Part shown: positions 1 to 64,000 of the stretch, piece after piece | Layout of the letters: each line of letters begins with the position of its first letter | How positions within the stretch are numbered: the first letter of the stretch is position 1 | DNA from: Nannocystis bainbridge | GTDB lineage: Bacteria > Myxococcota_A > Polyangia > Nannocystales > Nannocystaceae | Assembly (NCBI RefSeq): GCF_028368995.1 | Contig: NZ_JAQNDL010000002.1 | Span: 417,724 to 481,723, forward strand | Reading direction: 5' to 3' | Length of the DNA: 64,000 nucleotides | Position numbers and translations under genes: made by a program | The notes under the pieces: model-generated | Told to the model about the DNA's origin: nothing | Seen by the model: only the letters and a program-made list of their open reading frames with translations | Databases searched by the model: none

Positions 1-714
1 GACAGCGGGACGTTCGTGATCCAGTTCGACATGGGCGAGGACGAGTGCGATCCGTGGGAGCGGATCTGTCCCGAGGGACAGAAATGCATGCCGTTCGCGG
101 ACGACGGCGGGTCGGCCTGGAATCGCTGGGGTTGTTTTCCGCTCGTGCCCGACCCGGCCGGCCTCGACGAGCCGTGCACGGTCATCGACAGCGCAGTGAG
201 CGGGAAGGACACCTGCGACGACGGGCTGCAGTGCTGGGACGTCGACGAGGACACCGGGATGGGCACGTGCCTGGCGATGTGCACGGGCACGCCGAACGAG
301 CCGATGTGCCCGATCCCGAACACGGACTGCACGGTCACGGCGGGCGACACCCTGGTCCTGTGCCTGCCGAGCTGCGATCCGCTGGCCCAGGACTGTCCGG
401 ACGGCGATCTCTGCCTCCCCAATCCACAAAACCCGGACAGGTTCCTCTGCGTCCTCGACGCGAGCGGCGAGGAAGGTCAGGTCTTCGACGCCTGCGAGTT
501 CCAGAACGCCTGCGACCCGGGCCTGGTGTGCGCACCGGTCGAGCTGGCGACGGAGTGCGACCCGCAGGCGCCCGGCTGTTGTTTGCCGTTCTGCGACGTC
601 TCGACGGCGAACACCTGCCCGGGGCAGGGGCAGGAGTGTCTGGCGTGGTCCGAGATGGGACAGGCGCCGCCAGGGCTCGAGAACGTCGGGTTCTGCGGCA
701 TTCCGTCGCCGTAG
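1..714 (+). CDS. Cys-rich, acidic secreted repeat protein (5' end lies outside window)
   Basis: Open frame runs from base 1 with no stop. Translation is Cys/Asp/Pro/Gly-rich with repeated C-x(n)-C-x-DG / C-P-x-G spacing, typical of myxobacterial Cys-rich repeat proteins. Composition is unlike the Arg/Ala-rich GC-frame artefacts. Confidence 0.6.
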   Translation, partial: DSGTFVIQFDMGEDECDPWERICPEGQKCMPFADDGGSAWNRWGCFPLVPDPAGLDEPCTVIDSAVSGKDTCDDGLQCWDVDEDTGMGTCLAMCTGTPNEPMCPIPNTDCTVTAGDTLVLCLPSCDPLAQDCPDGDLCLPNPQNPDRFLCVLDASGEEGQVFDACEFQNACDPGLVCAPVELATECDPQAPGCCLPFCDVSTANTCPGQGQECLAWSEMGQAPPGLENVGFCGIPSP

Positions 715-960
715 GGCTCACGTCGATGCGAAGGGCGCCGGCCGCCGCGGGCCTTCGGGACATGTCCGAAGAGTCAGGCGTGAGCGAACGCTGACGCCTG
801 GCTCACGTCGCTGCGAAGGCCCGCGCTGGATCGGGCCTTCGGGACATGTCTGTAGAGGCAGGCGGTAAGGCGGGCGCGAGGCTCATGACACTGCGAAGGC
901 CGGCATATGAGCGGGCCTTCGGGACATGTCCGAAGAGATAGGCGGGAGCGCGCGGGCGGG
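714..960. repeat. Three tandem copies of an ~82-bp unit (GGCTCAyGwCGmTGCGAAGG...CGGGCCTTCGGGACATGTCyGwAGAG...AGGCGG), each carrying the palindromic core CTTCGGGACATGTCCGAAG
   Basis: Direct reading: unit starts near 714, 800 and 880. Lies in the convergent intergenic gap between the Cys-rich protein gene and sodC. Confidence 0.8.
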
Positions 961-992
961 CGCCGGTGATGCACCGACGACCGCGTGCGGGC

Positions 993-1571
993 TCACGCGC
1001 CCGGGGGGTTGGGGTTCTTGACCGGGGTGGTGTCGCCCGAGGTCGAGGTGATGATGCCGCAGGCGAGGCGGCCGCCGGCGTTGCCGGTGGGCTGGCCGAA
1101 ATCGTCGACCTTCTCGTGGACGATGATCGCGCGGCCGAGGACGTTGTAGGTGCCGCTGGCGATCGAGAAGTGGGCCGGGTCCATGGTCAGCGTCAGCTTG
1201 GCGTGGCCGTCGGCGCCGGCGTCGAGGTTGCCGAAGTCGCCCGGGTGGTGGGCGCCGGACCCGGGCGCGCCGTGGTCGACCTTGTCAGGGTTGAAGTGAC
1301 CGCCGGCCGACTCGCCGTCGGGCGAGGTGCAGTCGCCGAACTCGTGGACGTGCATGCCGTGCTTGCCAGGCGAGAGGCCAGTAATGTCGGCCTCGACCTT
1401 GATCTTGCCGTCGGCGAGCTGGGTGAAGTTGACGGTGCCGTTCACGCCGCTGCTCATCAGCGCGGTCAGGGTGGCCGTGGCGTCGGGCGAGGGCTCCTCG
1501 TCCGTCGTGCAGCCGGGCGCCCCCAGGAGCAGCAGCGGGAGCGTGGCGAGGGTGAATGCGGTCCGGGTCAT
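993..1571 (-). CDS. sodC: Periplasmic Cu/Zn superoxide dismutase with lipoprotein-type signal peptide
   Basis: Translation contains the hallmark SodC motifs HGMHVHEFGDCT, GGHFNP, PGDFGN and GNAGGRLACGII. N-terminus MTRTAFTLATLPLLLLGAPGC is a signal peptide with a lipobox-like Cys. Start chosen at the internal Met before the signal peptide. Confidence 0.9.
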   Translation of the reverse strand: MTRTAFTLATLPLLLLGAPGCTTDEEPSPDATATLTALMSSGVNGTVNFTQLADGKIKVEADITGLSPGKHGMHVHEFGDCTSPDGESAGGHFNPDKVDHGAPGSGAHHPGDFGNLDAGADGHAKLTLTMDPAHFSIASGTYNVLGRAIIVHEKVDDFGQPTGNAGGRLACGIITSTSGDTTPVKNPNPPGA

Positions 1572-1682
1572 GGCCGGGAGCGTGATCGAGGTCCGCGTCC
1601 GGTGCAAACGCGCACGTCGCACGCCGCTGGGGGGCCGCTGGGGGCGGTGGGACGAGGAATTGGAAGTCGCTGCCGGAGGACG

Positions 1683-2177
1683 TCAGGGCGCGCAGGTGCC
1701 GGTGCGCCGGTACTGCCAGGTGTGGCCGATCCGCTGGCCGACGTCGCCGTCAGGGTTGGAGACGCTGGCGGTGAGGCGATCACCGGCGAGGCGGTAGACG
1801 ATCCGGCGCGGGAAGTCGTGATCGGGGTTGACCCAAGTCCACACCCGCTCGCCCGGCGCGGCGACGACCGCGGGATCGCGGCGCTCGAGGAAGATGGTCG
1901 GCTCCTGGCCGGAGGGCTCGGCGTGATACTCGGTGAGGCCGCTGCGGAGGACGGTGAGGGTCATGAGCTCGAGCTCGACGAGCTTGCCGCCCGGCTGGGT
2001 GGTGGTGCTGCGACCACGAAGGCCGCCTCGCATCGGCCGCCAGCTCTCGGTGACGATGTGACGGCCCTGGTGGCGCCAGGTCCCGCACAGCGGCGCCAGC
2101 GCGTCGGCGACGGGGGCGTGCCCGCAGCCGAGTCCGGCCACCAGGACGAGAGCGAGGATCGGCGGACCGGCGCGCAT
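1683..2177 (-). CDS. Hypothetical lipoprotein
   Basis: ORF with MRAGPPILALVLVAGLGCG signal/lipobox at chosen start. Non-artefact composition. No recognisable family. Confidence 0.45.
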   Translation of the reverse strand: MRAGPPILALVLVAGLGCGHAPVADALAPLCGTWRHQGRHIVTESWRPMRGGLRGRSTTTQPGGKLVELELMTLTVLRSGLTEYHAEPSGQEPTIFLERRDPAVVAAPGERVWTWVNPDHDFPRRIVYRLAGDRLTASVSNPDGDVGQRIGHTWQYRRTGTCAP

Positions 2178-2313
2178 GAGGGGACGATAGCCGGACATGC
2201 AGGGTTCCGTCTCGCACCACCGGCGAGCGGCGTCGAGGCGGCTCACGGCGGGTCCACGGCGAAACAGGCCAGGTTGTGCGACCCTTCGGATCGTGGCGCG
2301 CGCGCTGGCTCGC

Positions 2314-3657
2314 ATGACTCTCGGGACATGTCTCTCGGCGCTGGTGGCGTGCAACGAGACGTCGGCGCCGGGCTACACGCTGGCGGGCGAGACGGAGGTC
2401 GAGGGCAGCAGCAGCGAGGGCACCGGCGAGCCGGGCGGGACGCAGCTGCCGGTGACGTTCTCGACGGGCTCGGGGGCGGCGTGCGGCGACGGGGTGCTCG
2501 ATGCCGGCGAGGCGTGCGACGACGGCAACCTCGAGGCCGACGACGGCTGCGACGCGAGCTGTTCGCCGATCGCGGCGGTGGAGTGGACGTACACGCACAA
2601 CGGCGGGGCCGGCCAGGACGACGTCGCCAGCGGGGTGGCGATCGACGGGACCGGCCGGGTGTTCGTGGTCGGGGCGGAGGTGGTGCAGTCGCGCGACGCG
2701 TGGATCGTGGCGCTGGCGCCGGAAGGCCACGAGCTGTGGCGCAAGACGATCGACGCGGCGGGCTTCGACGATGCGTTCGCCGAGGTGGTGGTCGACGCGG
2801 CGGGGCAGGTGTTCGCGGCCGGCCACGAGGAGCTGAGCCCGGGGCTGCGATCGCCGATGATCCGGGCGTTCACGGGCGAGGGGGCGGACCTGTGGAAGTT
2901 CAGCGAGCCGGCGGCAGGGGCCGGGGCGAGCGGGGTCGCGGGGCTGGCGGTGGCCGACGGGGCGATCTATTCGACGGGGTCGGAGGCGGGGTACCCGGTG
3001 CGGTTGGCGATCCGTCGCCACGATCCGGGGAGCGGAGCGGCGACGTGGAAGACGCTGGCGGCGGCAGGGACGGGCGACGCATACGCGGGCGGGATCGCGG
3101 CGGCGGGGGTGGAGATGTTGGCAGCGGGGGCGGCGGAGCTCGACGGGGTGCTGCACCCGCTGCTGGTCCGCGTGGGGCACGACGGGACGCTGATGGCGTC
3201 GACGGTCGAGGCGGAGCACGCAGGGGCGTGGACGGACGCGGTGGCGATCGGCAGCGAGGGCGAGGTGGTGGTGACGGGGCGGCTCGAGGCCCGGCCGGGC
3301 GCAGGCTTCGACGTGGCGGTGCGCCGAATCGCGGCGGGTGAGCTGGTGCGCTGGACGCAGTCGATCGATCAGGTGGCAGGCTTCGATACGGGCCGCGGGG
3401 TGGCGGTGGGCGCAGGCGAGGAGGTGTTCGTGGCCGGGGCGGTGACGAGCGCGAGCGGAGACCTCGAGATCTTCGGAGCGCGCCTGTCGGGGCTCGGCGA
3501 GACGCGCTGGACGCATGTGAACGCGAACCGCGGAGTCGGGCTGGACGACCACGGCTCGGCGGCGGCGTTCGGGCCGGGCTTCGTGGTGCTGGCGGGCGAC
3601 GAGCAGGTGCCGGGCGAGGGGGCGAACGTGTGGGTGCGTCGCTTCCGCGCGGAGTGA
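2314..3657 (+). CDS. Lipoprotein with Myxococcus-type Cys-rich repeat followed by beta-propeller (SBBP/delta-60-like) repeats
   Basis: Signal MTLGTCLSALVAC (lipobox). Motif CGDGVLDAGEACDDGNLEADDGCDASC (C-x2-C-DDGN...DGC-x3-C). Then repeated G-x-(V/I)-(F/Y)-V-x-G / W-x-x-x-x-D blades. Paralogous to 8868..10100, 45717..47387 and 59185..60720. Confidence 0.75.
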   Translation: MTLGTCLSALVACNETSAPGYTLAGETEVEGSSSEGTGEPGGTQLPVTFSTGSGAACGDGVLDAGEACDDGNLEADDGCDASCSPIAAVEWTYTHNGGAGQDDVASGVAIDGTGRVFVVGAEVVQSRDAWIVALAPEGHELWRKTIDAAGFDDAFAEVVVDAAGQVFAAGHEELSPGLRSPMIRAFTGEGADLWKFSEPAAGAGASGVAGLAVADGAIYSTGSEAGYPVRLAIRRHDPGSGAATWKTLAAAGTGDAYAGGIAAAGVEMLAAGAAELDGVLHPLLVRVGHDGTLMASTVEAEHAGAWTDAVAIGSEGEVVVTGRLEARPGAGFDVAVRRIAAGELVRWTQSIDQVAGFDTGRGVAVGAGEEVFVAGAVTSASGDLEIFGARLSGLGETRWTHVNANRGVGLDDHGSAAAFGPGFVVLAGDEQVPGEGANVWVRRFRAE

Positions 3658-3834
3658 GACGAGGTCGCGGAGCGGCGCGGCATATGGGCCGAGGGCGGTC
3701 CGATCGCGCAGGACGAGGCGCGCGGGCGCGTGGCGGCCGGGGCCCTGGGCATGGCTTCGGCTCACCGGGATCGGTGCAGGACGAGCCGCAATTGATCGGA
3801 GGAGGCGAGGCACTGTCCGCGAGAGAGGCTCGCC

Positions 3835-4872
3835 ATGTCGTCGTCCGTCTGTCTTTCTTCGTTGCTCGCGCCGACCTGCGATCCGCCGCCCGATGCGGCG
3901 ATGATCGCCGAGACCTGCGCGATGGCGGATCCAGCGCAGCGCAACCTGTGGATCACGTACGTGTATCACCGGCTCGAGGTGGCGCTGGCGGGGCACCTCG
4001 GCGGCGAGGACGTCAGCTGGTGCGCGTACGGGACGTGGGCTTCGAAGAGCGCGGGGCGGTTCATCCGCGGCGAGGCGGTGGCCGAGGCGCTGCGGCTGGC
4101 GCGGCTGGGTGGGGCGGTGAGCCGGGTCGACGCGGAGGTGCGTGAGCGCATCGGTCGCGGCAACTTGCTGGTGTTCGCCGAGCTGGCGCCGCTGTTCCGC
4201 GCGCTGGTCGAGGTGCTGGCGCGGCCGGTCGGGCAGCGGCGCGCGGCGGCGGCGGTGGCGTTCGCGGGGCTGACGGAGGGGGCGACGCGCGAGGGCGGGC
4301 AGACGCTGCTGCGGCGGGCGTTCGCGGCCTATGTGACGGCGGCGGAGACGGGCGAGGCGAAGGCGCGGGCGGAGCAGATCCTGCTGGCGAACACGCTGGT
4401 GGGTTATCACGAGCAGATCCGGTTGCAGCCGGCGATCGCGGGGGCGCTGTCGGCCCCGCTGGCGCTGCTGGTGACGGCCGACGCGGCGCCGCTGCGACGG
4501 GCGCTGGGCGAGCGCCTCGGCGAGGTGGCGCGGTCGCTGCTGACGCGGTGGATGATGACGATCGAGCTGCCGGAGGGGGCGCTGGCGCTGGGGCGCGATG
4601 TGCCGGCGACCCGCGACGGGCGGATGTTCCCGGCCGCGCTGACGCAGATCACGGACCCGGAGCTGCGCGCGGTGCTGGAGGAGGTCGACCGCACGCCCGA
4701 TACGACGCAGGGCAGCGCGGCGGCCGACTGGGCGGCGCTGGCGGACCGCATGAACTTCATCGTCGATCTGTTCCGCTCGCGCCAGCGCGATTCGTCGCTG
4801 CGCCGGTCGCCGTTCCGCGCCGATCAGGTGGCGGCGATGCAGCTGGGGCTGCGGCCGCTCGGGCCGCTGTAG
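3835..4872 (+). CDS. Hypothetical protein
   Basis: 345-aa ORF with balanced, helix-rich composition. No family recognised. Confidence 0.5.
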   Translation: MSSSVCLSSLLAPTCDPPPDAAMIAETCAMADPAQRNLWITYVYHRLEVALAGHLGGEDVSWCAYGTWASKSAGRFIRGEAVAEALRLARLGGAVSRVDAEVRERIGRGNLLVFAELAPLFRALVEVLARPVGQRRAAAAVAFAGLTEGATREGGQTLLRRAFAAYVTAAETGEAKARAEQILLANTLVGYHEQIRLQPAIAGALSAPLALLVTADAAPLRRALGERLGEVARSLLTRWMMTIELPEGALALGRDVPATRDGRMFPAALTQITDPELRAVLEEVDRTPDTTQGSAAADWAALADRMNFIVDLFRSRQRDSSLRRSPFRADQVAAMQLGLRPLGPL

Positions 4873-4925
4873 GAAACTTCAGGCGGCGAACGCAGGCCCC
4901 GGGTCAGGAGCGGCGTGTGGTCTTT

Positions 4926-5010
4926 AGGACATGCTCGAGAGGACATGCTCATGTGGGCATGTCGAATCGGGCATGTTTGATGAGGCATGTCCGAATGGAC
5001 ATGCCGGGGT
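4926..5010. repeat. Six tandem ~14-bp units, each with the core R-GG-R-CATG-Y (aGGACATGCTCgag aGGACATGCTCatg tGGGCATGTCGaat cGGGCATGTTTgat gAGGCATGTCCgaa tGGACATGCCgggg)
   Basis: Direct reading. Lies in the convergent intergenic region between 3835..4872(+) and 5010..5402(-). Same half-site family as the 714..960 repeats. Confidence 0.8.
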
Positions 5011-5402
5011 CACGGCCGGACCCATCGCAGGACGGCGTCGGCGGCGGAGTCCGGGGAGGTGCTGAAGCACAGGCTGGCGCCCGGGGCGACGGCCTGGACG
5101 AGGTTGACGATCCGCTCGAACAGCAGCAGGTGGGCGGGCTGGGTGCGGATGCCGGCGCCGATCATGACGGCGGCAGGCGGACGCGCAGTGAGGCGGGCGC
5201 GCAGGACGGGCTCGGCCTCGGGCCAGCGGTCGGTGATCAGGCACCACTCGGCGTCGAAGCCGGCCGCGGTGGTGGCGTCGAGCGAGGCCTGGAGGCCGGC
5301 GGCGAGCTTGGGAGCGTCGAGGCCGGGGAACTGGCTGAAGTCGACGACGGCGGGGTCGAGGCCGACGAGCAGGACGAATTTCTTGGCGGAGGCGGTGGTC
5401 AT
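5010..5402 (-). CDS. Hypothetical small protein
   Basis: 130-aa ORF, MTTASAKKFVLLVGLDPAVVDF..., non-artefact composition. Confidence 0.5.
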   Translation of the reverse strand: MTTASAKKFVLLVGLDPAVVDFSQFPGLDAPKLAAGLQASLDATTAAGFDAEWCLITDRWPEAEPVLRARLTARPPAAVMIGAGIRTQPAHLLLFERIVNLVQAVAPGASLCFSTSPDSAADAVLRWVRP

Positions 5403-5489
5403 GGCGATGGGCTGCCGGGGAGCGCGGGGTGGAGCGCCGAGGTTAGCCGCGCCGCCTTTTCGGCGGACGGCGCGGTTTGACGGCGCGGA

Positions 5490-7892
5490 TCAGCGCCAGA
5501 AGTCCTTGCGCTTGCCGGGCGGGGGCGGCGGGCTGCGCTTGTCCTCGACGAGCTTGCGCAGGGCGGCCACGGCTTCCTTCAGGAGCGCCAGCAGGTCGTC
5601 GGCGCCGAGGGACCCGCGCAAGCGATCGACGAGCGGCGCGAGGGCGGTGGCGAGGGCGTCGAGGCCGACGGTGCGCAGGTCCTCGAGCAGCTCGATCAGG
5701 CGCGCGATCGGCAGCTGCGCGGCCGCCGTGTCGACGGCGCGCTCGAGGTCGCGGACGATGGCGCCCAGGCGCGCGAGGTATGGGATCGCAGAGACGGTCG
5801 CGCCCTCGGGCGACTCCTGCCTGGGCGGAGGGGGCGAAGGGCTGCGTGGAGGCGAGGCGGGCGCGGGGGCGCGGGCGCCCGGAGGGGGCGGGGCCGAGAG
5901 CGTGGCGGAACGGGGAGGGGCGGCGGATCGCTTGCTGCTCATGGAGATCGCACCGACGAGCTTGGGCTCGCCGCGCCTGGCGTGTTCCATCGGCATGGCG
6001 TCGAACCGCGGCTGGGACCATCCGGCCGGGCGCTCGACGGGCTGGGTGACCGTGCGCGGGTTGCCGCCGGGGTTGACGACTTCGCGGTCGACGGCGACGA
6101 AGGCGGTGAAGCGCGAGAGCACCTGGTGACGCCGCGAGACGGCGACGATGGCTTGCTCGAGCCGCGACGGATCGGCGGTGCGGGCGGCGTACTGATCCTC
6201 GAGATCGCGGATGTGCGCGCGGGCCCACGACTGCGCCAGCGCGGCGGCCGGCGGGGCAGGGTCGAGGCGGACGCGCTGGTGGTACTCGGTGCCGGCGGGC
6301 AAGCGGCCGCGCAGCTCGAGGGTGGCGCCGGGGCGCGGCTGGCCGTGCCAGCGGGCGTGGACGACCAGCGGGGCGCCGGCGAACACGGCGGGCAGGCGGT
6401 GCGGGGCCTGGGTGGCGAGGTCGAGGCCGTCGCCAGCGACGCTGACTTCGACGAGGACAGGGGTGGCGATCCGGCGGTGGATCTTGGCCATGACCTCGTC
6501 GAGGCGCTCCTCGCTCTCGACGAGCTCGCAGGCGCCGCCGCCGAGAGCCGCGAGGCGGCGCAGGAAGCCGGCGTTGACGGCCTTGTCGATGCCGAGGGTG
6601 AAGACGCGGATGTCGCCGAGGCGCGGGCCGTGGTCGCGCAGGATCTCGTCCTCGTTGCCGACCTGGCCGTCGGTGACGAGCACGAGCACGCGGTCGCGGT
6701 CGTCGTCGCCGGCGAGCATGCGGGTGGCGAGCGCGAGCGGCCTGGTGAGATCGGTGCCGCCGCGCTCTTGGAGGCCGGCGAGGTACTCGACGGCGCGGAA
6801 GCGGTTGCGGTCGCTGGCGGTCGCGAGCTGGGCGCCGAGGCTCGGCGGCGACTCGACGGTGTTGTCGAAGGCGAGCACGGCGAAGCGGTCGCGGGCGCCG
6901 AGAGTGTCGATGATGCGCGCGGCAGCCCGGCGCGCGGCGACCATCTTCCACCCGCCCATCGAGCCGGAGCGATCGAGGACGAGCACGACGTCGCGCGGGC
7001 GACCCTGGGCGGCGGCGCCGACGGGCGGGACGATGGTGAGGACGGCGGTGGCGCCCTCGCCGTCGGCGTCGGGGGCCCACACTGCGGCGCTGTGCAGGGC
7101 TGCATCGCCGAGGGTCCAGCGGAGGATGAAGTCGCGGTCGAGGCGCTCGCCGGGCCGCAGCTCGAGGCGCCAGCCGCCGGCCTCGGGCGCGGCGAAGACC
7201 TCGTGAAGGCTGGCGCGCAGGTTCGAGACGGGCAGACCGGCGCCGTCGACAGTGACGGCGAGCGCGAGTCGGACGGGGCTGGCGAACCCGGGCAGCAGGA
7301 CGGGCGGGGAGATCCGCGAGGCGTCGGGGACACGATCGGTGTCGGCAGCGAGGCCGGTGCCGGCCTGCTCGCCGCCGAGCGGGGCGCCGGGGATGTAGCG
7401 CGGGGCGACCACCAGCGGGAAGGCCCAGGTGACCTCGCCGTCCTCGATCGGCAGCGGACCGACGGTGCGCAGGGTGATGACGGCGTGGTCGCCGGGCACG
7501 AGGTTGCCGACGCGCAGGGTGAAGACGCCCGGTCGATCTTCCTCGGCGATCGCGGCGCGCTGGCCGGCGGCGATGGCCTGCTCGTAGACCTCGCGGGCCC
7601 GGCCGCGCTCGTCGATCACGCCGTCGACGATCCGCCCCTGGACCTGCATGCGAAAGGCGTAAACGGCGGCGCGATCGGGCAACGGAAAGATGTACGTGGC
7701 CTCGATCGCCGCGCCGGTGTTGTTGACGAAGGTCTGCTGGATCTCGGTGGCGACCTGCAGGCCGCTGATCCGCGCATTGACGGACAGGGCGGCGAGCGGG
7801 AGGCGACCCTGGGAGGTCTCGAGGCGACCGAAGGCGGGCTCGTCGAGTGGCTGGGTGAGCGTGGGGTCGATGGTGAGCGCCGTGGGGATCAT
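5490..7892 (-). CDS. VIT (vault/inter-alpha-trypsin) domain + von Willebrand factor type A domain protein with Pro-rich and helical C-terminal tail
   Basis: N-terminal VIT-like region (IFPLPDRAAVYAFRMQVQGRIVDGVIDERGRAREVYEQAIAAGQRAA...VFTLRVGNLVPG). vWA MIDAS motif VVLVLDRSGSMGG...TDLTRPL...LVTDGQVGNE. The C-terminal 150 aa are Pro/Ala-rich followed by an amphipathic helix. Confidence 0.85.
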   Translation of the reverse strand: MIPTALTIDPTLTQPLDEPAFGRLETSQGRLPLAALSVNARISGLQVATEIQQTFVNNTGAAIEATYIFPLPDRAAVYAFRMQVQGRIVDGVIDERGRAREVYEQAIAAGQRAAIAEEDRPGVFTLRVGNLVPGDHAVITLRTVGPLPIEDGEVTWAFPLVVAPRYIPGAPLGGEQAGTGLAADTDRVPDASRISPPVLLPGFASPVRLALAVTVDGAGLPVSNLRASLHEVFAAPEAGGWRLELRPGERLDRDFILRWTLGDAALHSAAVWAPDADGEGATAVLTIVPPVGAAAQGRPRDVVLVLDRSGSMGGWKMVAARRAAARIIDTLGARDRFAVLAFDNTVESPPSLGAQLATASDRNRFRAVEYLAGLQERGGTDLTRPLALATRMLAGDDDRDRVLVLVTDGQVGNEDEILRDHGPRLGDIRVFTLGIDKAVNAGFLRRLAALGGGACELVESEERLDEVMAKIHRRIATPVLVEVSVAGDGLDLATQAPHRLPAVFAGAPLVVHARWHGQPRPGATLELRGRLPAGTEYHQRVRLDPAPPAAALAQSWARAHIRDLEDQYAARTADPSRLEQAIVAVSRRHQVLSRFTAFVAVDREVVNPGGNPRTVTQPVERPAGWSQPRFDAMPMEHARRGEPKLVGAISMSSKRSAAPPRSATLSAPPPPGARAPAPASPPRSPSPPPPRQESPEGATVSAIPYLARLGAIVRDLERAVDTAAAQLPIARLIELLEDLRTVGLDALATALAPLVDRLRGSLGADDLLALLKEAVAALRKLVEDKRSPPPPPGKRKDFWR

Positions 7893-8494
7893 CGGGAGTC
7901 CTCGGGAGGTTCGGGGTCGTCGGAGCAGTCGGGTTCGGAGCGGGTGAGGAGGCGGCGGCGGGCGAGCTCGGCGAGCAGCGGGGCGGCTGCGGCGAGCAGG
8001 GCCGCGGCGTCGGCGTCGGTGGCGTCGCGCGCGGCGGAGAAGCCGAGGCGGACGCCAGGAGCGAGCTCGAGCTCGAGGGTGGGCGTGAGCGCGGGGGCGG
8101 CGGGAAGCGGCGGCGCTTCGGGCTCGAGCGTGGTGACGGGGGCACGCCAGAAGTCGCGGCGACCGGCGGAGCGCGGGGCGGGACGCAGCTCGACCTGCGA
8201 GAGCTGCGTGAGCGCAGAGTCGTCGAGGGTCGGGAGGAGGCGCTGGATCTCGGCGAGCGGCTTGCCCTCGGCTTGCAGGCGCTTGATGGCGATCAACTGG
8301 GCGAGGTGCCGCGGGCCATAGAGGGCGGTGCGGCCCTGCAGCGCGGGGCGATCGAGGAGGCCGAGTGTCGTGTAGTAACGGATGCTGCGCTCGTCAGGGA
8401 CAGCGCGCACCTGGCCGTTGGCGGGGGCCTCCTCGCTCGCCAGGCGCTGCTCGGCCTGGCGGCTGAGCTCGCGGATCGTCCAGGTGACGGTCAC
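7889..8494 (-). CDS. MerR-family HTH transcriptional regulator
   Basis: N-terminal WTIRELSRQAE...RSIRYYTTLGLLDRP...LYGPRHLAQLIAIKRLQAEGKPLAEI matches the MerR HTH plus dimerisation helix. Its stop overlaps the ATG of the VIT-vWA gene by 4 nt (ATGA), implying translational coupling. GTG start. Confidence 0.75.
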   Translation of the reverse strand: MTVTWTIRELSRQAEQRLASEEAPANGQVRAVPDERSIRYYTTLGLLDRPALQGRTALYGPRHLAQLIAIKRLQAEGKPLAEIQRLLPTLDDSALTQLSQVELRPAPRSAGRRDFWRAPVTTLEPEAPPLPAAPALTPTLELELAPGVRLGFSAARDATDADAAALLAAAAPLLAELARRRLLTRSEPDCSDDPEPPEDSR

Positions 8495-8600
8495 GGGGAG
8501 GATGGTGACAGTGTTATATGACAGTGTCGAGATTGAATTTTTAAATCATTGGAAATATGAGGGAAAATCGGACGCGCCGAGCGACTCGGGAGCGACATCG
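8495..8600. promoter_or_regulatory. AT-rich promoter-like region upstream of the merR/VIT-vWA operon, with direct repeat TGACAGTGT-TATA-TGACAGTGTC
   Basis: Local GC falls to ~40% (gtgacagtgttatatgacagtgtcgagattgaatttttaaatcattggaaatatgag). Perfect 9-bp direct repeat separated by TATA, immediately 5' of the merR start. Confidence 0.4.
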
Positions 8601-8867
8601 CTCACCGGGCTGTTCGCGCAGGAGGGCGATGGCACGCGGGCGCAGGCGGACGTGGTGAGGCGTGTCGTCCTCGAGTTCGCGCCCTTGCGAAGCTTCGTGA
8701 CGAAGAAGCAGCGATGAAGAGCGAGCGTGGCGGCTCACGATCGGCGATCGGTCGATGTTGACGGGCTTGGTCGTTCGCGCAAAACCAGAGGTGAGGCGCT
8801 CGGGGTCGGGTCGGTTCGGTCGGTGACTCTGTCCCGCGCGGGGCAGCGAACTTCTTGCTCGCCGCGC

Positions 8868-10100
8868 TCAACCCGACACGAACCGACGGATCCACAGGTC
8901 CGTGTCCGAGATGGCGACCGTCTCGAACCCGACGACGACGAAGAACTCGGGCCCGACCGCGACGTCGTAGCCGCGCTCGCTGAACCCGAGTGTCGTGTTG
9001 TCGTACAGTGCCGACCAGCGCGCCGCTCCGTCGCCCTCGAGCCGCGCCATGTAAAGATCCTCTTGCGCCGGACCGTCGCCGACCGACCCGGTCACGAGCA
9101 CCGACCCGTCGAAGTCGGCCGCCACTCCGAGCCCGCCGTACCCGTAATTCGAAGTATCGAGCAGATGCGTCCATCGCTCGCTCCCGTCGGCCGCGATCCT
9201 GCGCGCCGATTTCCCCTGGCTCAGCCATCCAGTCAACACGACGTCGCCTTCCTCGCCGATCGCCGTCACGGCGTGCCATGCCCCCGACGTGCCCGTCTCG
9301 ACCGCGAGCGACTGCAGCGCCCCGGACGCGTCGAACACCGCCGTCAGCGGCCGATCTTTCCCTTCGCCCGGAGGCAGCGCCGCGCCCGCGACGATCAACC
9401 GCCCGTTCGCCTCCGTGAGCCCGTACCCGCGCGTCGATCCCTCGGCCTTCGCCGGCGTCTCCCATACCGGCGCTCCCGAGCCCACGTTGTGCCGTCGCAG
9501 CACCATATGGGTGCCCGTCGAATCATTGAACGCCTCGCCGAGCGAGTACAGGCCCTCGTGCGCGAGCACCAGCGCCGTCACGCTCGAGCTCTCCTCGTCG
9601 GGCGTCGGCACCGAGTATGCCCACACGTCGTTGCCGTCGCGGTCGAGTCGGCGCACGACCCCCAGCCGCGACGCGTCCCACCCCGCGACGAAGATCGCCC
9701 CGTCGTCGCCGACCACGACATCATTGAACACCGCGTCGAGCTCCAGCGCCGCCGCGAACCGTCGCGTCCACAGCTCCGTGCCGTCGGGCGCGAGCACCAG
9801 CACGAGCCCGGCGAAGTTCTCGTCCGCGTCCGTCTCGAGCCCGACCACGACGATCCGCCCTTGCGCGTCGATCGCCACCGCGCGCGCCTCGTCGCGCCCC
9901 CCTGCGGCCCCGCCATGGACGTGCGTCCATTCGACCGCCGGCCCCTCGCACTCTGTCGGACACGCGGGGCCGGTGGTCGGGTCAGCTTCGGTCGTCGAGG
10001 ATGCGTCCGTCGCCGTCGTGTCGCCTGTATCGCCCGGAACGCCGGGGCAGGCTGTCGCGCACAAAAGGAAAGGCAGGGCGAGGATCGATCGCGTCATCAA
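8868..10100 (-). CDS. Beta-propeller repeat lipoprotein (paralog family)
   Basis: Signal MMTRSILALPFLLCATAC. Thr/Asp-rich linker, then blades with repeated VVVG / LWTRRF / VFVAGW motifs as in 2314..3657. Confidence 0.75.
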   Translation of the reverse strand: MMTRSILALPFLLCATACPGVPGDTGDTTATDASSTTEADPTTGPACPTECEGPAVEWTHVHGGAAGGRDEARAVAIDAQGRIVVVGLETDADENFAGLVLVLAPDGTELWTRRFAAALELDAVFNDVVVGDDGAIFVAGWDASRLGVVRRLDRDGNDVWAYSVPTPDEESSSVTALVLAHEGLYSLGEAFNDSTGTHMVLRRHNVGSGAPVWETPAKAEGSTRGYGLTEANGRLIVAGAALPPGEGKDRPLTAVFDASGALQSLAVETGTSGAWHAVTAIGEEGDVVLTGWLSQGKSARRIAADGSERWTHLLDTSNYGYGGLGVAADFDGSVLVTGSVGDGPAQEDLYMARLEGDGAARWSALYDNTTLGFSERGYDVAVGPEFFVVVGFETVAISDTDLWIRRFVSG

Positions 10101-10214
10101 GCTCTCCGCTCGAGCGTGGAGTACCCGGCGAGGCGAGAGAAATTGCGGTGACGGTACAAGTTCCTCGCGCGCGGCGGCGCGCTCGCGCGATGGGCGGCCT
10201 GTCAGCGCTGCCCG

Positions 10215-11624
10215 TCACGACGCGGCAGACCTCGCGGTGATTTCTGCCGGGCCACCTCGTTCAAGGGCGGCTGCGATGAAGTCGTGGATCGTCTGCGCGA
10301 TCGATGGATCGAAGTACATGCTGTAGTGGTCGCCGTCAGGCAGCACGAGGCTCGATGCGTGGGGGATCGCGGCGCCGATCGCCGCGGCTGCGGCCGGGTG
10401 AGCGACCTCGTCTGCGGCGCCGGTCATGACCAGGGTCGGCGCGGTGATCGAGGGCGGCGGACCGCTCGCGCTCTCGGCGAAGAACTCGCGCAGCAGGAGC
10501 GCATAGCGGTGCAGCGCGACCGGGCTGCGGAACGGCATGCTCGCCAGGTGGACGAGCGAAGGGTCGATCTCCCCGAGCACGTGAGAGACCTGGTCGCGCG
10601 CCTCCCCGTCGCGCTCGCCGCCGCCGCCGAACACGACGTGGTGCACGTGGATGAATCGTCGCACGCCGAGGGTCACTGCCAGATCGAGCACATTGCAGGT
10701 CCCGCCGAAGTTGTGCTCGAAGATCATGCTGCGCTGGCGGGCCTCGAAGCTCAGGCTGGCGGCGAAGTGCCACGCGCTGGTCGGCACGCCGCGGCCCACC
10801 GGACGGACCGTGAGGTCGACGCCGCAGCCCGCCTGGCTGCGGCGCTCGGGCGCGGCCGCCGGCTCGATCATCCGCCGCGGCAATGGGGCGACAGCGCACA
10901 GGTACGCGACCTCGTGCTCGTCGATCAGTGCCAGCAATCGTGCGGGCAAGTAGAACGGCGCGGTGTAGAGCCGCACCGTGGCGCCTTGGGCGAGCGGGAA
11001 GAAGATTTCGAGCAACGACACGTCGAAGAACAGCGGCGCGGTGTTGAGGCAGCGCGCGCCGGCCTCGACCGGGTAGTACGCGACGATGTCGCGGAAGAAC
11101 GCGGCCACGTTGGCGTGGGAGATCCGCACGCCCTTCGGGGCGCCCGTCGAGCCCGAGGTGAAGAGGCAATAGGCGTCGCGCTCTGGCTCGGGACCACGGC
11201 GAGGCGCCGCATCATCATCCTCGGCGAGCGTCGCGGTCAGCTCGGCGTCGGCCGCGACGCAGACGACCCCGGGCGCCGCGTCGGCGACCAGCGCTCGCAG
11301 CTCGGGTCGCACGACGGCGTCGCCCGGGGCGATGCGCCCGAGCAGGAGCCGGAGACGGGCCGGCGGCAGCGACGGGTCGAGCGGCACTGTCACGACCCCG
11401 GCCAGCCAGGCGCCGAGCATCGCCGTGACGACGTCGATGGATTTGTCGGCGACGATCACCAGCGGACCGCCGCCGAGCCGCGCCGCGAACGAGCGCGCCC
11501 GCCGGACGAGCGCGCCGTAGGTGACCGAGGCGCGGTCGTCGATGAGCGCGATGCGCTCGGGGCTGGCGGCCGCGTGCGCTGCGATCGCGTCGGTCGCCAG
11601 CGCTGCGGGGTCAGACGCGCGCAT
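10215..11624 (-). CDS. Atypical chimera: ANL-superfamily adenylation domain N-terminal half (A1-A4 motifs only) fused in-frame to an alpha/beta-hydrolase-like C-terminal region. Possibly a decayed or rearranged gene
   Basis: N-terminal portion has ERIALIDDRASVTYGALVRRARSFAARL (A1/A2 region), LFTSGSTGAPKGV (A3) and FFDVSLLEIFFPLAQGATV (A4). A5-A10 are missing. The C-terminal ~180 aa (TLVMTGAADEV...LPDGDHYSMYF...IHDFI) look like an alpha/beta-hydrolase C-terminus with the catalytic His region, but no clear GxSxG nucleophile elbow. Single uninterrupted frame of 469 aa. Confidence 0.5.
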   Translation of the reverse strand: MRASDPAALATDAIAAHAAASPERIALIDDRASVTYGALVRRARSFAARLGGGPLVIVADKSIDVVTAMLGAWLAGVVTVPLDPSLPPARLRLLLGRIAPGDAVVRPELRALVADAAPGVVCVAADAELTATLAEDDDAAPRRGPEPERDAYCLFTSGSTGAPKGVRISHANVAAFFRDIVAYYPVEAGARCLNTAPLFFDVSLLEIFFPLAQGATVRLYTAPFYLPARLLALIDEHEVAYLCAVAPLPRRMIEPAAAPERRSQAGCGVDLTVRPVGRGVPTSAWHFAASLSFEARQRSMIFEHNFGGTCNVLDLAVTLGVRRFIHVHHVVFGGGGERDGEARDQVSHVLGEIDPSLVHLASMPFRSPVALHRYALLLREFFAESASGPPPSITAPTLVMTGAADEVAHPAAAAAIGAAIPHASSLVLPDGDHYSMYFDPSIAQTIHDFIAAALERGGPAEITARSAAS

Positions 11625-11850
11625 GGACCCACGCCGTGAGGCTGTCGAGGCTGCGCAGCGCCGCGAAGTCGTCGGCGCCGCCGCCGAATGCCAGGCCGAA
11701 GCGTCGCTCGAGGCGCGCGAGGAACTCGATCACCTCGAGCGAGTCGAAGCCTGCCGCGCCGAGCAGGTCGGCGTCATCGGCGATCGTCAGGTCGGGGACA
11801 TGCTTGATGTCGCGGATATCCGCGACGATGGTGCTCTTGATGTGCATCAT
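11611..11850 (-). CDS. Stand-alone acyl/peptidyl carrier protein
   Basis: GFDSLEVIEFLARLERRFGL is a canonical phosphopantetheine attachment site (DSL). 79 aa. SD GAGGGAA upstream of ATG. 3' end overlaps the start of the adenylation-like gene by 14 nt. Confidence 0.85.
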   Translation of the reverse strand: MMHIKSTIVADIRDIKHVPDLTIADDADLLGAAGFDSLEVIEFLARLERRFGLAFGGGADDFAALRSLDSLTAWVHARV

Positions 11851-11880
11851 GGTTCCCTCGTTTAGGAGTGCGGACAGGGG

Positions 11881-12942
11881 TCAGGCGGACAGAGGCTCGC
11901 GGGCGAGGCCCTCGAGGTAGCGGTGCGAGGTCTCCAGGCGGTACAGCGCTCCGATTGCGACCGGGCGCCGGACGTCGGGAGCCTCGACCAGCGGCGAGAT
12001 CACCTGATTGAGCCAGCCGCTCGCGTGCTGCGCGTCCATGCGGATGTGCAGGCGGTGGTACTCGAGGCCCTGCTCGCTCAGCCCATTGCGCCGCCAGCCG
12101 GTGACGATGTGTTGAAACCGGTCCGGAACCAGATACTCGGTCACCGCGTAGTAACCGATGGCCTTGTGGAAGTGCCGGCGGTGCAGGGCGAGCAGCACGG
12201 ACAGGTTGCCGCACACCAGCGATTCGAGCGACGCGGCGCCGTCGAGGTCGGCTTCGTCGATGCCGACATCCGCGAGCGCCTGCGTGAACAGGACGGTGTG
12301 GGTCGCCGCGAGCGTGCCGTTGCCGATCTCGTCCCAGAAGTTGCGACCGATCTCCAGCTTGACCCCGCCGCTGGTGCCGAGCTGCAACAGCGCGAGGATG
12401 TCGTCGAGGCGCGCGTCGATCGTGCTCTCATCGACGAAGAACCGCCGCAGGTCGGCGAGCCCGGCCCGCTGCGCCAGGAAATCGGTGTAGTACGGGTGCT
12501 TGTAGGCGGGGTGGGCGTGGATCAGCCGGGTCAACCACCGGCGGAACGCGCCTGGCTCGCGCGGCATGTCGTCCAGCGGCGAGAGGTCGATGGAGCGCTC
12601 GAGGTCCGCGAGGAACGCCCGCTCCGCGAACCCGGCGATGTCGGCGAGGATGCCCGCGAACTGCGGGTGTGCGCGTCCGGGCTTGGGGATCTTCAGGTGG
12701 AGGTCGTAGAGCGCGTGCAGCACCCGATGCAGCTCGAGCGCGTAGCCCGGGTCGCCCGCCGCCTTGTCGCACACCTGCGCGGTCAGCCGGAGCAAGGCGT
12801 CGCGCCGCTCGGCGTCGGCGAACAAACCACCGAGCTCGTCGGCGTCGAGGCGCAACAGCTCGCGGACGACGGTGGTCAGCGGCCCCGGCCCGGTCTGCAT
12901 CGAGCGCGCCGGCTCGAGCGCGCGCAGTAGTTCGAGGCTCAT
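11881..12942 (-). CDS. Heme-oxygenase-like iron-containing redox enzyme family protein (Haem_oxygenas_2 / HDO-type diiron fold)
   Basis: HPYYTDFLAQRAGLADLRRFFVDES...KLEIGRNFWDEIGNGTLAATHTVLF...HFHKAIGYYAVTEYLVPDRF: Glu/His-bearing helices typical of the PqqC/CADD/UndA-like iron-containing redox enzyme family. Sits 30 bp upstream of the carrier protein gene on the same strand. Confidence 0.7.
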   Translation of the reverse strand: MSLELLRALEPARSMQTGPGPLTTVVRELLRLDADELGGLFADAERRDALLRLTAQVCDKAAGDPGYALELHRVLHALYDLHLKIPKPGRAHPQFAGILADIAGFAERAFLADLERSIDLSPLDDMPREPGAFRRWLTRLIHAHPAYKHPYYTDFLAQRAGLADLRRFFVDESTIDARLDDILALLQLGTSGGVKLEIGRNFWDEIGNGTLAATHTVLFTQALADVGIDEADLDGAASLESLVCGNLSVLLALHRRHFHKAIGYYAVTEYLVPDRFQHIVTGWRRNGLSEQGLEYHRLHIRMDAQHASGWLNQVISPLVEAPDVRRPVAIGALYRLETSHRYLEGLAREPLSA

Positions 12943-13289
12943 GACAACACCGCCATCCGCTCGGAGACGATGGCCATCGCGTCGACCTCGAACCACGCGG
13001 TGTCATGTGTGCGGGTTTTATGGGGAACAATCATCATACAAGCGCGCGCTTTCGTGATTTGTCAGGACTTGCGGCCGCACGAGTCATCGTGCTTCGGCCT
13101 CGCCGCGGCAACCTAACAGGGCGGGGCCGGGCCGAAATTGCATCCGAATTACACGAATGCAGGCTCGAAATTATCTCCCGGATCCGGACTCACCGCATCG
13201 TCAGACGCGCGCGCACAGTAGGGTGGGGGGCGTCCAGCGGCCGGAGACGGGTCCGCGCCCACCGTGTGAGTGCGCTACACATGAGGCGC

Positions 13290-13543
13290 CGTTGAACGAG
13301 CGTCTGGAGCAGGCCGGCGTGCCGCTGCTCGCCGTGTTCGGCGAGCAGGACCAGATCTACGCCGCACACGAGGCTTTGCGAGCCTACGCGAAGGTCACGG
13401 GGTCCCAGACCCGGCTCATCCCGGACGCGGGCCACGCTCCGAACGTCGAGCAACCGAGGGTGCTGGCGCAACTGATCCTGGCCTTCTCGGCCCCGGCGGA
13501 CCCCGGCGGCGAACGACGCCATGAAGAGCGGTCCAGTCGGTGA
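13290..13543 (+). pseudogene. C-terminal fragment of an alpha/beta hydrolase (remnant)
   Basis: LEQAGVPLLAVFGEQDQIYAAHEALRAYAKVTGSQTRLIPDAGHAPNVEQPRVLAQLILAF is a typical hydrolase C-terminus with catalytic-His motif. No N-terminal nucleophile-containing half upstream. The preceding 300 bp are low-GC non-coding. Confidence 0.4.
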
Positions 13544-13876
13544 GACGGGCGTGAGACCGGGGTGATCGTCGCGCTCGGCGGGGTGAACCCGTACTACGAT
13601 GATTGCCGCTCGGGCTTGCTGTGATTCAGCGCCAACCTCGACTCGGACTCGCGTTCGGGCAGCTCAGCAGCCATCGGGACGAGGTCGGCGTGTCGAGCAT
13701 GGCATCGGCGCTCGACCTCGCACGCTCCAGTCAGGGTCGACCGTGTCGCAGTAAGAGATCGATCGCGTCGAGCCTGTCACCGGCGAGATCGACAGCGTCG
13801 CAGTCCGTCGTCCGTCTCGTCCTCGCCTGTCCCTCGGGACAGCACGTGCCCGTCCAGGACCTGTTAGCATGGGCCC

Positions 13877-14908
13877 GTGACCGACGAACACTGCGCGGAC
13901 GCTGTCCAGATCCTCTCGCTCCGCGAGGTAGTGCGCAAACGGCCCGCCATGTACGTCGGGGGGACCGACGAGGGGACTGGCCCGTTGCACCTCCTGCTGG
14001 ACGTCCTCGCCGGTGCCGTCGAGCTGGCCGTGCGCGGTCGCTGCACCCGCATCGACATCGTCGTCGAGGCCGACGACCACATCACTGTCGCCGACGACGG
14101 CCCCGGCATCCCGGCGGCCGCGCTCGTCGACCTCCTCGAGGTCCCCGCGGGCCGGACCCGCGGCGAACTCACGTTCCTCTGCTCCGACCTGCCGCTCGCC
14201 GTCGCCCTGTGCGACCCCCTCGAGATCGACACCGTCCACGCCGGCGAGCAGGCGAGCGTGGTCTATGCCGCCGGCTTGCAGCGCGCTCCCGTGCGGGTGG
14301 CCCCTGCCGCACGGTCGTCGGGTACCCGGATCCGCTTCCGCCCCGATCCGCACATCTTCCAGTGCACGCGTGTCCCGCGGGCCGAGGCGGCGCGGCGCCT
14401 CGCCGACCTCGCGTTCGTCCTCCCCGCGGTGTCGCTGTCGTGGACGTTCGCCGAGCCCCGCGTAGCGAACCTCGCCGATCGCGTGCGTGTCGAAGTCGGG
14501 GCCTCGCCTTTCGGTGTTGCCCACCACCATGGCGCCTACGGCACCGGCGAGCGTCCGATCGCCGTCGAAGTCGCCCTCGCCTGGCGCGCCGAGCCGCGCG
14601 GACGGCCGCCGCAGATTCATGCCTTCGCCAACCTCCGGCCGAGCGCGGGCGGCCAGCACGTCCTCGGCGTCGCGGCGGGCGTGCGCCGGTTCCTGAAGGC
14701 CCGCGGCGACCGCGGCCTCCACGACCTCGTCGCCGCCGTCGCCGTGCAGCTCACCGACCCCCGATTCCGCGGAGCGTCGCAGAGCGTGCTGCTAGACGCA
14801 GGGGTGCGTGCCGCCGTCAAGCAGGCGACCCTGATCGCCTTGATGTCCTGGGCCGTGCGCGACCCGGAGGCCGTCGAAGCGCTGCATCGCCGTACGCGGG
14901 CCCGCTGA
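13877..14908 (+). CDS. GyrB-like GHKL ATPase domain protein (short stand-alone homolog of DNA gyrase B N-terminus)
   Basis: ILSLREVVRKRPAMYVGGTDEGTGPLHLLLDVLAGAVELAVRG...DIVVEADDHITVADDGPGIP aligns with the GyrB N-terminal Bergerat ATP-binding fold (LEAVRKRPGMYIG...HLV.EVVDN...DNGRGIP). Only 343 aa, so the Toprim and C-terminal domains are absent. GTG start. Confidence 0.65.
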   Translation: MTDEHCADAVQILSLREVVRKRPAMYVGGTDEGTGPLHLLLDVLAGAVELAVRGRCTRIDIVVEADDHITVADDGPGIPAAALVDLLEVPAGRTRGELTFLCSDLPLAVALCDPLEIDTVHAGEQASVVYAAGLQRAPVRVAPAARSSGTRIRFRPDPHIFQCTRVPRAEAARRLADLAFVLPAVSLSWTFAEPRVANLADRVRVEVGASPFGVAHHHGAYGTGERPIAVEVALAWRAEPRGRPPQIHAFANLRPSAGGQHVLGVAAGVRRFLKARGDRGLHDLVAAVAVQLTDPRFRGASQSVLLDAGVRAAVKQATLIALMSWAVRDPEAVEALHRRTRAR

Positions 14909-15037
14909 CCGCCGTGACCCGAACACGCAGAGGGGGTAGGACGGGTGGCTGACGTCGAGCAGGTCACTGATGTGGGGATCGATTCGTCGATCTCGAAGCG
15001 GGCGCCGCCCTTGAAGCATTGGACGAGCGCATGGACG

Positions 15038-15676
15038 TCATTGGTGAGGAACGGGATCTCGTCGGGGCTGCGCCCGCAGCTGCTCGTAAAGCCGCTCGCT
15101 CGGGGTCGGACCCTCGGGCACCGGGTCCGGTTGGCCGGGCAGGGCCTCGTGTACGTTCATGGAGCCCGTCGCCTCGTACCACGTATGGAAGTCGAGGACC
15201 TCGACCTGCCCGCCGCGCACCCGGAGCTGGCCCGCGCTGGTGGTGAGGCGCTCGTGTCCGCCATCGGCGCTCGTCCCGAGGACCATGACCACGATTTCAA
15301 CGTACCCGTCTGGCAGCCGCGGCATGGCGATCTGCCACGGCCGAGCGGTGGACAGGCCGGGTACCCGGACCTCGGGGCCGAGGACCGCCGGGACAAGCTC
15401 CTCGCCGCGCCCATCGACGATCATCATGCCCGTGGCGAACACGAGGTCGCTGTCGGTGTTGTTGGTGATCTCGGAGGTCACGGCGGAGGCGGTGATCACG
15501 GAGCACATCACGAGCTCGGATTGTGCGCCGGTGCAGGCGTGCGCGAGCTTGAGGCTCGCCGCGCATAACGGCTCGTCGACGGGCTGGACCAGCGGGGGCT
15601 CCGGCGCCGGTCGCCGCATGCACGCAGCGAACGCGACGAGGACGAAGATCGCACACGTATCCGGGCGCCAGAGCAT
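15038..15676 (-). CDS. Hypothetical lipoprotein
   Basis: MLWRPDTCAIFVLVAFAAC signal/lipobox. 212 aa with non-artefact composition. Confidence 0.5.
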   Translation of the reverse strand: MLWRPDTCAIFVLVAFAACMRRPAPEPPLVQPVDEPLCAASLKLAHACTGAQSELVMCSVITASAVTSEITNNTDSDLVFATGMMIVDGRGEELVPAVLGPEVRVPGLSTARPWQIAMPRLPDGYVEIVVMVLGTSADGGHERLTTSAGQLRVRGGQVEVLDFHTWYEATGSMNVHEALPGQPDPVPEGPTPSERLYEQLRAQPRRDPVPHQ

Positions 15677-15789
15677 CGTCGACCTACTTCGCACGCGGCG
15701 AAGCTGATGGTCAATCGCCGCAGCTCACGGTCGCTGGCGCGCCAGCGCTCGGACATCGCAGCAACGAGTCGTGTTCGCGGTCGGCATCG

Positions 15790-16050
15790 ATGCTCTCGAT
15801 CGCCTCCGCTCGCGGCTCATTCCAACTCCGCTGGAGGATGCTCAAGGCGACGCTGCTTATGGTCCTGGACTCGCTGCGGAGTGACCGGATGTTCTGCGAG
15901 CAGCTCGACCACAATCTCCTGTTCCGCTGGTTTCTCGCCATGGACATGAGGGAGGACGCGTCCCACCCGACGACGTTCACGAAGAACCGCGAGCGACTCA
16001 GGGTCCACGAGCACGTGCTGATGGGGAACCGCGACGGGCTCATCGTCGGC
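15790..16050 (+). mobile_element. IS5-family transposase N-terminal fragment (DUF772/InsH-N-like). IS remnant without DDE domain
   Basis: LLMVLDSLRSDRMFCEQLDHNLLFRWFLAMDM...DASHPTTFTKNRERL matches the conserved N-terminal transposase domain of IS5/IS1182 elements. The frame then degenerates and no DDE catalytic region follows. Confidence 0.6.
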
Positions 16051-16143
16051 ATGTGCATCAAGCCCGGCGCGGGAGGCCGACTGCAGCTTCGCGCGTGCGG
16101 GCGCTGGGGCCGGGCGATCGGCACGTCATGATACGCTGCGCCG

Positions 16144-18156
16144 ATGTTCGCTCGGCCCGCGCCCCGTGGCTCTCTCCTCGTCGCGCTGGCGCTCCTCGCC
16201 GGCGGGCCGGCCTGCAAGGACCCCCAGCAGCCGGAGTCGGCAGTGAGCGCGGCCAGCGAGCCCGCCCCCGCGGCGCTCGTCGACGAGCACTTCCGCTTCC
16301 GCATCGACTGGCCCGGCGCGGGCTGGACAATGCTGTCGCGCGACGAGGCGCGGCAGCTCGCCCCGAGCGCGGTCGCCGGGGCTCGCCACGCCTCGGGCGT
16401 GTCCGCGATCGTCCTCGTCAAGTTCGCGCCTGGGCTGACCGTCGACGCGTACGCCGAGAGGCTGCTGCCGACGCTGCTCGACGGCAGGGTCGAGCTGGAG
16501 TCGCGCGAGGTCGTGACGTTCGCCGGCCAGGACGCGCGCCGGATCGTCTACGTCGGTGAGAAAGACGGCCTCACCTACCGCTGGATCTACACCGGCTTCG
16601 TGCGCCAGGACCACGCTTACTGCATCTATGGCTCGGGACTCGCGCACGCGGTGTCACTGCCGGCGCTCGAGCCGTTGCTGCGCGCCTTCTCGCTGCTGCC
16701 CGGGGAGATATCCGCTCCGCCGGTCGTGGCGACGGCCGACCAGCGCGGGCCCGGCTGGCGCGTCCGGGGCGGCGTGTTCGAGAGCGCGGTGTCGGGGCTG
16801 CGCGTCGCGCCGCCGCCGGGCTGGCGGCTGCTCGTCGGCGACGAGCTGATGCGCATGAACCCCGACGCCGAGGTCGGCCTCCAGACGGAGGGGCTCGGCG
16901 CCCAGCTCGTCGTCGTCCCCGAGCGCTTCCGCGGCGACGCGGCGACCTACCGCACGCGGATCCACGGCATGTGGATGGACGATCGCACGACGTCGCCCCT
17001 CGACCCGTGGACGGTCGAGCTCGCCGGCGAGCCGGTCGCGCTCCTGCGCGTCGCCGACGATCGGCTCGAGTACGCGGTCGGCACCCGCGTGGCTGACGGC
17101 TTTGGGCTGCAATTCGCGGCCTCGTATCCGCCCGCGCCGGGCGAAGCGGCGCGCGCCGGGCTCGACGAGGCGTTCGCCGCGGTCGCGCTGGTGGACCCGA
17201 CCGCCCGTGCCACGCTGGGCGAGGAGCTGGCGGCGCTGGGAGACCCTCAGAGCGACATCGGCTCGCGGCACAGCCTGCGCGGCGGGGTCTTCCGCGACTT
17301 CGCGGCGCGCGTCGTCTGGCGCGCGCCGCCGGGCTTCTGGCGCCTGATCGCCCGCGACGACCCCGAATCGCCCGACCGCGAGGTACTGGAGTTCGAGCAC
17401 CCGGCGAGCGGGCTGTGGGGCGGCCTCGTCGTCGCCGAGCGCCCGGGCGTCGACCCGGACGCGTGGCACGCGGAGCGCGTCGCGGAGCGCGGCGGCGTCG
17501 CTACGCACGTGAAGGGCCTCGCGCTCGGGCGCGGCGCGGCCCGGTTCGCGCGCGTGACGATCGCCCACGAGGGGATCGAGGTCGCGTACACGATCGCGAC
17601 CGCCGTCCACGGCGACGCGGCGATCGAGCTGTCGACGCAAGCGTTTGCGAGCGAGCTCGGGCAGGTCGAGGCCGAGCTGGGCCGGGTGTTCGCCGGCCTC
17701 GAGCTCGCGCCGGCGCTACCGATGTCGCGGCAGGACGGCGGCGAGCACGTCGACGAGCGCCGCGGCTTCGCCGTGCGAGTGCCGGCCGGCTGGGAACTCG
17801 CCGAGGAGAAGTTCGGCGACGGCGGTGACGGAGTCGACATGGCGCAGTGGCGCCGCGGCTTCCAGACCTTCCTCGTCATGGTCCTCGACTCCGGTCAGGG
17901 CCCGCTGACCGCTGAGTACGGGCGCAAGCTCTCCGTGCAGTCGATGCGCAAGCTGTTCTCACAGGACGCCGGCGAGCCCCGCGAGACGGTGACGACGCTC
18001 GCCGGCGCCCCGGCCGAGCGCCTGTCGTGGACGGGCGGCCCGGGCGGCGTCGAGCTGGTGACGGCGACGTTCGCCGAGCGCATATACTTGATCGTCGCCG
18101 AGAACCTCGAGCCCGCCGAGTTCGAGGCGACGCTCGCCAGCTTCCGGGCGCTGTGA
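16144..18156 (+). CDS. Large hypothetical lipoprotein (670 aa)
   Basis: Signal LLVALALLAGGPAC. Long non-artefact ORF with internally repeated ~150-aa modules (WRxxxGxFE/WRLL... recurring). No family recognised. Confidence 0.7.
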   Translation: MFARPAPRGSLLVALALLAGGPACKDPQQPESAVSAASEPAPAALVDEHFRFRIDWPGAGWTMLSRDEARQLAPSAVAGARHASGVSAIVLVKFAPGLTVDAYAERLLPTLLDGRVELESREVVTFAGQDARRIVYVGEKDGLTYRWIYTGFVRQDHAYCIYGSGLAHAVSLPALEPLLRAFSLLPGEISAPPVVATADQRGPGWRVRGGVFESAVSGLRVAPPPGWRLLVGDELMRMNPDAEVGLQTEGLGAQLVVVPERFRGDAATYRTRIHGMWMDDRTTSPLDPWTVELAGEPVALLRVADDRLEYAVGTRVADGFGLQFAASYPPAPGEAARAGLDEAFAAVALVDPTARATLGEELAALGDPQSDIGSRHSLRGGVFRDFAARVVWRAPPGFWRLIARDDPESPDREVLEFEHPASGLWGGLVVAERPGVDPDAWHAERVAERGGVATHVKGLALGRGAARFARVTIAHEGIEVAYTIATAVHGDAAIELSTQAFASELGQVEAELGRVFAGLELAPALPMSRQDGGEHVDERRGFAVRVPAGWELAEEKFGDGGDGVDMAQWRRGFQTFLVMVLDSGQGPLTAEYGRKLSVQSMRKLFSQDAGEPRETVTTLAGAPAERLSWTGGPGGVELVTATFAERIYLIVAENLEPAEFEATLASFRAL

Positions 18157-18334
18157 CCCGCGGTCGAGACGCAGCGCTGCTTCGAGACGGGTTTTGGTGA
18201 TATGGCCTGCAGGCCCAGTCAGGCCCCTATAAGGGCCCGAATTCGAGGGCTTGTATCGCAGACGATGCCGGGAACCCTGTCCCAGGAGAACGGAGATCTT
18301 GACGACGCGGACGCCTCCGTCCATGCGCCCTTCG

Positions 18335-18748
18335 TTACACCACGGGAAAGTTCACGACCGTCAGTTGTCCTCTGAAGCTTCCGGCTCCGTCGCCCGGCAC
18401 GATTACCGGCACATTCGCGAAGTCCAGGTTCGGCACGTCCTGGGTGATGTGGAGCGGCTCACCTTCGGGATCCGTGGTAGTGCAGTCGGTGCCCTCGAGC
18501 AAAGTAAACGTAGCGCCGAGCTGGACGGTTGTCCCATCACCGAGCAAAGCGCCTGTAATCTGAACGACGAGCCGGACTTCATCACCCGCACACGGGTAAT
18601 CGACATTGATCAAGCTGATCACCTGACCGGGGCCTCCGACGACGGCGGCGCCCTCGAGAGCGACCGGCGCGGTCTCATCGGTCCACGGCCAGTTCTCGTC
18701 GTCAGTCAGCGTTCCGGTCAGCTTGACAGAGATCCTCTGCGCCATTTC
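18335..18748 (-). CDS. Hypothetical protein (138 aa), in low-GC segment
   Basis: Strong SD GAGGAGCG 5 nt upstream of ATG (MAQRISVKLTG...). Beta-rich composition. Lies in an 18.16-19.5 kb lower-GC stretch. Confidence 0.5.
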   Translation of the reverse strand, partial: EMAQRISVKLTGTLTDDENWPWTDETAPVALEGAAVVGGPGQVISLINVDYPCAGDEVRLVVQITGALLGDGTTVQLGATFTLLEGTDCTTTDPEGEPLHITQDVPNLDFANVPVIVPGDGAGSFRGQLTVVNFPVV

Positions 18749-19476
18749 ACGCTCCTCTCGCTTCAAAGTATGGAGCAGGAATTCTCCGGTGAAGGTGGCG
18801 AGGTGATCAATGGCATACCCTCCGGAACCGTCTCTTGGCATGCCACGCGCGGAAGGGCCCGTATCGCCGCGGGCGAGTGCTGCGCAGGCGAAGACCGTTC
18901 CTTTGCTCAGTTCGCCGCTCGATCCGTTACCGGCATCCTCTTGGAACGTCGAGTGCCTGTCCCAGCATACGATCTCGCATCACTTGAATTCGGTGGGGCG
19001 ATATCATGAGTGACGACGGTAAAGCCACTCGACTGGATGGAACGAGAAGGCTGTCGGCGCGCTCAGGGTGTGCGATCTGTGATGCACGGCGTGTACGTAT
19101 CTGAACCTCAAACGTGTAAACCAGGCGCAGAAATGTCTGCACACCGACGACGGGGAGAGATGGGCTGTCGAAGCGTACGATCGTGAGGCTCCGCGCGATG
19201 TCGCTTGTCAGCGCATTACTTCGGGCGATCCCCCTTGCGAGCCGGACGGACCGCAGTGGGAGAAGCGACGATGGCCTGTTCACGCTGCGGCGCACGCTCA
19301 GCACCGTGGCTCCGCCGTCACTGGCTGCCTTCCTCCCGCCTGCCGTGATCGCTGTCGACGCTGGCTCGACGGCCCGACACCCGCTCATCATGGGTGCGTC
19401 GCCCCCGTTCGTCGTCCGCGGTCGCGTGAGGGCTGTGCTGGAACGCTCGGGACGACGGGAGCGTGGCGTCGCCCCG

Positions 19477-20097
19477 CTACCCCTCGCAGCCCCAGGGGAC
19501 CGCGGTGCCGCAGTCGGAGATGAGCCCTTGCTCGCCCTCCGCCTCGGCGCATTTTTGGAGGCAAAGCTCGCCGCGACGGAGCGGCTCGCCGGCCGCGGTC
19601 AAAAAATCGACCTCCGCGTCGTCCTTGCCGACTTGCTTCAGGTATAGCGAATCACAATCGGGCCCTATCTCGATAAAGAGTCGGTCGATGCCGCCGTGCG
19701 GCATGAACTCGTGCGAACCACCGGCCGGCTCCAAAAGGATCACGCCGTCGACGGGCCCGCTCGGCCGATACTCGTAGGAATGCGGGCCCCAGGCGCAGCT
19801 CTCGGTGCGGAGCGTCGCCCCGTCGGGACGTAGCTCGAAGCGCGTGAAGCCGAACGCGCTGCCGCCGTTTTCCCACGACGCCGGAACGTTGACCGGGAAC
19901 TGATCAGAGAGGGCGTACCACGGGCCGTACCATGGTTCGAGTTCGACGGCGTCGCCGTTGGTGCCGGTGCCCGTCGACTCCGAGATACCCCCGGTCTCCG
20001 CCGTCCCCGCCTCGCCCGCCTCCTGAAGCCCGTGGCCGGAGACGTCCGAGTCCCATTCGCTCGGCGTACAGGCCAGCGTCATGACGGACAGCAGCAT
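19477..20097 (-). CDS. Hypothetical lipoprotein
   Basis: MLLSVMTLAC lipobox at chosen ATG. Trp/Tyr/Cys-containing secreted-type composition. Lower GC than background. Confidence 0.55.
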   Translation of the reverse strand: MLLSVMTLACTPSEWDSDVSGHGLQEAGEAGTAETGGISESTGTGTNGDAVELEPWYGPWYALSDQFPVNVPASWENGGSAFGFTRFELRPDGATLRTESCAWGPHSYEYRPSGPVDGVILLEPAGGSHEFMPHGGIDRLFIEIGPDCDSLYLKQVGKDDAEVDFLTAAGEPLRRGELCLQKCAEAEGEQGLISDCGTAVPWGCEG

Positions 20098-20516
20098 CGC
20101 CGATAAAGGGGCTGATAGGCATTGTATGCGCCTGTACGTCCTTCGCGTATGTGCCACAGGATAGATGGTTTTTGGCACGTGCGAGGCTACCTGGCATACG
20201 GTGCAACGCAATATTTGGGGAGGTCGAGGCCACAAAAGAAGCATCCTTATCGGCGAACCTAGCCGACTTCAGGTCCTCGGTGCAGCGGGTAAACTCCGTA
20301 AACTTTTGGACGCGCAGGGGCTGCGCTCCCCTCGGTCTGCTCCCAAGAGTTCGTGGCCCTGGAAGTCACGGGGAGGTCGGATCGAGGGTATCGAGCGTCT
20401 GCGCCGTGGTAGACCATGTTCTCGGTGCTGCATGATCGATTGACTCGGGACCCACGAGCGACGCCCTGAAGCTGCCCGATTTGGTGGACACCCTCGATGA
20501 GCCGGGGACCCGCCGA

Positions 20517-21008
20517 TCAGCCCTTCGCGTCGCGGACGTCTTCGCCCCGCTCGGCGAACGCCTTGAAGTCCTGCATGTGCTGCTGCGACTGCTTGCGGAA
20601 GGCGCCGGGCATCAGGAGTCCCACCATTCGCATCATCAGGCCGCTGAACCGGTACTCGCTCTCGCTCTCCCAGAGCGTCGTCTGCGGGCCGGCTTCGGTC
20701 AGCCGGTCGCGTACGGCGCTCCACATGCCGCCGCCGACGATCTCGCGTTCGAAATGGACGACGCTCGCACTCGGAATGTCGTGCAGGTCCACCGGTTCCC
20801 GGCGTGTGACGGTCTCGGTGCCCTCGAACTTCTGGTTGCCCATCTGCAGCACGACCCGCGACGTGGTGCCGGCGTGGCCGTGCGCCCCTTGGAGCGGCTC
20901 GTGCAGCACCAGGCCCCGTAGCCACTTCGGCAGATGTGCCGGGTCTGCGAGCAGCTGGGCCGCCCTCTCCCGCGGCAGGGCGAGCTCGATCGATACGGTG
21001 TACTTCAT
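20517..21008 (-). CDS. SRPBCC (START/polyketide cyclase-dehydrase/AHSA1-like) family protein
   Basis: 163 aa. Pattern MKYTVSIELALPRERAAQLLADPAHLPKWL...VTRREPVD...HFEREIVGGG is typical of the polyketide_cyc2/SRPBCC fold. Confidence 0.7.
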   Translation of the reverse strand: MKYTVSIELALPRERAAQLLADPAHLPKWLRGLVLHEPLQGAHGHAGTTSRVVLQMGNQKFEGTETVTRREPVDLHDIPSASVVHFEREIVGGGMWSAVRDRLTEAGPQTTLWESESEYRFSGLMMRMVGLLMPGAFRKQSQQHMQDFKAFAERGEDVRDAKG

Positions 21009-21289
21009 GCGGAGCGCTCCAGGTTCTCGAGTGGACGGAGGGGCAATATCCGTACCGTTTTATACGCGAAGGTCAACCTCTGGATCGAGGGCGAGCCAGT
21101 GGCGCCACAACCGCGACTTCGGCTACTCGGGGCAGGTCTGGAAGTGTTCCCCGTAGGCGCAGCGTTCGCGTGCCGGCTCGGTCGGCGGCTTGCCCAGTGC
21201 TCGGCCCCGGTGCCGCCGAGCGCCTGAAATTTCGGTCAGGCAGCTCTCCGAAATTTCAGTAAGACCGCCACGACCGGCTGCGCGACGCT

Positions 21290-22195
21290 TCATACCGGGC
21301 GCACGACCGATTTTTTGAGTGTCTCGACGAATAGACGCAGAGGACCGGAGCGCTGGGCGCGGCTGGGGTAGTAGAGGTAGAAGCCGGGTACTGTCGGCGC
21401 GTACGGTTCGAGCACCCGCTGCAGCCGCCCGGCGCCCAGCTGCTCGAGGATCATCGGCTCGAGCGCGTACGCCAGGCCCAGGCCCTGCTCAGCCATGGAC
21501 ACGGTCAACAGGTTATCGTTGGCGACGACGGCCCCTCGCACCGGGATGCGCCAGTTACGGCGCCCACGCTCCAATTCCCACGCGTAGAGCGTTCCGGTGC
21601 TCTGCGAGCGGAAGGTGATGCACTCGTGTTGCAGGAGATCCTCGGGGCGCGCGGGCGTACCGTGGCGCGCGAGATAACTCGGCGCCCCGACGACCACGAA
21701 GCGGAACGCGTCGGTGAGCCGCACCTGCACCATGTCGCGCTCGATGGCCTCGCTGAGTCGCACGCCAGCGTCGAAGCCTTCCGCGACGATGTCGACGAAG
21801 CGGTCCTCGACGGTGACCTCGACCTCGATCCGCGGATGGCGCTCGCGGAAGGTAGGGAGCGCCGGGGCGATCACGAGCGGGTAGGCCGCTCGCGGGACCG
21901 ACAGCCGAAGCCGCCCGACCGTCTCTCCCGGACCCGCGGAGACCTCGGTGAGCGCCGCGAACACCTGGCTCAACGCCGGACCCGCACCCTCGACGAGGCG
22001 CCGCCCCGCGTCCGTCAGCGACACGCTGCGCGTCGTGCGGGTCAGGAGCACCACGCGCAGCTGCTTCTCGAGCTGCTGCACCGCCTGACTGACCGCGGAC
22101 CTGGACACGCCGAGCTCGCGCGCGGCGCTGCTGAAGTTGCCCAGGCGCGCGACGGCGAGGAACGTCTGGAGCTGTGGGAAAGGTGCCGCGTGCAC
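21290..22195 (-). CDS. LysR-family transcriptional regulator
   Basis: HTH LQTFLAVARLGNFSSAARELGVSRSAVSQAVQQLEKQL plus a typical LysR substrate-binding domain. GTG start chosen ~6 aa before the HTH; the ORF extends further upstream, so the start is uncertain. Divergent from the oxidoreductase operon. Confidence 0.85.
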   Translation of the reverse strand: MHAAPFPQLQTFLAVARLGNFSSAARELGVSRSAVSQAVQQLEKQLRVVLLTRTTRSVSLTDAGRRLVEGAGPALSQVFAALTEVSAGPGETVGRLRLSVPRAAYPLVIAPALPTFRERHPRIEVEVTVEDRFVDIVAEGFDAGVRLSEAIERDMVQVRLTDAFRFVVVGAPSYLARHGTPARPEDLLQHECITFRSQSTGTLYAWELERGRRNWRIPVRGAVVANDNLLTVSMAEQGLGLAYALEPMILEQLGAGRLQRVLEPYAPTVPGFYLYYPSRAQRSGPLRLFVETLKKSVVRPV

Positions 22196-22435
22196 GGGCG
22201 AGGCCGCCGACGATGTGCCTTGTGTGAAGGTCCCGTCCGGGCGTGTCAAGGAACGAGCGAATGGAGCGCGGTCGAGGCTGGCGAGCCATGTCGCGGCGAG
22301 CGGGTCGGGCACGCAAGGCGTGTCGGCGCCTCACGACGGCAGGCGCCCGCAGAGGCCCGCTCGGGGCGCTCAGGATGAGTTTGCTTCCCGGCGGACGACC
22401 CGCACTGCCCGGCCGCTCGTAGGCCCCGGTCGACT

Positions 22436-22452
22436 GTCAAGCAGGGCTTGAC
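22436..22452. promoter_or_regulatory. Inverted repeat GTCAAGC-AGG-GCTTGAC (candidate LysR box) in the lysR/adh divergent intergenic region
   Basis: Perfect 7-3-7 palindrome flanked by T...A, located between the LysR start (22195) and the ADH start (22614). Confidence 0.4.
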
Positions 22453-22613
22453 GGCCTGTAGGCCGCGCGGCGCCTAGTCCGAGGCGAGCACCGGGCGCAT
22501 GATTCTTCGCGCTCCGGCAAGCGGCGCACACACGGTGCGTACGCCCGGGGAGCGTCAGCCCGCGACGAGCAGTACGGGCGCTGACCGCAACCGCGAAAGG
22601 GAGCAGAGCCATC

Positions 22614-23648
22614 ATGCGTGCAACTATCATGTACGGCGCCGGCGACGTCCGCGTCGAGAACGTCCCCGACCCGTCGATCGTCGAGCCGACGGACGCGATC
22701 CTTCGCGTGGTCCGGGCCTGCATCTGCGGCAGCGACCTCTGGCCCTACCACGACATGACCCCGAGCGACGCGGGGCAGAGCATGGGTCACGAGGCGATCG
22801 GCGTCGTCGAGGCGGTCGGCCGTGACGTCCGGACCGTGAAGCCCGGCCAGGTCGTCATCATGCCGTTCGCGATCTCGGACGGGACGTGCACGTTCTGCCG
22901 GGAAGGGCTGCCCACGGCCTGCGTGCACGGCGGGTTCGTCGGCAACGGCGGGATGAACGGCGCGCAGGCCGAGGCGCTGCGGATCCCGTTCGCCGACGGG
23001 ACGCTCTACGCGATCGATGTCACCGAGAGCGACGCGCGGCTGCCGGGGCTGCTCACGCTCTCCGACGTGATGGGCACGGGCCACCACGCGGCGGTCGTCG
23101 CTCGCGTCGCGCCGGGCCACCGCGTCGTCGTCGTCGGCGACGGTGCCGTGGGTCTCTGCGGTGTCATTGCAGCGAAGCGTCTCGGAGCGGAGCAGGTCAT
23201 CCTCATGGGCCGGCACGAGGACCGGATCGCGCTCGCGCGGGCGTTCGGCGCCACGGACGTCGTCCCCGAGCGCGGCGAGGAAGGCGTCGCCCGCGTGCGC
23301 GAGCTGACCGGTGGGCACGGCGCCCACTCCGTGCTCGAGTGCGTCGGTACCGGCGAGGCGATCAAGACCTGCGTCGCGGTCGTGCGTCCCGGCGGCGCGA
23401 TCGGGCGGGTCGGCGTCCCGCATTACCCGGCGATCCCCGGCGCGGACACGATGTTCTTCAAGAACGCGATCGTCGGCGGCGGCCCGGCTCCGGTGCGCGC
23501 GTACATCCGCGAGCTCTTGCCCGAGGTCCTCGAAGGCAAGATCGATCCCGGGCGCGTCTTCGACAGCATCGTCGGCCTCGACGGAGTGCCGGACGGCTAC
23601 CGCGCCATGGACGAGCGCAAGGCGATCAAGGTGCTGGTGACGCCGTGA
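22614..23648 (+). CDS. Zn-dependent alcohol dehydrogenase (medium-chain dehydrogenase/reductase)
   Basis: GHEAIGVVEAVG, the C-x2-C-x2-C-x7-C structural-Zn motif and the Rossmann motif VVGDGAVGL. SD AAGGGAG upstream. Confidence 0.9.
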   Translation: MRATIMYGAGDVRVENVPDPSIVEPTDAILRVVRACICGSDLWPYHDMTPSDAGQSMGHEAIGVVEAVGRDVRTVKPGQVVIMPFAISDGTCTFCREGLPTACVHGGFVGNGGMNGAQAEALRIPFADGTLYAIDVTESDARLPGLLTLSDVMGTGHHAAVVARVAPGHRVVVVGDGAVGLCGVIAAKRLGAEQVILMGRHEDRIALARAFGATDVVPERGEEGVARVRELTGGHGAHSVLECVGTGEAIKTCVAVVRPGGAIGRVGVPHYPAIPGADTMFFKNAIVGGGPAPVRAYIRELLPEVLEGKIDPGRVFDSIVGLDGVPDGYRAMDERKAIKVLVTP

Positions 23649-24707
<1,059 letters not shown>

Positions 24708-24823
24708 GCGCGTCCAGGAGCGGCGGCGAAGGACCCCATTCCGGGCGTCTCGGAGTGATCAGGGGTCCGCGAGGAGCTCTCACTGGTCGCGCTTCGCCAT
24801 CAAAAAGCATGGAGAGACGAGAC

Positions 24824-25591
24824 ATGAATCCAACGTATGACTTCAAGGGCCAGGTGGCCTTCGTGACCGGCGCGGCGATGGGAATGGGGCTCGCCACGGC
24901 CCGCGCCTTCGCAAAGAGCGGCGCGTCCGTGGTGCTGGCCGACCGCGAAGGCGAACTCGCAGTCAGGGAAGCGGCGAAGATCGTCGAGGAAGGCGGCGTC
25001 GCCATCGGCGTGCGCTGCGACGTCACCGACGAGGCGCAAGTCGCCGCCGCGATCGAGCGGGCGGTCGCCGAATACGGCCGGCTCGACATGGCGTTCAACA
25101 ATGCCGGCATCCAGGTGCCGCCGAGCGATGTCGCCGACGAATCGGCCGAGAACTTCCATCGCGTCACGGCGGTCAACCAGTTCGGCGTATGGGCGTGCAT
25201 GAAGCACGAGCTGCGCGTCATGCGTGCGCAAGGGTCGGGCGCCATCGTCAACTGCTCGTCGCTCGGTGGATTGGTCGGCCTGCCCGAGCGCGCGGCCTAC
25301 CACGGCACCAAGCACGCCGTGTTGGGCATGACCAAGAGCGCAGGCGTCGAATATGCGCCGCGCGGCATCCGCATCAACGCCGTCTGCCCCGGCACCATCG
25401 ACACGCCGATGGTGCAGGACATGCTGAAGGGTCAGTCGGACGCGATGGCCGAGATCATGAAGCAGCAGTCGATTGGGCGGCTCGGTCGGGCCGAGGAGGT
25501 CGCGGCCGCCGTGCTGTGGCTGTGCAGCCCGGGCGCGAGCTTCGTGATCGGCGTCGGCTTGCCGGTCGACGGGGGCTTCACCGCGCACTGA
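24824..25591 (+). CDS. SDR-family short-chain dehydrogenase/reductase
   Basis: TGAAMGMG (TGxxxGxG), NNAG, catalytic Y-x3-K (YHGTKHAV) and PG motif. SD GGAGAGA. Confidence 0.9.
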   Translation: MNPTYDFKGQVAFVTGAAMGMGLATARAFAKSGASVVLADREGELAVREAAKIVEEGGVAIGVRCDVTDEAQVAAAIERAVAEYGRLDMAFNNAGIQVPPSDVADESAENFHRVTAVNQFGVWACMKHELRVMRAQGSGAIVNCSSLGGLVGLPERAAYHGTKHAVLGMTKSAGVEYAPRGIRINAVCPGTIDTPMVQDMLKGQSDAMAEIMKQQSIGRLGRAEEVAAAVLWLCSPGASFVIGVGLPVDGGFTAH

Positions 25592-25690
25592 GCGGAGAGG
25601 CGAGGGGGTCTCGCGGGCAGCTGCGCATCCGGAGCCCCGGGCCAGCGCAGACACCCCCTGGGGGCCGGGCGCTCATGGTAGGCTGGTGCC

Positions 25691-26584
25691 ATGTCGTTTC
25701 GCGTCCCGGTGTACTTCAGCCCGGACTACGTCCTGGCTCGCCACGAGTTCGACACCACGCGCAAGGCGTCGTGGGTGTACGAGTCGCTGGCTGCGGCGCC
25801 GATCGCCGGGATCGAGGTGCGGGCGCCGGAGCCGCTGACTGCGGCCGGGCTGGGCGAGGTGCACGATCCCGAGTACGTCGAGGCGGTCCGCTGCGGGGAG
25901 CCGCGCGAGCTGGCCGAGTCGCAGGGCTTCGCCTGGGACCCCGCGCTTTGGGCGATGGTGCGGGCGTCGAACGGCGGGGCGGTGGCGGCGGCGCGGGCGG
26001 CGTTGGTCGAGGGTACTGCGGGGTCGTTGTCGAGCGGGCTTCACCACGCGCGGCGCCGCCACGGGGCCGGCAACTGCACGTTCAACGGGCTGGCGCTGGC
26101 GGCCCGCGCGGGGCTGCAGGCCGGGGCGGGGGAGGTGCTGGTGCTCGACCTCGACGCGCACTGCGGCGGCGGGACGCACTCGCTCCTGGCCGACGACCCG
26201 CGGGTGTGGCAGGTCGACGTGTCGGTCGACGATTACGACGCGTACGAGGCGTCGGAGCGGTGGACGCTCGACCTGGTGCGCCGGGCCGACGATTACTTGC
26301 CGACGGTGCAGGAGCGGCTGGCGGCGCTCGAGAGCGCGGCGCCGCGGTTCTCGTTGTGCATCTACAACGCGGGGATGGACCTCCACGAGCGCAGCGGCGA
26401 CGGGGCGCTGGCGGGCATCACCGCGGAGGTGCTGGCCGCGCGCGAGCGCCTGGTGTTCGAGTGGTGCCGCCGACGCGGGACCGCGGTCGCGTTCGTGCTG
26501 GCGGGCGGCTACATCAGCGCGACGCTCGACCGCGCGGAGCTGGTCGGGCTGCACCGGCTGACGCTCGCGGCGGCGTGCGGGTGA
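25691..26584 (+). CDS. Histone deacetylase / acetoin-utilisation (arginase-deacetylase superfamily) protein
   Basis: SGLHHARRRHGAGNCTFNGLALAA and VLVLDLDAHCGGGT correspond to the HDAC-family catalytic His pair and Zn-binding Asp-x-His. Confidence 0.8.
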   Translation: MSFRVPVYFSPDYVLARHEFDTTRKASWVYESLAAAPIAGIEVRAPEPLTAAGLGEVHDPEYVEAVRCGEPRELAESQGFAWDPALWAMVRASNGGAVAAARAALVEGTAGSLSSGLHHARRRHGAGNCTFNGLALAARAGLQAGAGEVLVLDLDAHCGGGTHSLLADDPRVWQVDVSVDDYDAYEASERWTLDLVRRADDYLPTVQERLAALESAAPRFSLCIYNAGMDLHERSGDGALAGITAEVLAARERLVFEWCRRRGTAVAFVLAGGYISATLDRAELVGLHRLTLAAACG

Positions 26585-27108
26585 ACGTGAGCCTGCAGCC
26601 CGAAAGAACCGCGACAGCCGGCTGCCGATCGCGCGTCAGACCTCGCAGATGCACCGCGTAGTGGCCGTCACGCTTCGTCGACACGGGTCCACCGCGACTG
26701 GGTCTACGACCTCGGACCGTTCGTCTTCGATCGCCAGGCTTACGAGCGCGCGCTCGCCGAGTGACCCGCGGCGCGCGAGCTCCACCTTCTCCGCGGTCGT
26801 CGGGTTGTCCGTCCTCGAACCAGGGCACGCACTCCGAGCCGGCGTCGTCACACGCCGGCATCGTCAGAGCGCAGAAGTTCAGGCGACGAAGGGCCGGATC
26901 GCCGGGCGAGCCGCAGGCGCCGGCCGTTCGCTCACCGCCGACGAGGCGCGCGGTCGCAGCGAGCGACCGCGCGGCTGTGGACGGCGGAGCCACACCCGTC
27001 CGCCGCGTGTGGACCGCGGAGCCACAGACGCGCGGCCGGGGCCACGACATCGCGTGCACTGGGGTGGCACGGTCGGTGCATTCCGAGTCGGCACACCCGA
27101 GGAAACTC

Positions 27109-27510
27109 ATGCGCTTCCATACCCTCCTGAAGACCGCCTGCCTGTTCACACTCCTGCCCCTCGTCGCCTGCGACGTCGCGGACCTCGACGCCGAGAGCGT
27201 CCGCGTCGAGCATCTCGCCGAGGAGGACGTACCCCCGCCGCCGAGCGCCCTGCGCGACGCCCCGGCCGACGAGGACGCCGAGGGCATCTCGCTCGACCCG
27301 AGCCTCGAGGTCGCCGACGCGGGCGACCCGAGCGCGGCCACCTGCTTCACCGGTCAGGTGCAGTGGCAGGACAGCCCGAGCGGCATCTGCGGCGGGTGCC
27401 TGATCAACAACGCGTACCCGGGCCAGAAGTACAACCGCTATTACCGCACGTGTCAGAACGGGGCCTGGGGCTCGTGGACGTACTACAACAGCCCGTGCGT
27501 TGACTGCTGA
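27109..27510 (+). CDS. Small secreted lipoprotein with Cys-rich aromatic C-terminal domain
   Basis: SD GAGGAAA, then MRFHTLLKTACLFTLLPLVAC (lipobox). Acidic linker, then CFTGQVQWQDSPSGICGGCLINNAYPGQKYNRYYRTCQNGAWGSWTYYNSPCVDC (6 Cys, many Tyr/Trp). Confidence 0.55.
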   Translation: MRFHTLLKTACLFTLLPLVACDVADLDAESVRVEHLAEEDVPPPPSALRDAPADEDAEGISLDPSLEVADAGDPSAATCFTGQVQWQDSPSGICGGCLINNAYPGQKYNRYYRTCQNGAWGSWTYYNSPCVDC

Positions 27511-28325
27511 GACCTGGCTCGCCGCCCGTCACCGTGCCCGTGGCGGTGGCGGCGGGATCGCCGGCGCGCAAGCGCGTCGCCGATGGGAGCGCCGCGACAT
27601 GTCTTTATGGACAGGTCGCGGCGCTGTCGCTTCCGGGGAGGCGGATCCCGTTGCCGCCGGCGACCCGGTCACGGTTCGAAAGGCGGGAAGCCGCAGCAGC
27701 TCACGCCCTTGTCCCCGAGCCCCTGAGTGAGCGACAGTCGGCTCGTCGGCTCGTTAGCGCATCTGGAACCGTTCCACTGGGAAGGCCACGTAGGAGTGCC
27801 TGTGAATGGCTACGACGCTGCTCTGCGCGAGATAGTTGGTGATGTGGTGTCCTCGTGGAGCTAGACCTTCCTACGGGCCCGTATACGAGAGGTCGTCTCG
27901 AAACTGCCCGGATCGCGACGGTCCTGGCGATGCGTTGATTCCGCCGCGCTCGGTCGACGGCGCGAACGCCTGGACCGGCGCGACCTGGCTGTGGGCAGCG
28001 GAGCTCGACGAGGTCTGCAAAGCCTATCAGGGGCGTCAAGGTCATCCTGCGGGGGAGCTCGAAGCGATCGCAGCTGCGATGCACCGACTGAACGGGAACG
28101 CTTCACAACGCACTCGCTGCGTGTTCCGCTTCTTCTAGCGCAGGGCCGTTCCGCCGCAGCGGTTGCCCCCTCGGCCGCCTCGCGGGCGACGGCGAGGTCG
28201 TGCGCACGTGGGAGCGGCTCGACCGCGCGCTGCTCGACGGCCGCCTGCCTGCGCTGCAGCACGGCCGCCCGGAGTTCCCGCTGCGCGGCGACGGCTCGGC
28301 ACTCGAGCGTGAAGCCGAGGCCGTG

Positions 28326-29867
28326 TCAGCAGCCTGGTGCGAGCCCCTCGGGGCCGAGGCTCCACGAACCCTTCAGGCTCGCCATCGGCAGGCGCAGTGG
28401 AGATTTCCGCCGGGTGCGCCCGAAGTCGCTGGTCTGCCAGGAGAGGCTGCGCACGAGATTGACGGCGAGGCAGCGCGGCGGTCTGGGCGCGAGCGAATAC
28501 TCGTACTCCCAGCCGCCCTCGCTGCGCAGCATCGCCATGCCTCGCACCGGCAGCGGCAGCCGGCCGGCGGGGCGTAGCCCCTCGCCCTCGGCGACGAAGA
28601 TCGTCAGCCGGCCGTCGGCGTAGGCGAGGCCGTCGCCGCCTGGGCGCTCGTGCGAGCCGAGCACGAGACCGACCATCTGTCCGTCGGGCCATATCAAGTG
28701 ATCGCGGACATCGTCGCCGTCGAGCGCGCTGAACTGCCAGCCGGACGGGAGCCGGCGGAAGATCCATGTCGCATCGGGTACTTGGCCTTGCGAGCCGTCG
28801 CCGTACTCGCCCGCGACGATCCACTCGGCCGTCAGCGAGCGGACCCACAGCGCCGCGAACTCGCCGCGGAACGGCGCGAGCGTGGCGGGCTCGAACCGCC
28901 GGTCGCCGACGAGCGGTCGCGGGCGTCCGCGCCGGCTGTTCGCACTGCCGACGACCGTCCAGCGGCCCGCGGCGTCGAGAGCCCATACCTCGAGCCGGTG
29001 ACCTGTCCATACGGTCATCTCCATCGGCGCGAACGCGTCGGCCCGATCGTCTGCGGATTCGCCGTTTTCGTCGTCCCGGGATTCGTCGTCCTTGCCGACA
29101 CGCAGGCCCGGCATGGCCTCGTCGATTTCGACCGGCGATGTCGACCAGCAGCCGCGCTTCGACGCGGCCTCGACGCACAGCACGCTCACCGTCGCGTTAC
29201 GCACGTGGACGAGCCGCGGCAGCGTCGCCAACTCCTCGTCGCCGATGACGATGTCCCAGCCGATCGGGTAGCTCTCTACCGAACTTCCGGCGGGCAGTTC
29301 GGCGAGCCACGCGCTCAGCTTGCGGGCGGTCGCTGCCGGGCGGGCCGCGAAGTTCAGGCCGCGCCACGGACCGTCGAGGCGCCGCTCATCCTCCTCGAAA
29401 TCGGGATCGACGTCCCCCTCGGCGGTGTCGGCGAGCCGCTGCTTCACCGCGGCCCAGCTCGCCTCGTCGAGGCGGGCGAGCGACGCCGTCAGCGAGTCGC
29501 CGGACGCCGGATCGATGCCCCCGAAAAACACGCGCCCGCCGAGGACGGTGCGTCGCGTCGGGCTGGCGACATCGTCGGTCACTCCGGGCACGAGCTCGAA
29601 GTCGGAGACGTGCCACGGCTCGCGCTGAACTACGCGCAGCGCCGGCGGGCAGGTGAACCCCTCGGGTGCCGGGTTACGCGCCAGCCAGGCCGCGAGGGCG
29701 CGCTGCTCGTCCCCCGCGCCGGCGGGGACCGTACAATGGCGTGGCGCCGCAGCAGCAGGCTCCAACTCGGCGGCAGGCGCAGGCGCAGGTGCAGTCGCCG
29801 CCTCCGGCCGATGCTCCGGTCGTTCGGGCGCGTGCTCCGGCGGACGGGTGCAGGCCGAGAGCACCAT
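28326..29867 (-). CDS. Hypothetical lipoprotein (~510 aa)
   Basis: MVLSAC lipobox at chosen start. Long non-artefact ORF. Start could be 31 codons further upstream. Confidence 0.5.
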   Translation of the reverse strand: MVLSACTRPPEHAPERPEHRPEAATAPAPAPAAELEPAAAAPRHCTVPAGAGDEQRALAAWLARNPAPEGFTCPPALRVVQREPWHVSDFELVPGVTDDVASPTRRTVLGGRVFFGGIDPASGDSLTASLARLDEASWAAVKQRLADTAEGDVDPDFEEDERRLDGPWRGLNFAARPAATARKLSAWLAELPAGSSVESYPIGWDIVIGDEELATLPRLVHVRNATVSVLCVEAASKRGCWSTSPVEIDEAMPGLRVGKDDESRDDENGESADDRADAFAPMEMTVWTGHRLEVWALDAAGRWTVVGSANSRRGRPRPLVGDRRFEPATLAPFRGEFAALWVRSLTAEWIVAGEYGDGSQGQVPDATWIFRRLPSGWQFSALDGDDVRDHLIWPDGQMVGLVLGSHERPGGDGLAYADGRLTIFVAEGEGLRPAGRLPLPVRGMAMLRSEGGWEYEYSLAPRPPRCLAVNLVRSLSWQTSDFGRTRRKSPLRLPMASLKGSWSLGPEGLAPGC

Positions 29868-30189
29868 AGCGAGCGAGGCGAACGACGAGCGCGCAGCGCG
29901 GGGCACCACCGCCGACGGTATCACGTCAGCGACTGCGAGCGTCCTGACTCCCCTCGGCACGGAGGCCGCCGAAGCGAGAGGTCGCCCGCGCGACCGCCTG
30001 CCCCTCGATCGGCGCCACGCTGGGCGGGAGCTCGGGGCACTGGTTCACGAAGCAGGTCGTCGCAGGCCACCACGGCGGGCCAGGTGTCGTCGTTCGCCTG
30101 CTGACCGCGCCCCGGGGGCGGCCGTCGACCTGATCCCGGAAACAGGCGCGACCGCTGGTGGGTGCCCGGGCGATGGTGTATGGGCGAGC

Positions 30190-39403: not shown

Positions 39404-39729
39404 GATGGCGCGCTTCGGCGCGACCGGCCACCCGTAGGCGCTCGAAGCGCGACCAGTTGCTCGCGCTCGGCGGTGTGGTCAAGCACCTCGCGCTCGATGA
39501 GGACGAGGTGGCCGAGTCGCGGGCGTGCGCGAGGCGCGGGCCGACGGGCCGGGGTTCGGGTAGTCCGACGATCCGGGCGTGTGCAACGAATGGCTCGAGA
39601 GGCTCGATCTGGCGGCCGAGCCGTCGAGCGAGGTGATCGAGGCGTCGCGGCTCGAGTGCGAGGCCGAGCTGCTGGGGTTCATCGCCGAGCTCGAGGCCGG
39701 GGCCTGAGCGCCGGGATCGGCGAACCTTC

Positions 39730-39948
39730 TCAGCCGGGGATGCAGATCCCGCCGGCGCAGTAGCAGCATTCGCTGCAGCCGCCGTTGTCGACACAATCGA
39801 CGCACAGGCCCATCATGTCGCACTGATCCTGCTGGCCGTTGCACAGGGAGCCGGGCGGTTCGCGGCGGTGGAATCGTCGCTGGTGGCCGTGCTCGTGGTG
39901 GTGCCGGTGGTCGTCGTGTCGGTTGAGGCCGCGACCCAGGATACACAT
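39730..39948 (-). CDS. Small His-rich/Cys-rich peptide (72 aa). Candidate metal-binding peptide or RiPP-like precursor
   Basis: MCILGRGLNRHDDHRHHHEHGHQRRFHRREPPGSLCNGQQDQCDMMGLCVDCVDNGGCSECCYCAGGICIPG: 10 Cys in the last 40 aa and 11 His in the first 30. Composition opposite to GC-frame artefacts. Local GC ~64%. Lies 87 bp downstream of 40036..41751 on the same strand. No modification enzyme adjacent. Confidence 0.35.
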   Translation of the reverse strand: MCILGRGLNRHDDHRHHHEHGHQRRFHRREPPGSLCNGQQDQCDMMGLCVDCVDNGGCSECCYCAGGICIPG

Positions 39949-40035
39949 CAACTCACCATGCGATCACTACCGCATCGAGGCAGGGGAAGTCTCCCCGCCG
40001 GCCACGCGAGTTGTCGCGTGGCACCGGCGGAGCGC

Positions 40036-41751
40036 TCAGAGCTCGCGGAGCGTCGCACCCAGCCGCACCTCACCCACCGCGGCGTGCCGCCCGACCACGC
40101 CGCGGATCGCCGCCTCGTCCGCCACGGTCGCCTCGACCGCGACGTTGATCTCGTCGAGCCGTTCGGTGAACGGGCGCGTCAGCGCGACCTCCAGCAACGT
40201 GTCCCAGGGCGCCGACGTCGGGGCCTTGAAGCTCTGCAGCAACCCGCGTAGACGGCCATCCCGGCGCTCGAACCACAGGTGAGCGATCGCTCCCTCGAGG
40301 TGAAAGTGCAGGATGACTTCTCGCAGTCGAGGCAGCGCGTCGAGCACCGGCAGCCACACCGCGAGGTCGTGCGGACTGGCCAGCACCTCCACCGCCTCGA
40401 GCTGCGCCGCCAGCCGCGACGCCCAGAACCAGGCGGGCGCCGGCTCGTACGGCCGGCTCCCCCGCGCCAGGCGGTCCTTGTCGGTCTCCGTCGCGTCGAA
40501 CGAGAGGGCGCGCAGCCGCGTCAGGGCGTGGACCGCCAGCGCGTCGGCCCACGCCTTGCGTGCCAGCCTCGGAGGCGACTGGACCCTGCGCCCTTCCCAC
40601 CAGTTGTCCACTTCGTGGGCGAACGCCACCTCGAGCGCGACCGGCTCGTCCGTGCGGGCCAGCGCGGACAGCCCCGCGCCGTCGAGCGTCGCGCGCAGCA
40701 ACCTCGGCAACTGCTTCGCAGACAAGGGCATGTGACCGCTGGCGAGCTCGATCAGGTCGGGCGCCCGCGCCTCGAGGACCGCCCGGTCCGCCGGCAACTC
40801 GAACCCTCCTGCACGCACCGCCCAACCGTCGGCCGTCTGCTTCCACAGCGGCTCGCGCGGCGCGGTGCTCTGCCCGAGCGCCTGCGCGAGCGCCTGCGCG
40901 TAGCCCTCGGACGACGCGATCACCCGTGGCGTCCGCGGGTGCGTCGGGGCGGGCGGCGGCGCATGCTTCGGGGCCGCGCGGGCGGCTCGCTTCGCCGGCG
41001 CTCGCGCCGGAGCGGGCGCCAGGTAGTTGACGTATTTGGTGGCGCCGGCGAGCAGCGCCCGCGCCGTGCCCGGGAGGCCCGCGACGCTGGCGAGGTGGAG
41101 GCACATCGCGGCGTGCTCGTAGCACCCGCCCTCGAGCGCCGTCGAGAGGTTGGCCCGCAGGAAGCGCTCGGCGAGCCCCACCGGATCCGGCGCACCGTCA
41201 GCGAGGGCGAGGGTCAGCTCGGCGACCGTGCACGCCCGGGTCGGCTCGAATTTCTTGTCCGGCAAGATCCTGGTGAGGAACGCCCGAGCCTGCTCGAACT
41301 TCCGGGCGGCGCAGGCCAGCTCGATTACTGGGAAGACGTTAAACTGCAGCGATGGCTTCTTACGCGCCGTGGTGACGGCGAAGCAGCGCGCCTGGGCGGT
41401 GAGCGCCCGCTCGAACCAGAGCACCTGCGGCTCGCTGGTGGCGATCCATTCGGCCAGCGCGAGGGTGCGGAGCCCCTGCGAGACATGGAACGGACCGAGC
41501 GACGCGGTCAGCGTCGTGATAGCGACGTCGCTCGAGAACGCCGCCGCGAGCACACGCCGAACCATGGCCAGCAGCTCGACCGCCCGCGGGTCGTCCCCGA
41601 GTCCGATGATGTGCGCGAGGGCAACATCACCGAGCATAAAGCTCCAGAACCCCGGGTCGAGCGGTTGCCCGGCGAGCTCGCGCGCGTGGGCGAGGCCGTC
41701 GTACCTGGCGAACGCGTCGCGTCGTTGCCCGGGGTCGAAGGCGCGCGGCAT
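40036..41751 (-). CDS. Large hypothetical protein (572 aa)
   Basis: Long ORF with helical, non-artefact composition (MPRAFDPGQRRDAFARYDGLAHARELAG...). No family recognised. Start uncertain: the ORF extends 44 codons upstream. Confidence 0.6.
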   Translation of the reverse strand: MPRAFDPGQRRDAFARYDGLAHARELAGQPLDPGFWSFMLGDVALAHIIGLGDDPRAVELLAMVRRVLAAAFSSDVAITTLTASLGPFHVSQGLRTLALAEWIATSEPQVLWFERALTAQARCFAVTTARKKPSLQFNVFPVIELACAARKFEQARAFLTRILPDKKFEPTRACTVAELTLALADGAPDPVGLAERFLRANLSTALEGGCYEHAAMCLHLASVAGLPGTARALLAGATKYVNYLAPAPARAPAKRAARAAPKHAPPPAPTHPRTPRVIASSEGYAQALAQALGQSTAPREPLWKQTADGWAVRAGGFELPADRAVLEARAPDLIELASGHMPLSAKQLPRLLRATLDGAGLSALARTDEPVALEVAFAHEVDNWWEGRRVQSPPRLARKAWADALAVHALTRLRALSFDATETDKDRLARGSRPYEPAPAWFWASRLAAQLEAVEVLASPHDLAVWLPVLDALPRLREVILHFHLEGAIAHLWFERRDGRLRGLLQSFKAPTSAPWDTLLEVALTRPFTERLDEINVAVEATVADEAAIRGVVGRHAAVGEVRLGATLREL

Positions 41752-42381
41752 GACCTTGCAGTACCGCGACGGCCGCGGCGTGAAAAGCCCCGCGTCGCGG
41801 CCCGGCCGGACTTCTCCGACGCGGTGATCGACCCCGACATCGAACCCTCGCACCGACGCTGCGTCCCAGTGAAGCCGTCGCACCGGACCGTCAACGGGCC
41901 GGCGATCCCGCGCGCCTCTTCGCCGAGGGATCGGGTCGGCGAGCCCAGATCACCACGACGGCCCGCCGGCGCAGCCCGAGCGGCGGGCCCGACAGGCCGA
42001 TCACGTCATCGAGCTCTGCCGGGAACGTCAGCGTCACCAGCAGCCAGAAGGCCCGGCCGGCAGGGCGTCGAACACGGCGTCGAGGATGCGCTCCTGCAAT
42101 CCCGTCGACGGTTCCTCGTCCTCGCCGTCGTCCGCCTCGTCCACACCAGCTCGCTCTTGCCGGCCCCGCCGCGCGCCGTCATCACCCGCCCGGGCGGCCC
42201 GCTCGCCAGCGCGAACGCGCGGAGGTCGTCCTCGGGGCGGTGTCGACGGCCTGGTCGTGATCCACGGGCCCCTCGAGCGCGGCCACGCCGGCCTCACGCG
42301 CACGGCTGAAATCATGACTGACGCACGGATCTCATTCGCATCTCTTGCGCCGCTCTCGTGGCGGCGCTTATAGAGGGCTCC

Positions 42382-42500
42382 GACCGCTCTCCAGGCCAGT
42401 CCACGACCAGGCCAGTCCACGACCCAGAAGCCCGTGACCCAGAAGCCCGTGACCAAGAAGCCCGCGACCAGGAAGCCCGCGACCAAGAAGTCCGCGACCA
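42382..42500. repeat. Short tandem repeats: 2x ccaggccagtccacga, then 6x ~15 bp (cmrgaagcccgygac)
   Basis: Direct reading. The second array encodes the KKPxT repeats of the SUKH protein. Confidence 0.8.
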
Positions 42501-43111
42501 GGAAGCCCCGGGAAATGCAGGTCAAGGAAACGACGGACGCTAGCCGGACCGCTCGTGCTGAACGAATGAGGACAGCCCTCGGGCGGATCAAAGCGTGGAT
42601 GCGCTCCAACAACGCCGAGGACATTGTCGACAACCTCGCACCACCAACGTCCGACGAAGAAATTGCTTCGTGCGCGAAAGCCCTCGGTTTCGCGGTACCC
42701 GATGATTTGCGTGAGCTCTGGTTGCTTCACGGCGGTCAGAACCTGGAGAAGACACATCCGTTTCTGAATTCCCACGACCTTCTCAGCCCTGCGAGGGCGG
42801 CGAGCGTGCGCCACGATTTCTTGTCGACGCTCCCGACGCTCCGTGATGCGCCCGACGACCTCGTCGAGGTGACGGAAGAGGAGCTCGCGTCGGACGAATG
42901 GTTGACGATCGGCAAGATCGGCCGATGGGACGTATGGGTGATTTGTGCCCTTACGGGACGCCTCTTCGGCTCGAGTCCCGACTATCCGCAGTTGTACGCA
43001 ATCTCAGGCTCGCTGCTCGATTGGCTCGAGACCTTCGCGGAGGGGGCGGAGAACGGCGAGTACGAGGTGACTCGATTGGGGAAGTCGTGCTTTGTGTCCC
43101 CGATCCTCTGA
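42434..43111 (+). CDS. SMI1/KNR4 (SUKH-1 superfamily) immunity-like protein with N-terminal Lys/Thr-rich tandem repeat region
   Basis: ASCAKALGFAVPDDLRELWLLHGGQN...WLTIGKIGRWDVWVI is the SMI1_KNR4 core. N-terminus (PVTKK PATRK PATKK SATRK) is encoded by 15-bp tandem repeats at 42420-42500. Lower-GC gene. Alternative start at MQVKETT (42512). Confidence 0.7.
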   Translation: MTQKPVTKKPATRKPATKKSATRKPREMQVKETTDASRTARAERMRTALGRIKAWMRSNNAEDIVDNLAPPTSDEEIASCAKALGFAVPDDLRELWLLHGGQNLEKTHPFLNSHDLLSPARAASVRHDFLSTLPTLRDAPDDLVEVTEEELASDEWLTIGKIGRWDVWVICALTGRLFGSSPDYPQLYAISGSLLDWLETFAEGAENGEYEVTRLGKSCFVSPIL

Positions 43112-43239
43112 TAGCGCGCGATTGCGGCGGCATGGCGTCAGGTCGCCGAGGGCCTGGACGCCCTCCCGCGCCAAGCCTCGGGGCCGCGGGTCGGCGGGCC
43201 GTCGTGCCAGGGACAGCCCGCCCCAGGGCGCCGTGCCGC

Positions 43240-43989
43240 TCACCGCCCGCAGAGCCAGTCGAGGATCGCGGCGTCGCCGAGCACGTATCGGCCGTGCGAG
43301 CTTGCGGTGAACCACAGGTTGTTCGCGGCGTGGAGCAGGATGCCGGGGAGGATCGATCCGGTGCGGAGAAAGACCCAGCCGAGCGCCAAGGCGACGAGGA
43401 GATAGCCCGTGTTCCAGCCGTAGCCGTAGAGGTAGTGCAGGACCACGAACACGCCGCCGCCGATCACCAGCGCGTGTGAGTCCTTGAACCGCTCGCGGAG
43501 TGCGGAGAGCAGGATAGCGCGATACATGATCTCCTCGTAGAGCGGCGCGAGCAGGACCATGCAGATCGTGTCTCGCACGAACACGGGCCACGGATAGACC
43601 ACCGGGGCCCATAGTGCCCGCTCGCTCAGCTCGCACACAAGACTCGGGAGTACGAGCCGCCCGAGCACCAGCACTAGCGCCGCTGCGAAGATCGCTACGG
43701 CCGCGGCCTTGGCGAGCCAGCGCAGCGCCGGCCCGTGGCGCGCCACGGCAAGCCCGAGCTCGGGCGCACTGAACCAGCCGGAGCGGAGCGCCCACGCGAG
43801 GGCGACACCCGCGATCAGACAGCGGCCGGCTTGGTAGCCGGCGTAGAACCCGGCTTCGCCATCGACGAGGCCGAGTGCCCCGAGGGCCGGGATGTGCGTC
43901 GCTACCCACGCGAAGTCGGCGAGGATCGTGGCGACGACAAGCGCCCCCCGCTTCTGCGAGGGGCGCTGCGGTGGCGTCGGCGCGTCCAT
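43240..43989 (-). CDS. CPBP-family intramembrane glutamic metalloprotease (CAAX protease self-immunity family)
   Basis: Multi-TM protein with the EEIMYRAIL (EExxxR) motif, FxxxH and LHAANN motifs of CPBP/Abi. Confidence 0.8.
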   Translation of the reverse strand: MDAPTPPQRPSQKRGALVVATILADFAWVATHIPALGALGLVDGEAGFYAGYQAGRCLIAGVALAWALRSGWFSAPELGLAVARHGPALRWLAKAAAVAIFAAALVLVLGRLVLPSLVCELSERALWAPVVYPWPVFVRDTICMVLLAPLYEEIMYRAILLSALRERFKDSHALVIGGGVFVVLHYLYGYGWNTGYLLVALALGWVFLRTGSILPGILLHAANNLWFTASSHGRYVLGDAAILDWLCGR

Positions 43990-44004
43990 GCCGACACGAG
44001 TCTA

Positions 44005-44418
44005 TCAGGGCTTGCCGCCACCGGGCGGCTGCGTCCCTGGGTTGTTCGGGGCGCCGCCGGAGTGCCCGGAGGGACAACTGCATCCGTCCACCAGCGCAGC
44101 GGCGGCGATCACGACGACCACAAGGAACCAGACCGCCGACTTCTCGGTCTCGATCGCCAGATCACCGAGCCCTTGCCCGAGCTGTTCGTCAGTCAGCGGC
44201 TCGCCGTGAATCGGGCAGGGGAGCGCGACATGGGCGGTGATGAAGCGGTAGCTATCGAGGATACGGGTTTGTGTCACGTCCGCGAAGCTGTCGGGCGTGA
44301 GCGCGGCGAAGCGGCTCCGCTTGTGCGCGGCGAGGCGTTCCGAACGGGAGTCGTCGGGCTTTTTGGCCGCGGCGAGGCTGCGCTCGAGGATCTTGTTCAA
44401 GGTGGCGAGTGCGATCAT
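44005..44418 (-). CDS. Hypothetical protein with C-terminal TM segment
   Basis: Excellent SD GGAGGAAG 7 nt before ATG (MIALATLNKILERSLAAAKK...). C-terminal WFLVVVVIAAAALV hydrophobic segment. Confidence 0.55.
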   Translation of the reverse strand: MIALATLNKILERSLAAAKKPDDSRSERLAAHKRSRFAALTPDSFADVTQTRILDSYRFITAHVALPCPIHGEPLTDEQLGQGLGDLAIETEKSAVWFLVVVVIAAAALVDGCSCPSGHSGGAPNNPGTQPPGGGKP

Positions 44419-44629
44419 GGTTCTCTTCCTCCGCATGGTTCAGGGCCGAGGCCGCCACGCCGCGATGTTGGGCGGGCTCCTCCACGACATCGGCTATCAC
44501 GGCGCCACGCGCGGAGGGACGCGCGGCCGATGGTGTACCGCGTTAGATCGACAGGGCGCCGTGCAGGTTGCCGCGGAGCTTTACCCCCGGCGGGTGACAT
44601 CGCCCGCCGTACGCGCTAGCCTGGACATC

Positions 44630-45712
44630 ATGCGCCGTCTCGCGCTCGCCGCTCTCGCCGCTCTCGCCGCCTGCAACAACGGCGAAGGGCCAGGGCCAGG
44701 ATTCGGCTCGAGCATCACGACCGCGCCGCAGGGCACAAGCTCGAGCGGTGACGCGTCGACGTCGACGTCGACGTCGACGTCCACCAGCTCGGCGGAGGAC
44801 TCGGCCGCGGCGTCGAACAGCTCCACCAGCTCGGCGGGCTCCGGCATCCCCGACGGCGGTACGCCGCCGGACGGCGGCGACAAGCCGCCGCCGGGCTGCA
44901 TGGGCAAGGTCGATCTGGTGTTCTCGATCAGCTCCTCATGGACGATGGAGAACCAGCAAGAGGCGCTCAAGGCGAGCTTTCCCGGCTTCGTCGATACGCT
45001 CGAGACTGCGTTCGCCGGCTTCGACTATCACATCCTCGTGCCGCGCCAGTATGGCCCTCCGTGGGGGATCCCGGGCTGCGAGGCCGACTGCGTCGACACC
45101 TGCCCGACAGGGCCGGAGGACTACCCATGCGGGGCGGTACTTGAGCCCTGCGACACGGTGAAAGGCGCAGGGATCACGTTCTCTGCCGGGTGGGACGCGA
45201 GCAACGAGCGGTGCGACCTCGCTGGCGGCCACCGCTACATCACCGCCGGTCAGCCCGATTTGACCGGCGCCTTCACTTGCGTCGGGTCGGTCGGCACCAG
45301 CGGCGCCGGGGTGGTCGCTGAGGCCGCCGTCAGCGCACTGAAGGACGAGATCAACGCCCCGGCCGGTTGCAACGCGGGCTTTCTCCGCGAGGACGCGCTC
45401 CTCGTGGTCGTCGCCATCGATGACGTGTGGGACGAGCTAAGCGAGGGCACGCCCAAGGACTGGGCCGACGCGCTGGTCGGGGCCAAGGGAGGCGACGCGG
45501 ACGCGGTGGTGCTCCTCGTGATCGCTAACGATATCGACGATCCGGACAGCCTCTGTGGCTACGAACCTGGCGGCGAGCACAGGCTTCGCACGTGGACGCA
45601 GCTCCTCCCGCATTCGGTGTTCGGGTCGATGTGCGTCGACAGCTACGATGGGTACTTCGCCGACGCGGCGGCGAAGATCAAGGCGCAGTGCGACGTATTC
45701 GTGCCGCAGTGA
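44630..45712 (+). CDS. Hypothetical lipoprotein with Ser/Thr-rich linker
   Basis: MRRLALAALAALAAC lipobox. (ST)n linker encoded by tcgacg repeats 44755-44790. Cys-containing globular domain (GCEADCVDTCPTGPEDYPCG). A fragment of this gene is duplicated at 33930..34090. Confidence 0.7.
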   Translation: MRRLALAALAALAACNNGEGPGPGFGSSITTAPQGTSSSGDASTSTSTSTSTSSAEDSAAASNSSTSSAGSGIPDGGTPPDGGDKPPPGCMGKVDLVFSISSSWTMENQQEALKASFPGFVDTLETAFAGFDYHILVPRQYGPPWGIPGCEADCVDTCPTGPEDYPCGAVLEPCDTVKGAGITFSAGWDASNERCDLAGGHRYITAGQPDLTGAFTCVGSVGTSGAGVVAEAAVSALKDEINAPAGCNAGFLREDALLVVVAIDDVWDELSEGTPKDWADALVGAKGGDADAVVLLVIANDIDDPDSLCGYEPGGEHRLRTWTQLLPHSVFGSMCVDSYDGYFADAAAKIKAQCDVFVPQ

Positions 45713-45716
45713 GCGT

Positions 45717-47387
45717 CTACGGGTAGAGCCGCAGCGCGAACGCTCGCGGCTGCAGCTCCGCGAACTCGCTTCCCGCGATCGAAACATGACCCCACGGACC
45801 GATGGCCAGCCCCGGGGCGTCGTCAGGTCCGTGGCCCGGCCCATCGCGGACGACGTCCCAGACGTGCGCGCCGAGCGGGCCAGGGATGGCGAAGATCCAC
45901 GCGTCCATGTCGGTGGCCGGCTGCTTGCGCGAGCCGGCGATGATGATCTTGCCCTCGCGATCCTCGCCGATCGCGTAACCAATCGCGTCGCTTCCTGGCG
46001 TGGGCTCGACTCGCACGGGTCCGGCCTCGCCCGCGGCCGAGAACCAGCGCGTGAGCACCTGACGGATCGTGCCCTTGTTGCGGCCCCAGCCAACGGTCAC
46101 GAACCCGCCCCCCCGGAGCGGCGTGACCCCCATCGCGCCGTCCTCCGTCAGTAGCTCGCCGGGCGAGGTCCACTCGTCGAGGGGCTCTCCCGCGAGCGAG
46201 TACCGCAGCACGACCGCACGCCGATAGATCTTCGTGTCTCCGCCCTTGATCAGGCGCTCGCCAACGACGATGACTTCATCGTCGACGATGGCCACGCCGC
46301 GGCCGATCTCGTCCAGGTCGTTCGGAGGGTCATCGGCGAGAGATGCGGCGAAGGGCGCCTCGTGGAGCAGCGCTCCGTCCTCCGCGGCCAGCCACCAGAC
46401 CCGGAGGTCATGCGTGCCCGGCGATATCTCGATCCCGCCGACGACGATCACGAAGGGACCCGCGACCGTGACCGCGAGCGCTTTAGTCTTGGGGTCGCCC
46501 GTCGCCTTCCACTCGAACGACAACGGATCGTCGAGCCACACCTTGGACACCGCCCACGTCGGCCCGAGTTGCGTGGACGCGACGAACACCGCGCCGTCGT
46601 CGCTGGCAGCGATCGCCGGTCCGCTCCCCGCGGACGCGAGCGCGACCTTACCGAGCGCGACCGGCCCCGCCTCGAGCTTGCCCGTGGCGCCGTCGATCTT
46701 GACCGCGATCGCCTCGAGCCCCTGTTGGGTCTCATAGAAGCCCGCGGCGGCGATCGCCGCGTCGTCGAGTAGCGTCGCGCTCGTGAAGCCGTTGATCGGC
46801 CCGGCCTGCACGTAGGGCGGCCAGACGTCGGTGCCGCCGGGCGCGACGTCGATCGTCAAGTCCTTCTCGGCTTGCCCGCTCACGCCGTCGGCGGCATGCG
46901 CGACAGCGCGGATCGTGTGCGTGCCGTCGCCGGGGACGTTGTCCGACGTCACCTCGAACACGCAGACCGGATCCCCCGGCGTCGCGCCGAGCGCGAGGGG
47001 CACGTCGCCGTCGAACACGTCGATCGCCGCCACCGGGCGCGACGTCCACACCGCGACCTGCACCTCGCCGACCTTGTCCACCGACGTCGGCGTCAGGAAC
47101 ACCTCCACGTTGACCGGCAGGGCCTTTCCGTCGTCGGTGGTGGTGCCGGTCGCGCCGTCGCTCTCTGTCCCGCCGTCGGTCGCCGACGCGCTCACCGACG
47201 TCGCCTCACCGATCGTCGCGCTCGCGTCTGCGGTGCTGGCCGTCGTGCTCGCCGGGCTCGGATCGTCGGCGGTCGATCCGCTGGTCCCGTCGCTGATCGG
47301 GTACGCCCCCCCTTGCTGCAGGAGCTGATCGAAGTCTCCCGCGCAGGCAGCGAGGATGACGGCGGACAGGAGGCTGCGGCGGACCAT
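45717..47387 (-). CDS. Beta-propeller repeat lipoprotein with N-terminal Ig-like region (paralog family)
   Basis: MVRRSLLSAVILAAC lipobox. Thr/Ala-rich linker. Blades with VFVAS / IVVGG / VIVVGE / IIIAGS motifs. Confidence 0.7.
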   Translation of the reverse strand: MVRRSLLSAVILAACAGDFDQLLQQGGAYPISDGTSGSTADDPSPASTTASTADASATIGEATSVSASATDGGTESDGATGTTTDDGKALPVNVEVFLTPTSVDKVGEVQVAVWTSRPVAAIDVFDGDVPLALGATPGDPVCVFEVTSDNVPGDGTHTIRAVAHAADGVSGQAEKDLTIDVAPGGTDVWPPYVQAGPINGFTSATLLDDAAIAAAGFYETQQGLEAIAVKIDGATGKLEAGPVALGKVALASAGSGPAIAASDDGAVFVASTQLGPTWAVSKVWLDDPLSFEWKATGDPKTKALAVTVAGPFVIVVGGIEISPGTHDLRVWWLAAEDGALLHEAPFAASLADDPPNDLDEIGRGVAIVDDEVIVVGERLIKGGDTKIYRRAVVLRYSLAGEPLDEWTSPGELLTEDGAMGVTPLRGGGFVTVGWGRNKGTIRQVLTRWFSAAGEAGPVRVEPTPGSDAIGYAIGEDREGKIIIAGSRKQPATDMDAWIFAIPGPLGAHVWDVVRDGPGHGPDDAPGLAIGPWGHVSIAGSEFAELQPRAFALRLYP

Positions 47388-47402
47388 CGTTGCGAGGGTA
47401 CC

Positions 47403-47420
47403 ACGCGCGGGTCCGCGCGC
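47403..47420 (-). terminator. GC hairpin CGCGCGG-GT-CCGCGCG between two co-directional minus-strand genes (putative intrinsic terminator, no U-tract)
   Basis: Perfect 7-bp stem, 2-nt loop. Located 62 nt after the stop of 47482..48396 and just 5' of the 45717..47387 start. Confidence 0.3.
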
Positions 47421-47481
47421 GAAGTCGAGGCGCCACGTCAGGCGCGTTGACGACGTTTCATTTCTCCCAAGGGAGTAGACC

Positions 47482-48396
47482 CTAGAAGCGCCCGAAAATC
47501 GAAAGGCCGGCGCCCTGGGGCCCCCCGTAGGGCGCAACGCGGGCCCGGTCCGTCGTCGGGCGCAGCTTGCCGCGGGCGACCATGCCGACGCCCACAGCCC
47601 CGAGCACCGCCGCCGAGATTGCGAGGCCGATCTTGGCGCCCCGCGTCCACGTCCCCACGGATCCGAGGTCGCTCATGCGCTGCGCCTGCTCCGGGGTCCG
47701 ATGGCCCGCCTGTTCAATCTCGGCGATCAACGTCTCGAGGTCATTGAACGCCCCGGCGCGGCGGACCTGCACGGGGATGATGGCGAGGGCGGCGAGGGCG
47801 GCCGTGCCAAGCAGGACCCCGCCGGCGATCGTCAGGCCGTTGGCGCGCGGAGGCGTGCGGCCCGTCGTCGGCGCTGTCATCGCGGGCGAAGGTTCGCGCG
47901 CCTGCTCGGGTTCCGCCACGGGGCCGGGCTTCGGCTCGGATGTCGGCTGCACGCAAGGGGGCGCGACGAAGCGCGCGTCACCGCGTGCGGCCGCTTCAGC
48001 GTGCGAGGCGAGGCCGGCGCGCGCTTCGTCGCGGAAGTCCGTCGCCTCGGGCGGCGGGGTGTCCGTGCGCGCGAGGACCCGCTCCGCGGTGGCGAGTAGT
48101 TGGCACAGGTGCGCAGCGTCGTTCGTGCGCTGGTACGCGACGCGGCGGGCGGTCACGGCGAGCGTGAGCAGATCGCCGAGGTCCTTGACGTCGGACGTGT
48201 CCGCGAGTCTCGACTCCACCAACTCGGCAGCGGTGATGAGCCGCTCGAGCGGCGCGAGGTTGTCGGTGGTGATCGTCGGGTCGGCCGCCGTGATCTCGTC
48301 GTTGATCTCGGCGTTGCTGGCCGTGGGCGACAGCGGCGGCGCCGCCAGGGTGGGCCCCGCAAGGACGAGGGAGAGCAAGGCGGCGCGCGCGGGCAT
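47482..48396 (-). CDS. Hypothetical secreted/membrane protein
   Basis: Signal MPARAALLSLVLAGPTLAAPP. Two C-terminal hydrophobic segments. Divergent from the kinase gene. Confidence 0.55.
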   Translation of the reverse strand: MPARAALLSLVLAGPTLAAPPLSPTASNAEINDEITAADPTITTDNLAPLERLITAAELVESRLADTSDVKDLGDLLTLAVTARRVAYQRTNDAAHLCQLLATAERVLARTDTPPPEATDFRDEARAGLASHAEAAARGDARFVAPPCVQPTSEPKPGPVAEPEQAREPSPAMTAPTTGRTPPRANGLTIAGGVLLGTAALAALAIIPVQVRRAGAFNDLETLIAEIEQAGHRTPEQAQRMSDLGSVGTWTRGAKIGLAISAAVLGAVGVGMVARGKLRPTTDRARVAPYGGPQGAGLSIFGRF

Positions 48397-48514
48397 GGGT
48401 TCGTTGTACCACCACGCCGGCCGAACGTGCTCCCGGCGTGGGTTGAAAGGGGGAGGATCGCGGCGGAACGAGGGGGTGAAGCGCGGTCGGGTGTGGGACG
48501 AAACGGGCCTGAAA

Positions 48515-51112
48515 ATGGCAGGAAAGGCATTTAGGCGGTCTTTCTCGCCTGGGGCTGTGGCACTCTTGGCGACGATGGACAGCCCCCTCACCCCACGCTC
48601 CGGGCCCAGGCCGACGTGGCCCATCTACAAGGAAGTCGGCGCCGATTTCATCGGCGAGCTGCTCGACGGGCGCTACAAGATCGTCCGGCGGCTGGCGAAG
48701 GGCGGCATGGCCCACGTGTTCCTGGCCAAGGATCTCACGCGCAAGTGCTACGTAGCGATCAAGCTCCTGCGCGCGTGCAGCCCGGAGGCGCACCGCCGGT
48801 TTGCGGTCGAGGCGGAGATCCTGAGCAACATTCGGCACGAGAACATCGTGCGCGCGATCGCGTTCGGTCACACGGCCGACGAACAGCCCTACATCGCGCT
48901 CGAGCACCTCGACGGCGAGACCTCGTCACAGCGCCTCGCTCTCGGCCCGCTCCCGTGGCGTGAAGTGGCCGAGATCGGCATTCAGATCGCCGACGCGTTG
49001 CACGCCTTGCATCGCGTCGGCGTGATCCACCGCGACGTCAAGCCCGACAACATCATCCTGACGAGAGATGCCGATCGCAGCGCGGCGAAGCTGATCGACC
49101 TCGGCCTGGCGAGCGTCGGGGTTCCGTTCCACGAGGCCCAGGACGCGCGCTTTACCCCGCCCGTGATCCGCCACAAGACCCAGCTCGGTCGGGCGATCGG
49201 CACTCCCGACTACCTGCCGCCGGAGGCGGGGCTCTGCGACGCAAATCCGCTCCTGGACGTGTACCTGCTCGGCGCCACGCTCTACCAGCTCTGCACACAG
49301 CTCCTGCCGAAGCTGGCGGGGCTCCGGCCGATCCACGAGGTGAACCCCAGCGGCGAGGCGCCAGAAGACCTTTCGCGACTTCTCTGCTCGGCGCTCGAGC
49401 CCGAGGTGAGTCATCGGCTACCGTCCGCCGATCACCTCCGCCGCGGACTCGAGGCGATCCTCGCCGCGCACCCGAAGACGCCGCGCCGAGAACACCTGTT
49501 CGGCGGAAGCTTCGACCGATTGGAGGTCCTCGGCGTCGGCGCGAGCGCGGTGGCTTTCCGCGCCTCCGATCGTTGGCTGTCACGCGAGGTCGCGCTCAAG
49601 GTGCTGCGCGACGCGAAGCCGAGCGAGGACGACGCGATTCGCTTTCACCGCGCGGCGAAGATCCTGTCCGCGCTGCGGCACCCGAACATCCCGCAGATCC
49701 ACCACTACGGGATCGAGGGCCGAGAGGCGTTCACGATCACGGAGCTGTGCCCCGGCTCGCCGGCGACGGACGTCGCGGGGCCCGACAAGCACCTGCGCCC
49801 CGACGAGGTAATCGCGGTCGGCCGCCAGCTAGCGAGCGCACTCATGGCCGTGCATGGGGTCGACGTCGTGTATCGCGACCTGCACCCGGGAAACGTCTTG
49901 ATAGCACGCGGAGAAAAGCCGCAGGCGTGGATCTTCGACTTCGACCACGCGCAGGTGTCACCCGCGTTCTACGCCCACCTGACGGAGCGGTGGGCGACGC
50001 CGCCGGAGGCGCGCGTGGAGCCCAAGAGCGAAAAGCCGCTCCGAAACATGGACTACGCGGCGCCGGAGGTTCGCAGCGGTGGGGCGTTCACCGTGGCGAG
50101 CGACGTGTTCGCGCTGGGCCTGTTGCTGTATCGCCTGCTCACGGGCTTGCGCCCGTTCCCGCCCGGCGGCAGCGAGCCCGTACCGGCGCGCAAGGTGTGT
50201 CCCGAGTGCCCGCCCGGCCTCGAGTCTTTGCTCATCGCCATGGTGAACCCGAGCCCGAGCGGCCGGCCCGCGCTGCGCGCCGTGGAGGAAGCGCTCGCGG
50301 CGGAAGAGGAGGAGCTTGAAGCCGTCAAGCGCGAGGAAGCCGAGGCCGAGCAGGAAGCCGCAGCGGCCGCGCCGATCGTCCCGATCGGGCCGACCGTTTC
50401 GAGCGCGACGCCGGAGAGCACACCCGTTGTGAGCGCTGCCGCGGTCGAAGGGCCAACACCTTCGCAAGCGGCCACCGCCGCTGCAGAAGCGCCGCCCGTC
50501 GACCTACCGATCGGCACGTCGGGCGTGACTCGCATCGCCCAGCGCGGCGGCATGTGGGGGCTCCTCGCGCTGATGTTTGCGATCGCGGTTGGCGTCGTCG
50601 TGGGACGCGTGACCGCACCGGGCGATGTGGCAGAGGCGGGGCTGGCGACGCCGCTGGCGATGCTGCCGCCCAGCACGGAAGAGAAGCCGCGCACTTCGAC
50701 CGGCGACGGGCCGGCCAAGCCAGCGACCGCCGAGGTCGCGCCGATGAAGTCGTCGCACGAGGGGACGTTGCCGAAACCAGCCCAGACGACCGACACGACC
50801 GGCAAGCGAACACCGCCGCAGCGCCGCACACAGCCGTCGCCGCGTGGCGCGGTGACGACGGCAGAAGCCACCACCGCAGCACAAGGCGCCCTGCAAGCGC
50901 TGCGCGTTTGCAAGGATGTTCCCGGCGCCATTACGGCCGACCTCGACGTCGTTCGGGGCAAGGGCGCCGTGGTCACGCTCAACGCCCGCGCGCCGGCTCC
51001 CGATGATCCGCGCTACCCCTGGCACGCCTGCGCCCGCGATGCACTCGAGCGTGTGCGCTTCCCGGTGAGCGAGATCGCCGGGCGCGTGCGTGTCCGCCTC
51101 CCGCTCGAGTGA
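48515..51112 (+). CDS. Tandem Ser/Thr protein kinase: two kinase domains (second degenerate/pseudokinase-like), TM helix and extracytoplasmic C-terminal domain
   Basis: Domain 1: YKIVRRLAKGGMAHVFLAKD...VAIKLL...HRDVKPDNIIL...DLGLA...GTPDYLPPE. Domain 2: FDRLEVLGVGASAVAFRASD...VALKVL...YRDLHPGNVLI...DFDHA (HRD->YRD, catalytic-loop Lys->His, DFG->DFD). Then Ala/Pro-rich linker, TM (MWGLLALMFAIAVGVVVG) and a C-terminal domain. Start could alternatively be the ATG at 48575 (MDSPLT). Confidence 0.85.
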   Translation: MAGKAFRRSFSPGAVALLATMDSPLTPRSGPRPTWPIYKEVGADFIGELLDGRYKIVRRLAKGGMAHVFLAKDLTRKCYVAIKLLRACSPEAHRRFAVEAEILSNIRHENIVRAIAFGHTADEQPYIALEHLDGETSSQRLALGPLPWREVAEIGIQIADALHALHRVGVIHRDVKPDNIILTRDADRSAAKLIDLGLASVGVPFHEAQDARFTPPVIRHKTQLGRAIGTPDYLPPEAGLCDANPLLDVYLLGATLYQLCTQLLPKLAGLRPIHEVNPSGEAPEDLSRLLCSALEPEVSHRLPSADHLRRGLEAILAAHPKTPRREHLFGGSFDRLEVLGVGASAVAFRASDRWLSREVALKVLRDAKPSEDDAIRFHRAAKILSALRHPNIPQIHHYGIEGREAFTITELCPGSPATDVAGPDKHLRPDEVIAVGRQLASALMAVHGVDVVYRDLHPGNVLIARGEKPQAWIFDFDHAQVSPAFYAHLTERWATPPEARVEPKSEKPLRNMDYAAPEVRSGGAFTVASDVFALGLLLYRLLTGLRPFPPGGSEPVPARKVCPECPPGLESLLIAMVNPSPSGRPALRAVEEALAAEEEELEAVKREEAEAEQEAAAAAPIVPIGPTVSSATPESTPVVSAAAVEGPTPSQAATAAAEAPPVDLPIGTSGVTRIAQRGGMWGLLALMFAIAVGVVVGRVTAPGDVAEAGLATPLAMLPPSTEEKPRTSTGDGPAKPATAEVAPMKSSHEGTLPKPAQTTDTTGKRTPPQRRTQPSPRGAVTTAEATTAAQGALQALRVCKDVPGAITADLDVVRGKGAVVTLNARAPAPDDPRYPWHACARDALERVRFPVSEIAGRVRVRLPLE

Positions 51113-51140
51113 GCGCCCAGGACGTTGTCTTGACGTAGCG
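51089..51140. repeat. Copy A of a ~52-bp direct repeat covering the last 8 codons and stop of the kinase gene (copy B at 52350..52401). 26-bp perfect core GCGTGTCCGCCTCCCGCTCGAGTGAG
   Basis: Direct comparison: 26/26 identical, then ~65% identity for a further ~26 bp. Confidence 0.8.
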
Positions 51141-51192
51141 GTCGCAGGCGCCGCAGAGGAAGAGGTCTTGGGGTAGAGCGCCGAGTGTTAGC

Positions 51193-51681
51193 CTACTTGA
51201 GCGTGCATTCCTTCAACATCACATTGCCGAACTTGCCGTCGCAGCGGCAGGCCACGGTAACGTCTTGTCCCTTCGAGAGATTGGCCAATTTGGGCAAGGA
51301 CGCATCGTCGAAAAAGGCCTGAACACCCAAGATGTCAAACTTCCCGCCGGTCGACAGGGCCACGTACGGGGTGTCGAGAAGGTCCTTCCCGACGTTGTCG
51401 ACCTTCCCGCTCACTTCCAGGAGCTTGTCCTTGAAACGGTTGTCGGCCGCGATTTCGTTCTTTTCGTACGCCTCGAACAGTTCGCGAGCTGTGACGCGCG
51501 CATCGATCTGCGGCGCTTTAGGAGGCTCAGGGGCTGAAGAAGGTCTTGCGGCGGACGCTGCGGACGTCGAAGTCGTCGGCGAGGTGTTCTTGTCCCTGCT
51601 GATGATCGAAATTACGAACAGCGCGCCGACGCCAACGAGAAGGTAGAAGCCGATGCCGCGCTTCTTTTCTTGATTTGCCAT
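51193..51681 (-). CDS. Membrane-anchored OB-fold (tRNA_anti-like family) protein. Low-GC gene
   Basis: N-terminal TM (IGFYLLVGVGALFVISIIS). C-terminal TARELFEAYEKNEIAADNRFKDKLLEVSGKVDNVGKD...YVAL pattern of the tRNA_anti-like OB-fold lipoprotein family. Confidence 0.7.
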   Translation of the reverse strand: MANQEKKRGIGFYLLVGVGALFVISIISRDKNTSPTTSTSAASAARPSSAPEPPKAPQIDARVTARELFEAYEKNEIAADNRFKDKLLEVSGKVDNVGKDLLDTPYVALSTGGKFDILGVQAFFDDASLPKLANLSKGQDVTVACRCDGKFGNVMLKECTLK

Positions 51682-51972
51682 GTCACGCCACTAACACGGC
51701 TGCCAGTAATGCCGCCACCATCTCGTGCATTACGCCGTTCTCGGGCGCCGATGCTTCAATGAACGCCGTTGGCCGAAGGCGCACTGAGGCGGGGCCGACG
51801 TGGCCGGCGACGCTGGCGGTGTTGCTCGGCACGCAGATGTTGCTGGCGCGCAGGCTTTGCGTGCGTGGCTGTTTCTCAGCTCGGCCTCGCGGCTCGCCGT
51901 GTTCCGACGCCCACTTGCGGGCTCACGGATCCAGCCTTACGGTCGCGGCTCAACCCGGCGAAAGGACACAAC

Positions 51973-52143
51973 ATGAGCAAAGGCGGCGGCAGCAAGGGCG
52001 GTGGCGGTAGCGGGACCAAGGGCGGTGGCGGTAGCGGGACCAAGGGCGGTGGCGGTAGCGGGACCAAGGGCGGCGGCAATTGGCCGAGCACCACGGGGAA
52101 CCCCTCGGGTGGGGGCAGAGGCAACAACCCTCCATCAAAGTAG
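51973..52143 (+). CDS. Gly-rich small repeat protein (56 aa; 3x GGGGSGTKG)
   Basis: ATG preceded by AAAGGA. Encoded by three perfect 27-bp tandem repeats (ggcggtggcggtagcgggaccaagggc). Could be non-coding repeat DNA. Confidence 0.3.
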   Translation: MSKGGGSKGGGGSGTKGGGGSGTKGGGGSGTKGGGNWPSTTGNPSGGGRGNNPPSK

Positions 52144-52349
52144 CAGGCGCAGCCACCAGGAGAGCGAGGTCTTCCGCGGAAGGCCCCGCTCTTTTGTTTG
52201 GCGCCGAGTACTGCTCGCCGCGTCAGGTGTTGCTCGGCGCGAGCACGGGGTCGGCGGGGCGAGTTTGTCCTGGACGTTGGGGCGAAGCTGTTACTCGACG
52301 TGCAGCGACACGGAGCTGTTGCTCAGCGCGACGGGGCAGAGTTTTTTGG

Positions 52350-52401
52350 CGTGTCCGCCTCCCGCTCGAGTGAGTGCTCAAGAGCGCGTCTTGACTTGGC
52401 C
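52350..52401. repeat. Copy B of the kinase-3'-end direct repeat, fused at its right side to an IS5-family transposase fragment (52380..52480)
   Basis: See copy A. Downstream sequence WQQIAAALELSTGELGREPSHRPPRAKS (minus strand) matches the transposase fragment at 53876..54100. Confidence 0.75.
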
Positions 52402-52541
52402 CGCGGCGGCCGGTGACTCGGCTCGCGCCCTAGCTCGCCCGTCGAGAGCTCCAGGGCCGCCGCGATCTGCTGCCACGACGCGGTCCGCTGGGTCCTACAC
52501 ACCGGACGATCCGATCCGTGGCCGTAAGGCGAGGGTCGCGG

Positions 52542-53612
52542 TCAGGCTGGCGCGCGCGGTAGATCAACCGTGAACACGCACCCCGTGCCGGGCACGTCGC
52601 GCACATGGATTGCGCCGCCGCATGCCTGAACGCCCTTCAGACTGATAGCGAGTCCGAGCCCCAGCCCGGCCTTGTTGGCGGATCGCTTTTCGAACGGTCG
52701 GAACATGTCCTCGACGGCCCCCGGCGGCAGTCCGCCGCACTCGTCCTGGACGTCGATCAGCACCCGTTCGTCCGTCGCACGGGCGCAGACCGTGATGTGA
52801 CCGTGGGGGCGGGTGAACTTGAACGCGTTCTGAACCAGGTTAGCGACGACAGAAGCGAGGATCTGGTGGTCGGCCTCGACCACGACGTCGCATGCGCCGG
52901 GATCGACCGAGAGCTTGATGTCGTGTTCCTTGGCCTCGATCGTGGCGACGACCTCGATCTCCTCGATCAATTCTGCGACGCGCACGCGCTCCGTCGTCCC
53001 GATTCCGGCACCAAGGCGAACCTCGGCGAGCGTGCGATCGATGAGATTTCGCATTCGTCGCAGGCTGCGTCCGAGCAAGGTGCCGGTGCTCCCCTGGATC
53101 CCGACGCGGCCGTGCATGAGAGCTTCGAACGTCAGCATCGCGGTGGTGAGCAGGTTGCGCATCTCGTGCGCCAGGAATCCAAGGTGCTCCACACTGGGAC
53201 CGCTGGTCGAGTCGCGCTGGTGCTCGTACTCGGTCACGGCCTGCGCGATGGCGTCGTCGAGGCAGCGGTTGAACGTCTGGAACTCTTCGGCGGTGATGGC
53301 GACACCACGCTCATCCGCCAACTCCGTGACGCTCTGGCAGATGCTGCCATAGTCGTGGACGACTTGGCCGACGGTCAGTCCCATTTGTAGCAGTTCCCGC
53401 CCATGGACGGCCGCGCTGGCGATGACGTCGTGGTGACCCGCCGCGCGCTCGCCCTTCTCGGTGCGCAAGATCGTGACGAGTTGGTCCAGGAAAAAGGGCA
53501 GTCCGTTCCCCATCTCGGCCATCGTGGGAATCGGAACTGAGCGCGCGGCGATCTTCAAGCACGAGCGCTCGAGGATCTCCTCTCGGTGGGTGACGATGAA
53601 CTCGTGCAGCAT
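52542..53612 (-). CDS. Cytoplasmic sensor histidine kinase (no TM; orphan, no adjacent response regulator)
   Basis: H-box HLGFLAHEMRNLLTTA. HATPase_c N/G boxes (VANLVQNAFKFT, DECGGLPPG, GLGLGLAI). The ORF's first codon is TTG at 53633; ATG at 53612 chosen. Confidence 0.85.
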   Translation of the reverse strand: MLHEFIVTHREEILERSCLKIAARSVPIPTMAEMGNGLPFFLDQLVTILRTEKGERAAGHHDVIASAAVHGRELLQMGLTVGQVVHDYGSICQSVTELADERGVAITAEEFQTFNRCLDDAIAQAVTEYEHQRDSTSGPSVEHLGFLAHEMRNLLTTAMLTFEALMHGRVGIQGSTGTLLGRSLRRMRNLIDRTLAEVRLGAGIGTTERVRVAELIEEIEVVATIEAKEHDIKLSVDPGACDVVVEADHQILASVVANLVQNAFKFTRPHGHITVCARATDERVLIDVQDECGGLPPGAVEDMFRPFEKRSANKAGLGLGLAISLKGVQACGGAIHVRDVPGTGCVFTVDLPRAPA

Positions 53613-53875
53613 ATTTTGGGAGTATTGCCCCAAGCATTCGGTGCCTGGGTGTTCCGAAGCTTTCTGTGGCCGCCGCGTGCGTTTGTTTTGCGCTTGTCCG
53701 GCGCGGCCCTATGCGGCTTTGCCGCGGCACCGAGCGGCCGCCCGCCCAGATTGCCTTCGTCCTGGACGCGCGACGGTGGCGTGCACGACGCTCGTGCACG
53801 GCCCTCCGGGGCCGCGCCCCCCCCCGACACGTAGTCACAGGAGCGCGGCGGATACACGAACGGCTAGACCGGGGC

Positions 53876-54100
53876 TGCCGCCTCGACCGCCGTGACGTCG
53901 ATCGGCGTCGCGTTGCGGTGCGACTTGGCCCGCGGGGGCCGGTGGCCCGGCTCGCGCCCGATCTCGGCCGGCGGGAGATCCAGGGCCGCGGCGATCTGCT
54001 GCCACGTGCCATCGCTGCACCAGCGCTCATACCAGCGCCAGCACGTGGTCGAGGCGCCATACTCCGCGGGGATCTCGCTCCACTTCGCGCCGGTGTGCAG
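53876..54100 (-). mobile_element. IS5/IS1182-family transposase N-terminal fragment (DUF4096-like). Second shorter copy at 52380..52480
   Basis: VLHTGAKWSEIPAEYGASTTCWRWYERWCSDGTWQQIAAALDLPPAEIGREPGHRPPRAKS matches the conserved N-terminal domain of IS5-group transposases. No DDE domain follows. ~85-bp nucleotide repeat between the two copies. Confidence 0.6.
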
Positions 54101-54103
54101 GAC

Positions 54104-55469
54104 TCAGCGGACCGCGTCCACCGTGCGGCGGAGGTCGATCCGGGGGCCGCCGCAGCGGCCGCGCGTGCTCTCGACCATCGCCTCGATCGCCTTCCACTGC
54201 GCGTCGCGCATCGGCTCGAACGGCGCCGGCGGGAGCGCGACGATCGGCTGCACCGCCTCCACGATCCGGTCCGTGGCCGTCTCGAGCGCCTGACGGAGGT
54301 AGTCATCCGCGAGGTGCGTGTAGCGCTTCGTGGTTCGCTCCTGCTTGTGGCCCAGCAACTTGCCGACCGTGCTGAGCGATGCGCCGCTCATGATCGCGTC
54401 GCTGGCGAAGGAGTGCCGGAGGTCGTGCAGCCGGACATCGGGGATCCCGGCGGCGGCGCGGATGTTCTCCCACGTGCGATTGATGCCCCGGAGGCGCTTG
54501 CCGTTCGGGGTACGCAGCACGTACCCCGTGCTCGGGTTGCCCGCCTGGTCGTGAATGTGCTTCAGGAGCGCGAGCACGCGGGCAGACACGGGCACCTTGA
54601 GCTGTCCCGTCTTGGTGTCGGGGATGTTCAGGAGCGAGTGTTGGAAGTCGACCATGGCCCACGTGAGCGTCAGGATCTCGTCGCGACGTCGGCCAGTGAG
54701 CGCGAGCAGGTCGATCGCCCAGACGCTCACGAGCTTGACGTGCCCCTTGCGTCCGGCGGGGATCTTGAGCCCGACGAGGATCACCGCGTGCACGCGCTGG
54801 CGCTCCTCGGGGGTCAGGAAGCGCTCGCGCTCCGGAATGGCGAAGCGCTTGACCTTGTGCGCCGGGTTCCGCAGCTCGGCGAGCTCCCAGTCTTCGATGA
54901 TGCGCGTGTAGAGACTACCGATCACGCACAGGACGTAGTTCGCGACGGAAGGGCCCCGCACTTTCTTGAGCTTGGCGTGCAGCGCCGCGATCTCGGCCTT
55001 CTTCACGGTGCGGAAGTCGCGATCTCCGATCGTCGGCAGGATCACCGTCTCGAGGTGTTCCTTGTAGTTCACCGCTGAACCAGGCTTAAGGTGCACGTCG
55101 ACGTAGTCACGGATGAAGCGCTCCACCAGCTCGCGGACCGTCGTGATCTGGGATGGCCGCGATTCCGGCTGTTCCAGTCGAGCGGCCTTGTCCGCGGCTT
55201 GCTGGCCGGATTGTTCATCGGCGCTCGCGCTGACGGCCGCGTTAGTGAGCAGGACAGCGGCACGCCGCCGCGCCTCGTCAATGGACAGTGCGGACCCGAG
55301 CAGTCCGATCTTTCTCCCGGTGGTCCTTGCCGTCCAAGCGGTATCGAACCAGCGCGACTTTCTTCCCCGTAGGCAGAACCCGCAAGATGAAGCCCGGGAG
55401 CGCTTCGCAGGTGACTTCGTACATCGTCGCGCGAGGCTTGCACTCGCGCACGAACGCAGCAGTGATCAT
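54104..55469 (-). pseudogene. int: P4-type tyrosine integrase, frameshifted (N-terminal arm-binding domain in one frame, core-binding and catalytic domains in another)
   Basis: N-terminal YEVTCEALPGFILRVLPTGKKVALVRYRLDGK (P4-integrase N-terminal domain) in frame A stops at 55278. Frame B continues with TTGRKIGLLGSALSIDEARRRAA...RELVERFIRDYVD...HDLRHSFAS...LGHKQERTTKRYTHL (catalytic R..HxxR..Y). A 1-nt shift near 55300 is required to join them. No tRNA gene found adjacent. Confidence 0.75.
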
Positions 55470-55748
55470 GAACCCCTACCTTCCTACCCCTAGTTTTCGA
55501 GACAAATTCGAGCCAAGCTAGAGCGACTTAAGACCTGTCCGAAAGTGCACAATGTCCTGTGCACGGCCGCGAAGGGCGGTTTCAGGACAAGCGTATCACA
55601 TTGGTGATGTGATAGGTGCGATGATTCCACCGCGGGCGTGACGAGGCCCAGCGGGAGAGCCTGTCCCGAAGGACACGTATTCCGATGAGACCCGCGGCAC
55701 ACCGTGCCGGCACTATCCATCGATCTGTCCCGAAGGACAGCCTACGTC

Positions 55749-57092
55749 TCACGCCAGCAGCTCGGGGATCGTCTGGCTGACGAGGCCTTCGTCGGCGCCG
55801 AACGAGGGGTCGGGGCTGCCGAACAGCTTGAGCAGGGTGAACGGGACCTTGCTGGCGTTGTCGCCGGCGGCGCGGTGGTGGATGTCGCCGCGCAGCAGGC
55901 CGCCGGCCTTGCCGACGACCAGCAGCGGGAAGTCGTCCATGCGGTGGTCCCACGGCTGGCCGACGCACGAGGTGGTGTAGACGGCGGTGTTGTCGAGCAG
56001 GTTGCCGGTGGCGTCGGGGGTGTCGCGGAGGCGCTTCAGCAGCTCGGCGAGGCCGGACATGGCGTAGGCGACGCCGGTGTGGAAGCCGCCGGTGGCGTAG
56101 TCGATGCCCATGGGGCTGAGGCGGTGGCCGAAGTCCTCGTGGAAGGTGACGCTGCCGAGGCCGGCCTCGGTGTAGGGGGCGTGGCAGGCGGCGCACGAGA
56201 ACACGAAGGAGGCCACGCGGGTCAGCTCGCACGAGAAGGCGAAGGCGAGCAGGTCGGCGAAGGCGCGGCAGCGGTCGAGGGAGATCGAGCCGTCCTCGCC
56301 GCGATCGGGGTAGGCGACGTCGGGGTCGATCGGGGTGCCGCAGTCGGCGGAGGTGATGGTGGCGTCGATCTGGGTCTGCAGCTCGGCGATGCCGTCGAGG
56401 TGGCGGTCGAGGCGGAGCCGGTCCTCGGCGCCGAGTTGGTGCTGCAGCGCCCGGGTCTCCTCGGCGACGGCGTCGAGCAGGCTCTTGCGGCGGAACAGCG
56501 AAGGGTCGGGCTCCTGGGCGCCGGAGAGCGAGAGCAGGGTGGCGAACAGGTGGGCGGGGCTGTAGTTGGGCGGGTTGGGGGCGTTGGGGCCGTTGAAGGA
56601 GATGTTGAAGTCGAGCGCGCCGGCGCCGGTGACGTTGCTGATGCCGACGTGGAGGCCGCTGGGGAAGGCGGTGTCCTTGTTGATCAGGGCGGCGATCCGC
56701 TGGTCGATCGAGGGCGCGGTGACGTCGCCGTTCATGGCCGCCTGGGCGCCGGTGAGCACGGCGGCAGGGGCGGACTTGTGGGCGTAGAGCGCGGGGATCT
56801 TGACGTCGTAGCCGGACAGCACCGACAGCCACGGCTTGAACTCGGCGAGCGGCATGAGCGAGGGGCTGAGGCTCCACGCGGCGCCCTGGCCGACAGCGGC
56901 CGGGACCCATTGGGTCGGGTCGGCGCCGTTGCCGAAGAACCAGGTCAGGTAGCGCGGCAGCAGCGGGGTGGCGTCGGCGTAAGCGGTGCCGTTGCCGTCG
57001 AGCATGGCGGCGAGGCGGGGCAGCGGCACGGCCACGGCGACGCCGGCGAGCATGCCCCGGAGGACGGTGCGGCGCGGGATGGGGCGGCTCAT
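55749..57092 (-). CDS. DUF1552-domain protein with Tat-type signal (RRTVLRGMLAGVAVAV)
   Basis: Tat motif. Family-typical length (447 aa). Translationally coupled (ATGA overlap) to the upstream DUF1588/DUF1592-type gene. This pairing is the conserved DUF1552/DUF1588 two-gene module. Confidence 0.8.
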   Translation of the reverse strand: MSRPIPRRTVLRGMLAGVAVAVPLPRLAAMLDGNGTAYADATPLLPRYLTWFFGNGADPTQWVPAAVGQGAAWSLSPSLMPLAEFKPWLSVLSGYDVKIPALYAHKSAPAAVLTGAQAAMNGDVTAPSIDQRIAALINKDTAFPSGLHVGISNVTGAGALDFNISFNGPNAPNPPNYSPAHLFATLLSLSGAQEPDPSLFRRKSLLDAVAEETRALQHQLGAEDRLRLDRHLDGIAELQTQIDATITSADCGTPIDPDVAYPDRGEDGSISLDRCRAFADLLAFAFSCELTRVASFVFSCAACHAPYTEAGLGSVTFHEDFGHRLSPMGIDYATGGFHTGVAYAMSGLAELLKRLRDTPDATGNLLDNTAVYTTSCVGQPWDHRMDDFPLLVVGKAGGLLRGDIHHRAAGDNASKVPFTLLKLFGSPDPSFGADEGLVSQTIPELLA

Positions 57093-58849
57093 GGCTTGTC
57101 TCCTTCGCTGTCGTCGCCGGCGACGACGGTGCCCGCAGGGTGGGCGAAGCGGAAATCATCGTGGGTGACGAGGGCGACGAGCAAGCGGTCGAAGCGGTTG
57201 CCGGACAGGGCCAGCTCGTCCTCGATCTCGGCGACGGTGTCGGTCTCGCGCGGCAGCGGCAGGCGGCCGCCGGCGTAGGTGTAGAGCTTGCGCACGAGGC
57301 AGTTGGCGACGACCGGGTGCTCGCGCAGGAGCAGCGCGAGCTCGCTGCCGTCGGCGAAGTACTGGCCGTCGAGCTCGCCGCTGGCGTCGATGGTGAGGCC
57401 CTGATCGGTGGGGCGCCAGCGGCCGACGGTGTCGAAGTGCTCGAGCGCGAGGCCGAGCGGGTCGGTGATGTTGTGACAGCCGGAGCAGGCCGGGTCGGCG
57501 CGGTGGGGCTCGAGCTTCTCGCGCAAGGTCTTGGGGCCGGGGTCCTGCATCTCGCCGTCGTCGAGGTTGGTGTCGACGGTGGGGGGCGGCGGCGGGACGG
57601 TGCGGCACAGCAGCGACTCGGCGATGAACTGGCCGCGCTCGGTGGCGGAGGTGCGGGCCGGCAGCGAGTTCATGGCGAGCACGAGGGCGCTGCCGATGAG
57701 GCCGCGGCGCGGGCTATCGGGCGGGAGCATGGCGGCGCGGAAGCCGTCGGGCTGGACCTCGTCGAGGCCGTAGATCTTGGCCAGCTCGTTGTTGACGAAC
57801 ACTTTTTGCCCGTCGTAGAGGCTGAAGAAATCGGCCGGTTGATCGAACACGACGTCCTCGACGCGGGCGAGCAGCTCGTCGCGCATGACGGCCTTGAGGG
57901 TCGGGGTCCACTCGGGGAAGAGGGTGTCGTCTTTGACCTTCTCGCCGAGGGCCCAGAGGCCGTAGAGCTCGGTGATGAAGTTGTGCACGCCCTGTCGCGC
58001 GCGCGGGTCGGCGAGCATGCGCACGGCCTGGGCGTGGACGCCGGCGCTGTCGGCGAGCAGGTCGGCCTCGGCGGCGTCGAGCAGGGCCTCGTCGGGCACG
58101 GTGTTCCACAGGGTGAAGGCCAGGCGCGAGGCCATCTCCCAGGCGGTGAACTTGAGCCGGCCGCCGTCGTCGGGCGAGGGCAGGCCGAGCTCGACGCGGT
58201 AGAGGAAATGCGGGGCCTGCAGCAGGGCCCACACGGCGTGGCGCAGGCCGACGACGACGTCGCCGGTCTCGCCGCCGATCGCGGCGGCGATGCCGAGGTA
58301 GCGATCGAGCTCGACGCTGGTGAGCGGGCGTCGCCAGGCGCGGCGGCCGAAGGTGGCGAGGGCGTCGCGCATGCACGGCACGTCGTCGAGCTGGGTCGGG
58401 ACGCAGCGCAAGATCTGGGCGACGCGCGCGGGGTCGCTGAAGGCCTGGGCGGTGGCGTCGCCGATCGCCTGCTCGTACTTGGCGACGCCGGCCGGCGAGA
58501 GGGCGACGCGCGCGGCCCCGACGGCGAAGAAGCCGTCCTGCGACGAGTCGGCCTCGACGGCGCCGATGCTGACGGGGCCGAGCAGATCCTGCACGGCGTG
58601 GGTGAACTCGGCGGCGGTGAGGCGCCGCAGGGTCGGGCCGGGGACGGCCTGCGGGGCGTCGGGCGCGTCGCCGTCGCTGTCGCTGTCGCTGGTGGTCGGG
58701 GCGGGGTCGCCGGTGAGGTCGCCGGTGGTGGCGAGCGTGGTGGTGCCGGCGCTGCCGTCGGCGTTGGCGCTGACGCCCTGATAACAGGCCGAGGCGCCGA
58801 GCAGCGCCGCGAGCAGAGCGCCGAATACGTAGGAGTCGCCGCGTCTCAT
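57089..58849 (-). CDS. DUF1592/DUF1588/DUF1587-type multi-domain secreted protein (partner of DUF1552)
   Basis: SD CGGAGG before ATG. Signal MRRGDSYVFGALLAALLGASAC. Conserved C-terminal CxGCH-like motif (DPACSGCHNITDPLGLALEHFD), characteristic of the Planctomycete-type PSD/DUF1588 family. Confidence 0.8.
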   Translation of the reverse strand: MRRGDSYVFGALLAALLGASACYQGVSANADGSAGTTTLATTGDLTGDPAPTTSDSDSDGDAPDAPQAVPGPTLRRLTAAEFTHAVQDLLGPVSIGAVEADSSQDGFFAVGAARVALSPAGVAKYEQAIGDATAQAFSDPARVAQILRCVPTQLDDVPCMRDALATFGRRAWRRPLTSVELDRYLGIAAAIGGETGDVVVGLRHAVWALLQAPHFLYRVELGLPSPDDGGRLKFTAWEMASRLAFTLWNTVPDEALLDAAEADLLADSAGVHAQAVRMLADPRARQGVHNFITELYGLWALGEKVKDDTLFPEWTPTLKAVMRDELLARVEDVVFDQPADFFSLYDGQKVFVNNELAKIYGLDEVQPDGFRAAMLPPDSPRRGLIGSALVLAMNSLPARTSATERGQFIAESLLCRTVPPPPPTVDTNLDDGEMQDPGPKTLREKLEPHRADPACSGCHNITDPLGLALEHFDTVGRWRPTDQGLTIDASGELDGQYFADGSELALLLREHPVVANCLVRKLYTYAGGRLPLPRETDTVAEIEDELALSGNRFDRLLVALVTHDDFRFAHPAGTVVAGDDSEGDKP

Positions 58850-59184
58850 GGACCTCCGGGCGCGCGCGATCGCGGAGCGAGGGCGGACGCTCCGGCAACG
58901 TAGCGCCGAGCGCACGCGGCCGTCAACGCGGGCAGAAATCACGAGCGTCGCAAGCCCGCGCGCACGGAGGCGCTGGAGCGCGCGAGGCAGGGGTCTGCGG
59001 TCCGCACACGCGGTGGAGCGACCTGCGGGCGCGAGGCCGCGAGGGGGATGTCCCTTGGGACAGGTTGATGGCGAAGTCGATGCGCCGGCTGAAAGAACAT
59101 GTCCGAAGAGACATGGCATGGGATGTCGGGCGCGATTGCGATCGTCGCCTGCCGCGGAGACTTTGTTACCCTCGCGCCATTCTC

Positions 59185-60720
59185 ATGACTTCCACGCTTC
59201 GCGCGCCCCTGGTCCTCTTCACGTCGCTGCTGGCCGCCTGCGGGCCCGGCGAACCGTCCGACAGCGAGAGCGGCAGCGAGGGGGAGCCGACCTCGACGTC
59301 GACCACATCGACGACGGGCGAGCCGAGCACGGAGGCGCCGACGACCACGACGCCGGGCACGACCACGGTCGACGAGACGACCACCGAGGCGGGCACGACG
59401 GGTGAGCCGGGCGAGCCGGTCGGCTGTGAGCGGCTGGCGGGACCGGCCGACGGGCCTGTGGACTGGTACCTGCGCTGCGGCGGTCTACAGGACGAGCGCA
59501 TCACGGGGATCGCCACCGACGCCGCCGGGGCGATCTACGTCGGGATCGAGCTGCGCGTGCTCGAGGGGTCGTCGCCGCTGCTGATCGGCGAGGTCACGGT
59601 GACGCCCGGCGAGCTGTCCGACATCCTGCTGATCAAGCTGTCGAGCGCGGGCGAGCCGCAGTGGGTGCGTCACTTCACCGGACCCGGGGACCAGAGCGTG
59701 TACGGCCTGGTCGCGTGCGGCGGCGGCGTAGCGATCCACGGCTGGGCCGAGGGGGAGTCGCTCGATCTCGGCGGCGGGCCGATCGGCGGGGCGTTCCTCG
59801 CGTCGTTCGACGCCGAGGGCCAGCACCGCTGGAGCCGCGCGGTGCCGGCGGTGAATGACGACGGGCACGTGACGTTCTCCGCGATGGCGTGCGACGGGGC
59901 GGGCACGCTCGCGGTCACCGGCGATCTCCGCCACGGCGCCGATTTCGGCGGCGGGCCGGTCATGGCGCCCGAGCTGTACGACGGCTTCGTCGTCACGTAC
60001 GACGCCGCGGGCGAGCTGCAGTGGGCGCGGCAATTCGGCAGCACGGGCGACGCCACGGCGCGCGGGCGGGCGCTGGCGTTCGCGCCGGCGGGCGAGGTCG
60101 TGGTGGTGGGCGCGTTCCAGGGCAAGGTCGACCTCGGCGGCGGCACGCTGTCGACGGACTTCCAGGACGACATGCTGGTCGCCAAGTACAGCGCGGCCGG
60201 CGAGCACGTGTGGAGCCAGCAGGTCGGCGACTGGGGCCTGCAGTACGGGACCGCGATCGCGGCCGACTCGGCCGGCGGGATCACGCTCGGGGGCATCTTC
60301 CTCGAGGAGATCGAGATCGGCGCGGACAAGTACACCAACGTGTTCCCGGAGCAGATCCCCGACGCCCACGGGACCCTCTACGACGCCGTGCTGGCGCAGC
60401 TCGATCCGGCCGGGGCGGTGCAGGCGTCGCAGCACGTCGGCACCATGGGCGACGACGACATCATCGACCTCACGTTCGACGCGGCCGATGCGCTGCTGAT
60501 GACCGCCTTCACCGAAGAGGCGTTCACGATGCGCGCGCGGGTCGGCCAGGAGACGACCTGGGAGTGGACGACCGATCAGTTCGCGCGCGCCTACTCGACG
60601 CCGTCGGGCGATGCGGCGGTGCTGCTCGGCGTGTCGGCGGGGGTCGACATCGACCTCGGCGCGGGGCCGCTGGTCGGCCGGGGCGAGACGGACTTCCTGG
60701 TCGTGCGGCTGCGCCGCTGA
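59185..60720 (+). CDS. Beta-propeller repeat lipoprotein with Thr/Pro-rich linker (paralog family)
   Basis: MTSTLRAPLVLFTSLLAAC lipobox. Blades with IYVGIE / VAIHGW / LAVTGD / VVVVGAF motifs, as in the other family members. Confidence 0.75.
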   Translation: MTSTLRAPLVLFTSLLAACGPGEPSDSESGSEGEPTSTSTTSTTGEPSTEAPTTTTPGTTTVDETTTEAGTTGEPGEPVGCERLAGPADGPVDWYLRCGGLQDERITGIATDAAGAIYVGIELRVLEGSSPLLIGEVTVTPGELSDILLIKLSSAGEPQWVRHFTGPGDQSVYGLVACGGGVAIHGWAEGESLDLGGGPIGGAFLASFDAEGQHRWSRAVPAVNDDGHVTFSAMACDGAGTLAVTGDLRHGADFGGGPVMAPELYDGFVVTYDAAGELQWARQFGSTGDATARGRALAFAPAGEVVVVGAFQGKVDLGGGTLSTDFQDDMLVAKYSAAGEHVWSQQVGDWGLQYGTAIAADSAGGITLGGIFLEEIEIGADKYTNVFPEQIPDAHGTLYDAVLAQLDPAGAVQASQHVGTMGDDDIIDLTFDAADALLMTAFTEEAFTMRARVGQETTWEWTTDQFARAYSTPSGDAAVLLGVSAGVDIDLGAGPLVGRGETDFLVVRLRR

Positions 60721-61199
60721 TCAGACCGGACGCGTCAGCTCGACCTGGTCGATATCAGGCCGCCGCCGGCGACGATGGGGAGGTAGTTCCCGCGCTTGCG
60801 GTCGCTGCCGTAGTGGGCGCCGAGAGCGACGCGGAGGTGACGCTCGGCCACGGCCTGCTGGTCTTGATCGGCGCGCTGGAGGTTGTGCGCGCCTTCCTCG
60901 GCCAGCCGCAGCAGCTCGGCGGAGGGGGCTGGACTCGGTCGGCTCGGCTCGTGCGCCACGGCGAGGACGATAGCGGGGCGCCTGCAGCCGGGCAACGTGC
61001 AGTTCCACGCGGGCGCCGCGGGCGCGAGATGGCTTTCGGGACAGGTGTGAAATGGCGCGTGGTGTGGCTGTTAGCTGTCTATGAGGACATGTCCTTAGAG
61101 ACAGCATCTTGGGTGAGCATAAGGAGCGCCCGTGCTCGACTGCGTCACGCGGTGGGGCTCGAGATCACGAGGTCGCCGTGCGACTCGAGCCGCCGACGC

Positions 61200-61745
61200 T
61201 CATGACTTGGGCGGGACGGTGTAACGCAGCTCGATCAGCCCGCGCGGGAAGCGGGTCACGGCGGTGAGCTCGAGCGGGCCCGGCAGGGCGGCGGGCAGCA
61301 GCGGGGCGCCGGCGCCGAGGACCACCGGGATCACGCTGAGCACGATCTCGTCGATCAGGCCGTGGCGGGCGAACTGGGCCGCCAGGTGGCCGCCGCCGAC
61401 CAGCCAGACGTGCTTGCCCGCGGCGGCGCGGACCATGTTGGGGTGGACCGCGGCGAGGTCGTCGGCGGTGAAGCGGATGTCGGCGCCCGGCACGGTCGGC
61501 AGCGCGCGGTGGGTGAACACCCAGGTCGGCATGCCGGCGTACGGCCAGACCTCGAAGCCCTCGGCGAGGATGAACTCGTAGGTCGCGGCGCCCATCGCCA
61601 GCGCGCCGACGCCGGCGAGGAAGGCCTTGTAGTGGGCGTCGAGGCCCTCGACGTCGTTGAACTGAAACAGCCATTGCAGGCGGCCGTCGGCGTCGGCGAT
61701 GAAGCCGTCGAGGCTGGCCGCCACGTAGTACTGGGTTCGTGTCAT
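61200..61745 (-). CDS. Dihydrofolate reductase-like (RibD C-terminal domain/YwjB) family protein
   Basis: MTRTQYYVAASLDGFIADADG...WLVGGGHLAAQFARHGLIDEIVLSVIPVVLG: the RibD_C/DHFR-like fold pattern. Confidence 0.8.
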   Translation of the reverse strand: MTRTQYYVAASLDGFIADADGRLQWLFQFNDVEGLDAHYKAFLAGVGALAMGAATYEFILAEGFEVWPYAGMPTWVFTHRALPTVPGADIRFTADDLAAVHPNMVRAAAGKHVWLVGGGHLAAQFARHGLIDEIVLSVIPVVLGAGAPLLPAALPGPLELTAVTRFPRGLIELRYTVPPKS

Positions 61746-61766
61746 GCGGCGAGCATGACCGCGAAC

Positions 61767-61783
61767 CCTGACAGGACCTGTCA
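61767..61783. promoter_or_regulatory. Perfect palindrome CTGACAGG-A-CCTGTCAG in the 38-bp divergent intergenic region. Candidate operator of the adjacent HTH-WYL regulator
   Basis: 8-1-8 perfect inverted repeat abutting the regulator's GTG start and 22 bp from the DHFR-like start. Confidence 0.5.
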
Positions 61784-62773
61784 GTGATTTTCCGGCAAGA
61801 TGCAGGCGTGCGCTCGAGCCGACTCCTGGCCCTCTTGCTGGTGCTGCAGCGGCGTCAACGGGCCACCGCGGCCGAGCTGGCGGCGGAGCTCGAGGTGTCG
61901 GTGCGCACGCTCTACCGCGACGTCGCGGCGCTGGTGGCCGCGGGCTTTCCGCTGTGGACCGAGCCGGGGCCGCACGGGGGCGTGCGCCTGGTCGAGGGCT
62001 GGCGCACGCGGCTCGACGGGCTGACGGCGGAGGAGGCGAGCGTGCTGTTCCTGTCGGGCGCGCCGCAGGCGGTCACCGATCTCGGGCTCGGCGCGGTGGC
62101 CCTGTCGGCGCGGGCCAAGGTCGACGCCACGCTGCCGGCAGAGCTGCGCGATCGGGCGGGACGGATCCGCGAGCGCTTCCTGCTCGACGCGCCGGCGTGG
62201 TTCTCGCGGCCGGAGCCGCTGCCCGCGCTGCCGATGGTCGCGACCGCGGTGTGGGAGAGCCGCGCGCTCGAGCTGCGCCACGGCGGACGCCCGGGCAGCC
62301 GCCGCGTCGAGCCGCTCGGGCTCGTGCTCAAGGCCGGCATCTGGTACCTGGTGGCGCGCGCGCGCGGCGAGGTGCGCACGTACCGGGTGGGGCGGATCGA
62401 TCACGCGGAGGTGCTGGCCGAGACGTTCGCGCGGCCGCAGCAGTTCGACCTGGCGGCCTGGTGGGCGGCGTCGTCGGCGGCCTTCGATCTGTCGCTGCTG
62501 GTGTATCGCTGCCGCCTCCGCCTGTCGCCGGCCGCCCAGCGAGCGCTGCCGCGGGTGGTGCCGCATGAGGTGGTGCGCCGCCTGCTGGCCGAGGCGGGCC
62601 CGGCCGACGCGCAGGGGTGGATCGAGCTCGAGCTGATGCTCGAGGGCGAGGAGGTGGCGGCCGATCAGCTGAGCGGCCTCGGCGGCGGGGTGGAGGTGAT
62701 CGAGCCGGCGGGGCTGCGACAGCGGCTGCATGCCGTCGGGCTCGAGATGGCGCGCCGGAACGCTGGCCCGTGA
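61784..62773 (+). CDS. HTH + WYL domain transcriptional regulator (YafY/DeoR-like)
   Basis: N-terminal wHTH (LLALLLVLQRRQRATAAELAAELEVSVRTLYRDVAAL). Central WYL-like region (GIWYLVARARGEVRTYRVGRI). GTG start; an alternative GTG lies 7 codons downstream. Confidence 0.8.
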   Translation: MIFRQDAGVRSSRLLALLLVLQRRQRATAAELAAELEVSVRTLYRDVAALVAAGFPLWTEPGPHGGVRLVEGWRTRLDGLTAEEASVLFLSGAPQAVTDLGLGAVALSARAKVDATLPAELRDRAGRIRERFLLDAPAWFSRPEPLPALPMVATAVWESRALELRHGGRPGSRRVEPLGLVLKAGIWYLVARARGEVRTYRVGRIDHAEVLAETFARPQQFDLAAWWAASSAAFDLSLLVYRCRLRLSPAAQRALPRVVPHEVVRRLLAEAGPADAQGWIELELMLEGEEVAADQLSGLGGGVEVIEPAGLRQRLHAVGLEMARRNAGP

Positions 62774-63131
62774 ATGGGGTTGCTCTTGGGACATGTCATC
62801 GAGGACATGCCTTAAAGTACAATGCTTCGAAGACAGGACCTTCAGGACATGTCCGAAGGTTCGTTCGCGGGATGCGCCCGCTTCCAGTTCATGCGATCGA
62901 TTTCGTCGATGAGGCATGGGGGCGTGGAGCGACGGCACGCGCCCCCATGCGTTGCCCGGTCGCTTCGCCGCGGTCCGGGTGGCATCTACGCCGGCTGCGC
63001 AGGGCCCTCGCGGGTCGTCCTGGTCGGCTCCCCGAGGTGGGTTTGCGAAGGTTGTCGCGCGTCGCGCGAGCGCGGGATGCCTCGCCATCGCTCGCGCGGG
63101 CGACCTATGCTCGCGGCCTCAAAGGTAGTCC

Positions 63132-64000
63132 ATGCGCATTCAGCGAAATCTCATCCTCTCGGTCGCCCTCGCGGCGGCCTGCGGCGACGATACGGTCGTC
63201 GTCACCGACAGCGACAGTGCCTCCTCGACGACGACCGGCTCGACGACCGGGGTCGAGGCGACCACCCAGGATGTCACGCCGACCGAACCCGGCACGACCA
63301 CGACCGGGATGACCGGCACGACGACGACGGGCACCACCGATCCGACCACGGGGCAGGTGTCGGCGACCGAGTCGACGAGCGAGACGACGACGACGACGAC
63401 CGGGGAGACGACGACGAGCGAGTCGACGACGACGAGCGAGACGACGACGACGAGTGAGACGACGACGACGGGCGAGACGACGACGACGGGCGAGACGACG
63501 ACGACGACGGGCGAGACGACGACGACGACCGGCGAGACGACGACGACGACGACGACGACGAGCACCGACACCGGCGAGAGCTCGACGACCGAGGGCGAGA
63601 CGGGCGGGCCGGTCGAGGAGGGCTTCGGCTACGCGGGGATGTCGGGCAACAACTCGCTGGTGATCTTCGACCCGCAGACCAAGCAGGTCGTCGGCGCGCC
63701 GGTCAGCCTGCTGCCGCACGCCAGCTATCCGTACGACGCGACCATCAAGCCCGACGGCGCGGAGGTGTGGGTCGTCGGCGCGGTCGGCGACGGCGTCAAG
63801 GTGCTCGACACCGCGACCGGCCTGCTGTCGCAGCAGATCAGCCTGACCGGGGTGGGCGAGTATGCGGTCGACGTGCTCTTCAACCAGGACGGCTCGCGCG
63901 CGTACGTCAGCTCGCGCGACAGCGACGCGCTGGTGTTGATCGACACGGCCAGCTACTCGGTGATCGGAGCGATCGCCGTGCCGGCCGGGATGGAGGGCGG
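63132..64000 (+). CDS. Lipoprotein with long Thr-rich (GETTTT)n linker and YVTN-type beta-propeller. 3' end beyond window
   Basis: Hand-translated (not in the ORF track because no stop lies within the window). MRIQRNLILSVALAAAC lipobox. Repeats TSETTTTTTGETTTSESTTTSETTTTSETTTTGETTTTGETTTTTGETTTTTGETTTTTTTTST. Then LVIFDPQTKQVVGAPV...AEVWVVGAVGDGVKVLDTATG...SRAYVSSRDSDALVLIDTASYSVIGAI (YVTN blades). Confidence 0.75.
   Translation, partial: MRIQRNLILSVALAAACGDDTVVVTDSDSASSTTTGSTTGVEATTQDVTPTEPGTTTTGMTGTTTTGTTDPTTGQVSATESTSETTTTTTGETTTSESTTTSETTTTSETTTTGETTTTGETTTTTGETTTTTGETTTTTTTTSTDTGESSTTEGETGGPVEEGFGYAGMSGNNSLVIFDPQTKQVVGAPVSLLPHASYPYDATIKPDGAEVWVVGAVGDGVKVLDTATGLLSQQISLTGVGEYAVDVLFNQDGSRAYVSSRDSDALVLIDTASYSVIGAIAVPAGMEG
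63360..63560. repeat. Coding microsatellite-like (gagacgacgacgacg/ggcgagacgacgacgacg)n tandem repeats encoding (G/S)ETTTT
   Basis: Direct reading: ~10 imperfect 15-18-bp units. Confidence 0.8.

Follow-up and report, generated by a model that had tools for sequence, protein, structure and literature searches.

REP and BIME elements of Enterobacteria and Pseudomonas are short, palindromic, high-copy repeats that are clade-restricted and extragenic. They concentrate in 3' UTRs and in gaps between convergent genes, occur singly or in regularly spaced clusters, and vary in copy number at orthologous sites. Limitation of read-through and recruitment of topoisomerase are among the roles proposed for them. 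REPs are 20–40 bp long and form an imperfect stem-loop with a GTAG or CGTC tag at one end (PMC3733652). The cognate RAYT gene, encoding a Y1 transposase, is flanked by repeats (PMC2817692). Further proposed roles are termination, mRNA stabilisation, and the binding of gyrase or IHF (PMC2817692, PMC3733652, bioRxiv 10.64898/2026.03.23.713779), and E. coli REPs are described as 3'-UTR terminators and stabilisers (bioRxiv 10.64898/2026.03.23.713779).

The window analysed here is a stretch of 64,000 nucleotides from Nannocystis bainbridge. It contains a genuine and very abundant family of short palindromic repeats, whose 14-bp units occur singly or in exactly phased arrays. The family has in common with REP/BIME elements the short palindromic form, the high copy number, the clade restriction, the extragenic location, the 3'-UTR and convergent-gap concentration, the occurrence singly or in regular clusters, and the variable copy number at orthologous sites. 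In contrast to the REP with its imperfect stem and conserved bulge, the Nannocystaceae unit is a perfect 14-bp dyad with a free 4-bp centre, and a palindrome of about 20 bp is formed only where flanking half-sites are present. Furthermore, the units abut without linkers at a 14-bp period, there is neither a master sequence nor a GTAG/CGTC tag, and certain intragenic copies are conserved between genera. The repeat is thus a high-copy, largely extragenic short palindrome that lacks the 20–40-bp length and the tag of a REP. It has the regular spacing and the 3'-end and convergent preference of a BIME; the BIME linker motifs are absent, and the orientation of units is undefinable because the unit is palindromic. 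The anatomy of a MITE, namely terminal inverted repeats around a body and a target-site duplication, was not found. The conserved part is the 14-bp unit alone, the flanks of units differ between loci, and longer repeats are tandem duplications. An earlier note on this DNA had suggested a REP- or MITE-like repeat: the REP half of this suggestion comes close, as the family is clade-specific, extragenic, palindromic, clustered at 3' ends and variable in copy number, whereas the MITE half does not. The 14-bp family appears to be undescribed; nothing relevant on the motif strings, on repeats of Nannocystis or on REPs in myxobacteria was found in the literature.

The DUS of Neisseria and the USS of Pasteurellaceae are contiguous asymmetric 9–12-mers present in thousands of copies, with inverted pairs downstream of genes. 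Copy numbers in the thousands, family-level conservation, inverted pairs 3' of genes and intragenic copies in tolerated frames are common to these sequences and the Nannocystaceae repeat, but in the latter a free spacer separates two 5-bp half-sites, and phased tandem arrays are formed. The MIRU of mycobacteria are 46–101 bp long, non-palindromic, limited to a few dozen loci and oriented with transcription. They likewise are tandem intergenic units at gene junctions of a high-GC genome, with reading frames traversing the repeat and stop or start codons overlapping it; unlike them, the unit described here is palindromic and 14 bp long. In ribbon-helix-helix arrays, such as those of omega of pSM19035, ParG and MetJ (met-boxes), short sites abut in direct or inverted order and cooperative dimers wrap the DNA. 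The abutment of short sites in these heptad or iteron arrays is shared, although the plasmid systems have few arrays, located at promoters or centromeres. The DosR/DevR box is TTSGGGACTWWAGTCCCSAA. One copy in the window, TTCGGGAC-AT-GTCCGAA, resembles it in its GGGAC/GTCCC half-sites and TTC/GAA flanks. However, its centre lacks 2 bp by comparison, TTCG/GAAG is only one among many family spacers in this flank, and neither the location at 3' ends of genes nor the number of copies fits a response-regulator regulon. Finally, CdbA, a nucleoid protein of M. xanthus, is reported to have more than 500 chromosomal sites with a GC-rich motif containing a 4-bp spacer, intergenic enrichment although most peaks are within genes, and little effect on transcription (PMC7156744). 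By description, CdbA sites and the 14-bp unit share a 4-bp spacer and intergenic enrichment, whereas the CdbA motif is called a direct repeat (PMC7156744).

Repeat unit and copies in the window

The earlier note had defined the family by GGGACA/TGTCCC hexamers in inverted, everted and tandem arrangements. The strings quoted there are present in the window at every locus listed, but the hexamer is not enriched (38 occurrences compared with 30.4 ± 5.9 expected, a count reached by 13 of 100 shuffles). The unit is instead the palindrome TGTCC-N4-GGACA, of which the window contains six exact copies against 0.03 expected, and 14 copies with at most one mismatch against 2.0 expected. The everted form had been given a 3-bp spacer. 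TGTCCC-N3-GGGACA occurs only once (2.9 expected), whereas TGTCCC-N2-GGGACA is found 12 times with up to two mismatches (2.8 expected), three of these being exact. As units abut head to tail, GGACA/TGTCC junctions arise, which correspond to the "inverted" form, together with the exact 14-bp period. The sequence GACATGTC is present eight times in the window (0.9 expected), and a pattern of three GRCATG cores spaced by 14 bp has four matches, compared with 0.00 in shuffles. The 18-mer TTCGGGACATGTCCGAAG, part of an 80–82-bp tandem repeat, occurs four times with up to three mismatches (0.05 expected). It was rejected as a repeat in its own right, since a scan of the genome collection gave 20 loci, a number near chance, with six of the 20 in Nannocystis; the 18-mer is spacer-specific. 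Searches for tRNA and tmRNA genes found none.

The copies along the window are listed below; strands refer to genes, and slashes separate abutting units or half-sites.

67..80: exact unit TGTCCCGAGGGACA on its own, within the coding DNA of the Cys-rich ORF 1-714 (+)
715..950: a unit of approximately 82 bp in three tandem copies, in the gap where ORF 1-714 (+) and the Cu/Zn-SOD lipoprotein gene 993-1571 (-) converge
2315..2342: two lattice units, TGACTCTCGGGACA/TGTCTCTCGGCGCT, covering codons 2-10 of the DUF4215 lipoprotein gene with its ATG at 2312
4918..5010: six to seven abutting, partly degenerate units in exact 14-bp phasing
13828..13841: exact unit TGTCCCTCGGGACA on its own; the GyrB-N-terminal-like gene 13877-14908 (+) starts 35 nt further on
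27594..27618: GCGACA/TGTCTTTATGGACA/GGTCGC, a one-mismatch unit with flanking half-sites, 89 nt past the stop of gene 26761-27510 (+)
36121..36134: AGGCCTTCGGGACA, with two mismatches and agreement only in the right half-site and the TTCG spacer; a weak copy and doubtful member
55662..55675: exact unit TGTCCCGAAGGACA, 73 nt past the stop of the DUF1552 gene 55749-57092 (-), upstream of the integrase gene
55726..55739: exact unit TGTCCCGAAGGACA, 9 nt past the stop of the same DUF1552 gene (-)
59049..59131: exact unit TGTCCCTTGGGACA (59049-59062) and lattice GAACA/TGTCCGAAGAGACA/TGGCATGGGATGTC (59095-59127)
61030..61103: TGGCTTTCGGGACA with two mismatches, and two abutting units TGTCTATGAGGACA/TGTCCTTAGAGACA (61076-61103)
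62780..62863: GGGACA/TGTCATCGAGGACA/TGCCTTAAAGTACA and GGACCTTCAGGACA/TGTCCGAAGGTTCG, beginning 13-20 nt past the stop of the WYL/HTH regulator gene 61808-62773 (+)

The copy at 67..80 may be due to chance or driven by coding, because here it is translated as I-C-P-E-G-Q, in the frame with Cys, which is otherwise avoided by copies within genes. The tandem repeat at 715–950 was detected by TRF with a period of 80–82 bp. Each of its units consists of a GC-rich hairpin (GAAGGCCCGC..GCGGGCCTTC) followed by TTCGGGACATGTCCGAAGAGACAGG, equal to 1.5–2.5 lattice units, and the cores lie at 754-771, 838-855 and 918-935. The array at 4918..5010 is flanked by the stops of gene 3835-4872 (+) and gene 5010-5402 (-), i.e., by convergent ends, and its last unit, TGTCCGAATGGACA (4988-5001), is exact. 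The earlier description of 4926–5010 as six tandem 14-bp units is borne out by six GRCATG cores at 4930, 4944, 4958, 4972, 4986 and 5000, in exact 14-bp steps. At 36124–36138, likewise put forward as a locus, one half-site and its flank are present, with two mismatches to the unit. The copy at 13828..13841 is among the few units near a gene 5' end. The copies at 59049..59131 are situated in a divergent gap between a DUF1592-family gene (-) and the lipoprotein gene 59185-60720 (+), and a terminator scan of the window flagged 59115-59098 (- strand), inside a repeat copy, as terminator-like. The cluster at 61030..61103 follows the RibD_C-like gene 61200-61745 (-) on its 3' side, at a distance of 96 nt. 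Repeat copies also flank the WYL/HTH regulator gene 61808-62773. This regulator was rejected as the binder, since its own conserved operator, CTGACA-N5-TGTCAG, differs; that operator is also found in Polyangium and Archangium, which are without the repeat family.

Distribution and conservation in relatives

The repeat family is specific to Nannocystaceae. Units with at most one mismatch are 6–25 fold enriched in all seven Nannocystis or Nannocystaceae-like loci sampled via proteins, while no exact unit was found in the Polyangium locus L100 or the Archangium locus L101. From 47 units with at most one mismatch in 177 kb of loci chosen without regard to the motif, the copy number is estimated by extrapolation at about 1,000–3,000 per genome. 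The exact double unit was found in 72 metagenome loci, the flanks of which hold 48 more exact units. An origin on phages or plasmids was rejected, as viral contigs were found to lack the double unit.

Half-sites are kept in relatives at the DUF4215 gene start, in thiD and past the amidase stop. At the DUF4215 gene start, GGACATGTCT is retained in N. radixulma (L023, 7578) and in a metagenome locus (L024, 7615), although the spacer varies (CTCG/ATTT/TTTT), as do residues 2-4 (TLG/SIW/TFW). A double unit inside thiD is common to Nannocystis and the metagenome locus L065 despite differing encoded residues; L065 is syntenic with Nannocystis at an amino-acid identity of 58–79%. A unit 9–11 nt past the amidase stop codon is kept in L021 and L022. 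When orthologous copies are inspected side by side, identity extends to about 40 of 45 positions in the half-sites but to eight of 20 in the spacers.

Unit numbers, on the other hand, are variable, and arrays grow and shrink through local duplication. The orthologous site of 715..950 contains a single copy in N. punicea (L002, 7570-7610), where the pairing of the GC hairpin is preserved by a compensatory G:C to A:T change. Orthologs of 4918..5010 with other unit numbers and spacers are located at L023 11190-11250 and at L024 11065-11120 and 11228-11270. Units are also embedded in longer tandem mosaics (715-950 in the window; 120-620 and 2730-2910 in L024). Sigma-54-like strings (TGGCAG..) in the L024 tandem units were rejected on inspection, as their spacing misfits the -24/-12 consensus.

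Phasing, half-sites and folding

Neighbouring units are spaced by 14 bp in 102 of about 170 pairs and never by 13 or 15 bp; three units span 42 bp, i.e., four helical turns. Only 15 of the 102 neighbours at 14 bp have an identical spacer, so that phasing and half-sites outlast the divergence of spacers. At the same time, these 15% indicate ongoing duplication, which is equally expected of a selfish repeat. Among dispersed units, a common spacer is found in only 2.5% of pairs. Half-site positions are 83–100% conserved, whereas spacer positions are near background, and the flank consensus of units is the next half-site, GGACA.

Since the 10-mer GGACAUGUCC is self-complementary, arrays can form stable hairpins of 9–10 bp and may have a structural role in RNA or single-stranded DNA. 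As RNA, the array at 4918..5010 folds with -55.4 kcal/mol (+ strand) and -40.9 kcal/mol (- strand), corresponding to z-scores of -5.9 and -5.7 relative to shuffled sequences. Compensatory covariation was not detected, with seven pairing-preserving double changes compared with 9.5 expected. Among single changes, 105 break pairing and 33 leave a G.U pair. The sense strand is more stable in four of 24 clusters and the antisense strand in 16.

Position relative to genes

The positional survey covered 617 kb, with gene calls from a codon-usage caller that reproduced database gene calls. In loci sampled without regard to the motif, 16 exact units fall in 33 kb of intergenic DNA and two in 144 kb of coding DNA, an approximately 35-fold difference in density. 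The earlier statement that copies are almost always intergenic thus holds for the composite motif. Convergent gaps contain 2.82 units per kb, compared with 0.46 for co-directional and 0.23 for divergent ones, so that the density is about 12-fold higher in convergent than in divergent gaps. Accordingly distributed are the intergenic clusters with an exact unit: 32 of 56 lie in convergent gaps and five of 56 in divergent (promoter) gaps. Arrays often occupy the entire gap between convergent genes. The median distance of arrays is 16 nt from a stop codon compared with 255 nt from a start codon, and in co-directional gaps the 3' end is the nearer one for 20 of 24 clusters (p=0.0015). A distance of at most 11 nt from a stop codon was observed 42 times compared with 31.9 ± 2.5 under random placement within the same gaps; in gaps with at least 100 nt free, it was observed seven times compared with 1.3. 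Many of the short distances from stop codons arise because the gaps themselves are short.

These counts do not support a global regulator that would control the promoters of secreted lipoprotein genes. The placement of copies upstream of such genes proved misleading in the window itself: 62786–62859 starts 13–20 nt past the WYL stop and about 270 nt before the next gene, 4926–5010 and 715–950 lie between convergent ends, and 55726 is 9 nt past a stop. Genes downstream of the few 5'-proximal copies have no common function, and no recurrent regulator gene was found beside these copies, so that the neighbourhood suggests no binder.

The stop codon TGA is frequently contained in the first half-site, as TGACC, and in L056 a TGA stop overlaps the following ATG. 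In L061, L077 and L057 the array is placed between the stop codon and a canonical terminator. The adjacency to stop codons and the position ahead of canonical terminators indicate that arrays are transcribed. Few genes in these genomes end in a canonical terminator (14 of 431 gene 3' ends), and in the window the frequency of terminators is near chance. Where a 3' end is associated with an array, a canonical terminator-like site follows the array within about 100 nt in only one of 60 cases. In-frame intragenic copies are distributed over the three codon phases as 30, 29 and three. Of the multi-unit clusters in the metagenome set, about one third are inside ORFs, which is no obvious prediction of a boundary element.

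Interpretation

The unit, its phasing, its abundance, its clade restriction, the bias to gene 3' ends and the conservation of half-sites rather than spacers are demonstrated. Taken together with the sequence comparisons, they are best accounted for by a REP/BIME-like element at gene 3' ends that is most likely read as duplex DNA by a putative dimeric protein, a reading to which we assign a probability of roughly 45%. The two 5-bp half-sites would be recognised on double-stranded DNA by a putative homodimeric, sequence-specific protein, which in arrays would be bound side by side at 14-bp intervals. We infer both the existence and nature of this protein and its boundary function from sequence patterns: where transcription units end, the bound protein would mark the boundary between genes or insulate it. 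Read-through into the adjoining gene could be curbed in this way or, alternatively, topoisomerase activity could be recruited where positive supercoils accumulate.

The foremost alternative, albeit an unlikely one, is a selfish element of the REP/REPIN type, in which single-stranded DNA hairpins are copied by a domesticated Y1 (RAYT-like) transposase that needs the half-sites, and insertions at 3' ends are tolerated. The abundance, the extragenic, 3'-end and convergent-gap bias and the clustering all fit such an element, as do the differing unit numbers in orthologous gaps, the longer tandem mosaics, the 15 of 102 neighbours with identical spacers, and the tolerance of intragenic copies in two of three codon phases, which is how selfish palindromes behave. 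Yet a dominant master sequence is missing, given the 2.5% of dispersed pairs sharing a spacer, a tag is missing (GTAG in two and CGTC in 14 of 249 runs), hairpin covariation is absent, and the unit has 14 bp where REPs have 20–40 bp (PMC3733652). No RAYT gene came to notice in the roughly 0.9 Mb of sequence sampled. The copies inside thiD and at the start codon stay in register across genera with altered spacers, which argues for purifying selection at fixed sites rather than turnover. An element acting at the RNA level in the 3' UTR is regarded as less likely still. Its hairpins, with 5-bp stems in single units or 9–10-bp stems between GGACAUGUCC 10-mers, would terminate transcription without a U-tract or block 3'–5' exonucleases, thereby stabilising the upstream mRNA, possibly with a hairpin-specific protein. 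Such a role has a precedent in the E. coli REPs (bioRxiv 10.64898/2026.03.23.713779) and would suit arrays that start at a median of 16 nt past stop codons, that in several loci precede a canonical terminator, and that occur where such terminators are scarce (14 of 431 gene 3' ends); the window array also folds far better than shuffles. The invariant stem and free loop, however, are the opposite of what structure-only selection leaves, under which any GC-rich palindrome would do. Moreover, compensatory changes are not in excess and single changes mostly disrupt pairing, the sense strand is the better folder in four clusters against 16, and independent hairpins do not require exact 14-bp abutment. 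The compensatory pairing and strand specificity of a structured RNA are thus missing, terminator-like sites at arrays are exceptional, and Rfam gave no match to the repeat at gathering thresholds or at E<=1. A CsrA sponge based on repeated GGA was set aside, since the elements are strand-symmetric and GGA lies within stems.

Operators of a global regulator or of a partition-type protein at promoters, notably those of secreted lipoprotein genes, are very improbable. Operators bound by HTH dimers, e.g. the FNR box, have the same 5-4-5 palindromic layout, conserved inverted half-sites around a free spacer without a need for pairing are what a regulon would have, and a few copies are near starts, namely 13828 (35 nt upstream), those in the divergent gap at 59049-59131 and the conserved copy at the DUF4215 start. 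In contrast, placement at promoter distance was not found: divergent gaps hold five of 56 clusters, at a density 12-fold below that of promoter-free convergent gaps with their 32 of 56, and the start codon is at a median distance of 255 nt, the stop codon at 16 nt. Besides the missing common function of genes beside 5'-proximal copies, an extrapolated 1,000–3,000 copies per genome far exceeds a regulon, the neighbouring WYL regulator has a different conserved operator (CTGACA-N5-TGTCAG), and the family is not clustered at the origin, unlike parS sites.

The earlier idea of sites for a dimeric protein therefore survives in its pattern, that is, invariant half-sites, a free 4-bp spacer, 14-bp phasing and no covariation, and is not supported as a regulator of promoters or of lipoprotein genes. 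A more far-reaching version of the protein-bound gene-end element is conceivable, but quite doubtful. Arrays would then be loading platforms for an abundant, Nannocystaceae-specific dimeric protein that polymerises behind stops in 14-bp register, with three dimers per four helical turns. It would provide a protein-based bidirectional boundary or terminator in a lineage almost without canonical intrinsic terminators, and intragenic copies, e.g. the one in thiD, would be regulated internal stops.

Implications

Even if the repeat were merely a selfish REP-like element, such elements would be extended to Myxococcota, which are not mentioned in the REP surveys examined. For annotation, caution is advised, as ORFs traverse arrays and stop codons can lie inside the first half-site. 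If the reading as a protein-bound element at gene ends is true, Nannocystaceae genomes of 12–13 Mb would contain an estimated at least 1,000 sequence-defined punctuation marks at gene ends, built from a 14-bp dyad in exactly phased arrays that is distinct from all REP families found described. The repeat would be a practical marker of gene 3' ends and for the placement of metagenomic contigs in the clade. The half-sites would point to a specific new binding protein, and thus offer a route to a nucleoid, boundary or termination factor in myxobacteria.

Definition of the repeat unit

The description that best fits the repeat family of the window is a REP/BIME-like repeat located at the 3' ends of genes, restricted to Nannocystaceae-like bacteria and unusual in architecture. 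All observed forms are accounted for in one description by a 14-bp palindrome, TGTCC-N4-GGACA, with two half-sites around a free spacer. The earlier note had proposed a GGGACA/TGTCCC half-site family in inverted, everted and tandem arrangements. Every string it quoted was found in place, and the composite forms are strongly over-represented, but the hexamer itself (38 copies against 30.4 ± 5.9) and the everted TGTCCC-N3-GGGACA (1 against 2.9 expected) are not. Specifically, the window contains 8 copies of GACATGTC (0.9 expected), 4 of the 18-mer TTCGGGACATGTCCGAAG at up to 3 mismatches (0.05 expected), 12 of TGTCCC-N2-GGGACA at up to 2 mismatches (2.8 expected), and 6 exact copies of TGTCC-N4-GGACA (0.03 expected), rising to 14 at up to 1 mismatch (2.0 expected). 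The "inverted" form arises because GGACA|TGTCC is the junction of two abutting units. The consensus at positions -5 to -1 flanking a unit is GGACA, which means that roughly every second unit has an in-register neighbour. Within 4926-5010, GRCATG cores lie at 4930, 4944, 4958, 4972, 4986 and 5000, a spacing of exactly 14 bp; the three-core GRCATG pattern gives 4 matches, compared with 0.00 in shuffles. TRF missed this array because its units are only about 60-70% alike, and reported an 80-82-bp tandem repeat at 715-950.

Gene content of the window

The window has a G+C content of about 70%, and two of the proteins it encodes match Nannocystis bainbridge proteins at 100% identity. Pfam scans identified ordinary myxobacterial chromosomal genes. 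These encode a Cu/Zn-SOD lipoprotein, DUF4215, DUF1552 and DUF1592-family proteins, Ser/Thr kinases, LysR and AraC regulators, a tyrosine integrase and a WYL/HTH regulator. Examples of how the repeat copies are placed follow.

Repeat copies in the window (window coordinates)
715-950: repeat between convergent gene ends
4918-5010: array between convergent gene ends
55726: unit 9 nt past a stop codon
62780: copy 13-20 nt past the stop of the WYL gene
61076: copy 96 nt beyond the end of the RibD_C-like gene
13828, 59049-59131 and 2315: the only copies near a gene 5' end

The gene at 13877-14908 encodes a 343-residue GyrB-N-terminal-like paralogue with weak HATPase_c and DNA_gyraseB (transducer) matches and no Toprim domain; an exact unit precedes the gene by 35 nt. 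At its C-terminal end the integrase (gene 54104-55126) includes part of a DUF4096 (IS4/IS5 transposase) domain, and the 620-nt gap upstream of the gene holds two identical units. Three in-frame tandem coding repeats are unrelated to the 14-bp family: 15/30-bp units at 42404-42508, 24-bp units (3.8 copies) at 51986-52077, and a long CGA-rich repeat of 18-21 bp at 63373-63602, near the window end. Also distinct from the family is the palindrome CTGACAGGACCTGTCAG (CTGACA-N5-TGTCAG) at 61768-61784, between the divergent RibD_C-like and WYL/HTH (YafY-type) regulator genes. It recurs at about 9960-9980 in the N. pusilla and N. radixulma loci (L021, L022), in Polyangium (L100) and in Archangium (L101). 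Kept across these three genera, it is probably the operator of the adjoining WYL/HTH regulator.

Distribution among genomes

Scanning species-representative genomes with the 18-mer TTCGGGACATGTCCGAAG returned only 20 loci, which is near chance level. Six of them belong to Nannocystis, from five species, including an N. punicea locus orthologous to window positions ~880-1000. Further comparison loci were fetched through proteins, and their choice is thus independent of the motif: N. pusilla, N. radixulma (two loci), two metagenome relatives and a Nannocystaceae MAG. In each of them, units at up to 1 mismatch exceed expectation 6-25 fold; together they hold 47 such units in 177 kb. Extrapolated to a 12-Mb genome, this gives ~1,000 exact units and ~3,000 at up to 1 mismatch. 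The Polyangium and Archangium loci, likewise fetched through proteins, contain no exact unit, and viral contigs contain no double unit (two abutting units).

When metagenomes were scanned for the exact double unit, 72 loci (514 kb) matched. The high-GC loci among them hold 48 more exact units outside the seed matches, and one of the 72 (L065) shares gene order with the Nannocystis thiD region, its proteins being 58-79% identical in amino-acid sequence. A few low-GC contigs showed one isolated double unit and no further units; such double units may be unrelated operators. A single isolated exact double unit was likewise seen in L036, L041, L044, L060, L066, L075 and L083 (metagenome loci, 58-62% G+C), again with no further units. 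In these contigs, a conserved 13-codon ORF (MSFDAIEGADLMA*-like) directly follows the double unit, e.g., at 5723-5795 of L060, and the combination may represent a leader peptide or operator that shares the dyad but is unrelated to the family. A literature search for the motif, Nannocystis repeats and myxobacterial REP/RAYT elements found no description of the repeat, and the REP surveys compared here do not mention myxobacteria.

Placement relative to genes

A codon-usage gene caller, trained on database gene calls that it reproduced, was run on high-GC loci totalling 617 kb (86% coding). The intergenic preference noted earlier holds in the motif-independent loci, where the 33 kb of intergenic sequence contain 16 exact units and the 144 kb of coding sequence contain 2. 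Intergenic clusters with an exact unit number 32 in convergent, 19 in co-directional and 5 in divergent gaps, corresponding to 2.82, 0.46 and 0.23 clusters per kb of the respective gap class. The median distance from a stop codon to the first unit is 16 nt, with 43 of 92 distances at or below 11 nt, and the median to the flanking start codons is 255 nt. In co-directional gaps, 20 of 24 clusters are closer to the upstream gene's end (p=0.0015). Much of this closeness, but not all, arises because arrays fill short gaps: random placement in the same gaps gives 31.9 ± 2.5 distances of up to 11 nt against 42 observed, and gaps with at least 100 nt to spare give 7 against 1.3 expected. The stop codon TGA often lies within or against the first half-site, TGACC replacing TGTCC.

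In the metagenome set, about one in three multi-unit clusters falls inside an ORF whose coding signal is in the same frame on either side. These intragenic copies almost always translate as ..V-P-x-D-M-S-x-G-T.., and their first T falls in codon phase 1 or 2 in 59 cases and in phase 0 in 3, indicating that the TGT (Cys) frame is avoided. The elements can thus occupy coding DNA, provided that the peptide is tolerated. Coding coincidence accounts for some matches, such as the LDL-receptor-A repeat D-C-x-D-M-S-D-E. In the 13.5-kb metagenome contig L056, almost all gaps contain arrays (43 units at up to 1 mismatch). At positions 8640-8860 of L056 an open frame starts in a radical-SAM-like gene, crosses a 6-unit array (..PADMSAG..SQDMSVR..PQDMSSR..) and reaches the aldo-keto-reductase start MKYRTLPG; in another frame, a terminal TGA overlaps the ATG of the aldo-keto-reductase gene.

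Conservation and array growth

Conservation is 83-100% at the half-site positions and falls almost to background at the four central ones. A distance of 14 bp separates neighbouring units in 102 cases; distances of 13 and 15 bp never occur. Identical spacers occur in 15 of these 102 pairs compared with 2.5% of dispersed pairs, which indicates growth by local duplication; that only 15 share a spacer indicates that half-sites and phase outlast spacer divergence.

Sites are also kept at orthologous positions, a check proposed in the earlier note. The copy at the DUF4215 start codon retains GGACATGTCT in three species, while its spacer (CTCG/ATTT/TTTT) and residues 2-4 vary. Within thiD, a double unit has retained its register and half-sites in both Nannocystis (..LRDMSEET..), where rare codons are used, and L065 (..LKDMSPRT..), although the proteins are only 58% identical. 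A unit 9-11 nt past the amidase stop codon, its spacer changed, is common to N. pusilla and N. radixulma. The array after the 345-aa gene has 6 units in the window, 4 in N. radixulma (L023) and 3+3 in a metagenome relative (L024), with differing unit sequences.

Longer mosaics, comparable to window 715-950, were seen in L024: five tandem units of ~85 bp at 120-620 and four of 51 bp at 2730-2910, each comprising one 14-bp unit followed by a GGTGGCAGCAT or GGCGTGGCAG-like string. Beside the repeat at window 715-950 lies a GC-rich hairpin (GAAGGCCCGC..GCGGGCCTTC). In N. punicea (L002, 7570-7600) its counterpart is GAAGACCCGC..GCGGGTCTTC, in which a compensatory G:C to A:T change maintains the stem. 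Hairpin and repeat occur three times in tandem in the window and once in N. punicea.

Duplex DNA, RNA hairpin or mobile element

Arrays can fold well because the 10-mer GGACAUGUCC is self-complementary; the window array reaches -55.4 kcal/mol on one strand and -40.9 kcal/mol on the other (z about -5.8). A terminator or stabiliser hairpin acting at the RNA level is nevertheless unlikely. Among 74 degenerate units adjoining exact ones, pairing-preserving double changes show no excess (7 against 9.5 expected under independence), and single changes broke pairing 105 times and left G.U 33 times. The sense strand is the better folder in 4 of 24 co-directional gaps and the antisense strand in 16. Independent hairpins, moreover, need no exact abutment. 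All three tests argue against selection for pairing, and an invariant stem with a free loop is the opposite of a structure-only signal. Rfam gave no match for the repeat. Canonical terminators (GC hairpin plus T-run) are rare: their number in the window is about that expected by chance, and across the related loci (617 kb) they are present at 14 of 431 gene 3' ends that lack arrays. Where one adjoins an array (metagenome loci L061/L098, L077 and L057), the order is stop codon, array, terminator, which places the arrays in transcribed 3'-UTR DNA.

In this location the arrays resemble E. coli REPs (bioRxiv 10.64898/2026.03.23.713779). A strict REP differs in that the Nannocystaceae unit spans only 14 bp and carries no GTAG or CGTC tag, and the family has no master sequence; a mobile REP of the RAYT type is a rather doubtful explanation. 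The regulator sites upstream of lipoprotein genes suspected in the earlier note are highly improbable, as a promoter regulon is contradicted by the few clusters in divergent gaps and the long distance to start codons.

The reading we favour, with a probability of about 0.45, is that a predicted dimeric protein reads the repeat as duplex DNA. Judged from the sequence pattern, invariant half-sites around a free centre are the pattern classically expected of a homodimer that recognises two half-sites. The sites bound by CdbA, a nucleoid protein of M. xanthus, number >500 and comprise a GC-rich repeat whose spacer measures 4 bp (PMC7156744); a link between CdbA and the 14-bp family is speculation. 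We infer both the binding protein, which could line up every 14 bp along the arrays, and its role at gene boundaries, where it may affect read-through or topology.

Follow-up and report, generated by a model that had tools for sequence, protein, structure and literature searches.

Three tightly spaced genes of the myxobacterium Nannocystis bainbridge raise the question of whether they form a working biosynthetic cluster, in which a novel chimeric enzyme would load a carrier protein, or are the remains of one. The window, that is, the whole stretch of DNA that was analysed, comprises 64,000 nt of the forward strand (GCF_028368995.1, NZ_JAQNDL010000002.1:417,724-481,723). All three ORFs lie co-directionally on the minus strand where the initial annotation had placed them, and their coordinates confirm the spacing described there, a 30-bp gap followed by a 14-bp overlap. 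They encode a heme-oxygenase-like diiron oxygenase (HDO), a stand-alone carrier protein (ACP), and a 469-aa protein (P0030, 10215-11624) in which three pieces are fused in frame, hereafter the chimera. The profile searches proposed in the initial annotation gave domain matches far above chance (PF14518, PF00550, and PF00501). We found that the locus is very probably a decaying relic of a small NRPS-like, amino-acid-modifying cluster, with the chimera as a fusion pseudogene.

HrmI and BelK are L-lysine N6-oxygenases of the HDO superfamily in hormaomycin and belactosin biosynthesis, respectively. The HDO gene in the window (11881-12942, minus strand, 353 aa) is intact and belongs to this family; a GTG at 12996 is a possible longer start and an ATG at 12903 an alternative one. 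Its product, which has the same sequence as NCBI protein P0001 of N. bainbridge (100% identity), matched PF14518 across the helical core (E = 3e-34; 118.8 bits, cut-off 28.9; profile positions 1-175 of 177), in agreement with the superfamily first assigned to it. In a phmmer comparison, residues 24-347 aligned to residues 11-337 of the HrmI chain (PDB 9n1a) with E = 4.8e-65. In an alignment of 18 sequences, seven residues (E172, E205, H215, E269, H299, D303, and H306) never vary; they supply the three histidines and three or four carboxylates of a metal site. Six of them (E205, H215, E269, H299, D303, and H306) are numbered identically to the BelK ligand positions, which were predicted by homology modelling and served as mutagenesis targets (PMC11611017). 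Identity to HrmI-like relatives outside its own clade was 36-44%. A scan of the genome collection returned only HrmI-like relatives, mostly from Streptomyces (35-47% identity), and no close orthologue of the cluster; the close relatives described below come only from metagenome and Logan contigs.

The substrate of HrmI and BelK is free L-lysine, and no carrier protein is needed (PMC11611017; PMC13108848). The proposal that the HDO acts on a carrier-tethered substrate found no support here, the enzyme being a full-length homologue of HrmI. In a literature search, we found no report of an HDO acting on carrier-bound substrates, nor of the present gene arrangement.

The carrier protein gene (11611-11850, minus strand, 79 aa) is also intact. 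As the initial annotation had it, the product is a canonical PCP/ACP: it matched PF00550 (E = 9e-10) and has the phosphopantetheine-attachment serine in the DSL of GFDSLEVIEF, which aligns with GLDSMEVIQF in the ACP of the related locus L084. Its length equals that of the ACPs of loci L084, L002, L003, and L092, with which it is collinear.

The third gene was the one that had been described as a chimera of two parts, an adenylation part and a hydrolase-like part. Both parts are present, but a 64-residue piece of a thioester reductase between them had been overlooked. Residues 1-262 (10838-11624, minus strand) come from a free-standing amino-acid adenylation (A) enzyme, of which they form the N-terminal half; identity is 64% to the intact A gene of locus L085 in its N-terminal part and 48% to residues 10-259 of protein P0034. 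Residues about 263-327 (10644-10837, minus strand) are an internal thioester-reductase (R, NAD_binding_4) fragment with weak matches to Epimerase and 3Beta_HSD profiles; residues 264-327 are 69% identical to residues 84-144 of protein P0032. Residues 328-469 (10215-10643, minus strand) are the C-terminal part of an alpha/beta-hydrolase domain from the same reductase-hydrolase gene, 62% identical to P0032 residues 517-651 (516-651 by tblastn). The segments thus correspond to A residues 18-261, P0032 84-144, and P0032 516-651. The profile matches are partial in the same manner: PF00501 (E = 3e-43) covered just positions 3-306 of 384, TIGR01733 (147.6 bits, cut-off 317.4) only positions 1-230 of 409, and Abhydrolase_1 only positions 166-245 of 245. 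No tblastn match to A residues beyond 261 was found anywhere in the window. The missing half of the A enzyme, the reductase core, and the hydrolase N-terminus were also sought by tblastn in other frames and elsewhere in the window, and none was found.

A motif scan of the chimera detected A3 (TSGSTGAPKG) at residue 156 and A4 (FDVS) at residue 200, and no GPTE (A5), TGD (A7), GRxD (A8), GxS/CxG, YxxxK, or GxxGxxG. Motifs A1-A4 are present, while A5-A10 and the C-terminal subdomain are missing; this agrees with the description of the third gene as carrying A1-A4 only, followed by a hydrolase-like C-terminus without a GxSxG elbow. The reductase Rossmann motif GxxGxxG and YxxxK, absent from the chimera, are present in L092, L002, and P0032, and the nucleophile elbow G-x-(S/C)-x-G, also absent, reads G-(W/F)-C-T-G in the full-length relatives. 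The hydrolase tail keeps the histidine of GDHY (residue 431, aligned to GDHY of P0032). Of the catalytic motifs of its three parents, the chimera keeps only A1-A4 and the hydrolase histidine. AlphaFold2 predicted a confident fold for the A half only (pLDDT about 80-95 at residues 10-245), with pLDDT below 50 at residues 246-304 and 323-352.

Comparison with orthologous loci, as the initial annotation had suggested, uncovered a full-length A enzyme and a separate reductase-hydrolase gene. Loci L002 and L003 have the order Rieske, RidA, HDO (357 aa), ACP (79 aa), and A (524/525 aa), after which the R gene begins. In the closest relatives, L084-L089, RidA, which shares 4 nt at its stop with the start of the next gene, is followed by an HDO of 358 aa that is 73% identical to the one in the window, an ACP of 79 aa, and A. 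L090 and L091 contain the C-terminus of A and then the R/alpha-beta-hydrolase gene (656 aa), with an 8-nt ATG..TGA overlap, and L092 carries the complete series HDO, ACP, A (524 aa), and R/alpha-beta-hydrolase (680 aa) on one contig. The intact arrangement, as read from these contigs, is (Rieske)-RidA-HDO-ACP-A (524 aa)-R/alpha-beta-hydrolase (656-680 aa), all as separate full-length genes. The A enzyme of the intact relatives scored 304.6 bits with TIGR01733, just below the 317.4-bit cut-off. Their R half matched TIGR01746 with E = 1e-24 (87.1 bits, below the 213.35-bit cut-off) and the R domain of MxaA (PDB 4u7w) with E = 4e-10. In the Stachelhaus code, an Asp binds the alpha-amino group, and the FDVS of the A enzyme in the intact relatives keeps this Asp.

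The two junctions in the chimera were located. Junction 1, between the A part and the reductase piece, lies at 10837/10838 and is known from a single assembly; 100% nucleotide identity to a sister strain (L001) begins exactly at window position 10837. Junction 2, between the reductase piece and the hydrolase tail, lies at about 10643/10644 (RRFIHV|HHVVFGG). Its flanks in an intact relative are similar short sequences, RRFVHV... and ARFYHRVV..., and the same junction is present in the sister strain, which encodes a 291-aa protein (P0031) composed of the R N-terminus with the same internal reductase-hydrolase deletion. Over the shared tail, the two strains differ at only four positions (one synonymous and three non-synonymous), too few to gauge selection, the neighbouring genes are similarly uninformative in this respect, and the flanks of the sister locus are 99.0-99.3% identical to the window in nucleotide sequence.

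The sister strain lacks the HDO, the ACP, and most of A through a deletion that differs from that in N. bainbridge. It keeps the last 17 A codons (GPLFVLPPFETEEITNA followed by the stop), which overlap the R start by 8 nt and match the A C-terminus of L090 with a score reached in 0 of 5000 shuffles. As this remnant abuts R and the reductase-hydrolase deletion is shared, the common ancestor of the two strains had a full A gene beside R. The shared deletion also suggests that the pathway was probably disabled before the strains split and is now eroding independently in each.

The surroundings of the trio differ from those in the intact relatives as well. In place of RidA (and Rieske), a lower-GC non-coding stretch (12943-13289) lies upstream of the HDO gene, and the segment of about 300 bp with low GC in the initial annotation was borne out (GC 0.61 at 12900-13199, about 0.70 nearby). 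No remnant of RidA or Rieske was detected by tblastn upstream of the HDO gene, even with the closest RidA; DNA homology between the window and L084 begins only at 12870, within the HDO gene, and the DNA farther upstream in L084 is not homologous to the window. A scan upstream of the HDO gene gave no sigma-70-like promoter, a model that is uninformative for a myxobacterium, and tRNA and Rfam scans revealed no integration site or regulatory RNA.

The trio had also been described as bracketed by inverted hydrolase fragments. The second fragment exists at about 13290-13543 (plus strand), but it is an unrelated, separate truncated pseudogene remnant, the C-terminal part of a PcaD-like alpha/beta-hydrolase (TIGR02427 positions 175-249 of 251; PF12697 positions 156-216 of 217), of which only the last part survives in the sister strain. 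The two fragments were compared as possible inverted copies or ends of a split gene, and this was rejected (27% identity over 59 aa, E = 0.019); no DNA inverted repeat was found between them. The bracketing is coincidental. A DUF772 transposase fragment also lies nearby and, together with this second truncated hydrolase, marks a rearranged neighbourhood.

In the intact form of the cluster, most likely, an HrmI/BelK-like diiron HDO would N-oxygenate an amino acid, a free-standing adenylation enzyme would load this amino acid onto the 79-aa carrier protein, and a fusion protein of thioester reductase and cysteine-type alpha/beta hydrolase would release or process the thioester. The junctions in N. 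bainbridge can be read directly from its DNA, and from them we infer the following order of events. The R/hydrolase gene would first have lost about 380 codons in frame, between RRF.HV and ARFYHRV, in an event common to the sister strain, whereby the catalytic core of the reductase and the nucleophile of the hydrolase disappeared. Another in-frame deletion, of about 1 kb, would then have joined A codon 262 to R/hydrolase codon about 85, eliminating A5-A10 and the Rossmann motif and forming the 469-aa ORF. RidA and any upstream genes would also have been lost. That the HDO and ACP genes are intact most likely reflects a lapse of time too short for inactivating mutations, rather than any need for the two genes.

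The alternative given in the initial annotation, an in-frame deletion remnant of an NRPS/FAAL gene, was essentially correct, given the full-length A enzyme and the separate reductase-hydrolase gene of the orthologous loci, except that two genes and two deletions are involved. Of the two observations named there as speaking against its proposal, a full-length enzyme elsewhere together with further inactivation here was made, in the form of a further deletion in this copy, whereas a loss of the HDO metal ligands was not, as all are kept. The trio cannot perform an oxidative tailoring step as encoded, because its loading enzyme is broken.

The locus resembles several known systems in part. Like HrmI and BelK, the HDO in the window is a stand-alone protein of similar size (353 vs 362 aa) with full-length homology (E = 5e-65; 8e-112 with the family profile) and the same ligand set of three His and three carboxylates. 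Unlike them, it is distant (223 bits against HrmI) and has no adjacent Fe/2OG cyclopropanase of the BelL/HrmJ type, the HDO of its relatives adjoining RidA, ACP, free-standing A, and reductase-hydrolase instead. No 2OG oxygenase was found among the neighbours in the window, L002, L003, L084, L092, and L094, which comprise RidA, ACP, A, R/alpha-beta-hydrolase, NRPS, P450, and a luciferase-like enzyme. The pairing of A, carrier protein, and thioester reductase in the relatives follows the logic of MxaA/MxcG-type R domains and carboxylic acid reductases; however, their domains are split into separate genes, their R shares one protein with an alpha/beta hydrolase whose nucleophile elbow has a Cys (G-W-C-T-G), and the window retains fragments only. 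A carrier-dependent class, in which the gene of a diiron N-oxygenase is linked to those of an A domain and carrier protein, is cited in one report (PMC11611017). The relatives share this linkage, but the fold is FDO in that class and HDO here, and a tethered substrate is unsupported here. Short similar sequences on either side of in-frame deletions, deletions that arose independently in sister strains, and nearby IS fragments are features of fusion or unitary pseudogenes in decaying clusters; the locus is an ordinary case of this pattern, from which nothing notable sets it apart.

The HDO and ACP are intact, with ligands and serine kept, and to this extent the locus could still be functional. 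It is unlikely, though conceivable, that an orphan HDO, alone or together with the ACP, still oxidises a free amino acid (such as L-lysine, to N6-hydroxy- or 6-nitro-norleucine), or that another adenylating enzyme, encoded elsewhere in the genome, loads the ACP in trans, beside a dead chimera. The full-length HDO with all seven ligand positions, the retained DSL serine, and the carrier-independent action of HrmI and BelK on free L-lysine described above are consistent with such use. However, RidA and the original 5' region are lost, the promoter scan was negative (weak evidence in a myxobacterium), and, given a divergence of roughly 1% from the time of the shared first deletion onward, about 1.3 kb would be expected to stay intact by chance. 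Moreover, the outright deletion of HDO and ACP in the sister strain indicates that they are dispensable. The narrower version, in which the ACP is aminoacylated in trans and the HDO oxidises the carrier-tethered amino acid, is improbable; if true, this HDO would be the first for which activity on a carrier-bound substrate is shown, and the HDO-ACP-A trio (L020, L092, L094, and others) would be a new carrier-dependent branch of HDO N-oxygenases.

A functional chimera, such as a non-catalytic ACP partner or the proposed novel loading enzyme, is very doubtful. The ORF is open, without stop or frameshift, and both fusions are in frame, which might suggest that the fusion is under selection; GC3 is normal (0.89), and NCBI annotates a protein ("AMP-binding protein", not a pseudogene). 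Two in-frame deletions have a chance expectation of only about 1 in 9; at junction 2, the codons on either side are in frame and resemble each other. ANL enzymes require A5, A7, A8, and the A10 lysine for adenylate formation; these, together with the reductase motifs and the hydrolase nucleophile elbow, are all missing, and the idea of a new loading enzyme is left unsupported. The junction regions are predicted to be disordered, P0030 alone has this architecture among 336 matches, and the sister strain differs. An assembly mis-join is equally hard to credit: although junction 1 is seen in one assembly and P0030 is encoded by no Logan contig, the sister strain provides independent confirmation of junction 2, the chimera sits within a 2.0 Mb contig, junction 1 preserves the reading frame and has clean matches to relatives on both flanks, and no collapse-prone repeat was found.

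With decay of the cluster as the preferred reading, the "AMP-binding protein" annotation needs correction to a fusion pseudogene, and in N. bainbridge the mini-cluster does not qualify as a functioning biosynthetic locus. The locus is a clean small case of cluster erosion in near-identical strains, with one shared deletion and then lineage-specific ones. A useful lead lies outside the window: the HDO-ACP-A cassette is uncharacterised and recurs in unrelated bacteria with varying downstream partners (reductase-hydrolase, C-A-T-TE NRPS, or an acyl-CoA-dehydrogenase-like enzyme), and an intact host could reveal the substrate of this HrmI-like branch.

The ORF coordinates, spacing, and Pfam matches confirmed the three minus-strand ORFs described in the initial annotation. 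They encode a heme-oxygenase-like diiron enzyme (HDO; 11881-12942; PF14518, E = 3e-34), a stand-alone carrier protein (ACP; 11611-11850; PF00550, E = 9e-10), and a 469-aa protein (10215-11624) that matches the adenylation profile (PF00501, E = 3e-43) only at positions 3-306 of 384; a 30-bp gap separates the first two ORFs, and the second and third overlap by 14 bp. The coding composition is normal in all three (GC3, 0.89-0.90; window GC, about 70%), and NCBI lists proteins of Nannocystis bainbridge with 100% identity to the HDO and to the third-ORF product. The tail of the third ORF matches Abhydrolase_1, confined to profile positions 166-245 of 245, and residues 286-328 gave weak Epimerase/3Beta_HSD matches. 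The adenylation (A) and hydrolase parts had been recognized previously; a small reductase piece had been overlooked.

A protein search with the third ORF (the chimera) gave three kinds of relatives: stand-alone adenylation enzymes of 524 aa (P0033 and P0034), which match its first 54% only; proteins of 649-675 aa with NAD_binding_4 and Abhydrolase_1 domains (P0032 and P0035-P0037), which match its last part only; and a 291-aa protein (P0031), which is 99% identical to its last 206 residues. By tblastn and blastp, residues 17-261 of the chimera align with the N-terminal part of the A enzyme (closest intact relative, 64% identity), residues 264-327 with P0032 residues 84-144 (69%), and residues 315-453 with P0032 residues 517-651 (62%), with a deletion junction (junction 2) at residues 327/328. 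The remaining parts of the A and reductase-hydrolase genes were absent from every frame of the window (tblastn).

A motif scan of the chimera detected A3, A4, and the GDHY histidine of the hydrolase, and no GPTE, TGD, GRxD, GxxGxxG, YxxxK, or G-x-(S/C)-x-G; the full-length relatives carry GATGF(L/V)G, YE(E/Q/R)(S/T)K, and G[WF]CTG. ANL enzymes require A5, A7, A8, and the A10 lysine for adenylate formation; thus, judging from its motifs, the chimera, which lacks those beyond A4, cannot adenylate. With adenylation, reductase, and nucleophile-elbow motifs missing, the earlier proposal of a novel chimeric loading enzyme is unsupported for the window locus. An AlphaFold2 model of the chimera, built on a 17-sequence alignment, was confident at residues 10-245, with pLDDT < 50 at 246-304 and 323-352. 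In all full-length reductase/alpha-beta-hydrolase fusions (P0032, P0035-P0037, and locus L092, 3181-5223), G-[WF]-C-T-G puts a cysteine at the usual position of the nucleophile serine, a hint that the chemistry may be acyl transfer or thioester-based and not simple hydrolysis.

Comparison with orthologous loci, proposed in the initial annotation as a way to find an intact ancestral arrangement, gave a clear answer: A and reductase (R)/hydrolase are separate full-length genes. In L002 (a JGI metagenome contig) and L003 (GCA_021733385.1), the order is Rieske-RidA-HDO(357)-ACP(79)-A(524/525), and the beginning of the reductase gene comes next. The closest relatives (L084-L089), whose HDO is 73% identical to that of the window, have RidA-HDO-ACP-A. 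In L090 and L091, one of which comes from the same sample, the A C-terminus is followed by a 656-aa reductase-hydrolase with a start/stop overlap of 8 nt, and L092 contains the complete HDO-ACP-A(524)-R/alpha-beta-hydrolase(680) on a single contig. These gene orders indicate that the ancestral state of the third ORF was two separate full-length genes. As the chimera segments map to these genes, the alternative offered earlier, an in-frame deletion remnant, was right.

Over window positions 7361-10837 and 15982-18171, the sister strain L001 (Logan assembly of SRR28201026) shares 99.0-99.3% identity with the window. P0031, encoded in L001, consists of the reductase N-terminus, with its Rossmann motif, fused to the hydrolase tail, and shares the internal junction RRFIHV|H(R/H)VVFGG with the chimera. 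An intact relative has RRFVHV|STAY and ARFYH|RVVFGG at the two sides of junction 2; thus, this deletion is flanked by short stretches of similar sequence in the same frame. Directly upstream of the reductase start, L001 retains 17 codons, GPLFVLPPFETEEITNA, and a stop codon overlapping the ATG by 8 nt. GPLFVLPPFETEEITNA matches the C-terminus of the intact L090 A enzyme, PLVVLAEFESTEEV (observed score reached in 0/5000 shuffles). L001 has no HDO, ACP, or GyrB-like gene and nothing more of A, and identity to L001 begins at window position 10837, that is, at junction 10837/10838, where A is joined to the reductase piece.

The common ancestor would have had HDO-ACP-A(full)-R/hydrolase with the deletion at junction 2 already present. 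The window lineage would next have lost A codons 263-end and about 85 reductase codons (junction 10837/10838), and an independent deletion in the L001 lineage would have run from the upstream hydrolase fragment up to the last 17 codons of A. As the reductase-hydrolase would have been the first to be disabled, the losses that came afterwards look like neutral erosion. Two in-frame deletions would arise by chance about once in nine, and undamaged HDO and ACP genes (1.3 kb) would be expected by chance at roughly 1% divergence.

The strains differ at other sites. Window 13430-13628 (the end of a truncated plus-strand hydrolase and downstream DNA) and L001 3148-3361 are only 82-86% identical, with several indels between 99% identical flanks; a local recombination tract or poor assembly could explain this. 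Window 18172-19257 (about 1.1 kb; no Pfam domains found in its ORFs) is seemingly missing from L001, whose bases 1-30 match window 19287-19258 and whose bases from 30 onward match from 18171; the gap may reflect an indel or, at the end of the contig, a k-mer artefact. A minus-strand hypothetical gene (15038-15694; stretch of note, 15065-15146) encodes 218 aa in the window and 210 aa in L001, with a different C-terminal end because strain identity stops at 15065, inside the gene.

Upstream of the HDO gene, RidA is missing and a 350-bp lower-GC stretch takes its place, followed by a truncated PcaD-like hydrolase fragment (unrelated to the hydrolase part of the chimera), a degenerate GyrB-like gene, and a DUF772 transposase fragment. 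The GyrB-like GHKL protein (343 aa; 13877-14908, plus strand; HATPase_c, E = 2e-4; DNA_gyraseB, E = 1e-7) has no Toprim or C-terminal domains, and its ATP-lid and Mg-binding Asn region look degenerate by eye. A 113-aa ORF (15790-16131, plus strand), with only the N-terminal DUF772 domain of IS5-type transposases (E = 6e-15), is an IS remnant adjoining the strain-variable segment. No tRNA or Rfam element was found near the locus, and none of the four other neighbours (a VIT-VWA protein, a MerR regulator, a beta-propeller lipoprotein, and a 670-aa protein of unknown family) is biosynthetic.

The window HDO is homologous to HrmI over its full length (PDB 9n1a, E = 5e-65; family profile, E = 8e-112); SznF, BesC, PqqC-like proteins, and RohS are far more distant. 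E172, E205, H215, E269, H299, D303, and H306 are invariant in an alignment of 18 HDO homologues, and all of these except E172 occupy positions that were predicted as BelK diiron ligands from a homology model and probed by mutagenesis (PMC11611017). The substrate of HrmI and BelK is free L-lysine, whose side-chain amine they oxidise to a nitro group (PMC11611017; PMC13108848). The homology and invariant ligand residues thus indicate that the HDO gene is intact and belongs to an already characterised family. There was no indication of a carrier-tethered HDO substrate, and the carrier-dependent tailoring step suggested earlier is unsupported for this locus; gene linkage leaves room for such a substrate. 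At the window locus, an HDO of the HrmI/BelK family and a carrier protein are what is left of an eroded NRPS-like cassette.

HrmI-like proteins form a large family, with at least 575 genome loci, mostly in Streptomyces and in varied contexts. HDO, ACP, and A occur together in a subset of the family (L020, L094, L004, L039, L047, and L049). In L020 (an Actinomycetota MAG; 9971-15063), the trio is accompanied by genes for an acyl-CoA-dehydrogenase-like enzyme and an MFS transporter; in L094 (2859-13162), it adjoins a C-A-T-TE NRPS, a P450, and a luciferase-like monooxygenase, and IS fragments come after these. The FDVS aspartate, typical of alpha-amino-acid substrates, is retained in the A enzyme, and the R half of the intact cassette resembles the MxaA/MxcG thioester reductases. 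In the likeliest working of the cassette, HDO would make an N-oxygenated amino acid, A would load it onto ACP, and a downstream partner would reduce it off ACP or condense it. The intact HDO-ACP-A cassette of other organisms, which is uncharacterised, is the only part worth following up.

Follow-up and report, generated by a model that had tools for sequence, protein, structure and literature searches.

Among described proteins, the 43-kDa fragment of Escherichia coli GyrB (GyrB43; PDB 1ei1, 4prv, 6eng) has the same two-domain fold, in the same order, as the 343-aa protein of Nannocystis bainbridge reported here; the two can be aligned from residue 3 to about residue 385 (E. coli numbering) with 28% identity and have in common the N-terminal arm, the RKRPxMY and DxGxG motifs, the Gly164-Thr165 motif and the VEVAL(Q/A)W strand. 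Unlike GyrB43, which is a proteolytic or recombinant fragment, the N. bainbridge protein is the product of a natural stand-alone gene; it is devoid of Asn46, of the lid glycines and of Lys337, and Pro and His stand in the place of Arg76 and Arg136. The gyrB-R and parY-R genes of aminocoumarin producers (reviewed in PMC3189412) encode drug-insensitive, full-length and catalytically active B subunits, which lie within the antibiotic cluster and replace the sensitive subunit. Like them, the N. bainbridge protein is paralogous to GyrB and substituted at the contact that corresponds to Arg136, but it lacks the Toprim domain, the tail and the ATP-binding residues, and its gene lies outside such a cluster within the window, i.e., the whole stretch of 64,000 nucleotides that was analysed. 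The same concept is met in a different lineage with the meiotic Topo VI-B-like subunits (type IIB, eukaryotic), in which GHKL and transducer domains have lost their ATP-binding motifs and are retained as a structural partner; for these subunits the partner is known. Finally, the entry "DNA gyrase B subunit, truncated" of Myxococcus xanthus (PDB 3CWV) is also a myxobacterial stand-alone GyrB N-terminus, which folds like GyrB43 and counts about 369 aa; our search found no paper on this structural-genomics entry. Its similarity to the window protein (E 7e-10 over residues 17-193) is worse than that of E. coli GyrB, and we rejected it as the structure of the family described below, since it was retrieved neither by an intact member (E 1e-10) nor by the lid segment of the family; it is therefore a lineage apart, and a more divergent one.

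The ORF is a genuine coding gene. It runs from a GTG start to a TGA stop (ORF list), a longer N-terminus is impossible because an in-frame TAG occurs three codons 5' of the GTG, and its GC content by codon position (0.80/0.52/0.89) is usual for true genes of this 70% GC window. A database search returned a hypothetical protein of N. bainbridge with 100% identity, so the myxobacterial source that had been guessed in the preliminary description is right. A scan for promoter and terminator consensus around the gene found nothing, a result that says little for a high-GC myxobacterium. The E. coli 43-kDa fragment is matched over residues 3-330 (PDB 6eng, E 1e-29), and the AlphaFold model (mean pLDDT 82) has E. 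coli GyrB43 as its best Foldseek match (PDB 4prv, E 5e-25), from which the Bergerat fold of the GHKL ATPase superfamily and a two-domain GyrB43 fold, GHKL plus transducer, can be recognized. The full GyrB architecture (GHKL, transducer, Toprim and C-terminal GyrA-binding tail, about 640-800 aa) is not reached: HATPase_c and DNA_gyraseB are the only matches, and the score against the NCBIfam gyrB equivalog (TIGR01059/NF004189) is 105 bits for a cutoff of 882. Toprim and tail are absent from the protein, and tblastn with GyrB C-terminal halves detected no remnant of them in the whole 64-kb window; because both are missing, the protein has no canonical GyrA interface. Alignment, Pfam and Foldseek thus agree with the preliminary description, which saw in this gene a stand-alone GyrB N-terminal region, quoted two motifs that are indeed present and noted the lack of Toprim and GyrA-interaction domains. 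It was equally right about an accessory neighbourhood scarred by insertion sequences; the hydrolase remnant and the IS5 fragment between which it placed the gene both exist, except that an ORF on the opposite strand intervenes before the latter (Table 1).

Table 1. Features of the GyrB43-like gene and its surroundings (positions counted from the first nucleotide of the window; E. coli residues in E. coli GyrB numbering).
Feature	Residues	Position	Strand	Evidence and remarks
Complete stand-alone GyrB43-like gene	1-343	13877..14908	+	ORF list, codon-position GC, 100% N. bainbridge identity, upstream in-frame TAG
GHKL (Bergerat-fold) domain	1-197	13877..14467	+	Alignment to E. coli GyrB43; Pfam HATPase_c E 2e-4, under curated cutoff; model helices and strands
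N-terminal arm, inside GHKL domain	1-16			E. coli Tyr5 -> His
Motif RKRPAMYVGGTDE	20-32		+	Sequence; quoted in preliminary description
Degenerate N-box HLLLDVLAGAVELAV		13988..14032	+	Glu42 -> Asp (catalytic base), Asn46 -> Gly (Mg-ATP ligand), Glu50 -> Leu
Adenine-pocket motif TVADDGPGIP, kept		14084..14122	+	Asp73 and Gly77 present; Arg76 -> Pro
DDGPGIP	73-79		+	Sequence; quoted in preliminary description
Collapsed ATP lid PAGRTRGELTFLCSDL	90-105	14144..14191	+	Alignment; model pLDDT <50 at residues 93-100
His121, equivalent of E. coli Arg136	121	14237..14239	+	Alignment
Gly149-Thr150-Arg-Ile, kept		14321..14332	+	E. coli Gly164-Thr165 and Val167, adenine-pocket floor
Transducer (GyrB second) domain	198-343	14468..14905	+	Pfam DNA_gyraseB (PF00204) E 1.3e-7, over curated cutoff; alignment
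Degenerate QTK loop		14774..14782	+	Gln335-Thr336-Lys337 -> Ala-Ser-Gln; family consensus Pro-Thr-Lys/Arg
Alpha/beta hydrolase C-terminal remnant (...DAGHAPNVEQP...)		13157..13543	+	Pfam Abhydrolase_6 E 5e-5, below curated cutoff
218-aa ORF		15038-15694	-	Between GyrB43-like gene and IS5-type fragment
IS5-family transposase N-terminal fragment, DUF772 only, 113 aa		15790..16131	+	Pfam PF05598 E 5.7e-15

The ATP site is where the window protein departs most visibly from its E. coli counterpart (alignment: Y5H, E42D, N46G, G114T, G117C, G119D and K337Q, E. coli numbering). From the GyrB catalytic set formed by Glu42, Asn46, Asp73, the lid glycines and QTK, Asp73 alone is kept, the others reading Asp, Gly, Thr/Cys/Asp and Ala-Ser-Gln. 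In terms of the GHKL motifs, the N-box Asn of motif I is replaced by Gly, motif II (DxGxG) is present as D73-D-G-P-G77, and the glycine-rich lid GxxGxG of motif III has become T-F-L-C-S-D. Compared with E. coli GyrB, the lid region lacks 15 residues, eight of them gapped at 81-88 and seven in the lid proper, and the lid is about seven residues shorter than the consensus of the stand-alone family. The preliminary description had called for an alignment of the ATP lid and of the Arg136 equivalent, and the outcome, a collapsed lid deprived of its glycines and a His in place of the Arg, does not favour its reading. Substitutions of Asn46 in E. coli GyrB abolish ATP binding and reduce drug binding, and Arg136, which touches the coumarin ring, is the predominant site of aminocoumarin resistance, changes there reducing drug binding (PMC3189412). 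In the window copy the aminocoumarin contacts Asn46, Glu50, Arg76 and Arg136 have turned into Gly, Leu, Pro and His, and the floor of the pocket (Asp73, Gly77, Ile78, Pro79, Thr165) is kept. On these grounds, we infer that the protein would no longer be able to bind or hydrolyse ATP in the canonical manner, and its pocket looks like that of an aminocoumarin non-binder; since Asp73, Gly77 and Thr165 are kept, the binding of some adenine-like ligand may nevertheless be possible.

The window protein belongs to a family of half-gyrase proteins that was previously undescribed. In an exhaustive profile search, the stand-alone GyrB43-like proteins (about 330-390 aa) that score above the first full-length GyrBs make up more than 120 clusters when grouped at 50% identity. 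Named members come almost all from Myxococcota (e.g., N. punicea P0018, N. exedens P0006 and P0280, Kofleriaceae P0340), they carry no annotation beyond "ATP-binding protein" or "DNA gyrase subunit B", and our searches found no solved structure or publication matching them; about 24 homologues of 340-357 aa, with common termini, are found in Nannocystaceae. Some 85-90% of the family keep the catalytic set and bear the lid motif PTxDGHxPHVH, K103T, K110H and Q335P being the family signature. Position by position, about 85-95% of members retain Glu42, Asn46, Asp73, Gly117, Gly119, Thr165 and Lys/Arg337: out of 122, Glu42 is present in 102, Asn46 in 106 and Thr165 in 114. Asp73 and Gly77 are each present in 121/122 and invariant within the Nannocystis family, and Pro is the commonest residue at position 76 (76/122). 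We rejected methyltransferase-fused GyrB43 proteins as members, given their true-GyrB signature (K103, QTK), as well as a gene 5' of a family copy in one Myxococcaceae locus (L011) considered as a cryptic paralogue (hhalign probability 0.5%).

The window protein nests inside this family in the NJ tree and is 51-74% identical to the members of its clade A, versus 28% to E. coli GyrB. It has in common with the family its length, its termini, the domain pair, Pro76, the RIRFRPDP block and the C-terminal RWAExxPEAA helix of the transducer, which stops at the same point as in the rest of the family. The lid motif P-T-x-D-G-H-x-P-H-V-H and the P-T-K/R loop are missing from it and from its 74% orthologue P0002, so that the window protein is a member by descent and not by motif. 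These two are the most eroded members of the family: N46G and the lid loss are common to both, and the Lys337 position holds Gln in the window copy, where QTK has become ASQ, and Arg in the orthologue. With 312 bits, the window copy has the lowest score of all members against the family profile, under many true GyrBs, and its root-to-tip distance of 1.77 is the longest branch of the family, intact members lying at 1.35-1.5. Glu42 and Asn46 were lost independently in a second Nannocystis subclade (E42A, N46Y). Dead modules also occur alongside live ones: P0065 is a covalent tandem of one intact and one degenerate module (N46R, K337D), and several Nannocystis genomes hold both a clade-A copy and an intact clade-B copy. 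For N. bainbridge, no intact clade-B partner was found in the protein database. A profile-guided scan of species-representative genomes confirmed three loci amid abundant pattern matches.

The window gene is under weak purifying selection. Compared with its 74% orthologue, dN/dS equals 0.51 and neutrality is rejected (p = 1.5e-4); by parts, the GHKL third has the highest value (0.70) and the transducer the lowest (0.37). With selection this weak, the gene could be dispensable, and we regard as a serious possibility, though an unlikely one, that a dispensable duplicate has lost its ATP site and is drifting slowly to a pseudogene, the open frame and a dN/dS below 1 reflecting past or residual selection. 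Such a decay would fit the long branch and the accelerated rate of the window copy (46 unique changes against 18 in a relative-rate test, p = 5e-4), the dN/dS of 0.5-0.73 across clade-A pairs versus 0.22 for a neighbouring P450, the losses in the second Nannocystis subclade, the unconserved context and the scarred surroundings, where a truncated adenylation gene accompanies the hydrolase remnant and the IS5 fragment. The copy of one N. pusilla strain, possibly frameshifted, points the same way; as proof of pseudogenization it is ambiguous, for the one nucleotide that is missing falls in a run of G and may have been lost in the assembly. Against decay, besides the rejection of neutrality, the ATP-site loss is common to the orthologue at a dS of 0.30, with both frames intact and in-frame indels only, and the chance that both frames stayed open by luck is about 1-8%; moreover, both termini are conserved, and the Nannocystis family, window copy included, shows no variation at 42 positions. 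Judging from the aligned sequences, the loss of the ATP site is older than the split between N. bainbridge and the orthologue, and the gene was nonetheless retained. It is hardly credible at all that the ORF is just a pseudogenized piece of the housekeeping gyrB, the case that the preliminary description had named against itself, whether a deletion or an IS event had produced it. In favour of such an origin, the N-terminal half of GyrB is present alone, ATP-binding residues are lost, and the neighbourhood contains gene remnants and part of an IS; however, membership of a distinct and old stand-alone family, with nesting inside it and a far higher identity to proteins having the same start and end than to E. 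coli GyrB, already refutes this origin, and so speak the intact coding signature, the dN/dS below 1 and the lack of any Toprim or tail remnant 3' of the gene or elsewhere in the window.

The surroundings of the gene bear on two further explanations. A gene survey of the 64-kb window found no gyrase-inhibitor cluster, no pentapeptide-repeat protein and no second topoisomerase gene; 5' of the gene lies a small, apparently truncated adenylation/carrier/heme-oxygenase-like cassette. The context is not conserved across relatives and is mostly not biosynthetic, the sole relative with an adjacent NRPS-PKS being the N. exedens orthologue, a divergent neighbour of a 2,904-aa NRPS-PKS, a SnoaL gene and a P450. 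Synteny between the two loci was rejected, the adenylation domains being 34% identical and no other genes common. Intact relatives are translationally coupled to variable 5' enzymes, namely an alpha/beta hydrolase with conserved synteny in the Nannocystis clade-B copies, an adenosine deaminase in three loci and, with a sub-threshold match, a RelA/SpoT-like gene in one; the adenosine deaminase adjoins a glutathione synthetase and may be housekeeping. An association with DUF7919 is also met in the family. The hydrolase remnant of the window was rejected both as the relic of a partner gene, having no BLAST similarity to the hydrolase that precedes clade-B copies, and, on comparison, as a copy of the adenylation ORF's hydrolase-like tail. 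The preliminary description favoured a decoy or self-resistance factor, which would sequester a GyrB-directed natural product or toxin and shield the gyrase of the producer. The cassette, the N. exedens neighbourhood, a fast evolution compatible with an arms race and a preserved pocket floor, on which almost every inhibitor of the GyrB ATP site relies, lend themselves to this idea. A decoy must, however, bind its drug, and since drug and ATP contacts are largely lost and the lid has collapsed, this function is unsupported; with no inhibitor cluster in the window, most relatives standing away from biosynthetic genes, a biosynthetic context that is not common to window and N. exedens, and no precedent for a truncated-GyrB decoy found in the literature, we deem it very unlikely. 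We see just as little chance of a two-gene conflict or defence module in which the GHKL clamp would serve as sensor or regulator of a variable enzyme and the window copy would have lost its partner. The coupling of intact relatives to variable enzymes, an OLD/GajA-like ATPase 3' of one family locus, the fast evolution and the variable genomic location would suit it; on the other side, PADLOC-DB 2.0 defence models match neither the window protein nor its intact relatives, viral contigs searched with the family lid motif gave no matches, the deaminase may be no more than a housekeeping neighbour, many family members are solitary, and neither a partner nor a partner remnant flanks the window gene.

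It seems therefore reasonable to argue that the window protein is most likely a pseudoenzyme without ATPase activity, kept because it has a role in binding or as a partner. We give a probability of about 55% to the reading that it is a catalytically dead, fast-evolving stand-alone GyrB43-like member which, if functional, would act as a pseudoenzyme by binding a protein or a ligand. The ancestral form would have combined GHKL and transducer domains, without the DNA-cleavage part, with the full ATP-binding set, and was presumably, since that set was kept, an ATP-operated dimerising clamp. The lineage of N. bainbridge and one Nannocystaceae MAG then lost Asn46, the ligand of Mg-ATP, together with the glycine-rich phosphate lid, and its gamma-phosphate-sensing loop was degraded; it kept the fold, the floor of the adenine pocket (Asp73, Gly77, Thr165) and, above all, the transducer. 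The protein is probably neither a topoisomerase subunit nor an aminocoumarin decoy. If it is functional, its most plausible role may be to dimerise, without catalysing anything itself, with an intact GyrB43-like module, by analogy with the dimerisation of GyrB43 and with the one tandem-fusion precedent (P0065). It is tempting to go further and to imagine a selected ATPase-dead pseudoenzyme that would heterodimerise, through the conserved dimer interface of GyrB43 formed by N-terminal arm and transducer, with an intact GyrB43-like paralogue or with the housekeeping gyrase N-gate, capping or tuning an ATP-operated clamp, as part of a wider myxobacterial half-gyrase clamp family often operon-coupled to nucleotide-metabolising enzymes (e.g., adenosine deaminase); we hold this extended version to be improbable. 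If it were true, an endogenous regulator of a new kind would have been built from a dead half of gyrase B.

GyrB ranks among the major targets of antibiotics, and its extra copies in natural-product producers serve as beacons in resistance-guided genome mining. A "truncated GyrB" match in a myxobacterial genome need not flag a gyrase-inhibitor cluster, and target-directed mining would be spared such false positives once the stand-alone family is recognized. Taken by itself, the window copy looks like an ordinary accessory gene under weak constraint. Taken together, the Nannocystis copies form a natural series, from intact to fully eroded ATP sites, which may be used to study how a GHKL enzyme changes into a pseudoenzyme.

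The ORF at the centre of this analysis is a real, complete gene, and its product has the fold of GyrB43 (the N-terminal 43-kDa half of GyrB, comprising GHKL ATPase and transducer domains) and belongs by descent to a family of such proteins. Its N-terminus is fixed by an in-frame TAG three codons 5' of the GTG start, its codon-position GC (0.80/0.52/0.89) matches the real-gene pattern of this ~70% GC window, and the protein is 100% identical to an N. bainbridge hypothetical protein. Over its residues 3 to 330 it aligns with the E. coli GyrB 43-kDa fragment (E 1e-29) and has neither a Toprim nor a C-terminal domain, bearing out the preliminary description, which had reported a GyrB ATP-binding region without Toprim; the two motifs quoted there, RKRPAMYVGGTDE and DDGPGIP, are present at residues 20-32 and 73-79. 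The Pfam match to the transducer domain (DNA_gyraseB) exceeds the curated cutoff, that to HATPase_c falls below it, and the NCBIfam gyrB equivalog score is 105 bits versus a threshold of 882. Modelled with AlphaFold from the family alignment, the protein has a mean pLDDT of 82, low confidence being limited to the N-terminal arm and the lid, and its top structural matches are GyrB43 crystal structures (4prv first, E 5e-25). This is the only GyrB-like sequence in the 64-kb window, throughout which tblastn with GyrB C-terminal halves as queries found no remnant of Toprim or tail.

A word-indexed search returned about 24 close relatives of 332-368 aa, all those with an organism name being Nannocystis or Nannocystaceae: a Nannocystaceae MAG orthologue (P0002, 74% identity) and two groups, clade A (51-58%) and clade B (38-42%). 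Since all of them share the alignment start and end of the window protein, the truncation is a family character and not an accident of the locus. Searching 1.84 billion cluster representatives exhaustively with a profile yielded 17,011 hits, of which the top ~120, almost all of 300-400 aa, scored above the first full-length GyrBs. Aligning 122 stand-alone proteins to E. coli GyrB, whose numbering we use, revealed a signature without counterpart in true GyrBs, namely Lys103 to Thr (91/122), Lys110 to His (108/122), Gln335 to Pro (96/122) and a lid reading P-T-x-D-G-H-x-P-H-V-H. Judged from the same alignment, the family keeps the GHKL catalytic set: Glu42 (102/122), Asn46 (106), Asp73 and Gly77 (121 each), Gly117 (104), Gly119 (116), Thr165 (114) and Lys/Arg337 (102). 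Named members come from Nannocystis, Nannocystaceae, Kofleriaceae, Archangium, Myxococcaceae, "Myxococcales" MAGs and one Xanthomonadales MAG. The lid motif searched as a DNA pattern had no match in viral contigs and identified 35 metagenomic loci, including a freshwater group of GC 0.52; 33 of the 35 carry a family gene (~324-370 aa). The M. xanthus structure PDB 3CWV is likewise a truncated GyrB but resembles the window protein only weakly (E 7e-10); it was rejected as a family member, since neither an intact member at E 1e-10 nor the family's lid segment retrieved it, and represents a different, more divergent lineage. No publication on the family was found in the literature. Both fold and superfamily are familiar; the novelty is a variant of them, a GyrB43 paralogue that stands alone, has eroded motifs and comes from a family not yet characterised.

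Within this family the window protein is an outlier at the ATP site. By alignment, it has lost the Mg-ATP- and phosphate-binding elements together with the main aminocoumarin contacts: the catalytic base Glu42 is Asp, the Mg-ATP ligand Asn46 is Gly, Glu50 is Leu, the lid glycines 114, 117 and 119 are Thr, Cys and Asp, Arg136 is His, Gln335-Thr-Lys337 is Ala-Ser-Gln, Tyr5 of the N-terminal arm is His, and Arg76 is Pro, a residue shared with most family members. The lid region has 15 residues fewer than its E. coli counterpart and ~7 fewer than the family consensus. What is kept is the adenine-pocket floor (Ala47, Asp73, Gly75, Gly77, Ile78, Pro79, Gly164 and Thr165). In E. coli GyrB, substitutions of Asn46 eliminate ATP binding and diminish that of aminocoumarins, and Arg136 contacts the coumarin ring and is the predominant aminocoumarin-resistance site (PMC3189412). 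Given the changes at Asn46, Arg136 and the lid, the window protein is predicted not to bind Mg-ATP canonically and to bind aminocoumarins poorly. N46G, the lid loss and Ala-Ser at 335-336 are common to it and the orthologue P0002, so the ATP-site loss predates the divergence of the two; in another Nannocystis subclade (N. pusilla, ILAH1), E42A and N46Y accompany a lid deletion, all of independent origin.

Features of the window and of loci of relatives (L numbers)
Feature	Position	Strand	Remark
Adenylation-domain ORF	10215-11624	-	upstream of window gene
Carrier protein (PP-binding)	11611-11850	-	upstream of window gene
Heme-oxygenase-like diiron enzyme (PF14518)	11881-12996	-	upstream of window gene
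Alpha/beta-hydrolase C-terminal remnant	13157-13543	+	between the three preceding genes and window gene; Pfam match below curated cutoff
Window gene	13877-14908	+	343 codons, GTG start, TGA stop
218-aa ORF	15038-15694	-	downstream of window gene; lipoprotein-like signal (…VAFAAC, by eye); no Pfam match
IS5-type DUF772 fragment	15790-16131	+	downstream of window gene
670-aa protein			no assigned function; downstream of window gene
1,181-aa protein	47567-51112	+	two protein-kinase domains
Tyrosine recombinase (phage-integrase family)	54104-55126	-	
WYL/WCX transcriptional regulator	61784-62773	+	
Clade-B hydrolase + GyrB43-like pair	L004:8870-11059; L014:6865-9059		
Adenosine deaminase + GyrB43-like pair	L015:6866-9035; L031:2197-4426; L027:4668-6890(-)		L027 plus adjacent family gene
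Small gene	L005:8255-8620		just 5' of the strain SCPEA4 orthologue of window gene
OLD/GajA/AriA-like ABC ATPase, 597 aa	L012:9321-11114		187 nt after a metagenomic family member; single observation

The neighbourhood had been called accessory and scarred, a fair portrayal; the hydrolase remnant and the IS5-type fragment lie on either side of the gene. The profile match of the adenylation ORF spans only positions 3-306 of 384, after which the ORF finishes with the C-terminal part of an alpha/beta hydrolase, and the three-gene cassette at 10215-12996 (-) looks like a chimeric or truncated relic of a small biosynthetic operon. The sole detected relative of the 218-aa ORF is the small gene in L005 (32% over 123 aa). 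The rest of the window holds assorted regulators, oxidoreductases, a dual-kinase protein, an integrase and many genes without family match; the kinase, recombinase and WYL/WCX genes are additional marks of an accessory region, and GC skew is strongly positive (0.16-0.26) at 1-9000 and 56000-59000 and ~0 elsewhere. Neither a partner gene nor a partner remnant flanks the window gene.

The context of the window gene is not conserved and shows no tie to a biosynthetic cluster, and clade-A copies have no conserved neighbours: P0002 lies among fragments of a short-chain dehydrogenase (KR), an RHS-repeat protein and an ISL3 transposase, the N. exedens copy is transcribed away from a 2,904-aa NRPS-PKS accompanied by a SnoaL gene and towards a convergent P450 gene, the SCPEA4 copy has the same P450 without the assembly line, and the N. 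pusilla copy adjoins a serpin and genes without known function. The window adenylation gene was rejected as a counterpart of the N. exedens NRPS, the similarity being generic only (34%). Unlike clade A, intact copies often follow a translationally coupled enzyme gene. In N. punicea and N. exedens the clade-B gene follows a ~375-aa alpha/beta hydrolase at a distance of 5-6 nt, with synteny conserved; the hydrolase is 90% identical between the two species versus only 78% for the GyrB43-like protein. In three independent Kofleriaceae-type loci 1-10 nt separate the end of an adenosine deaminase gene (PF00962, E ~1e-100) from the intact copy behind it, a recurring operon, followed by a sigma70-region-4 protein in L015 and L031; one Myxococcaceae MAG copy overlaps a weakly matching RelA/SpoT-like gene. 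The ATPase in L012 has a weak OLD-type Toprim match. In several Nannocystis genomes a clade-A copy coexists with an intact clade-B copy; for N. bainbridge the protein database lists none of the latter. Fusions also occur. A subfamily of ~480 aa from metagenomes and an Archangium MAG (P0083, P0124, P0134, P0150, P0162, P0208) bears an N-terminal DUF7919 (PF25535), which is Cys/His-rich with motifs such as CDLC...HYxxxHxYxPP, and the metagenomic P0065 (747 aa) joins two GyrB43-like modules covalently in tandem, one with an intact ATP site (residues 13-379) and one degenerate (387-733; N46R, K337D). Two further metagenomic proteins of ~650 aa (P0227, P0232) join a GyrB43 module to a C-terminal SAM-dependent methyltransferase; they carry the true-GyrB signature (Lys103, QTK) and are another kind of Toprim-less GyrB derivative.

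We consider it somewhat probable (about 0.55) that the window protein is an ATPase-dead pseudoenzyme. If functional, it would work by binding, most plausibly as a non-catalytic partner of an intact GyrB43-like module, because GyrB43 modules dimerise via the N-terminal arm and transducer and the family contains the intact/degenerate tandem of P0065. The main rival, possible though clearly less probable, is that a dispensable duplicate is decaying slowly. With E. coli GyrB43 as root, an NJ tree places the window protein and P0002 on its longest branch (root-to-tip 1.77 and 1.72 vs 1.35-1.50 for intact members), nested in clade A beside an eroded-lid subclade of cultured Nannocystis, with intact-lid metagenomic members branching earlier. 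Tajima relative-rate tests with clade-B outgroups count 46 unique changes in the window protein vs 18 in the intact P0003 (p = 5e-4), and ~40 vs 22 for the relatives P0004/P0005 (p = 0.02-0.05). Other clade-A pairs have dN/dS of 0.65-0.73, against 0.22 by the same estimator for the P450 beside two of them; the entire clade is weakly constrained or fast-evolving, the window copy not alone. In one N. pusilla strain the copy lacks 1 nt of a G-run, which may be genuine or stem from the assembly. Between the window gene and P0002, Nei-Gojobori dN/dS is 0.51 (GHKL third 0.70, middle 0.51, transducer 0.37), and the 102 nonsynonymous and 70 synonymous differences depart from the neutral expectation of 124 and 48 (p = 1.5e-4); a crude simulation puts the chance of both frames being open by luck at 1-8%. 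The gene evolves at an accelerated rate under purifying selection that is weak but significant and strongest on the transducer. With this selection and the family-wide termini, the case of a simple pseudogene fragment of housekeeping gyrB, raised in the preliminary description, is effectively refuted.

The decoy or self-resistance role proposed there is unsupported. The retained pocket floor would suit a drug decoy for ligands needing only that floor, but Asn46, Arg136 and the lid are changed, and a gyrase-inhibitor cluster beside the gene was rejected, as the 64-kb window lacks polyketide and non-ribosomal assembly lines, pentapeptide-repeat proteins and a second topoisomerase gene; we regard this role as improbable. 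Similarly unlikely is an orphaned component of a conflict-type module, and no stand-alone family member tested matched a PADLOC defence model.

Beyond the pseudoenzyme reading of the window copy, itself modest, the stand-alone family is the more interesting lead, with its distinct His-rich lid, the operons it shares with adenosine deaminase or hydrolase genes and its DUF7919 fusions. Nannocystis offers a natural series of ATP-site erosion, and stand-alone GyrB43-like genes can turn up as false positives when gyrase inhibitors are sought by resistance-guided mining.

Follow-up and report, generated by a model that had tools for sequence, protein, structure and literature searches.

A probable orphan SUKH-1 immunity gene beside the relic of an apparently unrelated NTPase gene in Nannocystis bainbridge

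When an immunity-type gene lies next to decayed coding DNA, are the two the remains of a single toxin-immunity cassette, or have unrelated elements come to lie side by side? The question is raised by a locus within a 64,000-nucleotide stretch of the Nannocystis bainbridge genome (hereafter the window, whose numbering we use throughout), in which an open reading frame on the plus strand (42434..43111) follows a segment of about 550 bp that seems to change coding frame along its length. An earlier note on this DNA took the reading frame for a SUKH-1 gene with no toxin gene adjacent and the segment for a degraded NTPase or toxin-associated gene, the pair representing either the relic of a toxin-immunity cassette or an orphan immunity island. 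The explanation we favor, with a probability of roughly 0.6, is an orphan immunity gene in an accessory region scrambled by recombination, beside the relic of an unrelated NTPase gene.

The family of the intact gene is the firmest part of this reading. Its longest form, 225 aa from a GTG start, matches the Pfam profile PF09346 (SMI1_KNR4) at E 4.9e-8, its 34.1 bits exceeding the profile's gathering score (25.4), and the alignment pairs residues 71-170 of the protein (42644..42943, plus strand) with profile positions 1-92 of 125. RefSeq labels the identical protein 'SMI1/KNR4 family protein [Nannocystis bainbridge]'. Judged by this match and this name, the protein belongs to the SUKH-1 family, as had been proposed. 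Alternative starts on the same strand are GTG 42449 (the RefSeq form, 220 aa), ATG 42515 (198 aa, with AGGAAG before it) and ATG 42566. The NCBIfam models, a library expected to include any named SitI immunity families, did not match the protein, and a phmmer comparison with PDB sequences gave no domain match, returning histone H2B tails alone at an insignificant E of 6.6. An AlphaFold2 model computed from a 6-sequence alignment only reached a mean pLDDT of 53.9, too weak for a fold search; at that low confidence, the predicted order of elements (helices, then beta strands, then a helix at the C-terminus) does not conflict with the SUKH alpha+beta fold.

Comparison of the SUKH core with two orthologs (three species in all) gave dN/dS ratios of 0.22-0.36 at dS values of 0.14-0.21, and the gene is functional and kept by purifying selection. 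Its composition is foreign to the host in having a lower GC content: the core has a GC of 0.608 and a GC3 of 0.75, and the neighboring genes have values of 0.70-0.76 and 0.88-0.90, respectively.

The segment upstream does translate in pieces across three frames and does carry a Walker-A-like string, as the earlier note described, and all of this lies on the minus strand, where GGAGKSEL, LQERILDAVFDALPAG and LLVTLTFPAELDDVIGLSGPPLGL follow one another in this order from 5' to 3', each in a different frame. An exhaustive phmmer search of 1.84 billion proteins found a sole homolog (E 2.2e-5), a 715-aa protein of N. pusilla (WP_434421659.1, here P0012), and tblastn placed three collinear pieces of the segment (41966-42209) on it. 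The first (LASGPPGRVMTARGGAGKSELVW; 42141..42209, minus strand) corresponds to residues 106-128 at 70% identity and contains the Walker A motif ARGGAGKS (42153-42176, minus strand). The second (LQERILDAVFDALPA; 42055..42099, minus strand), in a frame other than that of the first, corresponds to residues 344-358, and the third (LVTLTFPAELDDVIGLSGPPLGLRR; 41966..42040, minus strand), in yet another frame, to residues 367-391 at 68% identity. In blastn comparisons with locus L010, the first piece is 85% identical over 61 nt to positions 8324-8384, and window positions 41967-42088, with the second piece inside, align with positions 9041-9172 at 69% identity in 132 columns. Approximately 600 nt are therefore absent between the first and second pieces (about 8384-9041 of L010), and with them the region of the Walker B and sensor motifs. 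The change of frame before the third piece is accounted for by 10 nt that are deleted in comparison with N. pusilla. Stop codons occur among the pieces, and what is left amounts to about 250 nt of a gene of more than 2.1 kb.

A Walker A string can arise by chance in any translation, and we asked how often. The pattern [AG]xxxxGK[ST] occurs 3 times in the six-frame translation of the window (128,000 residues), and about 0.03 occurrences are expected per 550-bp segment. Along the segment the GC content at one codon phase is 0.93-1.00, and the favored phase switches from place to place. We read the string as a mark of real ancestry, not chance. The ancestor itself is described by P0012, which has Walker A and Walker B motifs and a weak AAA_16 signature. 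Since this signature (E 7.8e-4, 20.4 bits) falls below the gathering threshold of 32.6, the STAND assignment is made by motif order and not by passing a model; the order, Walker A, then the Walker B-like FLIVIDGLE, then LLATSR, is typical of STAND NTPases. Searches of P0012 against NCBIfam and PADLOC gave no match. As far as these alignments and motifs can tell, the relic is what remains of a STAND-type P-loop NTPase gene, now a pseudogene fragment in which the Walker A region survives along with some of the helical stretch that follows the NTPase core; the start of the gene and its C-terminal half are beyond recognition. Of the two origins suggested earlier for the segment, the degraded NTPase is thus borne out by the three collinear matches, and the toxin-associated gene is not, the homolog being STAND-type and having no toxin domain.

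Other searches for the origin of the segment were less informative. Pfam profiles found no relevant match in the minus-strand fragments, whether these were scanned one by one or fused (KorB_C, at 0.017, and PLDc_N, at 0.12, count as noise); a word-indexed search with the fused fragments, covering 5.8 billion proteins, returned nothing at E <= 10; and tblastx of the segment against the window and against the fetched loci yielded nothing beyond low-complexity noise of high GC. Rfam gave a sub-threshold Guanidine-II match on the minus strand (42190-42237; 20.3 against 32 bits, E 0.44), which we took as chance. An SPM-domain lipoprotein encoded at locus L004, upstream of a homolog of the neighboring 571-aa gene, was considered as the ancestor of the relic and rejected because it had no similarity.

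Could the three frames be an artefact of sequencing or assembly in a gene that is in truth intact? Indel errors are possible in high-GC long-read assemblies. However, the segment 41894-42341 is base-for-base identical in a sister strain (L011) that matches the window at 99% and was sequenced in an independent run, and assembly error is rejected on that account. The main lesion, furthermore, is the deletion of about 600 nt and no homopolymer slip, and the genes around the relic are intact, so that an artefact is scarcely credible.

The relation between the gene and the relic was approached by comparing the locus with its counterparts in other Nannocystis genomes, using blastn and MAFFT. The sole block in common is a module of about 0.8 kb (~42330..43126, plus strand) made up of a leader, a repeat array and the SUKH reading frame. 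Homology covers window positions 42376/42407-43121 in RBIL2 (88-92% identity across the four compared loci), 42338-43126 in an N. pusilla draft genome, 42320-43139 in the N. pusilla complete genome and 42329-43126 in a metagenome (L013), and the flanks of the module are unrelated to those in the window. About 120 bp of unrelated sequence separate the module boundary (~42330) from the last homology of the relic (42209). In N. pusilla, the 8 kb around the intact homolog P0012 contain no SUKH gene; P0012 lies at 0.65 Mb and the SUKH copy at 11.08 Mb, some 10.4 Mb apart on a 12.2-Mb record as numbered. These observations bear on the proposal that relic and SUKH gene are the halves of one former cassette, in which a toxin or NTPase-associated gene was accompanied by its immunity gene. 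The two are adjacent and divergent in N. bainbridge and in its sister strain, as such a cassette would have them, but the module has different neighbors in every other lineage, is parted from the relic by unrelated DNA and lies far from the intact NTPase gene in N. pusilla, whose product has NTPase motifs and no toxin domain. A common cassette is therefore very improbable. The best reading is that the SUKH gene and the NTPase relic are unrelated and stand side by side by an accident of a recombination-prone accessory region. Consequently, the cassette proposed in the earlier note finds no linkage elsewhere to sustain it, and its other proposal, an orphan immunity island, fits in so far as the gene is of the orphan immunity kind. 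The same note would have taken as refuting an upstream segment devoid of homologs and a SUKH gene set in a conserved housekeeping context; in fact the segment has a homolog, and the gene has no such context.

The module is known from Nannocystis only, and its genomic contexts there number at least four. In the window and its sister strain (context B), a gene for a 571-aa hypothetical protein and the NTPase relic lie upstream; the former (40036..41751, minus strand) bounds the relic and is not part of the feature, and its homologs in other contexts, at 79-86% identity, cease to resemble the window at 41790. In RBIL2 and the N. pusilla complete genome (context A), a 291-aa gene lies upstream and guanylate cyclase genes downstream, with a 639-aa gene intervening between the 291-aa gene and the SUKH copy in N. 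pusilla. Upstream of the module in the N. pusilla draft (context C) lie a TetR gene and the truncated relic of a lipoprotein gene. The metagenomes L013 and L014 (context D) have IS91, IS3 and integrase genes, and directly upstream of the SUKH gene lies a DUF2169 relic broken over three frames, whose fused translation matches Pfam at E 1.5e-27. DUF2169 genes accompany type VI secretion effectors. This relic is confined to the one metagenomic context, and its place beside the SUKH gene could be as coincidental as that of the NTPase relic. The sister strain adds a further break at the other end: its homology to the window ends at 43151, where 12.4 kb of the window are replaced, the replacement starting 40 bp past the SUKH stop codon. 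Conservation past the stop codon extends over only some 10-28 nt.

These patterns are best read as those of a self-contained single-gene unit, set by recombination into at least four neighborhoods. Since the comparison covered neighboring genes within about 10 kb, differences of context may in part reflect a general scrambling of gene order and not movement of the module. No mechanism of mobility was found in a search for terminal inverted or direct repeats and attC sites: an integron cassette was ruled out by the lack of an attC site after the reading frame, and an IS- or MITE-borne passenger by the lack of inverted or direct repeats at 42330/43126. A search of the whole window found no tRNA genes, and a search for att-type direct repeats where the 12.4-kb strain-variable segment begins and ends found none. 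Within the window, the recombinase gene closest to the SUKH gene lies 11 kb away. Outside the conserved module, a perfect 15-nt inverted repeat joins 41954-41968 and 43192-43206.

Within the module, a leader (42344..42390, plus strand) that contains TTGCGC-N18-TATAGA and a GCGCCGC/GCGGCGC hairpin, as picked out from its letters, is conserved in four of five contexts. It is possibly a promoter or operator. It went unflagged in the consensus promoter scan, and the promoter and terminator scans flagged none.

If the gene is an immunity gene, against what would it guard? Pfam searches detected no toxin or secretion-system domain in any GC3-supported open reading frame of the window, the families sought and not found there including toxin, Rhs, PAAR, VgrG, CdiA, LXG and SitA-type ones, and NCBIfam detected none in the reading frames flanking the SUKH gene. 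The claim that no toxin gene is adjacent was therefore upheld. Called genes around the SUKH orthologs likewise showed no toxin families, only the decayed DUF2169 gene of the one metagenomic context. A nearby Cys-rich lipoprotein was considered as a SitA-like polymorphic toxin and rejected because, unlike such a toxin, its alignment to the homolog in RBIL2 (residues 86-367 of 367, at 44.5% identity) extends to the C-terminus, and it has no toxin domain. Several neighboring proteins, namely the 571-aa one and two lipoproteins, show no recognizable domain, and a novel toxin among them is possible. The pairing typical of polymorphic toxins, an immunity gene adjoining a recognizable toxin gene, does not occur at this locus. 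What does occur is the profile of an orphan or acquired immunity gene, intact, under selection, standing in variable contexts rich in mobile elements and free of a cognate toxin.

SUKH and SMI1 proteins also have roles other than immunity. The protein might accordingly act in regulation or scaffolding, as a partner comparable to yeast Smi1/Knr4, or be a component of a candidate phage defence, and an unpaired gene, for which neither the window nor the examined flanks of the other contexts supplied a toxin partner, invites that thought. The PADLOC family PDC-M40A matches residues 45-124 (E 1.9e-8), and a more distant homolog bears the JGI name 'cell wall assembly regulator SMI1'. But that PADLOC family is a candidate family and the JGI name is automatic, and a gene that is patchy, hops between contexts, has low GC and is pseudogenised in some cases looks like a typical conflict gene and not like a housekeeping regulator. 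Furthermore, the documented roles of bacterial SUKH-1 proteins are in immunity (PMC3113570, PMC5562445, PMC12247911). We consider a role outside immunity unlikely, although it deserves some weight, and an orphan immunity protein most likely.

Work on the family supports this preferred reading. Myxococcus xanthus has a SUKH-family immunity protein in SitI1 (PMC5562445), immunity to non-self toxins has been proposed for SUKH genes that occur in isolation (PMC3113570), and Bacteroidales are protected by divergent orphan SUKH immunity proteins (PMC12247911). By analogy, the Nannocystis protein would stay in the cytoplasm, where it would bind a protein toxin by its toxic C-terminal domain and block that domain stoichiometrically. 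The toxin would be delivered by neighboring bacteria, through a type VI system or through outer-membrane exchange as for SitI1 of Myxococcus, and the gene would thus guard the cell from a weapon not encoded at its own locus. The immunity role is drawn from the family, a cognate toxin having been found nowhere.

The N-terminal region raises a question of its own, namely whether it is protein at all. Tandem Repeats Finder delimits a 15-nt tandem array (42420..42508, plus strand; 5.9 copies, 89% matches) and, at its 5' edge, a 16-nt duplication of CCAGGCCAGTCCACGA (2.1 copies; 42391..42424, plus strand) that is missing in other species. The number and the sequence of the 15-nt units vary among orthologs and strains, which bears out the suggestion that copy number could vary. 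Because the unit measures 15 nt, a change in copy number keeps the frame, and a contingency (phase-variable) locus was ruled out on this ground, the sole out-of-frame case coming from indels outside the array. Read in the SUKH frame, the units encode K/R-K-P/S-A/V-T, and a translated tail would contain KKPATRKPATKK.

In that frame the array has a GC3 of 0.96, against 0.4-0.6 in the other two. In RBIL2, ILAH1, P0003 and both N. pusilla genomes (complete and draft), five lineages in all, the array opens with an ATG, and in P0018/L013 the start is an ATG upstream of the array and not at its head. Array and core share one frame in six of seven lineages, the exception being the N. pusilla draft, the out-of-frame case just mentioned. 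In P0003, Ile stands in place of the internal Met, so that translation of this protein must start either upstream or at a later Met. All of this, together with a unit length divisible by three, argues against the alternative that the protein starts at ATG 42515 (198 aa) and that the array is an untranslated, variable 5' leader affecting expression only. That alternative is nonetheless possible, if doubtful: the array of the window holds a GTG but no ATG, AGGAAG lies 9 nt before ATG 42515, gene callers picked the 198-aa form in three assemblies, and the draft reads its array out of frame. Overall, the array is probably read in most strains as a disordered tail rich in lysine, proline and threonine. 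With one strain out of frame and only a GTG in the array of the window, translation of the tail in this particular gene is putative.

Whether such a tail does anything is a more speculative matter. It could be a functional, rapidly tunable appendage of the immunity protein; in one version, a histone-H1-like tether binding polyanions or DNA would gather the SUKH domain at the nucleoid (or at RNA), the site of action of incoming nuclease toxins, and the repeat number and the state of the start codon (ATG, GTG or out of frame) would vary by strain as adaptive tuning. We regard this idea as improbable, and note that the variable basic tail is testable for function.

The locus shows, on a small scale and cleanly, how genes of the orphan immunity type can persist and move within the large genomes of myxobacteria. 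A module of 0.8 kb remains under selection while its surroundings decay, these being NTPase, lipoprotein or DUF2169 genes in different strains. The analysis identifies a previously unannotated pseudogene, and it nominates a Nannocystis-specific SUKH protein for a search for its cognate toxin, among genes near DUF2169 and among toxins delivered by outer-membrane exchange. Current understanding is not overturned; this is an ordinary orphan-immunity gene with one unusual trait, the variable lysine-rich tail.

Comparison with known systems supports that description. With the SUKH-1 immunity proteins, namely SitI1 of the M. xanthus sitBAI1 operon and the Bacteroidales rAID orphans, the Nannocystis protein shares an above-threshold PF09346 domain; it is likewise small and single-domain and probably cytoplasmic, and its gene is likewise patchy, lineage-restricted and unlike its host in composition. 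It stands isolated, as do the supernumerary SUKH genes of Zhang et al. 2011 (PMC3113570), and it has a myxobacterial host, as does SitI1 (PMC5562445). It differs from SUKH-1 immunity systems in having no adjacent toxin gene in any of the four contexts, and from rAID in lying outside any immunity-gene array and without an adjoining recombinase; nor does it match any NCBIfam model. The relic shares a canonical Walker A motif (in its case ARGGAGKS) with STAND NTPases, which have AAA_16/NB-ARC-like cores and C-terminal helical repeats; unlike them, it is a fragment in three frames from which the Walker B and sensor have been deleted. The tandem-repeat, lysine-rich tail is a further difference from the known SUKH-1 systems, and it was not found in the more distant homolog (P0005/P0019). 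A parallel lies elsewhere, in bacterial histone-H1-like proteins such as AlgP, whose basic tails, rich in lysine, alanine and proline, are encoded by tandem repeats. Like tails of the AlgP type, the SUKH tail would be built from short DNA units for pentapeptides resembling K-K-P-A-T, with high positive charge and with copy numbers that differ from strain to strain in both; here, as far as sequence tells, such a tail is joined to a SUKH domain.

The open reading frame at 42434-43111 (plus strand) encodes a 225-aa protein that matches the Pfam family SMI1_KNR4 with an E-value of 4.9e-8 and 34.1 bits, against a gathering score of 25.4, and the SUKH-1 gene that an earlier note had proposed from sequence is thereby confirmed. 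The product is identical to RefSeq WP_272087612.1, which identifies the window as DNA of Nannocystis bainbridge. RefSeq places the start at the second GTG (42449; 220 aa), and an alternative ATG at 42515 would give a protein of 198 aa. Pairwise dN/dS values of 0.22-0.36 in the 198-codon core (dS 0.14-0.21) indicate that the gene is alive. The core has a GC content of 0.608 and a GC3 of 0.75, compared with a GC3 of 0.88-0.90 in adjoining genes, and its composition looks foreign. Close relatives of the protein are few, only about 10 distinct sequences in four clusters, and those with assignable taxonomy all belong to Nannocystis; JGI metagenomes contribute one more cluster, at 35% identity. The ortholog in the complete genome of N. 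pusilla (CP185339.1; positions 8600-9410 of the extracted locus) is frameshifted within the core at LRELW/LLHGG, its tail is in frame with an ATG start, and it carries the annotation of a 133-aa hypothetical protein. Given the frameshift and this short annotation, the gene has probably become a pseudogene there.

The 5' end of the reading frame is formed by a 15-nt tandem array of 5.9 copies (42420-42508, plus strand), immediately preceded by a 16-nt duplication, and both the repeat and its suggested variability in copy number were borne out, with about 4-8 units among orthologs. The encoded pentapeptides are of the K-K-P-A-T type and vary in sequence as well, with MKPAT in the RBIL2 lineage, KKPAT in ILAH1, KKSAS in the complete N. 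pusilla genome, and QKPVT and KKPAT in the window. Units resemble each other more within one array than across species, a pattern that marks slippage and homogenisation. Translation of this basic tail in the window protein is likely: the repeat length is divisible by three, the SUKH frame has a GC3 of 0.96, and array and core are in frame in six of seven lineages. In five lineages, among them the out-of-frame N. pusilla draft, an ATG stands at the head of the array, and an ortholog from a metagenome contig (P0018) starts at an ATG farther upstream. Against it stand the window array, which offers GTG starts only, and the N. pusilla draft, where indels outside the array have put it out of frame. 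At least one strain can clearly do without the tail, which is the sole feature that might be worth experimental work.

Sequence comparison presents the SUKH gene as a discrete module that has been placed in several contexts. Homology of the window to other Nannocystis is limited to approximately 42330-43126, at 88-92% nucleotide identity and with unrelated flanks, and four contexts were seen. In N. sp. RBIL2 and the complete N. pusilla genome, a 291-aa gene lies upstream and two guanylate cyclases downstream, and in N. pusilla a 639-aa gene separates the 291-aa gene from the SUKH copy. The window and its 99%-identical sister strain (L011) carry a 571-aa gene and an NTPase relic upstream, and in the N. 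pusilla draft that position is taken by a TetR gene together with the relic of a lipoprotein truncated to 92 aa. The fourth context, in two metagenome contigs (L013 and L014), contains transposase genes of the IS91 and IS3 types and a phage-integrase gene, which flank a three-frame DUF2169 relic directly upstream of the module (L013 6400-6830; Pfam E-value of the fused translation 1.5e-27). Type VI secretion effector loci use DUF2169 proteins as accessory factors, and the relic next to the module is a hint, in this one context, that an effector-immunity locus of a type VI system once existed here.

The region as a whole is scrambled by recombination. Despite their 99% identity, homology between the window and the sister strain stops 40 bp past the SUKH stop codon, and 12.4 kb of the window (43152-55597) are replaced there by about 3.5 kb before homology returns at 55598. 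The strain-variable segment encodes a CPBP/Rce1-like protease, lipoproteins, a double-kinase Ser/Thr kinase and a histidine kinase, and a tyrosine-recombinase gene (54104-55465, minus strand; Pfam Phage_integrase, E-value 7.4e-24) sits close to its right end. Searches turned up neither a tRNA gene in the window nor an att-like direct repeat at the edges of this segment. The lower-GC part of the segment holds direct repeats of 52 nt (51088-51139 and 52349-52400; 83% identical) and 85 nt (52393-52477 and 53922-54006; 88% identical), and a 24-nt tandem repeat at 51986-52077 (about three overlapping 44-nt copies) that encodes Gly-rich units. The protease gene (43240-43989, minus strand; Pfam E-value 1.2e-18) is convergent with the SUKH gene and missing from the sister strain. 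Proteins of this family often carry the annotation of bacteriocin self-immunity, by which two immunity-type genes would be adjacent at the SUKH locus. On the other side, the 571-aa hypothetical protein gene (40036-41751, minus strand) has no family match; homologs 79-86% identical occur in several metagenomic and genomic contigs with different neighbours in each, and their similarity to the window breaks off sharply at 41790.

Three lineages carry, no more than 7 kb from the SUKH gene, a gene for a Cys-rich lipoprotein that has a Ser/Thr-rich linker and belongs to no Pfam or NCBIfam family. The copies in the window (44627-45712, plus strand) and in RBIL2 (L003 17497-18600, minus strand; 44.5% identical to the window copy) are intact, and that of the N. 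pusilla draft (L002 9376-9654, minus strand) is cut down to 92 aa and lies beside an inverted fragment. The recurrence of this lipoprotein suggests a shared ancestral neighbourhood and not a functional pair with the SUKH gene. Window segments 19290-19338 and 29780-29924 are 85-90% identical to L002 9760-9807 and 5977-6121, near the draft SUKH gene, and could represent pieces of genes that both share or else small dispersed repeats. A perfect 15-nt inverted repeat (41954-41968, CACGACGGCCCGCCG; 43192-43206, CGGCGGGCCGTCGTG) brackets the relic and the SUKH gene and falls outside the conserved module; by rough estimate, about 0.02 such pairs are expected by chance in the 1.6-kb region.

Upstream of the module, the GC content at one codon phase rises to 0.93-1.00 and the favoured phase changes several times over 41790-42330, as frameshifted DNA that was once coding would be expected to show. 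The earlier note had quoted peptide strings from this segment in three frames, and these were found in order on the minus strand of 41884-42433; with the gene and the array also in place, its observation was right in every detail. The Walker-A pattern [AG]xxxxGK[ST] is rare in the window (three occurrences in 128,000 six-frame residues). A Pfam search of the fragments gave no relevant match and a word-indexed protein search gave no hit, and an exhaustive phmmer search with the three fragments joined, against 1.84 billion representatives, recovered a single hit (P0012, WP_434421659.1; E-value 2.2e-5), an N. pusilla hypothetical protein 715 aa long. Its motif order, Walker A (ITARGGIGKSALAW), a Walker-B-like FLIVIDGLE and LLATSR, is by our reading that of STAND-type NTPases, and it matches AAA_16 weakly (20.4 bits, below the gathering score). 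Three minus-strand pieces are collinear with it: 42209-42141 (residues 106-128, 70% identity), 42099-42055 (residues 344-358, 8/15) and 42040-41966 (residues 367-391, 68%). Nucleotide identity to the N. pusilla gene is 85% for 42141-42201 and 69% for 41967-42088, and the spacing between these blocks, 53 nt versus 657 nt in N. pusilla, implies that about 600 nt including the Walker B and sensor region were deleted; an additional 10-nt deletion accounts for the final frame change. The proposed degraded NTPase is upheld. The sister strain, sequenced in an independent run, carries the same relic at every base, which excludes an assembly artefact and makes the relic older than the split of both strains.

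The N. pusilla gene may itself be frameshifted, or a miscalled gene of about 1,100 aa: in its locus (L010 8001-11334) the protein ends in an Arg/Pro/His-rich stretch, and an overlapping 420-aa ORF encodes the remaining helical repeats and a C-terminal domain of no known type. A second relic at 39516-39698 (plus strand) matches residues 147-209 of this continuing ORF (L010 10072-11334) with 48% identity over 63 aa and an in-frame stop; its position on the opposite strand and the far side of the 571-aa gene points to an inversion or else a second gene copy.

The suggested toxin association of the relic found no support: no toxin domain was found in P0012, and no SUKH gene occurs within 8 kb of it in the complete N. 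pusilla genome. There the two genes lie at 0.65 and 11.08 Mb, and this lack of linkage contradicts the idea that NTPase and SUKH gene are remains of one toxin-immunity cassette or other former system, which we regard as highly improbable. The upstream segment is a real gene relic, best read as a STAND-NTPase pseudogene unrelated to the SUKH gene. Across the GC3-supported ORFs of the 64 kb, searches brought up no toxin family and none of the Rhs, PAAR, VgrG, CdiA or SitA type, in agreement with the reported absence of an adjacent toxin gene, and the called genes around the orthologs likewise yielded none. Since several neighbours have no recognisable domain, a toxin of unrecognised type may be among them. 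Overall, the finding is confirmed and ordinary: a new orphan member of the SUKH immunity class beside an unrelated STAND-NTPase pseudogene.

In polymorphic toxin systems, SUKH-1 proteins serve as the immunity partners. By analogy with its family, the window protein most likely confers immunity, and would do so by binding an incoming toxin domain stoichiometrically; a non-immunity role, weakly supported by a match to a PADLOC candidate family, is unlikely. Protection against non-self toxins has been proposed for isolated SUKH genes (PMC3113570). The SUKH family includes SitI1 of M. xanthus (PMC5562445), and divergent orphan SUKH immunity proteins of Bacteroidales bind and neutralise type VI effectors (PMC12247911).
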